Source of the DNA: Candidatus Delongbacteria bacterium
GTDB taxonomy: Bacteria > CAIWAD01
Direction: 5' to 3'
DNA length: 32,000 nucleotides
Assembly (NCBI GenBank): GCA_020634015.1
Contig: JACKCN010000001.1
Location: 813,114 to 845,113, forward strand
Under the pieces are notes generated by a model that saw only the letters and a program-made list of their open reading frames with translations, did not search any database and was not told the origin of the DNA. Shown piece after piece: positions 1 to 32,000 of this stretch; position 1 is the stretch's first letter; each line of letters begins with the position of its first letter. The translations under genes and the position numbers were made by a program.

Positions 1-237
1 ATTGCCTGCATTGTCCTCGGTGACATCCGCCTGCATGGCGACCAGATAATCCGCACCCAGCAGGGCAGCCGCCACCGCGCCAGTGTTGACGAAGTCCTGA
101 ACCTGGGGAACCACCAGATTCTTCTGGATCACACCGCTCAATTCCACTTCCGGACTCACCGGCGGCCGGCCCGCCAGGGTCGTTGTGGCTGCCAGCAGCA
201 GTCCCACTGCCGAAAGGGTCAGCAAATTCTTCATCAT
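1..237 (-). CDS. secreted hypothetical protein, N-terminal ~79 codons only (gene continues past the left edge)
   Basis: Manual minus-strand translation from tandem ATGs at 237/234 gives MMKNLLTLSAVGLLLAATTTLAGRPPVSPEVELSGVIQKNLVVPQVQDF..., open to position 1 with no stop. The N-terminus looks like a signal peptide. GAGGAG Shine-Dalgarno lies at 240-245 (complement). It is absent from the ORF track because no stop lies in the window. Confidence 0.5.
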   Translation of the reverse strand, partial: MMKNLLTLSAVGLLLAATTTLAGRPPVSPEVELSGVIQKNLVVPQVQDFVNTGAVAAALLGADYLVAMQADVTEDNAGN

Positions 238-254
238 GACTCCTCTACCCCGCG

Positions 255-291
255 GGGGGGGATTTGAAAAAACAGTCCCCCGCCCCTTGTG
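255..291 (-). terminator. Rho-independent terminator of the 1134-aa T9SS cargo gene
   Basis: The minus strand reads UCCCCCGCCC-ACAA-GGGCGGGGGA (10-bp GC stem) followed by CUGUUUUUUC. It starts about 22 nt after the TAA stop at 313-315. Confidence 0.65.
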
Positions 292-312
292 GGCGGGGGA
301 CATTCGTTCGAG

Positions 313-3300
313 TTACTTGAGCAGCACCATCTTGTGCAGATCCGTGAAGTCGTTGGCTTCCAGGCGGTAGTAATACACGCCGCTGGCCAGGGACGACCCG
401 TCGAGCACCACGTTGTGCCAGCCGGCATTCAGCTCACCGGACACCAGAGTACGCACCTGCTGGCCGAGCGTGTTGTACACGGTCAGACGCACGTTGGCCG
501 CCTCGGGCAGACCGAAGCGCAGGTTGGTGGTGGGATTGAAGGGATTGGGGAAGTTCTGCCCCAGGCTGTAGCTGGTGGGCAGGGCGTCCACTTCGGGCAT
601 GTCCAGCGACAGATCGACAGGCGTGTTGGCCCCATCACGGGCCGCCAGCACCTCCAGGTCCAGGGCATTGCTGTTGGACAGGTTCAGGCGCAGCACCGCA
701 TTCTCGGTGAGCATGCCGCCGTTGCCGGCCACGTCAATCACCCAACCATCGGCCGAGGCGTAGCTCATCACCAGAGCACCGTCGCAGCTCGCACCCAAGA
801 GGCTCTGACCGGAGTTGATCCGCAGACTGTAGGCCATCAGGCTGCCGTCCAGAGCGATCTCGACCTGGCCATCGGCCACGCTGTTCAGCACCAGGCTGGA
901 AGCGGATGCGATCAGGGCATCCTTGTGGATCTCGGGACCATCGGCGCCCGTCAGGGGCGAGGTGCAGCCCAGGCTGTAGTTGATGGCGAAAATCACCAGG
1001 TCTTCGAAGTTGATCAGGCCGTCGGGATTCGGAAGGCCGAAAGCCGTGAAGTCCGAAGTGGGAGCCACATCCAGTTCATCCGAATCACCGGCTTCCCATG
1101 TTCCAACGGTCGCACCAGGATCTGAGGTCGTACCGTAATAGCTGGACAGGGAAATCGTCAGATCCTCCATGCACACGGCACCATTGTAGCTCCCCGGACC
1201 ACCGTACCAGTCACCGAGGAAGTAATTGGTCGCACTGGCAAGGTTGCTCAGAAGCGAATCATTGGCGCAGTCGTACACAGACAGTTTGTAGTCATAGACA
1301 CCGCGGTCCGTGTAGGTATTGGCGAAGGAGGCATCCGTGTATCCCGTCGAATCCTTGTCGATGACGGCTACGAAATCGAACACGGTGCCCACCGGAGGCA
1401 ACCCGTCATTCCCCGACATCGAGACCATGTCATTGTAGTAGGGATAGCTGACTCGTTTGGAGCGATAGAGCTTGTAGCTGTCACTTCCATTTCCGCCGGA
1501 CCAGCTCAGACGAACGGCATTGTGGCGGGGAGATGCAGCCAGATTGGTGATGGGTGCTGCTGAAACGGCATCTTTGGTGAAAACCCAGCTGGCTTCGGTG
1601 CTCTCGTAGCACACATCATCCACAAGCTTCACCTGGATCGAATGACTCATGTTGTCTGACAGACCAGACACATCGGCAAGGAAGGATCCACCGGTCAGCG
1701 GGGAGCCGACGATACCTGTGATTGCATCAATCCAGGTGCCCGTGTTGTCGAAGCGATACTGAACCTTGTCCAGATCCACATTGTCGGTGGCGTCCACCAG
1801 CACGGTGAAATCGCCATCAACGCAGGTGTCCAGCGGGAACTGCGGGAATGTGGCTGCAAAGGCCGGCACAGTATCGTCCACAACCACGGTCAGAGGATCG
1901 CCCGGCAGGACGGGCACAAGGTCAAAGCCCCCGCCTGCACGCGGAGCGCGGAAATCACTGAATGTGAACTGCACCTGAGCCAACAGGTCTTCGCTGGCAT
2001 CGCCCCAGAAGTCCACCTGGAACAGTTCACCCTCGAAGCTGCTGGGTGTCGCCGCGGACTGGGCCCAGCTGACATCGATGGTGCCCCCGTTGCTGCCGAA
2101 ACCCGTGGCCGTGGCGAACAGCGAGGGATAGCCGGTTTCATTCAAGGTGATCGAATGCGCATTCAGCGCGGTCGGGAAGGTCATCATCACATGGTAGGCG
2201 AAGATCGAGCTGCCACCCAGATTGGACAGCTGCACGCTCACTCGGGTGTTGGGCTCGCAGCCCCCATTCGCCACGGAAATGTGAGTCGGATCCAGGGCAA
2301 CCATCTCGAGATGTGGGCCATCGGTGAAGTCAACTTCACCCAGACGGCCGTCTTTCAGTTCAATGCTCAGGCCGTCCAGATATCCATCGAAGCCATTCCA
2401 GTTACTGTCAGTATGAATTGAGAACGCGAGAATCTCCTCACCGGAATAGTCGTGTGCCCAAGGCATGGGTCCGGCAGAAAACTGTTCAATGGTTCCGAAT
2501 TGACCCGGAGCACGGGTCTTGTCTTCCAGATACAGCTTCGGTGTTGCCGACGCGGCATTGTCGGTTGACCAAAGACGCCAGACATTGTCTTCCTGAGTAT
2601 AGAAGGGTCCACCAGGTCCGTGCATCGGCTGGGCATATATCCGGCTGTTGTACCAGCCGGTTGATATTGGCTTGGTATAGATCTGAATCCAGAAATCATC
2701 GCCAACCGGAATGCTGTTGGGCTTCTTGGTATGGAAGGAGAAGTTCTTCAGGTCACCGATCGTTACTTCGTGATCCAGTCCGAACAGATCATCAAGAGAT
2801 ACGGCAGCGCCATGAAGATTGGGCTTCTCGTCATCACGATAGTAGGTGTAGTAGTTGATCTTGCCGCTCGCCGGTCCCTGCCAGCAGTCAGCTCCCCAGC
2901 CCGTGGGTGCTCCACTGGCCACTCGGGGCAGTTCCTCGTCGGGAACCGCGGGGCTCTGGGTGAATCGGGTGATGCCGTCGGTCATGTCCACTTCACCGAC
3001 ATCACCATTTTCGAGCGTAATGGTCAAACCATCGATCATACCGTCAAAACCGTTGTAATTGGATGCGGTCTGAATGGAAATCATCAGCACGGTTTCGGTG
3101 CGATAGTCACGCGGAGTCACGGAAGTCCAGGGCACGATGCCATCACTCAGTTGTGACAGCGTCGCATACTCACCCGATGTGGATCTGAGGGGAGTGAAGT
3201 CATAGAACAGCAGCTGATTGTTGGGACCGGAAAGGTCCGTTGTCCAGAAGCGCCAATTATCATCGTCCGAAGTGAACCCTGAGTATCCCACATCAGGTTG

Positions 3301-3717
3301 GGTTTCCAGACGGCTGTTGTACCAACCACCATTTCCCGGGGGAGCAGTGTAGATGACGATAAAGAAATCTTCATTGTCCGGAACTGAGTCTGCACTCAAT
3401 TTCTTGGTGTAGAAACTGATTGACTCCAGATCATCCATGGTGATCGGAGTGGGGCCGAACAGATCTGACAGTGTCACGATGGTCCCCGTGGGAAGATCGC
3501 CCTGTCCCACGTGGTAGTTCATCTTGTTGTTGGGTCCAGCAACCGGCCCCTGCCAACATGTGTTCCCCCAGATTCCTCCTGCTCCATCATCACTGATTCG
3601 GCGGCATTGTTCTTCGTCATATTGGAACGGAACCGCTTCTTGGTGCACAGTCGCAGCCTGGGCAACACCAGCTGCCGTCAAGCCCAGTGCCAGTACAATT
3701 CTCAATCCCCTTTTCAT
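313..3717 (-). CDS. T9SS-secreted modular surface protein: tandem unassigned beta-rich head domains plus cohesin-like/Ig/FN3/dockerin-like stalk and type-A sorting domain
   Basis: 1134-aa ORF with ATG at 3717 and signal peptide MKRGLRIVLALGLTAAGVAQA. It carries two tandem head domains of about 200 aa. FN3-like segment: PITNLAASPRHNAVRLSWSGG..SYKLYR. Dockerin-like segment: DELDVAPTSDFTAFGLPNPDGLINFEDLVIFAINY. C-terminal T9SS CTD: LGQNFPNPFNPTTNLRF...LASGVYYYRLEANDFTDLHKMVLLK. Confidence 0.9.
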   Translation of the reverse strand: MKRGLRIVLALGLTAAGVAQAATVHQEAVPFQYDEEQCRRISDDGAGGIWGNTCWQGPVAGPNNKMNYHVGQGDLPTGTIVTLSDLFGPTPITMDDLESISFYTKKLSADSVPDNEDFFIVIYTAPPGNGGWYNSRLETQPDVGYSGFTSDDDNWRFWTTDLSGPNNQLLFYDFTPLRSTSGEYATLSQLSDGIVPWTSVTPRDYRTETVLMISIQTASNYNGFDGMIDGLTITLENGDVGEVDMTDGITRFTQSPAVPDEELPRVASGAPTGWGADCWQGPASGKINYYTYYRDDEKPNLHGAAVSLDDLFGLDHEVTIGDLKNFSFHTKKPNSIPVGDDFWIQIYTKPISTGWYNSRIYAQPMHGPGGPFYTQEDNVWRLWSTDNAASATPKLYLEDKTRAPGQFGTIEQFSAGPMPWAHDYSGEEILAFSIHTDSNWNGFDGYLDGLSIELKDGRLGEVDFTDGPHLEMVALDPTHISVANGGCEPNTRVSVQLSNLGGSSIFAYHVMMTFPTALNAHSITLNETGYPSLFATATGFGSNGGTIDVSWAQSAATPSSFEGELFQVDFWGDASEDLLAQVQFTFSDFRAPRAGGGFDLVPVLPGDPLTVVVDDTVPAFAATFPQFPLDTCVDGDFTVLVDATDNVDLDKVQYRFDNTGTWIDAITGIVGSPLTGGSFLADVSGLSDNMSHSIQVKLVDDVCYESTEASWVFTKDAVSAAPITNLAASPRHNAVRLSWSGGNGSDSYKLYRSKRVSYPYYNDMVSMSGNDGLPPVGTVFDFVAVIDKDSTGYTDASFANTYTDRGVYDYKLSVYDCANDSLLSNLASATNYFLGDWYGGPGSYNGAVCMEDLTISLSSYYGTTSDPGATVGTWEAGDSDELDVAPTSDFTAFGLPNPDGLINFEDLVIFAINYSLGCTSPLTGADGPEIHKDALIASASSLVLNSVADGQVEIALDGSLMAYSLRINSGQSLLGASCDGALVMSYASADGWVIDVAGNGGMLTENAVLRLNLSNSNALDLEVLAARDGANTPVDLSLDMPEVDALPTSYSLGQNFPNPFNPTTNLRFGLPEAANVRLTVYNTLGQQVRTLVSGELNAGWHNVVLDGSSLASGVYYYRLEANDFTDLHKMVLLK
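2317..3585 (-). repeat. intragenic tandem duplication: two diverged copies of a ~200-aa domain (aa ~45-248 and ~271-467 of the 1134-aa protein)
   Basis: The copies are colinear. Each motif is given as copy 1 / copy 2: CWQGPVAGPNNKMNYH / CWQGPASGKINYYTYY; SLSDLFGP..DDLESISFYTKK / SLDDLFGL..GDLKNFSFHTKK; DFFIVIYTAPPGNGGWYNSR / DFWIQIYTKPISTGWYNSR; NWRFWTTD / VWRLWSTD; NGFDGMIDGLTITLENGDVGEVDMTDG / NGFDGYLDGLSIELKDGRLGEVDFTDG. Confidence 0.8.
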
Positions 3718-3784
3718 CTTCTGACCCTTTCATCCAGTGTGCGGATCAAGGCGTCCTTCGGGCACTTACCTGAAAGACAGATCC

Positions 3785-3810
3785 GCGCCCCCCGCAGTTG
3801 CGGGGGGCGC
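3785..3810 (-). terminator. GC-rich hairpin downstream of the 1804-aa gene (probable terminator)
   Basis: Perfect 11-bp stem gcgccccccgc / gcggggggcgc with a 4-nt loop, 17 nt after the stop at 3827-3829. The trailing minus-strand sequence GGAUCUGUCUUUC is only moderately U-rich. Confidence 0.5.
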
Positions 3811-3826
3811 GCACCTTGTTCGTGTG

Positions 3827-6800
3827 TTACTTGACCAGAACCATCTTCTTCAGGTCCTGGAAATTGCCGCTCAGCATCCGGTAGTAGTAAACACCACTGG
3901 CCAGGCTGCTGCCGTCAAACGTCACCTCATGCCATCCCGCCTGCAGGGTCGAGTTCACCACGGTGGCGACTCTCTGGCCCAGAGTATTGTAGACGGAAAG
4001 CTCCACCTGGCCGGCTTCGGGAAGCGCGAAACGCAGGGTGGTGGTGGGGTTGAAGGGGTTGGGGTAGTTCTGCTCCAGGCTGTACACCGTGGGCAGGGTG
4101 CCCATGCCGGACTCGGTGGTGCTCACGGACTGGGCATTGTTGTTCATGTCGCGTCCGTCAACCGATTCCAGATTGATGTCTCCGTAACCTGAGAAGCGCA
4201 AATGCACGATGGAACTGGCATCCAGCAGCTCGCCCTGGCCAACCACGTCAATCATGTAGCCACCGGGAACGGCATAGCTCAGGGCCAGACCGTTGTCGCA
4301 ACCGACACCACTCAGGGAGCGGTCGGTGCGCACGAAGGCACTGTAACCCATCAGCTGTCCGTCCAGCGTCAGCCGGGTTTCGTCGGCCAGCACATTCAGA
4401 CCCACGGTGGCGGCAGAAGCAACCATCGCGTCCTTGTCGAAGGCCGGCATGTCGGGCGCCGCATCAAGGGGAGAATCACCACAGCTGAGGCGATAGTTGA
4501 TGGCCATGATGATCAGGTCTTCGAAGTTGATCCGGTGATCGGGACCGGGCAGCCCAAAGGCCGAATTGTCGGAGGTTGGGGCAACATCGATCTCGTCCTT
4601 GACGGAGCCATCAGTTGTCTCACCATAATGAACGGACATTCCGAAAGTCACATCGTTGAAACATACTGACCCATCATACAGTCCAAGCCCTCCGGCCGCA
4701 GCCCAGTCACCGAGGAAGTAGTTGGTGCTGGAGGCGATGTTGCTGGAAGCAGGCGTATTGTTCGCGCAGTCGTATGCCACCAACTGGTAGTCGTAGACTC
4801 CACGTGCTGCAACCGCGTGATCGAATGAAGTCGGATCCGCAGGACTGAAGGAGGCCAGCTCGACTCCGGTAGTCGGGTCACCCACAGGGGGCAGGCCATC
4901 ATCGGGGAGCCCGGGAATGCCGTCGTTGTAGTAGGGGTAACCCGCACGAATCTTGCCATAGAGCTTGTAGCTGGTATAATTGCTGCCAGCGGTCCAGCTG
5001 AGGTGCACGACCCCGTGATCCGGAGTGGCAACCAGATTGGTCGGAGCTACCGGATTTCCCGTATCGACGACAAAGCCAAACGACTCGACATTGCTGGCAT
5101 TGCAGACGGAGTCCAGATAGCGCACATACAGTGTACGGGGTCCTTCAACCAGCAGTGCCCCGACAGTCGTGAACAATCCGCCGCTGTGATTCAGGCCGCT
5201 GAGACCCGTGATCGCATCGGTCCAGTTTGCATTGTCGAATGAATACTGCACGCGCGCGAGATCCAGATTGTCTGAGCCGCTGATGCCTGTGACCTGGATC
5301 TCCGCATTGGTCTGGTAGAATTCATTGGGCGAATCACCACAGTTCACATCGGGGAAGACCGCAGTCAACAAGGAGGGACTGACTCCATCGACTTCAACGA
5401 CGGTTGCAGCACTTTCCGTGACGGGCAACAGAATGAAACCGTTGCCATCGTGCTGGCGGAAGTCAGCCAATGTCAGGGTGATCGATGCAGCGCCGTCATC
5501 CGCAACACCGTCAAAGACGACCGTGAACAAGTCGCCGGTCTGGGTGCTTGATGCGGTCGGGCCGTAAAGTACCCAGTCCACCAGCAAGGGTGCCGGGCCG
5601 TTCAATCCCGTGGTATAGGTCAGACCCTGCCCACCCGGATTGTACAGGTTCGTGTACGCGATTGGAACCAGACTTGTCGGATAGCTGATCTGGAAATTGT
5701 AGGCGAAATAGGGCAGCATGGAAAAGTTCGGTGTGATGCCGAAAGTGACTGTCGTAGTCCCGGGACACCCCAGATCGTCCACCGCGATCCGATTGTCGCT
5801 GACGGTCTGGGTGGCGGTGAAGACATCCCCGATCCATGGCACGTAGTCAATGCCATCCGAGACGGCGTTGCCCGATCCTGTTGGATTGTAGAGGCCACTT
5901 GGTGTGTCATCGCTAGAATCCAAGGGTCCGTTGCCGGCGCCCCACCAATTGTTTTCTGCATCAATCACGGTGCCGATGGTCGCATTCCGCATGCCGTACG
6001 CGCTGTTTCCACTGATCACACAATTGGAAACCGTGACAGAAGTCGGGCTGGTATTGACGCCATACAATGTATTGCTGGCTTCGCCAATGCGGATACCCGA
6101 CGAGTACGCGCCTGTGCCACCACAACCCGTCACGACAAGGTTCGTCAACGTCACACTGCCGACCGTTGCCGGATTCGATCCGTATGTGCCCCCGTCGTTC
6201 CTGGCCTTGATCATCAACCCGGCGCCGTTGGGATCACCCGTGCCGCAATTGGTGAATGTCGAATTCTGCACGACGATGTTGTCATAGTCCGTGCGCCACT
6301 TGAGATTGAAGTCAAAACCTGCGCGGTGATTCAAGGAACCGCCGGTCCCGCTGTTCTCGACGGTCACATGATCGAAGAGAGCATTCGACAGGCGCTCAGT
6401 GTAGATGCCCTTGTTCAGATTGCCATTGAAAGTTGTATACGATACGCTCACATTGTCGAGAATCGGCTCGACACCACTGTTGGCGTCAGCGTACCACCCC
6501 ACATTGGGGCTGTCGTTGAATTCACAGTTGGTGACGACCAGACCATCGGCACTGGCAGCCGAAGCAAGCTTCAGACCCGCATTGGTGTTGTTGTTGAACT
6601 TTGATCCTGTGAGAATCAGGTCAACCAGACTGTTCAGACTGAGACCATAGTTCGAATTGCTGATCGATTCGACCTGATCAAGGGTATTGTGACTGCTGAC
6701 CACGAATCCAGTCGTGCAGCCCGTGGCCCGCACATTGGATACGATCACGCGGTTGAGGGCGTCCGCTCCGGCGCTGAGTGCCATCGCCACTCCACTCGCG

Positions 6801-9241
6801 GGAGCGACGATCGTACCGCCAGCACCAGCACCCGCGCCATCCACATGCACGACCTTGTTCACCAGCACATTCTCGACGAAGGTGCCCTGCTCCACGTTGA
6901 TCAGGTCACCGGCATCCGCCGCATCCACACCGCGCTGGATCGAACCGGAAGCGGAGGTCACGAACAGTTCGCCGGTCTTGACGCGAACCAATCCCAGAGC
7001 GCCATTGTCCAGGGCATGGGTGATCTTGTCTTCGATGGCGTTGTTCTGGGAAAGACTGGCCACACCGCCTGTCAGACCATCAAACTCGACACCGGTGGCG
7101 TCCAGGTCGCCCGCATTTGACACGAGAGTGATGTAATCCCCACTCTGTCCACTGAAGTCCAGGTCGCTCAGGCTGGTGACGGATGCCGAGGAGTTTTCGA
7201 CCGAAAGGCCTGTCACACCACCGTTGGCGTTGACACCACTTCCAATGGCCAGTTCAACCGCAGCATGCGCCGTACTGAGCGGGCTGTCCAGCACACGAAT
7301 ACCTGTCTGGGCGTTGGTGATGGGCAGGGAGGATACGGTGGCATGAGCACCGCTGCCCGCATCACTGGAATAGCCTTCATAGTTGTTGAGGAACAGGCCC
7401 ATGTCCACATTGTCGATGCTGCCACCACTGATGGTGGGCATGCCCGAAGCAGCGACATTCCAGACCTGGATTCCGATGCTTCCCGGAACCGCACCTGAGC
7501 CATTCACCGTGTTTCCAGACACAGTGTGAGTCGCGTCACTCAACGAAGCCAGCAGGATTCCGTCCCACTTGGTTTCGTTCGCATCCCAGACCGCCGTGAT
7601 GTTGTTGTTGGAAAGGGTGAGGCCGCTGGGGCTCCCCGTGAACAGATTGTGGAAGATGCCGCGACGCCGCACGGACATTGTGTTGCCGGAAATCTCCTGA
7701 TAAATCGCTGCACCTGGATTCGCTGAATGGAAGTTTCCGGTCTGCACTCCCATGCGCACATTGCTCATGACATTGTTCGTGATATGCGCGTACTGACCGT
7801 TGTAGATCAGAACGGCACCACCCCAGAAATCGATTCCCGAAGCACCATCATAGGTTCCAAGATTCTGGAACAGATTGTCTTCAATCGTGTGTCCGGATGT
7901 GGCGGGGGCCGAATAGGAGGCCCCGAAGAGTGTCACACCGAAGTAGGTGAGATTCCTGAAGATGTTTTCCTGAATTGTCACATCATCAATGTTGTTCTCG
8001 TAGGTCGTGATCCCCTCGGCGCAATGCATGTCAGCACCGAAACCGTATCCGTTGCTGGCGAAAGCAGGGTTGTCGCCATCAAGCACGAAGCCGCGAATGC
8101 TTGTGCCGTCGGCCCCTGCAGCGATGTGAAAGATTTCTCCGGAAGACGGAGCATCCACGGCCGGGACGACGATCGCTTCTGCCACGCGTGGGCCGCCATT
8201 CGGGGAAATGCCATAGTTGGGTCCGCGCAGATCGACCGAAGTACCGACAATGACATTCTCAGCATAGATTCCGGCGTCCACTTCGATGATGTCACCACTG
8301 CTGGCTGCATCGATGGCGGACTGGATCGTGAAATGGTCCGTCAGTTGCGACACATTGTGAACGGGAGGCGGCGGTCCGAAAGTGATCGTGTTCCCCACGT
8401 TGTAGAAACTGCTTGTGAACTGATTGACATAGACACTGGCACCCGCATTGCCACTGCCCACACCGAACTGCACGCTGGTGACGATAGCGTCTTCATCGGC
8501 GATCAGGTCATAGACATCCTGGATGGTCTTGCTTCCAAAAAACGTGAGTCCGGAGGTGGACATATCCGACAGAGTCATGGGATTGCTGATGGTGCCCGCA
8601 AGAACCGTGCGATCGAAGAACCACCATTTGCCGGTATTGAAGTCAACCGTTTCCGTATGCCACAGCCCATCGGATGTGCCACCGTTGAGATTGCCGGGTT
8701 CGTAGATCAGCACTTTGTCCCAGGCATTCTCACCCGTGCGGGTGGACACGCCCGTACTGCCGAAGTCTGCGGTCTTGACGCCGAGCTTGACAGAGGGAGT
8801 CACACTGACCGTTCCATTGCCCATCCAGGAGTAACTCAGGGTCATTCCCGGACCGAATGCCACATCGCCGCTGCAGTGGCCACTGGCATCGTCCTTGCGA
8901 TGTGAAATCTGGCTCTTGCCGGATCCGTTCGCGCCAATCATCAGGTGTGTTGCACCGGTATAAGTCCCGGATGGGACGGTGCCGGGAGCCGGCCCGAATG
9001 AGATCTGAGCCAGAATATCCGCATCATGTGCCGACGTGCCGACCGCGGTGGCTTCCGGATCATCCGTCAGCGTGTCGCTGACCAGATTCGTGCCCGCTGG
9101 TGGCAAGCCAGTCCCATCCGCTCGAGTATCATCCGAATACCAGCCATTGTCTCCCAATGCGGAGACATTGACTTCAGCTGCGAAGACCGAACTCGCGCAC
9201 ATCGCGAGGCTCAGCAGCCAAATCCATTTTCCATGTCTCAT
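3827..9241 (-). CDS. giant T9SS-secreted surface protein: N-terminal beta-sandwich-like domain, two right-handed beta-helix (pectate-lyase/NosD-like) modules, cohesin-like/Ig/FN3/dockerin-like stalk, type-A sorting domain
   Basis: 1804-aa ORF with ATG at 9241, AAGGA SD and signal peptide MRHGKWIWLLSLAMCASSVFA. Two beta-helix entry motifs are present: FTIQSAIDAASSGDIIEVDAGIYAENVIV and SIQRGVDAADAGDLINVEQGTFVENVLV. Both are followed by long N/G/T/S-rich repeats. The C-terminal 661 aa are colinear with the neighbouring paralog. CTD: LEQNYPNPFNPTTTLRF...LASGVYYYRMLSGNFQDLKKMVLVK. Confidence 0.9.
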   Translation of the reverse strand: MRHGKWIWLLSLAMCASSVFAAEVNVSALGDNGWYSDDTRADGTGLPPAGTNLVSDTLTDDPEATAVGTSAHDADILAQISFGPAPGTVPSGTYTGATHLMIGANGSGKSQISHRKDDASGHCSGDVAFGPGMTLSYSWMGNGTVSVTPSVKLGVKTADFGSTGVSTRTGENAWDKVLIYEPGNLNGGTSDGLWHTETVDFNTGKWWFFDRTVLAGTISNPMTLSDMSTSGLTFFGSKTIQDVYDLIADEDAIVTSVQFGVGSGNAGASVYVNQFTSSFYNVGNTITFGPPPPVHNVSQLTDHFTIQSAIDAASSGDIIEVDAGIYAENVIVGTSVDLRGPNYGISPNGGPRVAEAIVVPAVDAPSSGEIFHIAAGADGTSIRGFVLDGDNPAFASNGYGFGADMHCAEGITTYENNIDDVTIQENIFRNLTYFGVTLFGASYSAPATSGHTIEDNLFQNLGTYDGASGIDFWGGAVLIYNGQYAHITNNVMSNVRMGVQTGNFHSANPGAAIYQEISGNTMSVRRRGIFHNLFTGSPSGLTLSNNNITAVWDANETKWDGILLASLSDATHTVSGNTVNGSGAVPGSIGIQVWNVAASGMPTISGGSIDNVDMGLFLNNYEGYSSDAGSGAHATVSSLPITNAQTGIRVLDSPLSTAHAAVELAIGSGVNANGGVTGLSVENSSASVTSLSDLDFSGQSGDYITLVSNAGDLDATGVEFDGLTGGVASLSQNNAIEDKITHALDNGALGLVRVKTGELFVTSASGSIQRGVDAADAGDLINVEQGTFVENVLVNKVVHVDGAGAGAGGTIVAPASGVAMALSAGADALNRVIVSNVRATGCTTGFVVSSHNTLDQVESISNSNYGLSLNSLVDLILTGSKFNNNTNAGLKLASAASADGLVVTNCEFNDSPNVGWYADANSGVEPILDNVSVSYTTFNGNLNKGIYTERLSNALFDHVTVENSGTGGSLNHRAGFDFNLKWRTDYDNIVVQNSTFTNCGTGDPNGAGLMIKARNDGGTYGSNPATVGSVTLTNLVVTGCGGTGAYSSGIRIGEASNTLYGVNTSPTSVTVSNCVISGNSAYGMRNATIGTVIDAENNWWGAGNGPLDSSDDTPSGLYNPTGSGNAVSDGIDYVPWIGDVFTATQTVSDNRIAVDDLGCPGTTTVTFGITPNFSMLPYFAYNFQISYPTSLVPIAYTNLYNPGGQGLTYTTGLNGPAPLLVDWVLYGPTASSTQTGDLFTVVFDGVADDGAASITLTLADFRQHDGNGFILLPVTESAATVVEVDGVSPSLLTAVFPDVNCGDSPNEFYQTNAEIQVTGISGSDNLDLARVQYSFDNANWTDAITGLSGLNHSGGLFTTVGALLVEGPRTLYVRYLDSVCNASNVESFGFVVDTGNPVAPTNLVATPDHGVVHLSWTAGSNYTSYKLYGKIRAGYPYYNDGIPGLPDDGLPPVGDPTTGVELASFSPADPTSFDHAVAARGVYDYQLVAYDCANNTPASSNIASSTNYFLGDWAAAGGLGLYDGSVCFNDVTFGMSVHYGETTDGSVKDEIDVAPTSDNSAFGLPGPDHRINFEDLIIMAINYRLSCGDSPLDAAPDMPAFDKDAMVASAATVGLNVLADETRLTLDGQLMGYSAFVRTDRSLSGVGCDNGLALSYAVPGGYMIDVVGQGELLDASSIVHLRFSGYGDINLESVDGRDMNNNAQSVSTTESGMGTLPTVYSLEQNYPNPFNPTTTLRFALPEAGQVELSVYNTLGQRVATVVNSTLQAGWHEVTFDGSSLASGVYYYRMLSGNFQDLKKMVLVK

Positions 9242-9312
9242 CTCTCTGTCCTTTCAGAACAAGTGGGTCACGGTCACGGCTTGTGCACGCGACCGATCCG
9301 AGGTTTCGGGTC

Positions 9313-11361
9313 TCAGCGTACCAGGCTGATCCGGCGTGCGCTGTGGAATTCTCCGGACTGCAGCTGCAGGATGTAGACTCCGGAGGCCAGCGGACCGGCG
9401 TCCAGGCGCAGGGTCCGCTCGCCCGCGGGCAGCTGGCCGCGGAACAGCTCCAGCACCTTGCGGCCCTGGATGTCGTACAGCACCAGAGACGCCGGGCCGT
9501 CTTCAGCCAGGCTGAAACGGACCATGGTATCCGGGTTGAAGGGGTTGGGGCTCACGGGGTACAGTGCGAAGGAAGCCGGTCTGGAGGAACTCCCCGAATC
9601 CAGGGTGGGCGTCACACGGGTGTTGGCGCGATCCCTGAGTTCGATTGAGAGAATACTCGGGGGTTGGGACACGGCCAGGCTGAGCAACCGGCCCGAAAGA
9701 TCACCTCCATCCAGCGAGACCAGAGCCAGTTCCTGACCGGCAGCGGAGGGTCGCACCAGCAGGGGCCAGGGTTCCGTGTCGGATTCGCTGATGGAGAGGC
9801 CATTCTCGAGAACCAGTCGGGCTCCGAGAATGCCGTTGCCGCTGAGCCAGAGGCTCCACTGGTTGCCCTCGGCGCGCCATTCCAGAGTGGCGGGAGCCTG
9901 GGTGTCGGCCAGTTCGAGGTCTGCGCCGGATGCCGCGCTCAGCGGCGGGCCGCTGAAGGAATAGTTCATGGCGAAAAGCATCAGGTCTTCGAAATCGATC
10001 ATGTTGTCCGTCATGGGAATGCCCAGAGGGCCATTGTCGTCGCTGGGGCCGATATCCGCCTGGTTGTAATACAGGAAGTCGCCATCGGCCGTGCTGTAGG
10101 TGTTGGAGAGGCGCACCAGGTCGGCCACATGCACCGTGCCGCTGTAAGGTGTGGCGAAATCGCCCAGGAAGTAGTTGGTGGCCCGGGCGCGCGAGTCGGG
10201 GCCGATGGGCGCGGGAATCAGCGCCAGGTCGACGGCGATGGCCACATAGCGATACACGTCACGCGGCACGACCGAATCCAGCAGACTGGTGCCCGTGCCG
10301 CTGTAGACCAGGGTGAAGCCCTTGGAAATCGCCTCGTCGCGGTCGGCGGGCCAGCTGTCCATCGGGGCGATGTCATCGTACTCCGGATAGGCGGAAATGC
10401 CGCTGTCGAACCAGCCCTGGCGCCAGATTTCCACATGGCTGAAGTCCAGGTCGCCGGGCAGGCCCCAGTCCAGCTGCACGCCCTGGTGACGGGGACTGGC
10501 CGTCAGGGCGCCCACGGGAAGAGGAGGCTGGTCGTCCAGCGTGAGCTGGTCGCTGAGGGTGACCGCATTGCCGTACTGATCGCGCAGGTCGAGGTACACG
10601 GTCTTGAGGCCGTTGCCCGCCGAGAGCACGAAACTGCCCGGCAGCGGCGGGGCCGTCCAGAGCGGCGAGGGATTGGGCGGCAGAGCCGGGTCTTCGGAGT
10701 TCACCAGAGAATGCAGGCTGCCGTCTCCTCCACTGAGAGACTGGGAGATTGTGGGCAACCATGTATACGTGTCATTGCCCGGAGGTGAAATGGCTTCGAG
10801 CTCGTAGAGGTAGCCCGATGGGGGCGTGGTGTCGACCGTCAGGGTCACGGGAGACGCGTTGTCGCAGGGAATCGATTGGTTCATTTCACCACGCAGCACA
10901 GGATTGGCGATGGTGATGCTGGCCGGACCACCCAGCAGGTCCAGTGCATGGAAGGTCTGGCTGAGGATCAGGACAGGGCCGGTGGGTGTCACACCCGCCT
11001 GCTGCCCCAGCAGCGTGCCAGTGAAGGTGCGCCCGTCCACCCCGTCGTAATGGGCGTAGAAGACCTCGCTGAGGCCATCGAAGAGCAGCCCGGGATCCGG
11101 CGCACCGACCGCTGCGAGCAACGCCGGATCCCACTGCAGGGTCAGGTCAACCAGGCGGATCGGCTCCTGCGCGGTAGCCGGGACATGGTTGAGATAGACG
11201 TCCAGTTCGTAGCTGTTGGCCGCCACTTCCCAGCGGGACCACAGGCCCAGAGTCGCGCCCGGGCTGGTGTCCAGAGAATAGGCGGACCAGGCGGGACTGC
11301 CGCAGAGCAGCACGGCCCAGAGGGTGGTCCGGATGTGTCGATTGCCATGTGTGCGCATCAT
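9313..11361 (-). CDS. T9SS-secreted stalk-only paralog (cohesin-like, FN3-like, dockerin-like, type-A sorting domain)
   Basis: The ORF track gives 9313-11397. I prefer the ATG at 11361/11358 (MMRTHGNRHIRTTLWAVLLCGSPAWSAYS, signal-like) because a GGGGA SD-like element precedes it and none precedes 11397. Cohesin-like: LTLQWDPALLAAV. FN3-like: LTASPRHQGVQLDWG. Dockerin-like: ATNYFLGDF...DIGPSDDNGPLGIPMTDNMIDFEDLMLFAMNY. CTD: LYPVSPNPFNPDTMVRF...LASGVYILQLQSGEFHSARRISLVR. Confidence 0.85.
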   Translation of the reverse strand: MMRTHGNRHIRTTLWAVLLCGSPAWSAYSLDTSPGATLGLWSRWEVAANSYELDVYLNHVPATAQEPIRLVDLTLQWDPALLAAVGAPDPGLLFDGLSEVFYAHYDGVDGRTFTGTLLGQQAGVTPTGPVLILSQTFHALDLLGGPASITIANPVLRGEMNQSIPCDNASPVTLTVDTTPPSGYLYELEAISPPGNDTYTWLPTISQSLSGGDGSLHSLVNSEDPALPPNPSPLWTAPPLPGSFVLSAGNGLKTVYLDLRDQYGNAVTLSDQLTLDDQPPLPVGALTASPRHQGVQLDWGLPGDLDFSHVEIWRQGWFDSGISAYPEYDDIAPMDSWPADRDEAISKGFTLVYSGTGTSLLDSVVPRDVYRYVAIAVDLALIPAPIGPDSRARATNYFLGDFATPYSGTVHVADLVRLSNTYSTADGDFLYYNQADIGPSDDNGPLGIPMTDNMIDFEDLMLFAMNYSFSGPPLSAASGADLELADTQAPATLEWRAEGNQWSLWLSGNGILGARLVLENGLSISESDTEPWPLLVRPSAAGQELALVSLDGGDLSGRLLSLAVSQPPSILSIELRDRANTRVTPTLDSGSSSRPASFALYPVSPNPFNPDTMVRFSLAEDGPASLVLYDIQGRKVLELFRGQLPAGERTLRLDAGPLASGVYILQLQSGEFHSARRISLVR

Positions 11362-11577
11362 GAAGTCCCCGTCAGGCGTTTCGATCCGGACCGACATCCG
11401 TGATCCAGGAATGGTCGAAGTGCCTCTCGTCAGGAGAGAGAGACCCCCCGATGGCCCGGATCGCGGGTCACAGACCAGACAGATTTTCAGTGGTCAAGGG
11501 CGAGGTCCGACAAGAACAGGTGGGCGGTGCGGGAGAGTGGTGCAGCCTTGCCGGATCAGTTTTTCAGTTCGTGAATC

Positions 11578-12264
11578 TCATGGCAAATACTGGGCCGAAA
11601 CTCTGTACAGCCGTGTGGATTCGGGTGTCACAGCCTCCTGCCAGCTGGTGGCTGCCGTGCTGTCGACGAGGGACCAGGCCTCGCCAAGGAATTGCTTGCG
11701 ATAGATCCTGTAGGCATCGGCCAGATCCTGGGCATCCCAGCTCAGTTCCACGATGCCGGAGCCGTAGCTGATGTTCAGGTTGAAGCTGGTGCAGGGGGCC
11801 TCGACGGCGGAGGGTACCACAAGCACATCCAATACCTGCAGCGTGACGTCGTACATGGTCGACAGTGAGACGGCAAAGTCGATGGCGCCGGGCTGGAGGA
11901 ATGTGACCGGAACCGAGAACAGATTTCCTGATCCGGACACGGACAGCCCCGGCCCCAGAATGGCCGCATTGACGATCATCTCGGTACCGATCACATCACC
12001 GACGAAGAAGGTCGGGCCACCACTTTGCAACCACGGCCCCTGTGTGAGCTGCGCGGGCAGAAAGGTCACAAGTGCCGGGTCGAAAAGAATGCGCACATCG
12101 TAGGACTTGAGCGTGGCGCCCGGTTCCAGATCGACGTGTGCGGTGAGGATCTGTGTCTCTCCCGGTTCGGTGCATTCGGGCAACTGAAGCGATAGTGTGC
12201 CCTGGGCGGAAGCCGTACCGGCAAGGAACAGCAACAGCAGTCCAATGCGCTGCAGCAGAGTCAT
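11578..12264 (-). CDS. small secreted cohesin-like + FN3-like protein, no T9SS sorting domain
   Basis: The track ORF starts at a TTG (12285). The ATG at 12264 has a GGAGA SD 7 nt upstream and gives MTLLQRIGLLLLFLAGTASAQG (signal peptide). Cohesin-like body: LKSYDVRILFDPALVTFLP...GNLFSVPVTFLQPGAIDF. C-terminal FN3-like segment: IVELSWDAQDLADAYRIYRKQ...RLYRVSAQYLP. Confidence 0.8.
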   Translation of the reverse strand: MTLLQRIGLLLLFLAGTASAQGTLSLQLPECTEPGETQILTAHVDLEPGATLKSYDVRILFDPALVTFLPAQLTQGPWLQSGGPTFFVGDVIGTEMIVNAAILGPGLSVSGSGNLFSVPVTFLQPGAIDFAVSLSTMYDVTLQVLDVLVVPSAVEAPCTSFNLNISYGSGIVELSWDAQDLADAYRIYRKQFLGEAWSLVDSTAATSWQEAVTPESTRLYRVSAQYLP

Positions 12265-12573
12265 GGGATTCTCCGGAGTTGACAAGCGGACGAATCGGAG
12301 CAGTAGGTGGGGAGCAGTTCGGTGTTCGTCTGAATGATCGGCAAGGAGTCAATCCGTCACTGCAAAGTCAAGCTGATTATCGTCCAATGAATTTCTTCTT
12401 TGCATCACGCGGAACATGCGGGAGTCGCGGCGGCAATTGGCGCCGAAATCGTTCACAATTGGTCGCCCACTGTTCATCTTTGGTCGGCTTGGCTGCCGAA
12501 GGTCCTGCGAAGAGGGTCACGGTGTTACATAGCGGAGTTATTGTTGTCGTGGATCCACACAGGAAATCACTGG

Positions 12574-12598
12574 TTCAATTGACTTCAATCAATTCAAC
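12574..12598. promoter_or_regulatory. three direct TTCAAY hexamers at ~10-bp phasing in the divergent intergenic region (candidate regulator binding site)
   Basis: TTCAAT at 12574-12579, TTCAAT at 12584-12589 and TTCAAC at 12593-12598, with a fourth TTCAAT at 12667-12672. They lie in a ~450-bp intergenic stretch, visibly less GC-rich, between divergent surface-protein genes. Confidence 0.2.
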
Positions 12599-12738
12599 AT
12601 CCTGCGATGGACCCTATGAAGTCAGGTCGTGATGACACACAGCAACTCTTTGTCCTGGCAAACTTTTTCAATGGTCACTTTCAGGCATTTGCTGCCCCTC
12701 CAAATCGTATATAGACCGCTCGTCAGCAATGGAAGTCC

Positions 12739-14094
12739 ATGATTTCTAATTGGAGTATTGGAGGGATTTGGGTGGGACCACTGCTCATTCTGCTGCTTTG
12801 CACCCTGTTCACTTTGTCGAACCAGGCTGCCACGAGGCAGGTACCCGCTGACTTTCCGACCATCCAGCAGGCCCTGGATGCCAGCAGCGATGGGGATTCC
12901 GTGGTGGTGGCGGCAGGCATCTGGTTCGGCAGCCTTGACTTCGGGGGCCGGGATCTGGTCCTGTTGGGAAGCGGCACCAGCACGTGCATTCTTCAAGGAC
13001 TTGCAGGGCGCCTGCTTGTCTTCTCCAGGGGCGAAAGCTCCGCCGCCAGACTGGAAGGTTTCACCCTGCGCCAGGGCCAGGCGCCCACAGGGGCAAGCAA
13101 TGCGGGCGGCGCAATCCTGATTCGCGACAGTTCCCCCACCCTGCGCGGCAATCGATTCGAACTCTGCTCGGCACGCCAGGGCGGAGCGGTGGCTCTCATC
13201 CGCAGCTCAAGTCTGCTGGAAGGCAACGAGTTCGATACCAATCAGGCCTTCATGGGCGGAGCCGTGTATGTCATGGGTGGAGCGCCGGAATTGCGCAGCA
13301 ATCGGTTCCTGCACAATACGGGTGGGTTGCGCGGGTATGGGGGCGCCCTCTCATTGGAATCGACGGCGGCCCGGGTCCGGCAGAACCTGTTCGTCGAGAA
13401 TGGGGCCTTTCTCGGCGGCGCCATCAGCTGCCGCCTGTCCCCGGAAGCACTCATCGAGCGGAATACCATTGCCGGCAACGAGGCCCGCATGGGTGGTGGG
13501 CTGTATCTGGCCGCCGGTGACCCGCTGGTGCAAGGAAATCTGGTGGCCTGGTCCGCCCAGGGCGAAGCGGCCGCCAGTGCATTGATGGCTTCGCCCATGC
13601 TGGGCTGCAATCTGCACTTCGACAACGCGGGCGGCGATGGCTTTCCCGGTCAGAATCAGGGTGGAAACCGCGTGCTGGACCCACTCTGCTGCGACCCGCA
13701 AGCCGGAGACTATCGTCTGCAGCCCGGTTCACCGTGCTACAGTGCCGACTGCGGTATCCTGGGTTTCACGGACGAGAACTGCCAGGGTACGGACATCCTG
13801 CCCCATGAGATCACCATCGCCGGCTGCGACCTGCGCATTGCACCCAATCCCTTCAACGGGCGTACATGGTTGAGCATCACGGGCGATCCGGGGCGGGACT
13901 GGCGTCTGGAACTGTACTCGATCACGGGGCGCAAACTGGGCGAGCTGGCCTCCTCACGCACGGGTCACGCGCGTGACATGGCGCTGGACCCCACTCACAG
14001 GATCAATGGGCACGCGCTGGCAGCGGGCGTCTACTTCCTGCGCCTGACTCATGCGCGCGGTGAGCTGTGCCGCAAGGTGGTCTACCTCCCCTGA
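12739..14094 (+). CDS. T9SS-secreted right-handed beta-helix protein (pectin-lyase-fold-like)
   Basis: 451-aa ORF. An alternative GTG start at 12772 is preceded by GGAGGG. Signal-like PLLILLLCTLFTLSNQA. Beta-helix entry motif: FPTIQQALDASSDGDSVVVAAGIW. It is followed by repeated GGA(V/I/L) turns. C-terminal sorting domain, nt 13831-14091: LRIAPNPFNGRTWLSI...AAGVYFLRLTHARGELCRKVVYLP. Confidence 0.85.
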   Translation: MISNWSIGGIWVGPLLILLLCTLFTLSNQAATRQVPADFPTIQQALDASSDGDSVVVAAGIWFGSLDFGGRDLVLLGSGTSTCILQGLAGRLLVFSRGESSAARLEGFTLRQGQAPTGASNAGGAILIRDSSPTLRGNRFELCSARQGGAVALIRSSSLLEGNEFDTNQAFMGGAVYVMGGAPELRSNRFLHNTGGLRGYGGALSLESTAARVRQNLFVENGAFLGGAISCRLSPEALIERNTIAGNEARMGGGLYLAAGDPLVQGNLVAWSAQGEAAASALMASPMLGCNLHFDNAGGDGFPGQNQGGNRVLDPLCCDPQAGDYRLQPGSPCYSADCGILGFTDENCQGTDILPHEITIAGCDLRIAPNPFNGRTWLSITGDPGRDWRLELYSITGRKLGELASSRTGHARDMALDPTHRINGHALAAGVYFLRLTHARGELCRKVVYLP

Positions 14095-14110
14095 GGCATC
14101 TCCGCGCATC

Positions 14111-15523
14111 TTACCCGGGAATCCCCGCGCTGCGGATCACCACCAGTTTCTCCACGCTCAGATCACGGATCGTCTCGGGAATGCCGCCCATGCCAAGGCC
14201 CGACTGCTCGCGCCCGCCGAAGGGCATCCAGTCGACCCGGAAGGCCGTGTGATCGTTGACCATCACGGCGGTTCCCTTCAGGCGATGGGCCGAGCGCAGG
14301 GCCAGCTCGATGTCGCGCGTGAAGACGGCCGCCTGGAAGACGAAGGGCGGACGATTCGCCATCCGCCAGGCTTCTTCCCGGTCGGTCCAGGAGGTCACGC
14401 AGATCACCGGGCCAAAGACTTCCTCCTGCATCACGCGTGAGGATTCAGGTGCGTTGAACAACACGGTCGGGGCGTGACAGGTCTCGCCGAGAGCCTGGCC
14501 CCCGCAGAGGACCTCCGCCCCGCCCTCGCGGGCTTCGTTGACCCACTCCTGCACGCGCAGGACTTCCGGGGGGCGAATCAGCGGCCCCATGGCACTCTCC
14601 GCCAGCAGGGGGTCGCCGGGTTGCTGGGTCTCCGCGTATGCGGTCAGACGCTCGGCCAGTTCCCGGGCCACGCCGTGATGGGCGAAGACCCGCTGCACGG
14701 ACACGCAGACCTGCCCCGCGTGGTAGAACCCGCCCTTGCCGATCAGCGGCACCGCGGCTTCCAGGTCCGCATCGGCCTCGACGATCACCGGGGCCGAGCC
14801 GCCGTGTTCCAGAGCGCAATGCACACCAGGGGCCAGCCGCGAACGCAGCTGCCATCCCACACGCCCACTGCCGATGAAGCTCATGAAGCGGATCCGCGGG
14901 TCGGCGGCCAGCGTCGCCGTTGTGTTGTTGTCGCACAGGATCAGGCGGGCCCAGCCCTCGGGCAATCCGGCCTCTTGCAGACATTCCAGCAGGTTGATGC
15001 AGGACAGGGGCGTGGCCCGGGCCGGTTTCACCAGCACCGGACAGCCCGCGGCCACGGCCGTGATCGCCTGGTGCACGATGAGGTTGAAGGGATGGTTGAA
15101 CGCGCTGATCGCCAGTACCGGCCCGATCGGTTCGCGCAGGGTGAAGGCCACGCGCCCGGCCGAGGAGGGCCCCAGGCCCATGGGAATCATGCGTCCCTGG
15201 TTGTGTTGCAGTTCGCCCACCGCCGCGTCGATGCCCTGGGCCGCGCGATCCAGTTCCACCAGGGAGTCGGTCAGCGGCTTGCCGCCTTCGTGGGCGGCGG
15301 TGCGCGCGTACTCCATGCGCCGCTCACGCACCAGGCGGCCCGTGCGCTCCAGAATCGCGATGCGCCGGGCCAGCGGCAAAGGCCCGGCAGCGGCCTGCGA
15401 GAGGCTGGTGGCACGCTGCAGGTATTCTTCAATGCGGGATGCGGGAGTCATTGGCAGACTGCGGATCAGCGTGCGATCCCAGGGTGCGTATACATCCAGA
15501 ACAGGGCTGGTCATCTGGCTCAT
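14111..15523 (-). CDS. NAD(P)-dependent aldehyde dehydrogenase family protein
   Basis: ALDH hallmarks are present: catalytic-Glu motif ALEHGGSAP, catalytic-Cys motif GQVCVSVQR, and FIGSGRVG. The track ORF extends to 15718, but the ATG at 15523 (MSQMTSPVLD...) has an AAGGAG SD 8 nt upstream. The extension would also overlap the divergent gene. Confidence 0.9.
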   Translation of the reverse strand: MSQMTSPVLDVYAPWDRTLIRSLPMTPASRIEEYLQRATSLSQAAAGPLPLARRIAILERTGRLVRERRMEYARTAAHEGGKPLTDSLVELDRAAQGIDAAVGELQHNQGRMIPMGLGPSSAGRVAFTLREPIGPVLAISAFNHPFNLIVHQAITAVAAGCPVLVKPARATPLSCINLLECLQEAGLPEGWARLILCDNNTTATLAADPRIRFMSFIGSGRVGWQLRSRLAPGVHCALEHGGSAPVIVEADADLEAAVPLIGKGGFYHAGQVCVSVQRVFAHHGVARELAERLTAYAETQQPGDPLLAESAMGPLIRPPEVLRVQEWVNEAREGGAEVLCGGQALGETCHAPTVLFNAPESSRVMQEEVFGPVICVTSWTDREEAWRMANRPPFVFQAAVFTRDIELALRSAHRLKGTAVMVNDHTAFRVDWMPFGGREQSGLGMGGIPETIRDLSVEKLVVIRSAGIPG

Positions 15524-15578
15524 CGGCGGATCTCCTTCGAGGCGCGACGCAGGGTTGCGGAGAGCGCAATCTGCCAAT

Positions 15579-15607
15579 TTGATGTTGCAGCCAAAACAGA
15601 GTAAACT
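15579..15607 (+). promoter_or_regulatory. candidate sigma70-type promoter for the acid phosphatase gene
   Basis: TTGATG (15579-15584), 17-nt spacer, TAAACT (15602-15607), about 40 nt upstream of the ATG at 15648. This is a pattern match only. Confidence 0.25.
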
Positions 15608-15647
15608 GGCGGCCTGAGATCCAACCCGAGAGCAACAAGGAACCCCC

Positions 15648-16514
15648 ATGCACTTCCGAACCATGCGCACGGCAAGCGCTCTGCTGCCGCTGCTGCTGAT
15701 GATGGCCTGCGTGACCACTCAGGCCGGCAAACCCGACATGACCGCCGAGGTCAGCGTCGCTTCCACTACGGCACCGGCGGTCCAGGTCGCCGCGGACAGC
15801 CACCGGGAACTGAACCAGCAGATGGTGCTGGCCACCTGGTGGTTCCAGCGCAGCGCCGAAGCCCGGGCCCTGTATCTGCAGGCCTACACCATGGCCCGGA
15901 TGGCGCTTGAGCGTGACCTGAGTCTCAAGATCGCCGGCAAGCGCGCCGTGATCCTGGACATTGATGAGACGGTGCTGGACAACAGCCCCTTCCAGGCCCG
16001 CTGCATCCAGGACGGTACCGCCTATCCCACCGGCTGGGCCGAATGGTGCCGCGAAGCACGCGCGCTGGCCCTGCCCGGCGTCAAGCAGTTCCTCGACTGG
16101 GCCGACTCGAGCGGGGTGGACATCTATTACATCTCGAATCGCAAGCAGGTGCTGCTGGACGAGACCATCCAGAATCTCAGGGACGCTGGCCTGCCCCAGG
16201 CCAATGCGGAGCACGTGCTGCTGCGGACCGAGGGCAACAGCAAGGTCGCCCGCCGCGAGCTCGTGGCCCGCGACCATCGGGTGGCCGTGCTGCTGGGTGA
16301 CAATCTGGCCGACTTCTCCGGGGACTTTGACGCACGCAGCAGCGAAGAACGTCAGGCCGCCGTGGACGCCCACGCCAGCGAGTTCGGTACCCGCTTCATC
16401 ATGCTGCCCAACCCGATGTACGGCGACTGGGAAGGTGCGCTCTACAACCACGACTGGAGCCTGGACGATTCCACGAAAATGGAGCGGCGGGTCCAGAGCC
16501 TGCGACGCGACTGA
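15648..16514 (+). CDS. 5'-nucleotidase / class C acid phosphatase, lipoprotein e(P4) family (HAD superfamily)
   Basis: HAD motif I is VILDIDETVLDNSPF. The other motifs are YYISNRK and LLGDNLADF. The N-terminal MHFRTMRTASALLPLLLMMAC looks like a lipoprotein signal ending in Cys. AAGGAA SD. Confidence 0.9.
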   Translation: MHFRTMRTASALLPLLLMMACVTTQAGKPDMTAEVSVASTTAPAVQVAADSHRELNQQMVLATWWFQRSAEARALYLQAYTMARMALERDLSLKIAGKRAVILDIDETVLDNSPFQARCIQDGTAYPTGWAEWCREARALALPGVKQFLDWADSSGVDIYYISNRKQVLLDETIQNLRDAGLPQANAEHVLLRTEGNSKVARRELVARDHRVAVLLGDNLADFSGDFDARSSEERQAAVDAHASEFGTRFIMLPNPMYGDWEGALYNHDWSLDDSTKMERRVQSLRRD

Positions 16515-16539
16515 GTTCAAGCATTTCCGGGATCTGCCG

Positions 16540-17529
16540 ATGCCTGTTCTGCAGCAAAGCAGAGAACAGGAACCCAGCATGCCCACACGCCCCATTCCCC
16601 AGGTACTTCAGGAGCCGGTTCCGGGCAGCACCCAGGACCGGCTTCTTCATCAGTTCGCCAACGGCATTGCCGAAACCGTGCATTTCGGGACCCACATCCT
16701 GCACTGGAGCACGCTCAGCTCCACGGGACAGGCCTGGGAAACTCCCCTGCTGCTGCTGTTCCGCCACAGTCTGGAAACCCTGGACGCGATTGGTGTGCTG
16801 CTGCGCGCCGGAGCGGTTGAACCCTGCAAGATGCTGCTGCGGGGCCTCTTCGAAAGCCTGCTGAGCAGCGAGTACATCCTGCAGACCGACAGCCAGCGGC
16901 GCGCGCTCTGTTTTCTGGTGGGCTATCTCAATTGGGAAGTGGGGATGAGCGAGCGCCTCAACTCCGCCAGCAGTCAGGGGCGCCGCTTTCGCCGCAAGCT
17001 GAACAAGGACCGGATCCTCAACGGGCTGCGCCTGCCCGAGCTGGCCGGCGAAAGCCCCCGGGTGCTGGAGCTGGAACGCCTGCTGGCCCAACCACTCTTC
17101 GAAGAGGTGAACCGGGAATTCGCCGACCTCAAGCGGCGCACCAACCGGACCCCGATCTGGTACTCGATGTTCGATGGCCCGCGCAACCTGGAAAGCCTGG
17201 CCGCTCATGTGGAACTGCCCGGTCTGTACGAATACCTCTACCGTCGCTGGTCGGGGGCAGTGCACGGACTGGAGGTCTTCGACGGCAAGCTCAAGGGACG
17301 GGACGGCATCCCGTACATCACGCAGTTGCGCGCCATTGACAATGCCCAGCACGTGACCCTGCACACCCTCTGGCTGCAACTGCAGCATTTCCAGTCCTTC
17401 GTGGGCACCTTGCTGCCCGAACGTCTCCCCGAGCTGGACCTCTGGTTCCTCAAGGAACTGCAGCCCCTGTATCATCTGCTGTCCGGAGAGCTGATGTACT
17501 CCATCGACGAGGTTTATCACACCCACTGA
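16540..17529 (+). CDS. hypothetical all-helical protein, DUF5677/AbiV-like HEPN resemblance
   Basis: The track ORF 15961-17529 overlaps the phosphatase gene in another frame. Real start candidates are the ATGs at 16540 or 16579. It has normal composition and high GC3 in this frame. The segment SLETLDAIGVLLRAGAVEPCKMLLRGLFESLLSSEYIL and an Rx5H motif (YRRWSGAVHG, nt 17242-17265) resemble HEPN-type helical proteins. This is from memory and unverified. Confidence 0.7.
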   Translation: MPVLQQSREQEPSMPTRPIPQVLQEPVPGSTQDRLLHQFANGIAETVHFGTHILHWSTLSSTGQAWETPLLLLFRHSLETLDAIGVLLRAGAVEPCKMLLRGLFESLLSSEYILQTDSQRRALCFLVGYLNWEVGMSERLNSASSQGRRFRRKLNKDRILNGLRLPELAGESPRVLELERLLAQPLFEEVNREFADLKRRTNRTPIWYSMFDGPRNLESLAAHVELPGLYEYLYRRWSGAVHGLEVFDGKLKGRDGIPYITQLRAIDNAQHVTLHTLWLQLQHFQSFVGTLLPERLPELDLWFLKELQPLYHLLSGELMYSIDEVYHTH

Positions 17530-17779
17530 GTCCCGGTGATCCCCTGCTCCACCGCTCCGCGTCCCGGGAGTCCGCTTCGACACCCCCCGCTTGTGGATGC
17601 CGGAGATGGATGACTGTTTGTGACCGTCGGATGGCAGAAACCGCTCCGACACCAAGGGTTCCGGAGATCAGGGTCCCAGGGACCCGGATCTTCCCGTGCC
17701 GGCCATTCGGCTGGGCCGGGGCACGAAGACGCCCCATTTTCCCCACCCCGTTACGACTCTGTAACACCCAAGCGCGACA

Positions 17780-17811
17780 CCGCCCCGGCACGGAATCCCG
17801 TGTCGGGGCGG
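17780..17811 (-). terminator. GC-rich hairpin between convergent genes, probable terminator of the GH13 gene
   Basis: ccgccccggcacgg-aatc-ccgtgtcggggcgg forms a 14-bp stem with one G-U/mismatch position. It lies 37 nt downstream of the amylase stop (17849-17851) on the minus strand. Confidence 0.4.
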
Positions 17812-17848
17812 AGTGTATCATGCGTGTGTGACGCGTCGCGCGAACGGC

Positions 17849-19225
17849 TCAGTCCTCGAGGCGCAGCGCCCAGCCCCAGGCGGGCAGGACGATGCCATCC
17901 CCGCGGGGCTCGACTCCATCGGCGGCCCAGAGCGCTGCTCCGGCCAGAGCGGGATGACCGGCGGGAACACTGCGCGCCTCGTCACTGAAATTGAACACGG
18001 CCAGCAGCGCACCGGAACCGGAGCCGCGCCGGAAGGCATACAGCCTGTCGTCGGGCACCGGCAGCGACTGGAAGACGCCTCCCGCCGAGCCATTGGCCAG
18101 CACGGGCAGATCGTGTTTCAACTGGTTCAGCCGGCGATGGAAGGCTTCGCGCGGGGAGGGGCCCCAGACGATGGGATCCTTCTCGAAGAATGCCAACCGC
18201 CGATTCAGGCCGATTTCCTGCCCGCTGTAGATCAGCGGCATGCCGGGCACCGTCCAGGTCAGCACGGTCATCGCGTCCACGGCCTCGCCCATGCGTTCGA
18301 ACTCGGTGCCGTTCCAGCTGTTCTCGTCGTGGTTGGTGACGAACTGCATCAGGTAGGCGTCCGCGGGAAACTTGCCGAAGTCCTGGATCACGGTGTCGAT
18401 GGCGGCAGGCACGCGCTCCCCGCGCGCGATGCTGTTCATCACATTGTGAAAGGCCCAGGAATAGCTCATGTCGAAGGCCCGGGGATGCAGGCGCGGATCT
18501 TCCCATTCGGCCAGCATGAACACCGGCTTCACTGCCTCGAGCCGAGGACGCGCGTCATCCCAGAAATCGAAAGGGATCAGGCCGGCCACGTCGCAACGGA
18601 AACCGTCGATGTCCGTTTCACGCAGCCACCATTCCAGCGATCCGGTCATGTACTCGCGCAGCCCGGGTTGCGAATAGTCCAGATCGATCACGTCGCTCCA
18701 GTCGGGCACTGGCGGCATGGGATTTCCCTGGGCATCGCGCGTGATCCATTCGGGATGCTCGCTGGCGATGTGATTGTCCCAGGCGCAATGATTGGCCACC
18801 CAGTCCACGATCACGTGCATGCCCAGCCCGTGAATTTCCTTGACCAAAGCCCGGAATTCCTCGATGCTGCCGCTGGCCGGATCGATGGCCCGGTAGTCCT
18901 TCACCGAATAATAGCTGCCCATGCCTCCCTTGCGGTTCAGTTCGCCGATGGGTGTCAGCGGCATGAACCAGAGGATGTCCACACCCAGCTCCTTCAAGCG
19001 GGGCAGATGCTCGCGAAAGGCGGCCAGCGTGCCCGCTTCGGTATACTGGCGCAGGTTCACTTCGTAGATCACGGCGTGCCGGGTCCAGTCCAGATGCGGC
19101 ACCTGTTCGGTGACCACCACCGAATCGGGCATCGCGTCCCAGGCCGGGGCAAGCTTGAACGGGCTCAGCCCCAGCAGACCACTTCCCAGGGCCATCCAGG
19201 CCAGATGACGGGTATCCATGCGCAT
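17849..19225 (-). CDS. GH13 alpha-amylase family glycoside hydrolase (exported)
   Basis: The four GH13 conserved regions are present: DWVANH, IDGFRCDVAGL, FMLAEWE and FVTNHDE. The start is moved from 19402 to the ATG at 19225/19219 (MRMDTRHLAWMALGSGLLGL...), which has a GGAG SD and avoids overlap with the upstream gene. Confidence 0.9.
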   Translation of the reverse strand: MRMDTRHLAWMALGSGLLGLSPFKLAPAWDAMPDSVVVTEQVPHLDWTRHAVIYEVNLRQYTEAGTLAAFREHLPRLKELGVDILWFMPLTPIGELNRKGGMGSYYSVKDYRAIDPASGSIEEFRALVKEIHGLGMHVIVDWVANHCAWDNHIASEHPEWITRDAQGNPMPPVPDWSDVIDLDYSQPGLREYMTGSLEWWLRETDIDGFRCDVAGLIPFDFWDDARPRLEAVKPVFMLAEWEDPRLHPRAFDMSYSWAFHNVMNSIARGERVPAAIDTVIQDFGKFPADAYLMQFVTNHDENSWNGTEFERMGEAVDAMTVLTWTVPGMPLIYSGQEIGLNRRLAFFEKDPIVWGPSPREAFHRRLNQLKHDLPVLANGSAGGVFQSLPVPDDRLYAFRRGSGSGALLAVFNFSDEARSVPAGHPALAGAALWAADGVEPRGDGIVLPAWGWALRLED

Positions 19226-19292
19226 CCGTGTTCTCCAGCTTGTGAGCGGACGGCGTGCACATTCTGCCGCACCGCGGGAATTCCGTGTTCGA

Positions 19293-21551
19293 TCAGGGTT
19301 GAGTGATGATCCGCACCGTGTAACAACCGACCGGCTGATTGTCGCCCAGTGCCTGCTCGTCGACCCAGAAGGGCTGGCTGACGATCGCCACGGTCTGGGC
19401 ACCGCCGAGCCAGGGAGCCGCCGGATAGCGTTCCACGCGCCAGAGGGTTCCGCCTGAAGGACTCCAGTCCAGGCGCAAGCTGTTGGCCAGGCGCGTGATG
19501 CGCAGGTCCGACACCGTGAGACACTGATTGCTCGTGCCCGGAGTGGGATCGGCCGCGGTCAGCCAGGCTCCCGGATCATCGGCCTGCTCCAGCCCCGCGT
19601 CACAGGGCAGTTGCCAGCTGAGATCGGTCTGCGAGGCGCCAAAATCCAGACGCTGGAGCAGCCGTCCGCCGGGCAGACTCAGCAGCAGACTCTCGCCATT
19701 GGCGGAAAGCGCGAAGCCGGCATGCAGGCCGGGGTCCTGGGTGTCGTTGTCACACCAGACCAGCAGGCGCTCGCCTGGCCCCAGCAGCGTGTCCGGCAGC
19801 AGATAGCGCAAGGGCTGCGAGGGCGAATCCGACAGTGCGACTCCCGCCAGTTGCAGGGTGTGCTGCGAGCCGTTGACCAGCTCGAGCCAGTCGTCGAAGT
19901 CCCCCTGGCCATCGCTGATGGTGCTGGAATTGCTGGCCATGAACTCCACGATGCGCAGACTGTCGGCGGCAGGATCTTCAAGCAGCAGGGTTCTGGGCGC
20001 GCCCACGGGCCAGTCACGCGTGTGTCCGGCCTGGTCCAGAGCCCGCAGGCGCCAGCTCAGAGTGCCGGTTCCGGGGCGAGGAAACCGTGTGCTCCAGCCG
20101 TCGTCAGCCGACAATTCCTGACCGCCCGTCGGGCTGGCCAGAAGCGGTATGGGCGACAGCTCCTGACCGTTCAGACTGGGCAGCAGCCAGAGCGAGTCCA
20201 GACCCGCCGCGGAGAATGCCAGCACACTGGCCTGCAGGCTGTCAATGCCACTGGACACCAGCTCACCCTGCCAGAGCACGGGGCCGCCATTGACCCAGTT
20301 CAGTTGCCCGGGCAGACTCTGGGAGCGCAGATCGAGAAACTCGAGCAGCCCGCGCTTCACATGCTGATTCTCATAGTGCCCCAGCGACCAGCTCTGCTGG
20401 AAGTCCTGGACAGTGAAGCCGTAATCCAGCGTGCGCCAGTTGTCCGCGCTGGCCGAGGGAGTCAGCAGGGTGCGCAACGCATCGGTGTAAGCGGACCAGT
20501 CGAAGCCTGCCAGCAACTGCTGCTGGCCCCGTTCGAGAAAATGGGTGTACAGGTCGCGGTACGCGGGAATCGAGAGCAGTGCGGCGCTCAGTGGGCGCCC
20601 ATCCCCGTCATTGGCCGGCCAGGCATAGGGGTCGAGGGTCGCCCAGGGCACATTGAACCAGTCGATGCCCATGTTGTTGTCGTAGTCGTAGGGAATGAAG
20701 TGCATCAGGTCGGATGACGGGTCGTGATACAGGTAGTAGTTGTTGCGCAGGAATCGGTAGTCGTCCCAGTTGCCCAGCAGCACATCGACGGCCATCACCT
20801 CCAGCACGTCCTCGATGGCCAGCACGCTCTCGAGACTGTCGCGCAGGGCGGCGGGCGGGGTCTGGGTCAGCACGCGCACCAGTCGCTGCAAGGCGCCGTA
20901 GTCGTCCAGTTCCTCGTTGGTCTTCAGCTCGTAGACCCGTCGGTCGTTGACCAGCAGCTTGTAGGCTTCGGGATCGCTGCCCAGCCAGTTCAGGTCGGCC
21001 GGCCAGAGGCATTTCCAGAGATTGCCCGAAGAGTCGGCAAAGCGCTTGCGCAGCCATTCCTTGTCGATGTGCTCCACGGACACATACAACCCGTAGAAGT
21101 TGCCATTGATCCAGACTTCGCTGTGCGAGGCGCGCGAGGCACGCATGCCCGCGCGCTGCATCAGATCCCAGGCGATCTTGCTGCGCGCGATCGCGGGGTC
21201 GTTGTGCTCGCCGTTCAGATTGAGGGCGTCCTCGTCGAAGAACTCGAGGCCGTCCAGGTACTCGTCGAATTTGAGCTTGAAGCTTTTCTTGGCGGAGGTG
21301 CGTGAGGTGTTGCCGCGCAGGCGGAAGCCGACCGGGGTCATCACGGTGTCAAGCAGGGCGTTGCGGAAGCGCACGGTGCAGACATGCATCGAGTCGCTCC
21401 AGACATTGGCGTATGCCCAGTCCAGATCGGCCTGGTCAATGGTGATGTCCACCCGACCGACCTGGCTGTCGTCGTGCAGCATCCAGCTGTCGTCGGCTTC
21501 GGCTCGCGAGGAGAGCAGGGCCAGAAACAGTACAAGAATCAAACCGTGCAT
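19293..21551 (-). CDS. secreted CotH kinase family protein with lamin-tail domain and C-terminal FN3-like domain
   Basis: CotH-like core: FRLRGNTSRTSAKKSFKLKFDEY, LNLNGEHNDPAIARSKIAWDLM, INGNFYGLYVSVEHIDKEWL, GNWDDYRFLRNNYYLYHD..FIPYDYDN. LTD: RIVEFMASNS...FDDWLELVNGSQHTLQLAGVALSD...GPGERLLVWCDND. The ATG at 21551 (MHGLILVLFLALLSSRAEA, signal peptide) has a GGAGG SD. Confidence 0.9.
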   Translation of the reverse strand: MHGLILVLFLALLSSRAEADDSWMLHDDSQVGRVDITIDQADLDWAYANVWSDSMHVCTVRFRNALLDTVMTPVGFRLRGNTSRTSAKKSFKLKFDEYLDGLEFFDEDALNLNGEHNDPAIARSKIAWDLMQRAGMRASRASHSEVWINGNFYGLYVSVEHIDKEWLRKRFADSSGNLWKCLWPADLNWLGSDPEAYKLLVNDRRVYELKTNEELDDYGALQRLVRVLTQTPPAALRDSLESVLAIEDVLEVMAVDVLLGNWDDYRFLRNNYYLYHDPSSDLMHFIPYDYDNNMGIDWFNVPWATLDPYAWPANDGDGRPLSAALLSIPAYRDLYTHFLERGQQQLLAGFDWSAYTDALRTLLTPSASADNWRTLDYGFTVQDFQQSWSLGHYENQHVKRGLLEFLDLRSQSLPGQLNWVNGGPVLWQGELVSSGIDSLQASVLAFSAAGLDSLWLLPSLNGQELSPIPLLASPTGGQELSADDGWSTRFPRPGTGTLSWRLRALDQAGHTRDWPVGAPRTLLLEDPAADSLRIVEFMASNSSTISDGQGDFDDWLELVNGSQHTLQLAGVALSDSPSQPLRYLLPDTLLGPGERLLVWCDNDTQDPGLHAGFALSANGESLLLSLPGGRLLQRLDFGASQTDLSWQLPCDAGLEQADDPGAWLTAADPTPGTSNQCLTVSDLRITRLANSLRLDWSPSGGTLWRVERYPAAPWLGGAQTVAIVSQPFWVDEQALGDNQPVGCYTVRIITQP

Positions 21552-21625
21552 CACACCCTCCCCGGTCCGATGGGCCGGAAGCGGTGACAATCCGGCGGTG
21601 TGGCTGCCGGATCACGCCGGGCGGG

Positions 21626-21655
21626 TCAGCCCCGGGGCAGCTCAGCCCCGGGCAG
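21626..21655 (-). terminator. GC hairpin / tandem 14-15-nt direct repeat immediately after the TlpA-like gene
   Basis: tcagccccggggcag (21626-21640) and tcagccccgggcag (21642-21655). On the minus-strand RNA, GCCCGGGGC-UGAGCU-GCCCCGGGGC can form a 9-bp stem with one bulge. No U-tract follows. Confidence 0.3.
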
Positions 21656-21656
21656 A

Positions 21657-22226
21657 TTAGCCCTGGACGTTTCCGGACAGCAGGCGATCCAGCAGGCCGA
21701 CGGGCATCTGCATCGGGTGGCCCGTCCAGGCCACCTTGCCGTCACGTCCCAGAACCACGGAGCGCGGAATGCCGGTCACCTGATAGGTGGTGGACATCTT
21801 GCGGTCTGAGTCAAGGAACACAGGAAAGGTGAATCCCGCATTGGCCTCACGCCAGCGCTGGATCTTGGCCGGGTCATCCCCGCGGCTGCCCGTGTTGATC
21901 GCCATCATCCGGAAGTCCGGATTGTCGCGGTGCTCTTCCCAGTGCTTCTGGATCGTGGGCATGCTGCGGATGCAGGGGCCGCACCAAGTTCCCCAGAATT
22001 CAAGGAAGACGATCTTGCCCTCGGTCGCGGCCCAGTCGAAGTCCTTCAGATCCACCACGCCGGTCCGATCGGAAGCCGGGGCAATGGTGGACTCGGCCAT
22101 GCGCGTGTCCAGGGTGGCACCCGAATCAGCGGTGGACTTTCCCACGGTTCCATCGGAGCAGGCCGACGCCAGCAGCATCAGAGCCAGCATCCAGAGGGAA
22201 AGCCGGAGCGCGTGCAGGGCCTTCAT
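21657..22226 (-). CDS. TlpA/ResA-like periplasmic thiol:disulfide oxidoreductase lipoprotein
   Basis: Redoxin motif FWGTWCGPCIRSMP. The ATG at 22226 gives MKALHALRLSLWMLALMLLASAC (lipobox-like). This start overlaps the thioredoxin stop in an ATGA arrangement (22223-22226). Confidence 0.85.
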   Translation of the reverse strand: MKALHALRLSLWMLALMLLASACSDGTVGKSTADSGATLDTRMAESTIAPASDRTGVVDLKDFDWAATEGKIVFLEFWGTWCGPCIRSMPTIQKHWEEHRDNPDFRMMAINTGSRGDDPAKIQRWREANAGFTFPVFLDSDRKMSTTYQVTGIPRSVVLGRDGKVAWTGHPMQMPVGLLDRLLSGNVQG

Positions 22227-22552
22227 GACTGGGCGGGCAGGTGCTTGTTGATGTAGGCCAGCACCTTGGTCTTGTCCAGGTAGCCCATGAACTGGTCCAC
22301 CTTGTTGCCGTCGCGGTAGAAGTGCACCTGGGGCACCGACATCACGCCGTTGGCCAGCGCGGCCTGGCGGGCTTCCTCGATGTCGACCTTGCCGATGCGC
22401 ACATCGGCGCGCTCGCCCTGGATCTCTTCCAGCACGGGATTGAGTTTCTTGCAGGGGCCACACCAGGTCGCGCCGTAATCCACGAGCACCAGCCCGGCCT
22501 GTGACACGAAATCCTGGAAGTTGCCGTCGTCGACCTTGGTCAGGGTGGACAT
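22223..22552 (-). CDS. trxA: thioredoxin
   Basis: 109 aa from the ATG at 22552, with an AGGAGG SD 4-5 nt upstream. Sequence: MSTLTKVDDGNFQDFV...VLVDYGATWCGPCKKLNPVLEEI, canonical WCGPC. The longer track ORF (to 22726) overlaps the TPR gene. Confidence 0.9.
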   Translation of the reverse strand: MSTLTKVDDGNFQDFVSQAGLVLVDYGATWCGPCKKLNPVLEEIQGERADVRIGKVDIEEARQAALANGVMSVPQVHFYRDGNKVDQFMGYLDKTKVLAYINKHLPAQS

Positions 22553-22574
22553 GATCCCTCCTGTGAAGTGATGG

Positions 22575-25235
22575 TTAGCTTTTCGTCGAATCCGCCAGCA
22601 GGCGCTCGGCCTCCGGGCGATTGAATGCGTGCTCGTCCCAGCTGTCCAGGGCGGCCGCCAGATGATAACCGGCATCCGCATCACGCCCGGCCGCAGCGAA
22701 GAGCTTGCCCAGCTGGAAGTGCGCATCCCCGTGGGCCGGAGCCAGGCTCAGCGCGCTCTGCAGCAGCTTGGTGGCCAGCGCCGGATCCTTCTTGACGTTC
22801 AGATGAATCAGCGCGCTGAAGTACAGGGCCTGGGGCTGCTGCGGGTTCTGGGTCAGGCTCTTCTGGAAACTGGTCAGCGCGCCATCGTGGCGCTCGCTGG
22901 TGTACTCCAGCAGCCCCAGCTCGTACCAGGCCTGGGGAAACACATCCTGCAGCTTGAGCGCCTTGCGGATGTACTCTTCGGCCTTGTCCTCACGGTCGGC
23001 TTCCTTGAGCGCGATGCCGTAGCGGAAATTGAACAGCGCATTGTTGGGCTGCATGTCCACGGCGTTGTGATACTCCTTGAGGGCCAGGCTGACCTCGTCG
23101 TTCTCCAGCATCAGTTCCGCCAGGCGGAAGCGCACGCTGGGATCGGAGGGCAAGCGCTCCTCGAGCTGGATCATGCAGTCGATGGCGTGATCCAGATCGC
23201 CGGCCGCCACATGGGCGTTGGCCAGCTCGTACAGCGCGCGGTGATTCTGGGCATCCTTGGCCACGATGGCTTCCAGCTGGCCGATGGCCTTGCCCCAGTC
23301 GCGACTGGTCATGTACGACAGCGCCAGCAGGTAGCGATCGTCCAGGTCGTCGGGATCGTCGGCCACGCTCTTCTCCAGCTCCTCGACCGAGGCGCTGGCC
23401 ATCGGGCGAATCTGCTGCAGGTGCTGGAGCCGCTGACTGGCTTCCGGGAACTCGGGACGCAGCTCGAGGGCCCGGTTGAGGGCGATTTCCGCATCGTCGT
23501 AGCGCCGCAGGTCCATGAGTGTCAGCGCACGGTAGAAGATGATCTGCACGTTCTCGGGGTCACGCTCGAGCTGGGCATCCAGCACGGCCAGACCATTCTG
23601 GTACTGCTGGTTGCGATTGTACAGCAGGGCCAGCCTCAGGCCGGGAGTGGCATCCTTGCCCGAGAACTCCAGCCAGCGCTGATACATGGCCACCGCGGGT
23701 TCCAGTTCCCCGAGCAGGTCATGAATCTGGGCCAGCGAGACGACGGGCTCCCTGGCCGTGGGGTCCTTTTCCAGGGCCGTGGTGAAGGCGGCCACCGCGT
23801 CCACGAAATGCCCCTTCTGCTGCAGGGCGGTGCCCAGCATGCCATGCAGGCGCGCATCCTCGGGGGCTTCCATCAACAGCTTGCGCAGTTCGTCGGCGGC
23901 CTCGTCCGCCTCGCGCAGCTGCAGATCGATCTGCACCAGACGATAGCGCGCGTTGAGATCACTGACGCCTTCCAGGCCGCGCTTCAGCTCGGCACGGGCA
24001 CGCATCAGCGCGTTGCCGTCGCGGCCGGCGGTCATCGAGAGCGCGAAGCCCAGGTTCAGGTGCAGGGCGTGGTTGTCGGGGTCGTCCTTGAGCAACTCTT
24101 CGATCAGGGGCAGGGCCTCGGCGGCGCGCTGACCCAGCATGTAGGCCTGCACCAGCTGGGCCTTGAGGGAGCGGTTTTCCGGATCCTTCTCCAGGGCCTC
24201 TTCAAGCTGACTGGAGCTGGGGCCCGCGGTCTCGCCACCCTGCTTCAGACGCTCGAGGGCCAACTGGGCCTCACGCAGGCCGGGCTGCAGTTCCAGAGCC
24301 CGTTCGACCAGTTTCACGGCGATGTCCGTCTCACCCTGCTCCTGATAGGCCATGCCTTTCAGATAGTGCAGGCCGGCATCGTTGGGGGCCAGAGCCAGTG
24401 CCTCGTCGAAGAGGGCGATGGCCGCGTCGTATTCCTTCTTGTGGCCGGCCAGCAGCATGGCCAGACGTCCCAGCACGGGCGGCTGGTCGCGCTTCAGCTC
24501 CAGGCTTTCGCGGTAGCTGGTTTCAGCGGTATCCCGGTCGCCGCCCTGCTCCTGCATCTGGCCCAGATTGAACAACAGGGCCGCGTCGTTGCCATTGAGT
24601 TCGATGGCCTTCTGCAACAGTGCGGCACCCTGGCCGTACTCCTGCTTCTGGGCATGGATCAGGGCGCGGTAGTTGAGCACATCCCGGTTGCCGGGTTGTT
24701 TCTCCAGCAGGGAATCCAGACGCTGGGCGGCTTCGTCGGCCTTGCCCGTATTCAGCAGCAGAATCGCGAACTGGAAGTTGCCGCTGAGATCATCGGGGCT
24801 GATCTCCAGACCGGTGCGGAAGGCGGCAATGGCCTTGTCGGCCTGGTTGCGGGCCTGAAAGGTCATGGCCAAGGCGAAGTGCAGGGTGGCACTGCGCTCG
24901 GTCGGCGTCAGGCGCAGAGCGTGGCGGTAACTGACCTCGGCCTTGTCGTACTGCTTGAGCAGCATGTGGCACTGGCCATGATGGAACCAGGCCTCGGCCA
25001 CATCGTCCTTGATGGACAGGCTCTTGTCAATCTCTTCGAGCGCGTGGCTCACTTCGCCACGGCCGAGATAGGCCACGCCCAGGGTGTAAAGCACTTCCGG
25101 ATCGTGGGGAGCATATTTCAGGCTCTTGCGATATCCAGCAATGACCTTCTGCAGGTCGGGATTGGTGCTGCGGTGAATCTTGAGGGTTTCGGTGAACCAC
25201 TGCCGGGCTTTCTGGGCGTCGGAAATGCCGCTCAT
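22575..25235 (-). CDS. large tetratricopeptide-repeat (TPR) protein
   Basis: 886-aa ORF made of repeated 34-aa helical units along its whole length (A..Y..AL...P....A...LG..Y...G....A...). GGAG SD upstream of the ATG at 25235. No signal peptide is evident. Confidence 0.9.
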   Translation of the reverse strand: MSGISDAQKARQWFTETLKIHRSTNPDLQKVIAGYRKSLKYAPHDPEVLYTLGVAYLGRGEVSHALEEIDKSLSIKDDVAEAWFHHGQCHMLLKQYDKAEVSYRHALRLTPTERSATLHFALAMTFQARNQADKAIAAFRTGLEISPDDLSGNFQFAILLLNTGKADEAAQRLDSLLEKQPGNRDVLNYRALIHAQKQEYGQGAALLQKAIELNGNDAALLFNLGQMQEQGGDRDTAETSYRESLELKRDQPPVLGRLAMLLAGHKKEYDAAIALFDEALALAPNDAGLHYLKGMAYQEQGETDIAVKLVERALELQPGLREAQLALERLKQGGETAGPSSSQLEEALEKDPENRSLKAQLVQAYMLGQRAAEALPLIEELLKDDPDNHALHLNLGFALSMTAGRDGNALMRARAELKRGLEGVSDLNARYRLVQIDLQLREADEAADELRKLLMEAPEDARLHGMLGTALQQKGHFVDAVAAFTTALEKDPTAREPVVSLAQIHDLLGELEPAVAMYQRWLEFSGKDATPGLRLALLYNRNQQYQNGLAVLDAQLERDPENVQIIFYRALTLMDLRRYDDAEIALNRALELRPEFPEASQRLQHLQQIRPMASASVEELEKSVADDPDDLDDRYLLALSYMTSRDWGKAIGQLEAIVAKDAQNHRALYELANAHVAAGDLDHAIDCMIQLEERLPSDPSVRFRLAELMLENDEVSLALKEYHNAVDMQPNNALFNFRYGIALKEADREDKAEEYIRKALKLQDVFPQAWYELGLLEYTSERHDGALTSFQKSLTQNPQQPQALYFSALIHLNVKKDPALATKLLQSALSLAPAHGDAHFQLGKLFAAAGRDADAGYHLAAALDSWDEHAFNRPEAERLLADSTKS

Positions 25236-25482
25236 GGCATGTCTCCATCAGGCTAAGGATCCGGCTGCCGCAGGGCATTCCTGCTTGCGCCAGAATTGTC
25301 GTTGAGGTGTCAGCAAACGGCGAAAGTAGGAATTGACGCGGCCCGGGCCAAGGAAAGGCTTGAGACAGGAGGAGTGAGGTCCGGGGATCGCAACGTGCCC
25401 GGACGGAGTATCTGCCCCGGAATTCGCCACCTTGAGCGCCTCACGGCAGATGACAGGCAACCCGGATCATTCAGGAATCAGC

Positions 25483-26172
25483 ATGCAGACAGACTCTCAG
25501 AAGCCCCAGGGGTCCAGCGTCAGCAAACACCTGCGCACCTATCTGGCCTCGGGAATCCTGGTCCTGGTCCCTCTGGGCCTGACGGTGTTCGTGTTCAAGC
25601 TGCTCTTCACCTCGCTCTCGGGCATCATGCTTCCCGTGCTGCGCCCCCTGCTGCGAGATCTGCCCGAATGGGCTCTGGTGAGCCTGGCCTTCTTCTCGAT
25701 GCTGATCATCGTCTACATCGTGGGTCTGGTGGCGGCGCACATGATCGGGCGTCGTGTGATCCAGCTTGGCGAAACCTTGCTGATGCGCGTGCCCTTCATC
25801 AAGACGGTCTATTCGGCCTCGAAGCAGGTGGTGGACTCGATCTCCTCGCCCGGGGCGTCGGCCTACAAGGCGGTGGCCCTGGTCGAGTACCCCCTGCCGG
25901 GCACACTGGCGCTGGCCTTCGTCACCGGCAGCACGCGCACTTCGGATGACCGGGTCTACATCACGGTGTTCGTGCCCACCACGCCCAATCCCACATCCGG
26001 CTTCATGCTCTTCGTGCCCGAAGCCGACGTGCGCATCCTGAAGATGAGCGTCGAAGATGCGGTCAAGACCATCTTCTCCGGCGGCATGCTCGGGCCTCCG
26101 CGCCTGGACTACCGCAATGCGCCGCTGGCGCACACGGAACCGGAGAGCGACAGGGAACTTCCTCCCGCCTGA
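25483..26172 (+). CDS. DUF502 family membrane protein
   Basis: Two N-terminal TM helices (YLASGILVLVPLGLTVFVF; ALVSLAFFSMLIIVYIVGLVAA), RVPFIKTVYSASKQV, and the hallmark VPTTPNPTSGFMLFVP. The track start at 25432 is a TTG. The ATG at 25483 has an AGGAA SD-like element, so the start remains uncertain. Confidence 0.85.
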   Translation: MQTDSQKPQGSSVSKHLRTYLASGILVLVPLGLTVFVFKLLFTSLSGIMLPVLRPLLRDLPEWALVSLAFFSMLIIVYIVGLVAAHMIGRRVIQLGETLLMRVPFIKTVYSASKQVVDSISSPGASAYKAVALVEYPLPGTLALAFVTGSTRTSDDRVYITVFVPTTPNPTSGFMLFVPEADVRILKMSVEDAVKTIFSGGMLGPPRLDYRNAPLAHTEPESDRELPPA

Positions 26173-26209
26173 GCGCGGCCATCGCCCGGTTTTCCCCGGG
26201 ACGCCGGAC

Positions 26210-26638
26210 CTAGCGTTCCGTATCCAGGCGGCGGGGTTCGGGGCGCGGCCGGCGACCATAGCCCACCAGGGTGCGCCGTGTGTGATCCAGGCCGTTCAGC
26301 CTGGCCCGCAGTCCTCCCAGTTCCTCGCCAAGCTGCCCGCCCAGCCTGTCTTCCATGGTCGAGATCCGTGCCGACCGGGTGGCCAGTTCGGCGCGCAACC
26401 AGAGTCGGTGTGGATGGGCCTCGGGCCAGCGGGCACGCAGTCCCTCGACACACTCGGCCACGGCATGGCCCAGCTCCTCGCGGCGGTTCAACAGGGCGTC
26501 CAGATGCTCGAGATTGTCATCCCCGCCGCCCAGCAGGCGCAGCAGATTCTCCCACTCGTCCAGCAGCCTGAACAGTCGGTCCTCGCCCGCGGATTCCGTC
26601 TCGGAAGCGGCAAGGCCCTGCGGGTGTGCAGCGCTCAT
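26210..26638 (-). CDS. hypothetical coiled-coil protein, last gene of the glycosyltransferase operon (weak FliT/FlgN-like chaperone resemblance)
   Basis: 142 aa. The ATG overlaps the upstream stop (ATGA at 26635-26638). The sequence is helical and heptad-like: RLFRLLDEWENLLRLL...LDALLNRREELGHAV...LRARLNGLDHTRRTLVGYGRR. It has good GC3 in this frame. The functional call is weak. Confidence 0.6.
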   Translation of the reverse strand: MSAAHPQGLAASETESAGEDRLFRLLDEWENLLRLLGGGDDNLEHLDALLNRREELGHAVAECVEGLRARWPEAHPHRLWLRAELATRSARISTMEDRLGGQLGEELGGLRARLNGLDHTRRTLVGYGRRPRPEPRRLDTER

Positions 26639-27258
26639 TCGACGGTCACTTTCGAGAGGGTCTCGATCAACGGTTCAATGGCCACCGCCCAGCTTTCCAG
26701 GCCTTCGCTCAACTCGTACTCCAGCAGGTCGGCCAGCAGAATCAGGTCACGATTCTCCTGGGCCGAAATCACTTCGTCCAGCAGCGGCTCGAAGGTGCCC
26801 GAGAACCCGGTGATCACCACGGCCAACTCGCCGGGCAGGTAGCGGGTGAGAATGCGCCCCATCTGGGTCACGCCCGACTTGAGCAGCTCGAAGTTGTCGA
26901 TGATCCGGAACAGCACCAGGGTGGCCGTGGCTTCATCGCCGATGCGAAGCTGATCGGCACAGGTGGCCAGATCACGGCGCAGGGGCGCCACCATTTCCGC
27001 GGTCACCTTCAGGGATTCGGCCACCAGTTCCTCGGGACGGTGCACGCCCAGTTCCAGCGACTGCGGTTTGCCCAGTCCGTCAATGGCGTTCAAGTCACGC
27101 CCGGTGACATCCTCGCCGTTCACGCGCACGTGGGTGATCAGCAGGCCGCTGTCACGCATGGCCAGCGCCACCTGCTCCATCAGGGACCGGTAATCCAGCC
27201 CACCCAGCGGCACGCCGGAAGGCAGGGCCCAGGGTTCTCCGTTCACGATGATCTGCAT
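26635..27258 (-). CDS. hypothetical protein (possible beta-grasp-like N-terminus + helical C-terminal domain)
   Basis: 207 aa. GGAGGA SD 5 nt upstream of the ATG at 27258, which lies inside the 3' end of the upstream gene (16-nt overlap). The N-terminus MQIIVNGEPWALPSG...ITHVRVNGEDVTG is ThiS/MoaD-like in pattern only. I recognise no family. Confidence 0.7.
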   Translation of the reverse strand: MQIIVNGEPWALPSGVPLGGLDYRSLMEQVALAMRDSGLLITHVRVNGEDVTGRDLNAIDGLGKPQSLELGVHRPEELVAESLKVTAEMVAPLRRDLATCADQLRIGDEATATLVLFRIIDNFELLKSGVTQMGRILTRYLPGELAVVITGFSGTFEPLLDEVISAQENRDLILLADLLEYELSEGLESWAVAIEPLIETLSKVTVE

Positions 27259-28982
27259 GGTTCCTCCAGGGGACGGGCATCCTTGCGGCTGCCGGTCGGG
27301 GTTGAATAGGTCGTTTTCAGTGTATCCAGAATCTCGCGCACCCGATGTCGGTACAGGTGCCTGCTCAAAACCGTCTCACGGGACTCGCGTGCCAGGCGGC
27401 TCCAGAGCGGACGATCACGCAGCAGCCGGTTGCTCAGCTCCAGGGCCTCTTCGGGCGTGTGCCAGGCCAGACAGTCCCGCCCGGGAGTGAAGAGCAGCTC
27501 CAGGTCTTCCTGGGCGTCACCCAGCACCACGCTGCCACACAGGGGCACATCAAAGGCGCGCTGGTTCAGCGCCGTGGGCATCTGGCGGCTGGTGCTGTTC
27601 AGGTTCACCCGGCAGCCCCCATAATGCAGGGGCAGCGCTCCGTAGTAGTCCAGGCCCGGCAGCAGGCGCAGGGCCGGCTCCAGGTTCTGCCAGCCGCGGT
27701 CACCACAGACCACGAAATCGCGCTGGGCAAAGGCACGCACCAGGTCCAGGCGGTCCCGCTGGGTGCCTTCCAGTACCAGCAGGCTCTGCAGTGTGCGCCA
27801 GCCGCGCTCGTCCAGACCCGAAGCCAGCAGGGGAATCCGCAGGCGCTGTTCTTCCAGGAAGGTCTCCACGGGAATCCGGCGCCCATTGAGGACCCAGTCT
27901 TCCAGCAGGCGTTCGTACTCGCGACGCTGGGCCGTGTTCAGCCCCAGCCGGATGCTCCACTTGGAGACGGCCTCGACATTGGAGCCCCCCACGAAACTGC
28001 AATCGCGCTGGCTGCCGGCCGCGCCCCGTGTGGCGAACTCGCCATTGCCCGCCAGCGGCAACCACTGGACCGAACCAAAGGGCAGCTGCTGCATCGCGGG
28101 CAGCCAGTGGCGCTCCCAGACGAAGAGATGCGTGTTGCCCGTGGCCACCCCGTGATGCCCGTCGAGAATGTAGACGGGGCTGTCCACGTACCATACCGCC
28201 ACGGGTATGCGCAGTTTCTCCAGAATCGCCGCCAGCCGTCCTTCTGCATCGAAGCCGATGTGGTTCACGCAGAACACCAGGTCCGGGCGGAAGTCACCCA
28301 GCTTCTCCAGCAGCCGGTTGAGGAAGTCCTCGTCGATCTTCAATTCCTGATGCACGACCGTGGGCGCGATCCGGTTGCCTTCGCGGCTCAGCGGCACTTC
28401 CAGCACCTCGCAGCCCTGCTCGCGGAAGGCGCGGCTGCATTCGCGCAGCAGGAAGTAGCCACTCTGCAGCACCAGCACGCGCCGCCCCTGCCAGCTGCGT
28501 GTGCGCAGACTGCCCAGGCGCGAAGGATTCAGCCCGGGGCTGAAGTGCTCCAGCAGCCCGGCAGCCCAGCCGGGAAACGCCGCGCGATAGGCAGTGTTCA
28601 CCACCAGGTACAGATCCGGATATCCGCGTTCCATCTGTTCGCGCGTGATGGCATCCACCAGCTGCATGGGTGTTCCGTGCAGGAGGCGTACGCCGCTCGG
28701 GGGCCGCTGCTCGCCGGAAATCCGCGCGCCGGTGCGAGGCGGTTCCAGCTGGAGCACGCCCTGCCAGTCACCGCGGGAGGCCTCCTCGGCCAGGTACCCC
28801 AGCCCGCCGCCCAGCAGCAGCAACATGGCTGGCTGCTGCACACCCAGGCCTGCCAGCAGCGTGCGAGCCTCGCGACGCGGGTCCAGCGGGCTGTGCACGG
28901 CCAGCCTGCGCTCCCCGCAGCTCAGCCAGAGAGTCGCATCACCCCGGCGCGAGGGGCCGCTTTCGAATGCCCATTCACTCAT
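27243..28982 (-). CDS. CgeB-like glycosyltransferase (DUF3880 + Glyco_trans_1_2-like) with Maf/DUF115-like N-terminal region
   Basis: 579 aa. N-terminus: LAVHSPLDPRREARTLLAGLGVQQPAMLLLLGGGLGYLAEEA, a motility-accessory-factor-like pattern. Middle: RPDLVFCVNHIGFD...IPVAVWYVDSP. C-terminus: CSFVGGS...VNLNSTSRQMPTALNQRAFDVPLCGSVVLGD...SRHLYRHRVREIL, typical of CgeB/Glyco_trans_1_2. It has an 8-nt overlap with the upstream gene. Confidence 0.8.
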   Translation of the reverse strand: MSEWAFESGPSRRGDATLWLSCGERRLAVHSPLDPRREARTLLAGLGVQQPAMLLLLGGGLGYLAEEASRGDWQGVLQLEPPRTGARISGEQRPPSGVRLLHGTPMQLVDAITREQMERGYPDLYLVVNTAYRAAFPGWAAGLLEHFSPGLNPSRLGSLRTRSWQGRRVLVLQSGYFLLRECSRAFREQGCEVLEVPLSREGNRIAPTVVHQELKIDEDFLNRLLEKLGDFRPDLVFCVNHIGFDAEGRLAAILEKLRIPVAVWYVDSPVYILDGHHGVATGNTHLFVWERHWLPAMQQLPFGSVQWLPLAGNGEFATRGAAGSQRDCSFVGGSNVEAVSKWSIRLGLNTAQRREYERLLEDWVLNGRRIPVETFLEEQRLRIPLLASGLDERGWRTLQSLLVLEGTQRDRLDLVRAFAQRDFVVCGDRGWQNLEPALRLLPGLDYYGALPLHYGGCRVNLNSTSRQMPTALNQRAFDVPLCGSVVLGDAQEDLELLFTPGRDCLAWHTPEEALELSNRLLRDRPLWSRLARESRETVLSRHLYRHRVREILDTLKTTYSTPTGSRKDARPLEEPCRSS

Positions 28983-30690
28983 GGCAGATGGGGTCCAGTT
29001 CCTGAGTCCGGGTCACGGGTTCCAGCTCACGGATCACCGTGTCCAGCATGTTCGCCAGCTCGAGGGCCCGGTGGGCCAGCGTGTCGTAGATCCGGCCCAT
29101 GGCGCGATTGGTGCGTTCGAAATCCGGTTCCTGGTCCAGTTCCTCCTTGTCAAAGCGGAAGAGCACGGCCAGCGGGCGCAACCAGGTGTGCGACATCTCG
29201 CGCTTGAACAGGGTGGCGTCAATCTCGATCACCCGGCTTGACACGCGCTCCAGCAGTTTCAGACTGGGTGCAGAGTTGGAGAGGTCCAGTGCCACTTCAC
29301 CGGTCAGGGCATGCCCTTCGCCGGCCAGCTGGATCACATCGTCCAGAATCTCGCGGGCCTGATTGCAGCGATGCAGCAACAGAGCGGGATCCGGGGCGAC
29401 GGCCAGCCGCGCGCGCAGACCGGCCAGCTCATCGACCAGCGAAAGCGCCAGGGGCTCGCGGACACCCGCGCGCAGCTCGGTCTTCCAGAGCCTGCGGTAA
29501 CACAGGCTGAAGATCGCTTCCGGAGACAGCTGCTCCTGCAGCAGCGGCACCAGGGTCTGGAAGCCTTCGGCATCGCGTTCGCAACGGAAGACATGCACTC
29601 GCTCGGCGTCGGGCCAGGTCTCCGGCACGCTGCCGTCCAGTTGCATCCGGGCGGCGGCGGCCACCGCGGCCGGAGTGATCCAGTCACGGCAGTTGATGTG
29701 CGGGCATTCCACATGGTGGCTGCAGGGCGAACAGGCGATGCGCGGCTGCAGCACCAGCGTTCCGGGCAGGTAGGCCGCAGTCTCCTCGGGCAGGGCGGTA
29801 GCCAGGAAGAGGCTCACCACGGGAGTCCCCATGGCGGCCGCGATGTGCATGGTGCCGGTGTCGTTGCTGATCAGCAGGTCGGCGCGAGTGCAGAGTGCAC
29901 TGAGCTGCGCCAGGTTGGTCTGGCCGCTCAGGTCGTGATACACCAGCTCGGGAGCCAGAGTCATCAACGAGGCGGCCAGTGGCATTTCCTTCTGGGTGCC
30001 ACAGAGCAGGAACCGCGCCCCGCACTCTTCGGCCAGAATGCGCGCGCAGCGGGCGAAACTTTCCAGCGGCCAGCGGCGGTTGTCGCGGCTGGCTCCCAGC
30101 TGCAGCATCACCAGGGGGCCCGGTCCGTCCAGCGGCAAGTCGGCGGCCCAGCGGCGGGCCTCGTCACCCGGTTCGAGGCAGAGTGCCTGACCGACGCCCT
30201 TGGGCAGATTGCCGATGCGGCGGTAGATGTCCACCAGATTGAAGGAATTGAAACCCCGGTTGGCGGTCACGTTGAAGAAGTACTTGACCCAGTCGTGCTT
30301 GATGTCGCGCTGGCCCGTGCGGTGCACGCTGAGGCCACGGATCTCGCCCCGCGCCACCAGCTGGCTCAGCAGGGCGCTGTCATGGCTGTGGGTCAGGTTG
30401 ATCACCAGATCCCAGGACCGCTGGCCAAGAGCCCGCACGAAATTGCGATGCCAGATCACCGCATCACCGAAGGTCCAGCCCGGTGCCATCAGGCGGCTCA
30501 CACTCTCGTCCTGTTCGTAGACCAGTACCTCGTCCACGGCGGGAATCTGCTGGGCCACTCCGCGGAAGGCGTCGATCACCAGCAGCGCGATGTGCGCATC
30601 TGGATGCTGCTGGCGCAGACCCTGCAACAGCGGCGAGGTCTGCACGATGTCGCCCATGCGGGTCAGGTTGATCACCAGGATCTCAGCCAC
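28975..30690 (-). CDS. GT9 (heptosyltransferase-like) glycosyltransferase fused to an unassigned ~215-aa C-terminal helical domain
   Basis: 571 aa with a GTG start at 30690. GT9 motifs: ILVINLTRMGDIVQTSPLL, MLQLGASRDNRRWP, LLISNDTGTMHIAAAMGTPVVSLF. The GT9 fold ends near aa 350. Residues ~355-571 have no recognisable family. It has 8-nt overlaps at both ends. Confidence 0.85.
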   Translation of the reverse strand: MAEILVINLTRMGDIVQTSPLLQGLRQQHPDAHIALLVIDAFRGVAQQIPAVDEVLVYEQDESVSRLMAPGWTFGDAVIWHRNFVRALGQRSWDLVINLTHSHDSALLSQLVARGEIRGLSVHRTGQRDIKHDWVKYFFNVTANRGFNSFNLVDIYRRIGNLPKGVGQALCLEPGDEARRWAADLPLDGPGPLVMLQLGASRDNRRWPLESFARCARILAEECGARFLLCGTQKEMPLAASLMTLAPELVYHDLSGQTNLAQLSALCTRADLLISNDTGTMHIAAAMGTPVVSLFLATALPEETAAYLPGTLVLQPRIACSPCSHHVECPHINCRDWITPAAVAAAARMQLDGSVPETWPDAERVHVFRCERDAEGFQTLVPLLQEQLSPEAIFSLCYRRLWKTELRAGVREPLALSLVDELAGLRARLAVAPDPALLLHRCNQAREILDDVIQLAGEGHALTGEVALDLSNSAPSLKLLERVSSRVIEIDATLFKREMSHTWLRPLAVLFRFDKEELDQEPDFERTNRAMGRIYDTLAHRALELANMLDTVIRELEPVTRTQELDPICHE

Positions 30691-31954
30691 GGGAGGCCCC
30701 CTCGAGCATCTGGTCGATCTTCTTGCTGCGAGCCCATTCCTGAATGCGGCCCATGTAGAGGAACAGGCGCTCGGTCTCGCCCAGTTCGCCCTCGAGCTGG
30801 CTCACGTGACGCGCGATCGAGGACACCGTGTGATCCACATCGGGTGGCAGCTGGGCCAGCCAGGCGGCCAGTTCCGGATCGGCCTCGGCCACCAGGCCCG
30901 CTTCCTTGCGCGGAGCGGCGGTGGGGAACCAGTCCGCGCCCAGCTGATGCGCCAGCTCCAGGAACTCGGCCATTCGCACCTTGAAGGTGTGACGGGCCAG
31001 CACTTCGCGCCGCCCCGCCTCGGCCATCTCCCGGGCCTGCCCGGGATGCTCCAGGTACCAGGTCACCAGGTCGCGCAGTTCGTTGGTGTCACGGTAGGTG
31101 GCCAGATGCTTGCCGGGAACCAGCAGTTCCGGCAGCAGGCTGCGCTGGTCCACCAGCTGGAATCCGCCGCAGGCCAGGATGTCGAAGACACGCGGGTTCA
31201 CGAAGTCGCCATCGGGATCGACGCCCGCGTGATAGGTGGAACTGTGCAGGTTCAGATTGATCCGGCTGTTGGAGAAGATCCAGCGGTTGCGGGCCTCGTC
31301 CGTGCGCCGACCTCCGTCCTGGATCATGTCGAAGGCCGGGTGCAGCGGGTTCCAGTCGGAGCCCCAGATCTTCAGCCCGTGGTCACGCAGTTCCAGGAAC
31401 GCGGTCTGGCGATTGTGATACCCGGCGCCCACGAAACTGAGCGGGATGCTCTCCTCGGGCGTTCCAGGCTCGGGAAAGTGGACCGAGGGGTCGCTGCAGA
31501 GCGGCAGGTAGCGCACGGGGTTTCCCGAGAGCGCGGCCAGCTGCTCGTGGAAGCGGCCCTTCTGGATGGTGAGAAACAGGTCGAAATGCCCATGCAGGGC
31601 CTTCCAGTAGGGCATGGTCTCGTAGTCCTCGACGAACCAGAAGGCCGTGCGTGCTCCCTGCTGGCGCAGCTGCTCGCTGACCCGCGCGCTCACCGGGCTC
31701 TGGGCCAGCGCGAACACCAGGTCGGGCCGGAAGCGCGAGGCTTCCAGCAGCACCAGCTGACCCATCAGCTCTTCGAATCCGGAGAGCAGACTGCGGCCCT
31801 TGAGATGCCGGTCGCCCGCGTTCAGCAAGGTGCGATGAGCCTGCTCCATGCCGTCCAGTGAGACACTCTGCACCGTGTGCCCCAGCGCCCGAAAGGCCTC
31901 GGCCGCGTGACGCGCCAGCGGCAATGAACCGCCATACACCGGCTCCACGACCAT
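30683..31954 (-). CDS. CgeB-like glycosyltransferase (DUF3880 + Glyco_trans_1_2-like)
   Basis: 423 aa from the ATG at 31954. Motifs: RIMVVEPVYGGS, RPDLVFALAQSP, TAFWFVEDYETMPYW, SFVGAGYHNR, INLNLHSS...VNPRVFDILACGGFQLVD...ARHTFKVRMAEFLE. The reading frame stays open from 31954 to the window edge (32000), so a longer N-terminus or an in-frame upstream gene cannot be excluded. Confidence 0.8.
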   Translation of the reverse strand: MVVEPVYGGSLPLARHAAEAFRALGHTVQSVSLDGMEQAHRTLLNAGDRHLKGRSLLSGFEELMGQLVLLEASRFRPDLVFALAQSPVSARVSEQLRQQGARTAFWFVEDYETMPYWKALHGHFDLFLTIQKGRFHEQLAALSGNPVRYLPLCSDPSVHFPEPGTPEESIPLSFVGAGYHNRQTAFLELRDHGLKIWGSDWNPLHPAFDMIQDGGRRTDEARNRWIFSNSRINLNLHSSTYHAGVDPDGDFVNPRVFDILACGGFQLVDQRSLLPELLVPGKHLATYRDTNELRDLVTWYLEHPGQAREMAEAGRREVLARHTFKVRMAEFLELAHQLGADWFPTAAPRKEAGLVAEADPELAAWLAQLPPDVDHTVSSIARHVSQLEGELGETERLFLYMGRIQEWARSKKIDQMLEGASRG

Positions 31955-32000
31955 GATCCGCAGACGGCGTTCGCTGGCACGCAGCTGCCCCAGCTGGACC

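Follow-up and report, generated by a model that had tools for sequence, protein, structure and literature searches.

Proteins that carry both cohesin and dockerin modules raise a simple question: which cohesin does the dockerin bind? It is posed here by four minus-strand genes (ORF calls) in the window, the 32,000-nucleotide stretch of DNA that was analysed. Three encode T9SS cargo proteins, P1, P2 and P3; the fourth encodes a small secreted protein, P4. A sequence-only reading found a cohesin-like and a dockerin-like module in each cargo and proposed that, once exported by T9SS, these paralogs could polymerise or dock with one another on the outer membrane, P4 serving as their soluble adaptor or cap. 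All coordinates below are positions on the minus strand.

Old paralogs under unrelated heads

P1 (1134 aa; 313..3717) consists of a signal peptide, two copies of a ~220-aa head domain and a stalk. P2 (1804 aa; 3827..9241) has a signal peptide, a ~1100-aa beta-helix head and the stalk, and P3 (9313..11397) is the stalk alone. The P3 ORF runs to 694 aa; M13 is the likely start, giving a protein of 682 aa.

The colinear stalk that had been reported for all three proteins is borne out. BLASTP aligns P1 residues 479-1134 with P2 residues 1151-1804 (679 aa at 43% identity, E 3e-138). The alignment of P1 with P3 (444 aa at 31% identity, E 1e-35) spans only FN3 to CTD; for the N-terminal ~285 aa of P3, colinearity with P1 and P2 appears at the profile level only, and the MSA concurs. 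DNA identity over the codon-aligned shared parts is 55% for P1/P2, 46% for P1/P3 and 42% for P2/P3, and the longest exact DNA match among them is 19 nt. P1 to P3 are thus old paralogs, as first judged, and neither a recent duplication nor an assembly artefact. The genome holds five stalk paralogs in a cluster, with one small cohesin protein on either side (two in all).

The heads are indeed unrelated. That of P1 consists of tandem copies that are 43% identical to each other (E 1e-48), and Pfam and PDB searches returned no match for it. That of P2 is a beta-helix (PF13229, E 1e-9), with weak matches to the NosD family. No CAZyme or CBM was detected at the locus.

Modules of the stalk

Sequence profiles place the modules of the ~660-aa stalk in the order cohesin(a), Ig, FN3, divergent dockerin, ~20-aa linker, cohesin(e) and type-A CTD. 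A search with standard models had been expected to recognise them. TIGR04183 did so, above its curated cut-off in all three cargo proteins (E ~6e-9); the cohesin and dockerin models of Pfam matched no module in the window, and these assignments come from family profiles, which give two cohesins and one dockerin per cargo.

In P1, cohesin(a) occupies aa 471-615 (1873..2307). A profile of the (a) subfamily only aligns with the cohesin(e) profile (hhalign 92.5%, E 4.8e-7), as does a wider cohesin(a) profile (97.3%, E 1.7e-11); the P1 module as a single sequence gives a weak 9%. The P2 counterpart (aa 1144-1287; 5381..5812) is assigned by the same subfamily alignment and by the cohA HMM, whose E of 1e-40 reflects a profile of which P2 is itself a member. 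That of P3 (aa 38-190; 10828..11286) matches the cohesin(e) profile (hhalign 64.6%, E 6e-5) and the cohA HMM (E 4e-33).

Next in P1 is the Ig-like segment (aa 616-716; 1570..1872), whose borders come from the MSA; its match to Big_7 is weak (E 0.1), as are those of its homologs (E 0.002-0.06). The FN3 module (aa 717-825; 1243..1569) carries the aromatic insertion YPYYND. It is modelled by AF2 at pLDDT 84.5 and finds FN3 structures in Foldseek (4u4b, 3mpc; E ~1e-5). It lies directly N-terminal to the dockerin, the position of an X module.

The divergent dockerin of P1 (aa 826-915; 973..1242) has two F-hand repeats with expanded loops. Of the 11 PDB matches to its family profile A2, nine are dockerins (2y3n_B, E 6e-5; 4u3s_B, 1e-3). 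Against canonical dockerins hhalign gives 97.2% and E 4e-11 with both repeats aligned, and in AF2 models the helices fall where expected. Calcium-ligand positions 1, 5 and 12 are D or N in at least 93% of sequences, and the FEDL helix is near-invariant. Loop position 3 has been lost through insertions, and calcium binding, judged from the sequence, is putative. The dockerins of P2 (aa 1502-1590; 4472..4738) and P3 (aa 403-482; 9952..10191) match the Doc HMM at E 2e-26 and 2e-25, the former with support from the MSA.

The segment that follows, described earlier simply as beta-rich, is present and is in fact a second cohesin. In P1, cohesin(e) (aa 940-1043; 589..900) is colinear with a Pfam cohesin match in the homolog P0026, and PF00963 matches many colinear homologs. 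Cohesins make up 17 of the 19 PDB matches to its profile A3 (3l8q_A, 3e-6; 2xdh_A, 3e-5). The AF2 model has nine strands, with 2xdh as the best Foldseek match (E 8e-5); the P1 module is short, ~104 aa, and CBM2 folds nearly equal cohesins in Foldseek score. In P2 (aa ~1610-1713; 4103..4414) and P3 (aa 488-603; 9589..9936) the module matches the cohE HMM at E 1e-16 and 8e-10. The type-A CTD ends each protein: aa 1050-1134 in P1 (316..570; TIGR04183 E 6.5e-9, 35.6 bits against a cut-off of 23; PF18962 E 1.4e-7), aa 1720-1804 in P2 (3830..4084; TIGR04183 E 6.9e-9) and aa 615-694 in P3 (9316..9555; 6.2e-9).

A nearly invariant chassis

The stalk is not peculiar to this locus. A search of relatives for the same stalk under other heads, as had been suggested, found 1,028 protein clusters at E<=1e-10. 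The carriers are uncultured bacteria of several phyla (Eisenbacteria, Krumholzibacteriota, Zixibacteria, Ignavibacteria and related MAGs), in which the same chassis bears many unrelated heads. By sequence, the architecture is nearly invariant across these ~1,000 clusters. A cohesin and a CTD follow the dockerin in 126/139 representatives, and the tail C-terminal to the dockerin has a median length of 239 aa (IQR 235-243).

One alternative is that the stalk is an inert spacer, its modules being relics with no binding role or its cohesin-like sandwiches binding carbohydrate in the manner of CBMs. Attachment to many unrelated heads fits this view, as do the failure of Pfam to recognise the window modules and the CBM2 domains (6qfs, 1exg) that come close after cohesins in Foldseek. 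We nevertheless regard it as very improbable. The conserved helix and calcium-ligand positions, the fixed module order and spacing, and the compensatory coupling between domains described below form a pattern foreign to relics. The stalk is widespread on unrelated cargo, then, but it is not the generic, partner-less spacer that would have undone the original proposal, for the coupling indicates that it brings its own partner, cohesin(e).

Covariation of the dockerin with cohesin(e)

In a mean-field DCA of 272 sequences (Meff 262), the coupling of dockerin column 78 to cohesin(e) column 127 comes second in strength among all pairs, at 22 sd. The pair joins dockerin helix 3 to cohesin(e) strand 3. 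Its states compensate in size: dockerin/cohesin residues are M/G in 110 sequences, I/G in 72 and V/A in 56. By parsimony the two columns changed ~30 and ~33 times, and ~23 of these changes fall on the same node. Four more dockerin-cohesin(e) pairs stand in the top 50, involving helices 1 and 3 and strands 3 and 6, positions that match the canonical cohesin-dockerin interface of cellulosomal complexes. All five stalk paralogs of this genome keep the coupling rule, with V/A in P1, I/G in P2 and M/G in P3. The alignments thus show that the dockerin co-evolves with the cohesin downstream in the same polypeptide, and the paralog-specific residue pairs imply that each dockerin best fits its own cohesin(e).

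Structure prediction agrees. AF2 folds dockerin and cohesin(e) alone at pTM 0.83, with a low-confidence linker, and FN3, dockerin and cohesin(e) together at pTM 0.85; from pTM alone we infer a predicted cis contact. The physical cohesin-dockerin contact proposed at the outset therefore gains support, but the evidence points to cohesin(e) of the same protein as the partner rather than to a freely chosen cohesin of another.

We favour, at a probability of roughly 55%, a self-locked chassis in which the dockerin is docked on its own cohesin(e), in cis or homotypically. The cargo would be exported by Sec and fold in the periplasm. T9SS would then export it and cut off the CTD, and the new C-terminus, just past cohesin(e), would be joined to the outer membrane. 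There the putatively calcium-binding dockerin would dock on its own cohesin(e), within one chain or from one copy of the protein to another, and the preceding FN3 may buttress it as the X module does for a type-II dockerin. The outcome would be a rigid pedestal that holds the Ig segment, cohesin(a) and the variable head off the cell.

The covariation would fit intramolecular and homotypic intermolecular docking alike and cannot separate them. Homotypic docking could go further: each dockerin might bind cohesin(e) of the next copy by domain swapping, head to tail, building one filament or patch per paralog, with the V/A versus I,M/G code preventing paralogs from mixing. Self-recognising, multimerising cohesin-dockerin pairs are known (PMC4611034), and AF2 monomer runs often fold swapped interfaces back in cis. 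This seems to us rather improbable, however. The dockerin-cohesin(e) linker, 13-32 aa in every case, is never so short as to force a swap; AF2 is confident of the cis arrangement; and the geometry is restricted, both partners lying beside the membrane anchor.

P4 and the apparently unpaired cohesins

Self-docking has a cost. If cis docking takes up every dockerin, it leaves no explained partner for the conserved cohesin(a) or for the P4-type neighbours. P4 (228 aa from M8; 11578..12264) has a Sec signal peptide, a cohesin (ORF aa ~29-160) that aligns with the cohesin(e) profile over 115 columns (hhalign 92.5%, E 4.8e-7), and an FN3-like C-terminus with weak support (55%). Its description as a secreted cohesin and FN3-like protein that lacks a CTD stands, if weakly for FN3: it has no CTD, no dockerin and no lipobox. 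It has an ortholog at 59% identity in L001. A small dockerin-less cohesin ORF lies within 1.5 kb at 32/70 loci; in three genomes P4-type proteins occur on both sides of the cluster of paralogs, and at many loci of other phyla the small cohesin carries a CTD.

Such conserved neighbours, the clustering of five stalk paralogs between two of them and the presence of two cohesins and one dockerin per cargo favour cross-docking among the paralogs. So do a weak coupling of dockerin column 78 to cohesin(a) column 35, the homolog of the coupled (e) site, and the precedent of Ruminococcus bromii Amy4, a multimerising protein with a cohesin and a dockerin that bind each other (PMC4611034). A mixed scaffold of this kind is still unlikely, in our judgement, and promiscuous cross-docking is not supported. 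The sole strong coupling lies within one polypeptide and is paralog-specific, and AF2 already satisfies the dockerin in cis. Between dockerin and cohesin(a) there is no coupling beyond background (maximum 0.94, against 0.92-0.99 for negative-control domain pairs), and cohesin(a) of the window paralogs does not follow the rule. Small cohesins show no covariation with neighbouring dockerins. Nor is P4 expected at the surface: a Sec signal peptide with neither lipobox nor CTD implies periplasmic retention by default, and its role as a soluble surface adaptor or cap is putative.

In another reading, P4-type proteins would cap or chaperone the cargo dockerin, or some other stalk element, in the periplasm ahead of its export by T9SS, as chaperones do for pilus subunits. 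That P4 is a cohesin with such export signals, encoded at both ends of the cluster, fits. We consider this quite improbable: the CTD-bearing small cohesins of other phyla would be surface-anchored, the missing covariation counts here too, and the idea is purely inferential. On the favoured reading, cohesin(a) and the P4-type proteins are unpaired cohesins and the sole candidates for lateral links between proteins.

Comparison with known systems

The sequence-only reading knew of no characterised cellulosome-style assembly anchored by T9SS. A cellulosome-like one had already been inferred in silico in Ca. Stygibacter (Cloacimonadota), with a CTD-anchored scaffoldin (Williams et al. 2021; PMC8542988). 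In both systems a MAG of the FCB group encodes cohesin and dockerin proteins, and a T9SS CTD is present, in Ca. Stygibacter on the scaffoldin. Ca. Stygibacter, however, keeps the classical division of labour, with C-terminal dockerins on enzymes and a separate scaffoldin bearing tandem cohesins and CBMs, whereas every cargo here combines a dockerin of its own with two cohesins and a CTD, with neither CAZymes nor CBMs detected.

Amy4 of the R. bromii amylosome is likewise a secreted protein with both a cohesin and a dockerin, and the two recognise each other (PMC4611034). This GH13 enzyme comes from a Gram-positive bacterium; its modules are canonical and recognised by Pfam, and its complex is anchored through a sortase-linked scaffoldin. 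The stalk, in contrast, has a divergent, adjoining pair beside a T9SS CTD, in a fixed chassis of ~1,000 clusters whose heads are non-enzymatic or unassigned.

In full-length profile matches, the stalk dockerin comes closest to chains of type II/III X-dockerin dyads of cellulosomal scaffoldins (such as 4u3s_B, 4wi0_B, 2b59_B and 5k39_B). As in these dyads, the dockerin comes right after an Ig/FN3-type module, and AF2 packs the stalk modules as one unit (pTM 0.85). An insertion in the first calcium loop is common to the stalk dockerin and 4u3s_B; the 12-residue insertion in loop 2 (GPTxDxxxxGxP) is confined to the stalk family. The dyads bind a cohesin of another protein and so anchor the cellulosome, whereas the co-evolving cohesin of the stalk lies later in the same chain. 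The best structural match of that cohesin, 2xdh (TM 0.56), is a non-cellulosomal cohesin of Archaeoglobus fulgidus, from an archaeal protein that lacks a T9SS CTD; its identity to cohesin(e) is ~10%.

Results

A conserved stalk carries unrelated heads

Four minus-strand genes stand head to tail in the window, separated by 71-180 nt: P4 (11578-12264; 228 aa), P3 (9313-11397), P2 (3827-9241; 1804 aa) and P1 (313-3717; 1134 aa). P1, P2 and P3 share a stalk of six parts: cohesin (a), an Ig-like segment (b), an FN3 domain (c), a divergent dockerin (d), a second cohesin (e) and a T9SS type-A sorting domain (CTD). The sequence-only reading had described this stalk as colinear in the three proteins, and BLASTP bears it out. 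P1 and P2 are 43% identical over 679 aa (E 3e-138), and P1 and P3 31% identical over 444 aa (E 1e-35), from FN3 to the C-terminus; the N-terminal part of P3 matches the other stalks at the profile level only. The same reading took the genes for an old family. Codon-aligned DNA of P1 and P2 is 55% identical, and no exact match exceeds 19 nt, so the two are indeed old paralogs; these figures rule out an assembly artefact or a recent duplication.

The heads are as unrelated as had been supposed: P1 carries a tandem unknown domain, P2 a beta-helix (PF13229), and P3 is headless. The P1 head (2308-3645) consists of two tandem copies of a ~220-aa domain, 43% identical to each other (E 1e-48) and rich in invariant Trp, Gly and Asp, with the motifs CWQGP, WYxSR and GFDG. 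Neither a Pfam search nor a comparison of a head-repeat profile with the PDB found a relative. Among the homologs whose heads were sampled, these are either beta-helices or dark to Pfam, and P1-P4 and nine sampled homologs yielded no match to any CAZyme or CBM family.

The expected sorting domain, TIGR04183, is matched in P1, P2 and P3 at 35.6-35.7 bits against a curated cut-off of 23, and N-terminal signal peptides can be read from their sequences. By these two features the three proteins are T9SS type-A cargo, their secretion itself being a prediction. P4 carries a Sec signal and has neither a lipobox nor a CTD; for want of a CTD it does not qualify as T9SS cargo, and by default its location would be the periplasm.

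The cluster extends past the left edge of the window (1-313 and beyond). Its continuation is found in JAGQHO010000040.1, from a 97%-identical assembly, at 6785-13126, and in a related contig, L001, at 13432-19763. Downstream of P1, both hold two further stalk paralogs, one of 1038-1048 aa with a head that has no Pfam match and the other of 787-801 aa, and a second cohesin protein of 230 aa. The full cluster therefore comprises five stalk cargo proteins bracketed by two small cohesins. Perfect GC-rich hairpins follow the stop codons of P2 (3784-3811, 12 pairs) and P1 (275-301, 11 pairs) on the minus strand, the latter trailed by a T run; they may serve as terminators or attenuators between paralogs.

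Cohesins and a dockerin that Pfam misses

The cohesin-like and dockerin-like patterns read from the sequence had been expected to match PF00963 and PF00404. The module assignments stand and extend to segment (e), but neither Pfam family matches P1-P4 at E<=1. In these proteins Pfam and NCBIfam together pick up nothing beyond the CTD and the beta-helix, and phmmer finds no PDB match for the P2 stalk. The identities emerge from family profiles instead.

A homolog search yielded full-length stalk relatives (P0002-P0008), and PF00963 is found in colinear homologs, among them the protein P0026 (E 1e-5), a protein from locus L071 (E 5e-9) and many precomputed matches. P0026 is colinear with the stalk from FN3 to the CTD, and its Pfam cohesin match, at residues 725-815, falls on segment (e); what had been called only a further beta-rich segment is thus a cohesin. 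A search with the (d)+(e) alignment returned 72 more proteins, many annotated with PF00963 and PF13860. Segment (e) combines sequence homology to solved cohesins with a nine-stranded beta-sandwich. Its profile (A3) matches 3l8q_A (E 3e-6) and 2xdh_A (3e-5) in the PDB, with cohesins making up 17 of 19 matches. Nine strands appear in its AF2 model. Foldseek ranks 2xdh, a cohesin from outside cellulosomes, first for this model (E 8e-5, TM 0.56), ahead of the cohesins 2vo8, 2w1n and 5n5p, with CBM2 domains scoring close behind.

Segment (a) is also a cohesin: in hhalign its profile matches the (e) family at 97.3%, and the window subfamily alone does so at 92.5% (E 4.8e-7). This link runs through the (e) family profile, since the shallow (a) profile has no direct match to cohesins in the PDB; the P1 segment by itself reaches 9% against the (e) family. 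The N-terminal 120 aa of P4 match the same family at 92.5% (E 4.8e-7), and its C-terminus is FN3-like, weakly, at 55%. BLASTP between P4 and P3 is not significant, and the only PDB match of P4 is a chance one to a Fab. Segment (c) is FN3 by AF2 and Foldseek, and segment (b) has a weak Big_7 match.

The dockerin is divergent. PF00404 matched one of 45 family modules, at E 0.12, and the NCBIfam model dockerin_GC gave E 0.036, under its cut-off. Compared with the PDB, the (d) family profile finds 2y3n_B (E 6e-5) and the XDoc chains 4u3s_B and 4wi0_B (1e-3) and 5k39_B (3e-3); nine of its 11 matches are dockerins. Aligned by hhalign with a handful of canonical dockerins, the profile scores 97.2% (E 4e-11) over both F-hand repeats, and AF2 places a helix after each loop. 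Segment (d) thus holds a tandem pair of ~22-residue F-hand segments, homologous to those of solved dockerins, in each of which a Ca loop leads into a helix. Dockerins coordinate Ca through D or N at loop positions 1, 3, 5, 9 and 12. Here positions 1, 5 and 12 are 93-100% D/N in both repeats and position 9 is so in about half, and position 3 is shifted by insertions particular to this family, ~7 residues long in loop 1 and 12 in loop 2. We conclude that (d) is a divergent dockerin subfamily missed by Pfam. One 2234-aa protein in the representative library, P0110, has four copies of the divergent dockerin, as against a single copy elsewhere.

The chassis is widespread

An exhaustive profile search of 1.84 billion cluster representatives retrieved 1,398 proteins at a threshold of E<=1e-3, of which 1,028 pass E<=1e-10. 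A cohesin and a CTD follow the dockerin in 126 of 139 representatives, in which the tail past the dockerin has a median length of 239 aa (IQR 235-243). Of the 100 representatives with enough length for a verdict, 86 have exactly one further cohesin upstream. When one genome was scanned for each species, 150 relatives were confirmed; the labels of their MAGs are Eisenbacteria, Krumholzibacteriota, Zixibacteria, Ignavibacteria, Fibrobacteraceae, Latescibacterota, Cloacimonadota and Bacteroidota.

Arrays of two to five stalk paralogs are common. Of 70 loci, 32 have a small cohesin ORF (<450 aa) that lacks a dockerin no more than 1.5 kb away, with few exceptions on the same strand. A CTD is present in roughly half of these neighbours and absent, as in P4, from the other half; in other phyla the equivalent of P4 carries one. 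P4 could act as a cap or as a chaperone, or could simply be hitch-hiking. At loci L006-L081 the small cohesins with a CTD measure ~270-380 aa and those without ~190-390 aa, and some loci have both kinds.

The dockerin co-evolves with the next cohesin of its own protein

Which cohesin does the dockerin bind? We collected 293 tails running from the dockerin (Doc) through cohesin (e), here Coh(e), to the CTD, drawn from cluster representatives, homologs and ORFs in fetched loci. Mean-field DCA was run on the 272 left after near-duplicates were removed (Meff 262, 309 columns). Dockerin column 78 and Coh(e) column 127 form the second-strongest of ~46,000 pairs, with a score of 5.3, 22 sd above the mean. 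Column 78 is position 14 of dockerin repeat 2, right after the near-invariant FEDL in helix 3; column 127 is the first residue of Coh(e) strand 3 in the AF2 model. The residues found there compensate in size: M/G in 110 tails, I/G in 72, V/A in 56 and V/G in 10, with all other states at four or fewer each. Mapped by parsimony onto a UPGMA tree that leaves them out, the two columns require ~30 and ~33 changes, 23 of which share a node, so the signal is not one phylogenetic split. The five paralogs of this genome fit the pattern: P1 (V908 and A962) and the 787-aa protein are V/A, P2 and the 1048-aa protein I/G, and P3 M/G.

Four more Doc-Coh(e) pairs are in the top 50 (40-166, 81-168, 37-178 and 9-139), mapping to helix 1 positions 17 and 20, helix 3 position 17, and cohesin strands 3 and 6. 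In cellulosomal complexes, dockerin helices 1 and 3 sit on the cohesin 8-3-6-5 sheet, and the four pairs agree with that face. Controls bear out that the signal is specific: Doc and the CTD contribute one of the top 50 pairs, and Coh(e) and the CTD two. The predicted contact between dockerin and Coh(e) is both co-evolving and matched paralog by paralog.

The other cohesins show no such relationship. In a set of 184 sequences that includes cohesin (a), the pair 78-127 again ranks second (14 sd), and the best coupling of cohesin (a) to the dockerin scores 0.94, equal to the 0.92-0.99 of negative-control domain pairs. At the homologous position of cohesin (a) the association is faint and fails in the window's own paralogs, and no residue rule links the small neighbouring cohesins to adjacent dockerins. 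These results bear on the earlier proposal that the paralogs cross-dock into a mixed scaffold, an idea suggested by the presence of both module types in each cargo protein. For that to happen a dockerin would have to leave its matched partner; the couplings support pairing only within the same protein species and lend none to the mixed scaffold, which is the less likely reading.

The linker from Doc to Coh(e) is always 13-32 residues long (median 21). For P1 residues 826-1043, spanning the two modules, AF2 gives pLDDT 83.6 and pTM 0.83, with the linker at pLDDT ~50; a pTM this high on a floppy tether suggests that the dockerin is placed confidently against the cohesin. That dockerin (d) binds a cohesin is thus indicated indirectly, by this model and by the inter-domain covariation. 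Foldseek never matched the dockerin fold: FN3 matches swamp the three-module model and beta-sandwiches the two-module one. The former, FN3 with Doc and Coh(e) (P1 717-1043, 71-sequence MSA), reaches pLDDT 84.5 and pTM 0.85. FN3 is the module immediately before the dockerin, and the PDB entries that (d) matches best over its full length are XDoc chains. In type II X-dockerin dyads the X module packs on the dockerin and adds to cohesin binding.

Discussion

The analysis shows a dockerin subfamily fused both to a cohesin of its own and to a T9SS sorting domain, in a fixed chassis reused in ~1,000 protein clusters. With the module identities and this chassis established, we propose the following model. 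The cargo would leave by Sec, fold, cross the T9SS and lose its CTD. Its dockerin, Ca-dependent and buttressed by FN3, would then clasp the membrane-proximal Coh(e) of the same protein, giving a rigid pedestal that displays the Ig segment, cohesin (a) and the head.

The main alternative, and an exciting one, is homotypic docking, head to tail, between copies of the same protein. The covariation and the monomer AF2 run fit docking in cis and homotypic docking alike. Were the dockerin to reach Coh(e) of another copy, each paralog could build its own filament or two-dimensional patch, with the V/A versus I,M/G code preventing mixing and the orphan cohesins, (a) and those of the P4 type, cross-linking or capping the assembly. 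The outcome would be a T9SS-anchored, S-layer-like coat, widespread in uncultured FCB phyla; we think such a coat unlikely.

Cohesin-dockerin pairs are the trans-acting glue of cellulosomes in Firmicutes, where dockerin-bearing enzymes are recruited in trans to a multi-cohesin scaffoldin, usually with a CBM. With no CAZyme or CBM detected in P1-P4 or the sampled homologs, and a sole supported pairing within the same protein species, the present cluster does not qualify as a cellulosome-like complex. In structure, XDoc dyads and the A. fulgidus cohesin come nearest. Among characterised systems the nearest analogue is R. bromii Amy4, in which the cohesin binds the protein's own dockerin (PMC4611034). 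In Cloacimonadota, a cohesin/dockerin system of cellulosome type, its scaffoldin anchored by a CTD, has been proposed in silico, and it differs from the present one in keeping the classical split between enzyme and scaffoldin (PMC8542988). The literature open to search yielded no account of a Doc-Coh-CTD cassette.

If our reading is correct, a large block of 'hypothetical' sequence in dark-matter genomes gains an annotation. How are T9SS cargo held and spaced at the cell surface? A self-locked, Ca-dependent pedestal would be one answer and a homotypic assembly unit another, and the compensatory pair, dockerin helix-3 position 14 and the first residue of cohesin strand 3, is open to direct mutation. 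The chassis may also offer a natural set of orthogonal pairs for surface display.

Several features of the locus deserve mention. Window positions 1-4804 are 97.4% identical to a second assembly of the same organism (JAGQHO010000040.1), and the two diverge after ~4804, inside P2 and just upstream of its dockerin, where the comparison is with positions 1-2220 of that contig. The last ~230 aa of the P2 counterpart are 96-100% identical and the part upstream 50-70%. This mosaic reflects either recombination at a cassette boundary, that is, head swapping, or an assembly chimera. GC content is 54-60% over the P1 and P2 region (1001-9000) as against 63-68% in the flanking genes (13001-32000), which could indicate foreign origin or a composition effect of the proteins. 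NCBI labels conflict at one locus and leave the phylum of the source uncertain: the P1 protein (P0001) is filed under 'Candidatus Cloacimonetes bacterium' and the identical P4 protein (P0249) under 'Calditrichaeota bacterium', and a P4 homolog bears the label 'Candidatus Delongbacteria'.

The remaining genes of the window are ordinary and have no visible link to the stalk cluster. They encode an aldehyde dehydrogenase, a DUF5677 protein, an alpha-amylase, a 765-aa CotH+LTD protein (19293-21590, minus strand; CotH kinase domain, E 2e-52, and lamin-tail domain), a thioredoxin-like protein, a TPR protein and glycosyltransferases. Transcribed divergently from the cluster is a gene on the plus strand (12739-14094) for a 451-aa beta-helix protein (PF13229) in which no CTD was detected; its position and orientation beside the cluster are the same in L001.

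Follow-up and report, generated by a model that had tools for sequence, protein, structure and literature searches.

To our knowledge, only a few types of enzymes glycosylate flagellin, namely Maf, FlmG and some lineage-specific members of GT2 and GT4. Their recognition of flagellin is just beginning to be understood, with TPR domains and GlfM as the known means. FlmG of Caulobacter crescentus is a soluble, cytoplasmic and bipartite protein, in which a flagellin-binding TPR part is combined with a GT-B part (eLife 2020, PMC7591256). Maf-2 of Shewanella oneidensis is a soluble enzyme without a flagellin-binding domain of its own, and needs the cis-encoded four-helix-bundle protein GlfM, which bridges Maf-2 and flagellin (Unay, Kint and Viollier, bioRxiv 10.1101/2023.12.03.569772). 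GlfM is a protein of 89 aa with FliS/FliT-like traits, a conserved F24/R25 and an essential D77 in the last helix, and genes for nonulosonic-acid synthesis are found near the Maf-2 and GlfM genes (bioRxiv 10.1101/2023.12.03.569772). A further precedent for protein glycosylation in the cytoplasm is given by the BAHT enzymes TibC and AAH, which resemble heptosyltransferases, have the GT-B fold and carry a Cys4 metal finger (eLife 2014, PMC4358343). No work was found in the literature on CgeB in flagellin glycosylation, nor on GT9 flagellin enzymes.

The locus described here lies on the minus strand of a Candidatus Delongbacteria genome, at the end of a window of 32,000 nucleotides (the whole stretch of DNA that was analysed), and probably encodes an operon for the O-glycosylation of flagellin in the cytoplasm, with an adaptor/chaperone pair of its own. 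The original prediction, made from the window alone, was that of a translationally coupled unit of five glycosyltransferase-associated genes. The five same-strand ORFs and their overlaps of 4, 16, 8 and 8 nt were reproduced exactly on re-computation, and are listed below with the downstream neighbour:

22575..25235, minus strand: 886-aa TPR protein with TPR Pfam matches, downstream neighbour
26210..26638, minus strand: g01, 142 aa, helical protein similar to the FliT family, final gene of the operon
26635..27258, minus strand: g02, 207 aa, DUF8042 protein (PF26154), proposed flagellin adaptor
27243..28982, minus strand: g03, 579 aa, glycosyltransferase with a Maf-N-like domain (~1-165) and a DUF3880/Glyco_trans_1_2 part (CgeB-like GT-B)
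28975..30690, minus strand: g04, 571 aa, long GT9 glycosyltransferase (GT9L), PF01075
30683..32000, minus strand: g05, 3' 438 codons of a 589-aa gene, Maf-N-like domain and CgeB-like glycosyltransferase

All five genes start with ATG or GTG and stop with TGA, and the starts of g01 to g04 are consistent with the ortholog alignments of their 142-, 207-, 579- and 571-aa products. The packing is tight and compatible with translational coupling, although the overlaps do not prove the coupling itself; short overlaps of 4-16 nt are common in operons. For the first gene, g05, a start at 31954 (423 aa) had been proposed, but the ORF continues to the window-equivalent position 32452 (L002:683-2452), and as it extends past the window and its orthologs align from residue 1, the gene encodes 589 aa. 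Nor is the unit limited to five genes. Seven more are packed upstream on the same strand, and the five window genes are the 3' half of an operon of about twelve genes and ~16.7 kb, which runs from window-equivalent position ~42900 down to 26210.

The upstream genes encode a short, MptE-like Maf of 432 aa (PF01973, E 2.3e-26) without C-terminal domain, a 713-aa protein in which TPR repeats follow a CgeB-like GT-B domain, another GT9, a GT2 and TPR giant of 1198 aa, a Maf_flag10_N fragment (Maf-N) and, within the same packed string, DegT-like (aminotransferase type) and NeuB-like proteins. Altogether, the string holds six glycosyltransferase genes from four families (Maf/MptE-like, CgeB-like, GT9 and GT2). 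No membrane segment is found in any of the twelve products, while the DUF502 control has one, and the twelve-gene string contains no gene for an initiating phosphoglycosyl transferase, flippase, polymerase, ABC, Wzx/Wzy or oligosaccharyltransferase protein. The absence of export genes, as noted for the window, consequently extends over the whole string, whereas the absence of sugar-synthesis genes is true inside the window only, given the DegT-like and NeuB-like genes upstream; a canonical NeuB/CMP-transferase pair is located elsewhere in the genome. A standard LPS or EPS locus with export machinery, which the original prediction had named as the finding that would speak against it, is not what lies upstream; the extension consists instead of soluble glycosyltransferases, Maf and NeuB/DegT-like proteins.

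At the downstream end, the 886-aa TPR gene comes directly after the g01 ortholog in each of the five family loci long enough to show it (identity 44-64%), as well as in further loci of the family, and is absent from that place in the class-level relatives G009 and G010. The protein is a conserved neighbour within the family and possibly an accessory of the operon. In a metatranscriptome run, five short near-identical contigs fall on g01, g02, g05, g07/g08 and g11, for which DNA carry-over is possible. The island contains no match to the sigma-28 consensus. Sigma-54 matches overall, 14 against 13 expected, are no excess over chance, although one of the sites is well placed.

Two of the window enzymes, g03 and g05, are CgeB-like, as predicted, with matches to PF13524 (Glyco_trans_1_2) at E 2.5e-23 for g03 and E 6e-32 to 1.1e-31 for g05. 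They share this catalytic domain family with the upstream 713-aa protein and with CgeB, the spore maturation glycosyltransferase of Bacillus subtilis. Unlike in CgeB, the catalytic domain of g03 and g05 is fused to a Maf-type N-domain, and the lineage is a flagellated, presumably non-sporulating one of the FCB group. The N-domain compared is of the PF20157 type, characterized by hS..P..EA followed by GxGxG. A direct Pfam scan of the g03 and g05 N-domains gave no match at E<=10, and one distant ortholog shows a faint PF20157 match. When ortholog profiles were aligned by hhalign with the N-domain of the neighbouring Maf-like protein, probabilities of 97.8% (g03) and 99.1% (g05) were obtained, with E-values of 1e-12 to 1e-18. 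Judged by these profile alignments, both CgeB-like enzymes carry a Maf N-terminal domain. The Maf/DUF115-like N-terminus of the original prediction is therefore retained as a Maf N-terminal domain, but not as an MptE/DUF115 catalytic domain, since PF01973 matches neither g03 nor g05 even at E 10, and the window genes are thus not Maf enzymes. The upstream 432-aa Maf is the sole MptE-like gene of the genome. Two other genomes, G001 and G196, contain the block with an MptE-like gene nowhere in the genome, so that Maf is not the obligatory first enzyme. Orthologs of g03 are present in seven of the eight relatives' loci examined and missing in G006. Compared by architecture, the 713-aa protein resembles FlmG in joining a GT-B part (CgeB-like) to TPR repeats. 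Unlike FlmG, it has the glycosyltransferase domain first and the TPR second, and it would be one of many enzymes that act together, most of them with Maf-N instead of TPR.

The 207-aa product of g02 has a precomputed Pfam match to PF26154.2 (DUF8042), which is found on its relatives as well; the local Pfam library has no PF26154 model, and neither the 207-aa nor the 142-aa product matched in it. The AF2 model (pLDDT 85) consists of an N-terminal beta-grasp (~1-73) and a C-terminal four-helix bundle (75-203) with helices at 75-106, 109-140, 143-168 and 172-203. The family has invariant residues in two of these helices, R105 where helix 1 ends and D177..E180 in the last one. A DUF8042 profile search yielded 3861 clusters at E<=1e-3, and the atlas matches of g02 are DUF8042/TP0873_N clusters (score 0.93); with the helical half only, the atlas scores were uninformative (<=0.61). 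A fold search with the DUF8042 model returned only four-helix bundles, generic or designed, and sensor domains of chemoreceptors, with a best E of 0.04, and no FliS or FliT. The N-domain family is named after TP0873, on which no literature was found.

DUF8042 can be compared with the published description of GlfM. Both are soluble four-helix bundles, and DUF8042 adjoins a Maf or a long GT9 gene. In further agreement with the Maf-2/GlfM system, the 432-aa Maf of the operon has no C-terminal domain and DUF8042 has an invariant acidic motif in its last helix; R105 and D177..E180 form a suggestive parallel to R25/D77 of GlfM as described. In contrast to the 89-aa GlfM, DUF8042 has 207 aa with an added beta-grasp, its constant neighbour is the long GT9 instead of Maf, with two carrier genomes lacking Maf, and it is accompanied by a second, FliT-like protein. 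In 51 of 80 named loci, DUF8042 is preceded by a GT9L gene of the same strand. GT9, which had been called unusual in such a context, is in fact the most constant DUF8042 partner across phyla.

The second small protein, g01 (P0005), has no Pfam match of its own, PF05400 (FliT) included, and a word-index search with it retrieved only close relatives, none with a name or a Pfam family. Its atlas features are FliT/FlgN-like, and its relatives score on Pfam FliT and FlgN. Class relatives have a 116-139-aa positional ortholog after DUF8042 with the C-terminal motif R..L..Y...RF/L-D. One of these orthologs (L089) reaches 20.2 bits on Pfam FliT (E 1e-3), below the cut-off, and more distant family members reach 29.8-38.1 bits, above it. 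Furthermore, when an HMM was built from the class orthologs alone, it matched two of the FliT-passing proteins, L078 with E 5.6e-10 and L091 with E 1.1e-7, whereas a reversed database gave no matches. The FliT/FlgN-like pattern originally seen in the 142-aa protein agrees with this relationship of its family to Pfam FliT members, and g01 is probably a divergent FliT-family protein. Like FliT and FlgN (PF05400, PF05130), it is small (~120-145 aa for these families), all-helical and of flagellar context, with relatives that pass the FliT cut-off. Unlike these, it lacks the Pfam match, and its family has the C-terminal motif as its own and is coupled to DUF8042 and glycosyltransferases.

A three-chain model of flagellin, DUF8042 and g01 weakly supports a joint complex, scoring 0.42 compared to 0.06 for the best control, on a scale whose mark was attained by 58 of 80 solved complexes as against 2 of 110 mismatches; with a score of <=0.60, it was attained by only 7 of these complexes, but by both of the mismatches. 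In this model, DUF8042 and g01 are contacted by residues 17-43 and 255-280 of flagellin, the contacts of DUF8042 with the flagellin termini being made by the beta-grasp and helices 1-2, and the score collapses once DUF8042 is replaced. These data bear on a different reading, in which the enzymes glycosylate flagellin, but g01 and g02 share the operon as ordinary chaperones of flagellar export or as regulators (a FliT-type protein that serves the FliD cap, with a partner). The scores of g01 relatives on Pfam FliT and FlgN would fit such a role, as would the naming of the DUF8042 N-domain family after TP0873 and the Nitrospina loci, which have DUF8042 beside flagellin with no glycosyltransferase found by the models used. 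The complex model of GT9L with DUF8042, which scores 0.00, can be cited in the same direction, although such a score is neither support for nor evidence against a complex. However, the model places the flagellin termini on the DUF8042 and g01 pair, with flagellin and not FliD as the chain modelled. Moreover, DUF8042 is found just downstream of the long GT9 in the majority of named loci and adjoins Maf in others, in many cases away from any flagellar gene, as in Nitratidesulfovibrio; this pattern is more readily expected of an enzyme partner than of a general chaperone. An ordinary chaperone role for the pair is therefore considered rather unlikely, and the pair is preferred as an adaptor of the glycosylating enzymes.

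The link to flagellin comes from the orthologous loci. The genes are conserved as a block, as expected from the original prediction, in 8/8 family genomes (Delongbacteria-like, activated sludge) and in 2/3 class genomes. The order Cg5-GT9L-Cg3-DUF8042-(small protein) is located between flagellin genes in L092, Calditrichaeota L093 and L094, and beside one flagellin gene in L095, in G196 (L065) and in Zixibacteria L091, whose contig stops after the block. At least six other lineages, Zixibacteria and Calditrichota among them, have an orthologous block that adjoins flagellin genes on one or both sides, and the metagenome contig L029 has the order DUF8042, 134-aa gene, flagellin. Among 401 diverse genomes, which are not phylogenetically independent, flagellin is found in 62 of the 65 with DUF8042 and in 115 of the other 336; the DUF8042-positive genomes without a flagellin match are G175 and G328, of the same genus, and G189, with a weak match. 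Flagellin is encoded at <=10 kb from DUF8042 in 39 of 100 loci, and DUF8042 is also linked to Maf genes in other phyla. The Delongbacteria genome itself encodes three flagellins of ~280 aa, on contig 4 and on contig 1 at ~830 kb from the operon, with no flagellin or other flagellar gene near the operon. Flagellin genes nearby, as looked for on the basis of the original prediction, are hence not present in cis in this genome but flank the orthologous blocks elsewhere. The proposed module for glycosylation of a filament protein, with its own chaperone or adaptor, is supported and can be sharpened to flagellin by the flagellin-flanked blocks and the DUF8042 co-occurrence.

The lack of a flagellin gene in cis leaves room for another protein as the substrate, such as the hook, the cap, hook-associated proteins or a surface protein, for example the T9SS cargo encoded by large genes at 313-11397 of the window. 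In enterobacteria, moreover, FliT serves FliD. Yet the orthologous blocks are flanked specifically by flagellin genes, and T9SS cargo genes do not adjoin the block in relatives. In addition, all enzymes are cytoplasmic, and the flippase and oligosaccharyltransferase needed for a periplasmic or T9SS cargo route are absent. A substrate other than flagellin is accordingly regarded as improbable.

The long GT9 enzyme g04 combines a PF01075 match (106 bits, E 2.3e-30) with ~230 C-terminal residues that have no Pfam match in a scan including E<=10, in line with the predicted GT9-like enzyme with an extra domain. Its architecture consists of a GT-B core (1-352) with a Cys4 knuckle (320-334), followed by a beta-hairpin and a helical extension (~365-565), in an AF2 model with a pLDDT of 89. 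A word-index search with the extension retrieved only close relatives, none with a name or a Pfam family. The top Foldseek matches are WaaF (1PSW, E 2.7e-15), 3TOV and WaaC, and the g04 profile matches 3TOV, a Veillonella GT9 structure, with E 1e-43. The enzyme thus has the GT-B fold and the family (CAZy GT9) in common with WaaC/WaaF and 3TOV, but unlike WaaC/WaaF it has the ~230 extra C-terminal residues, and its gene belongs to an operon of soluble enzymes with a link to flagellin, not to an LPS core locus. An equivalog-level match to WaaC, WaaF or WaaQ is not obtained, the scores being below all NCBIfam heptosyltransferase cut-offs (TIGR02193, 103 bits with a cut-off of 185; TIGR02195, 95 with 135; TIGR02201, 82 with 170). 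Three other, shorter GT9 genes are found on contig 10. A role of the locus in polysaccharide synthesis or in the modification of the LPS core through lipid-linked acceptors, unrelated to proteins, as the fold of GT9L and the GT2 and GT-B enzymes typical of polysaccharide loci could indicate, is scarcely credible in view of the sub-threshold heptosyltransferase scores, the shorter GT9 genes available for LPS, a string without initiating transferase, flippase, polymerase, ABC, Wzx/Wzy or membrane segments, and the presence of Maf, Maf-N domains, DUF8042 and a FliT-like gene with flagellin-linked orthologs.

The combination of a GT-B fold and a Cys4 cluster in g04 recalls the BAHT enzymes, in which a heptosyltransferase-like enzyme with these features glycosylates proteins in the cytoplasm. 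A TibC/BAHT-like reading of the cluster was rejected, since the cluster is an ordinary GT9 feature, shared with the second GT9 of the island and with two of the three paralogs of LPS type, and TibC is only a distant fold match. It ranks 33rd in the g04 fold search (E ~7e-6, TM 0.51), behind WaaF, WaaC and epimerases, and has no match to the g04 profile at E<=1. Unlike TibC and AAH, g04 has no N-terminal beta-barrel.

We infer the following scheme as regards the substrate, the sequence in which sugars are transferred and the adaptor role. Flagellin would be glycosylated in the cytoplasm and only then be exported by the flagellar apparatus. The terminal helices of unassembled flagellin would be held by DUF8042 together with the FliT-like protein, and flagellin would in this way be presented to the Maf-N-bearing transferases, i.e. 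the short Maf and the two CgeB-like enzymes. The protein-sugar bond may be made by one of the Maf-N-bearing transferases or by the long GT9, after which the other GT9, GT2 and CgeB-type enzymes would extend the glycan. A nonulosonic or amino sugar could be supplied by the NeuB-like and DegT-like proteins of the operon together with the distant canonical NeuB/CMP-transferase pair. More tentatively, the triad of long GT9, DUF8042 and FliT-like protein might constitute a Maf-independent class of flagellin glycosyltransferases, present in at least eight phyla including the culturable Desulfovibrionaceae, in which GT9L or the Maf-N CgeB-like partners bond the sugar to adaptor-held flagellin. Culturable carriers of the triad are found in Nitratidesulfovibrio and Maridesulfovibrio (L120, L130 and L162).

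For the Delongbacteria genome, the annotation is corrected to an operon of twelve genes with a first window gene of 589 aa. The DUF8042/FliT-like pair, the GT9 and CgeB-type enzymes and the Maf-type domains travel with flagellin genes, in some genomes without Maf, and this kit, centred on an enzyme family familiar from lipopolysaccharide synthesis, is found near flagellin in many uncultured phyla. Should its proposed role be confirmed, protein O-glycosylation would gain a new enzyme family and DUF8042 a function, and culturable sulfate reducers with the minimal triad would provide a testable model.

The five overlapping genes at the edge of the window are the downstream part of an operon of twelve genes, which runs on the minus strand from about 42900 down to 26210 in window-equivalent positions (window numbering extended beyond the window edge). 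The window covers C1:813114-845113 of the source genome, and its edge truncated the original prediction of a five-gene unit. The next 20 kb of the genome (stretch L002, where the position equals the window position minus 30000) adds seven genes upstream of gene 1, all on the same strand and overlapping or separated by tiny gaps.

Genes of the operon (the five ORFs called in the window, then the seven upstream genes)
26210-26638, minus strand: small FliT-like protein of 142 aa, last operon gene (g01)
26635-27258, minus strand: DUF8042 protein of 207 aa (g02)
27243-28982, minus strand: CgeB-like enzyme of 579 aa, gene 3 (Cg3)
28975-30690, minus strand: long GT9 enzyme of 571 aa, gene 2 (GT9L)
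30683 onward, minus strand: CgeB-like enzyme of 589 aa, gene 1 (Cg5, g05)
Upstream, minus strand: MptE-like/Maf protein of 432 aa (Pfam E 2.3e-26)
Upstream, minus strand: CgeB-like enzyme with TPR repeats, 713 aa
Upstream, minus strand: second GT9 enzyme, 433 aa
Upstream, minus strand: GT2 protein with TPR repeats, 1198 aa
Upstream, minus strand: DegT-type aminotransferase
Upstream, minus strand: NeuB-like protein (g11), divergent, 52 bits
Upstream, minus strand: short Maf_flag10_N fragment, first gene of the operon

The junctions between the five ORFs overlap by 4 (ATGA), 16, 8 and 8 nt, with TGA as each upstream stop, and the start codons chosen for genes 2-5 are backed by ortholog alignments. 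The ORF of gene 1 reaches window-equivalent 32452 and orthologs align from residue 1 of its 589-aa product, so the start that had given a length of 423 aa is an internal Met. Contrary to the supposed lack of sugar-biosynthesis genes, the DegT-type and NeuB-like genes lie within the operon. Elsewhere in the source genome, a canonical NeuB gene (282 bits) and a CTP_transf_3 (CMP-sugar transferase) gene are found at C1:468142-472136, ~345 kb from the operon; this pair is probably the main nonulosonic-acid pathway.

Past the upstream end, a MobA-like gene and genes of CO-dehydrogenase type seem to form a separate unit. At its downstream end, the operon is convergent with a plus-strand gene for a DUF502 membrane protein (25432-26172), which separates the last operon gene from the gene of an 886-aa TPR protein. 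Family relatives have the small gene and the TPR gene side by side in this order, so the DUF502 gene seems to reflect a local insertion or rearrangement. Beyond the window, minus-strand positions 18527-18542 of the fetched stretch L164 (window-equivalent 42913-42928) match the sigma-54 core TGGCAC-N5-TTGC perfectly; 41 nt downstream of it comes an ATG, preceded by GGTGGAG, that would be the true start of the Maf-N fragment. Sigma-54-like sites are no more numerous in the 20-kb stretch than expected by chance, and the core was not found in the stretches retrieved for eight relatives, some of these stretches ending before the first island gene. DNA of this lineage recurs in activated-sludge metagenomes. 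In a wastewater metatranscriptome run, five short near-identical contigs match g01, g02, g05, g07/g08 and the NeuB-like gene (window-equivalent 26148-26328, 26821-27050, 31333-31541, 35526-35787 and 42244-42493 by way of L164), which is compatible with low operon expression, DNA carry-over being possible.

A homolog of the 207-aa protein occurs in 8/8 family genomes and 2/3 class genomes. Six family loci and two class loci were compared and, apart from small losses, all share the order DegT-GT2-GT9-(CgeB+TPR)-(Maf)-Cg5-GT9L-Cg3-207aa-small-(TPR); the co-conservation of the genes as a block, proposed earlier as a check, is therefore borne out. The locus of genome G001 has no Maf, that of G006 (L028) has no Cg3 ortholog and places DUF8042 directly after GT9L, and class-level relatives have no downstream TPR gene. 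In the G006 locus, an 865-aa ORF also separates the TPR gene from the small gene.

Genes 1 and 3 match Pfam Glyco_trans_1_2 (CgeB-like) and, weakly, DUF3880. Both enzymes start with a module of ~160 residues containing hS..(D/N)P.REA followed by GxGxG, and hhalign of ortholog profiles shows that these modules share homology with the N-domain of the adjacent Maf-like protein (probability 99.1%, E 1.7e-18 for gene 1; 97.8%, E 1.1e-12 for gene 3). The proposed Maf/DUF115-like N-terminus thus stands as a Maf N-domain, but not as an MptE catalytic domain. In the complete genomes G001 (L020) and G196 (L065), the Cg5-GT9L-Cg3-DUF8042 block is present and no MptE-like/Maf gene exists anywhere, so Maf is dispensable and the kit can work without it.

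In GT9L, Pfam GT9 covers residues 83-326 and is followed by ~230 residues without assignment. Its AlphaFold2 model (pLDDT 89, pTM 0.89) comprises a GT-B core (1-352), a beta-hairpin (365-382) and long helices (390-565), and its closest structural matches are WaaF 1PSW (E 2.7e-15), 3TOV and WaaC. TibC ranks only 33rd by fold and is absent from the sequence matches, and a likeness to it was rejected. After the GT9 C-lobe, a Cys4 cluster (CxPC-x5-C-x4-C, residues 320-334; gene at 28975-30690) is conserved without exception in 16 orthologs from different phyla. Since it recurs in the second island GT9 and in 2/3 of the shorter, LPS-type GT9 paralogs encoded by three genes on contig 10 of the source genome, it is an ordinary GT9 feature, probably a metal site with a structural role throughout GT9. 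The distinctive part of GT9L is its C-terminal extension, for which no Pfam family was found. A role of the operon in making polysaccharide or LPS is unlikely, because all its products are soluble, with no plausible membrane segment in any of the twelve (top 19-residue hydropathy at most 1.9 vs 2.7 for DUF502), because flippase, polymerase and ABC/Wzx genes are absent from the full string, as had been claimed for the shorter one, and because GT9L falls below the cut-off of every NCBIfam LPS heptosyltransferase equivalog.

Neither the 207-aa nor the 142-aa product has a match in the local Pfam copy, which contains no DUF8042 model. The former is PF26154 (DUF8042) by precomputed Pfam assignment and falls among DUF8042/TP0873_N clusters in the Atlas (0.93, TM 0.75). 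Its AlphaFold2 model (ten orthologs, pLDDT 85) shows a beta-grasp (1-73) followed by a four-helix bundle (75-203), for which Foldseek returned generic bundles only. Among the invariant residues are R105, where helix 1 ends, and D177 and E180 of the last-helix motif LADLLEYE. A profile run against 1.8 billion representatives yielded 3861 clusters at E<=1e-3. Positional orthologs of the 142-aa protein (116-139 aa) share the C-terminal motif R..L..Y...RF/L-D. The window's own protein has no Pfam match, and an HMM trained only on class orthologs matches distant DUF8042 neighbours that pass the Pfam FliT cut-off (L078, E 5.6e-10, 38.1 bits on FliT; L091, E 1.1e-7, 29.8 bits), with no matches in a reversed database. 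Homology through these intermediates thus backs the FliT/FlgN-like call.

The source genome encodes three flagellins of ~280 aa plus a weaker Flagellin_N match that may belong to a hook-associated protein, none of them close to the operon. Two GT4-type genes and one GT2 gene (C1:1404-4884, L062) lie ~4-7 kb from the flagellin gene C1:8480-9562, on the opposite strand and with a Tex-like gene in between. Among 401 surveyed bacterial genomes, 65 carry DUF8042 and 177 Flagellin_N; flagellin is present in 62/65 DUF8042 carriers vs 115/336 other genomes, counts that include related genomes and are not independent. The three remaining carriers are G175 and G328, of one genus, and G189 (weak match). 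GT9L-DUF8042 is present at G175:C16 (L079) and G328:C60 and neither genome matches Flagellin_N, so DUF8042 may not be confined to flagellar systems.

Three metagenome contigs read DUF8042 - 134-aa gene - flagellin (L029), CgeB+TPR - Maf - GT2+TPR - GT4 - GT9(523 aa) - CgeB - DUF8042 - 145-aa gene (L030) and Maf - CgeB - GT9(546 aa) - DUF8042 (L031). At twenty distant genome loci, DUF8042 adjoins a long GT9 in about half and Maf in four, with flagellin within 10 kb in eight. Among eighty named loci, including L097, L098 and L107 from Bdellovibrionia, flagellin lies within 10 kb in 31, and a long GT9 is upstream on the same strand in 51, many of them in Desulfovibrionaceae, which have GT9L-DUF8042-small protein as the minimal set. 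The block order of the window recurs in L091 (Zixibacteria), L093 (Calditrichaeota) and the MAGs L092, L094 and L095, as GT9-CgeB/TPR-Cg5-GT9L-Cg3-DUF8042-(small protein) with GT2 replacing CgeB/TPR in L094. Flagellin genes flank the block on both sides in L092, L093 and L094; a single one lies upstream in L091, whose contig ends after the block, and downstream in L095. In G196, flagellin directly follows the block (GT2-GT9-Cg5-GT2-GT9L-Cg3-DUF8042-flagellin).

A three-chain model of 280-aa flagellin, DUF8042 and the small protein scored 0.42-0.43 in three runs vs 0.00, 0.00 and 0.06 for controls, and the score was abolished once DUF8042 was replaced. The mark applied is reached by 58/80 solved complexes and 2/110 mismatches, with scores of at most 0.60 in 7/80 solved complexes and both mismatches; the runs thus lend weak support to the predicted three-protein complex. 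Its contacts would join the terminal helices of flagellin (17-43 and 255-280) to the DUF8042 beta-grasp and helices 1-2 and to residues 46-110 of the small protein. The model of GT9L with DUF8042 (0.00) speaks neither for nor against contact.

These findings agree with flagellin being glycosylated in the cytoplasm by a system in which DUF8042 and the FliT-like protein would hold unassembled flagellin, and the Maf-N domains or the GT9 extension may dock onto this complex in a putative adaptor step. The closest mechanistic precedent for the adaptor is Maf-2/GlfM, likened here by description: GlfM, encoded in cis, is a four-helix bundle of 89 residues with traits like those of FliS/FliT, and it binds the enzyme and makes flagellin binding possible (bioRxiv 10.1101/2023.12.03.569772). 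FlmG, in which a TPR domain and a GT-B domain are joined (PMC7591256), offers a second precedent. Protein glycosylation with a dedicated adaptor was right in substance, but the boundaries drawn for the module were wrong. Taken together, the evidence fits a flagellin glycosylation island built on enzymes of GT9 and CgeB type together with a DUF8042/FliT-like pair, a kit that is widespread.
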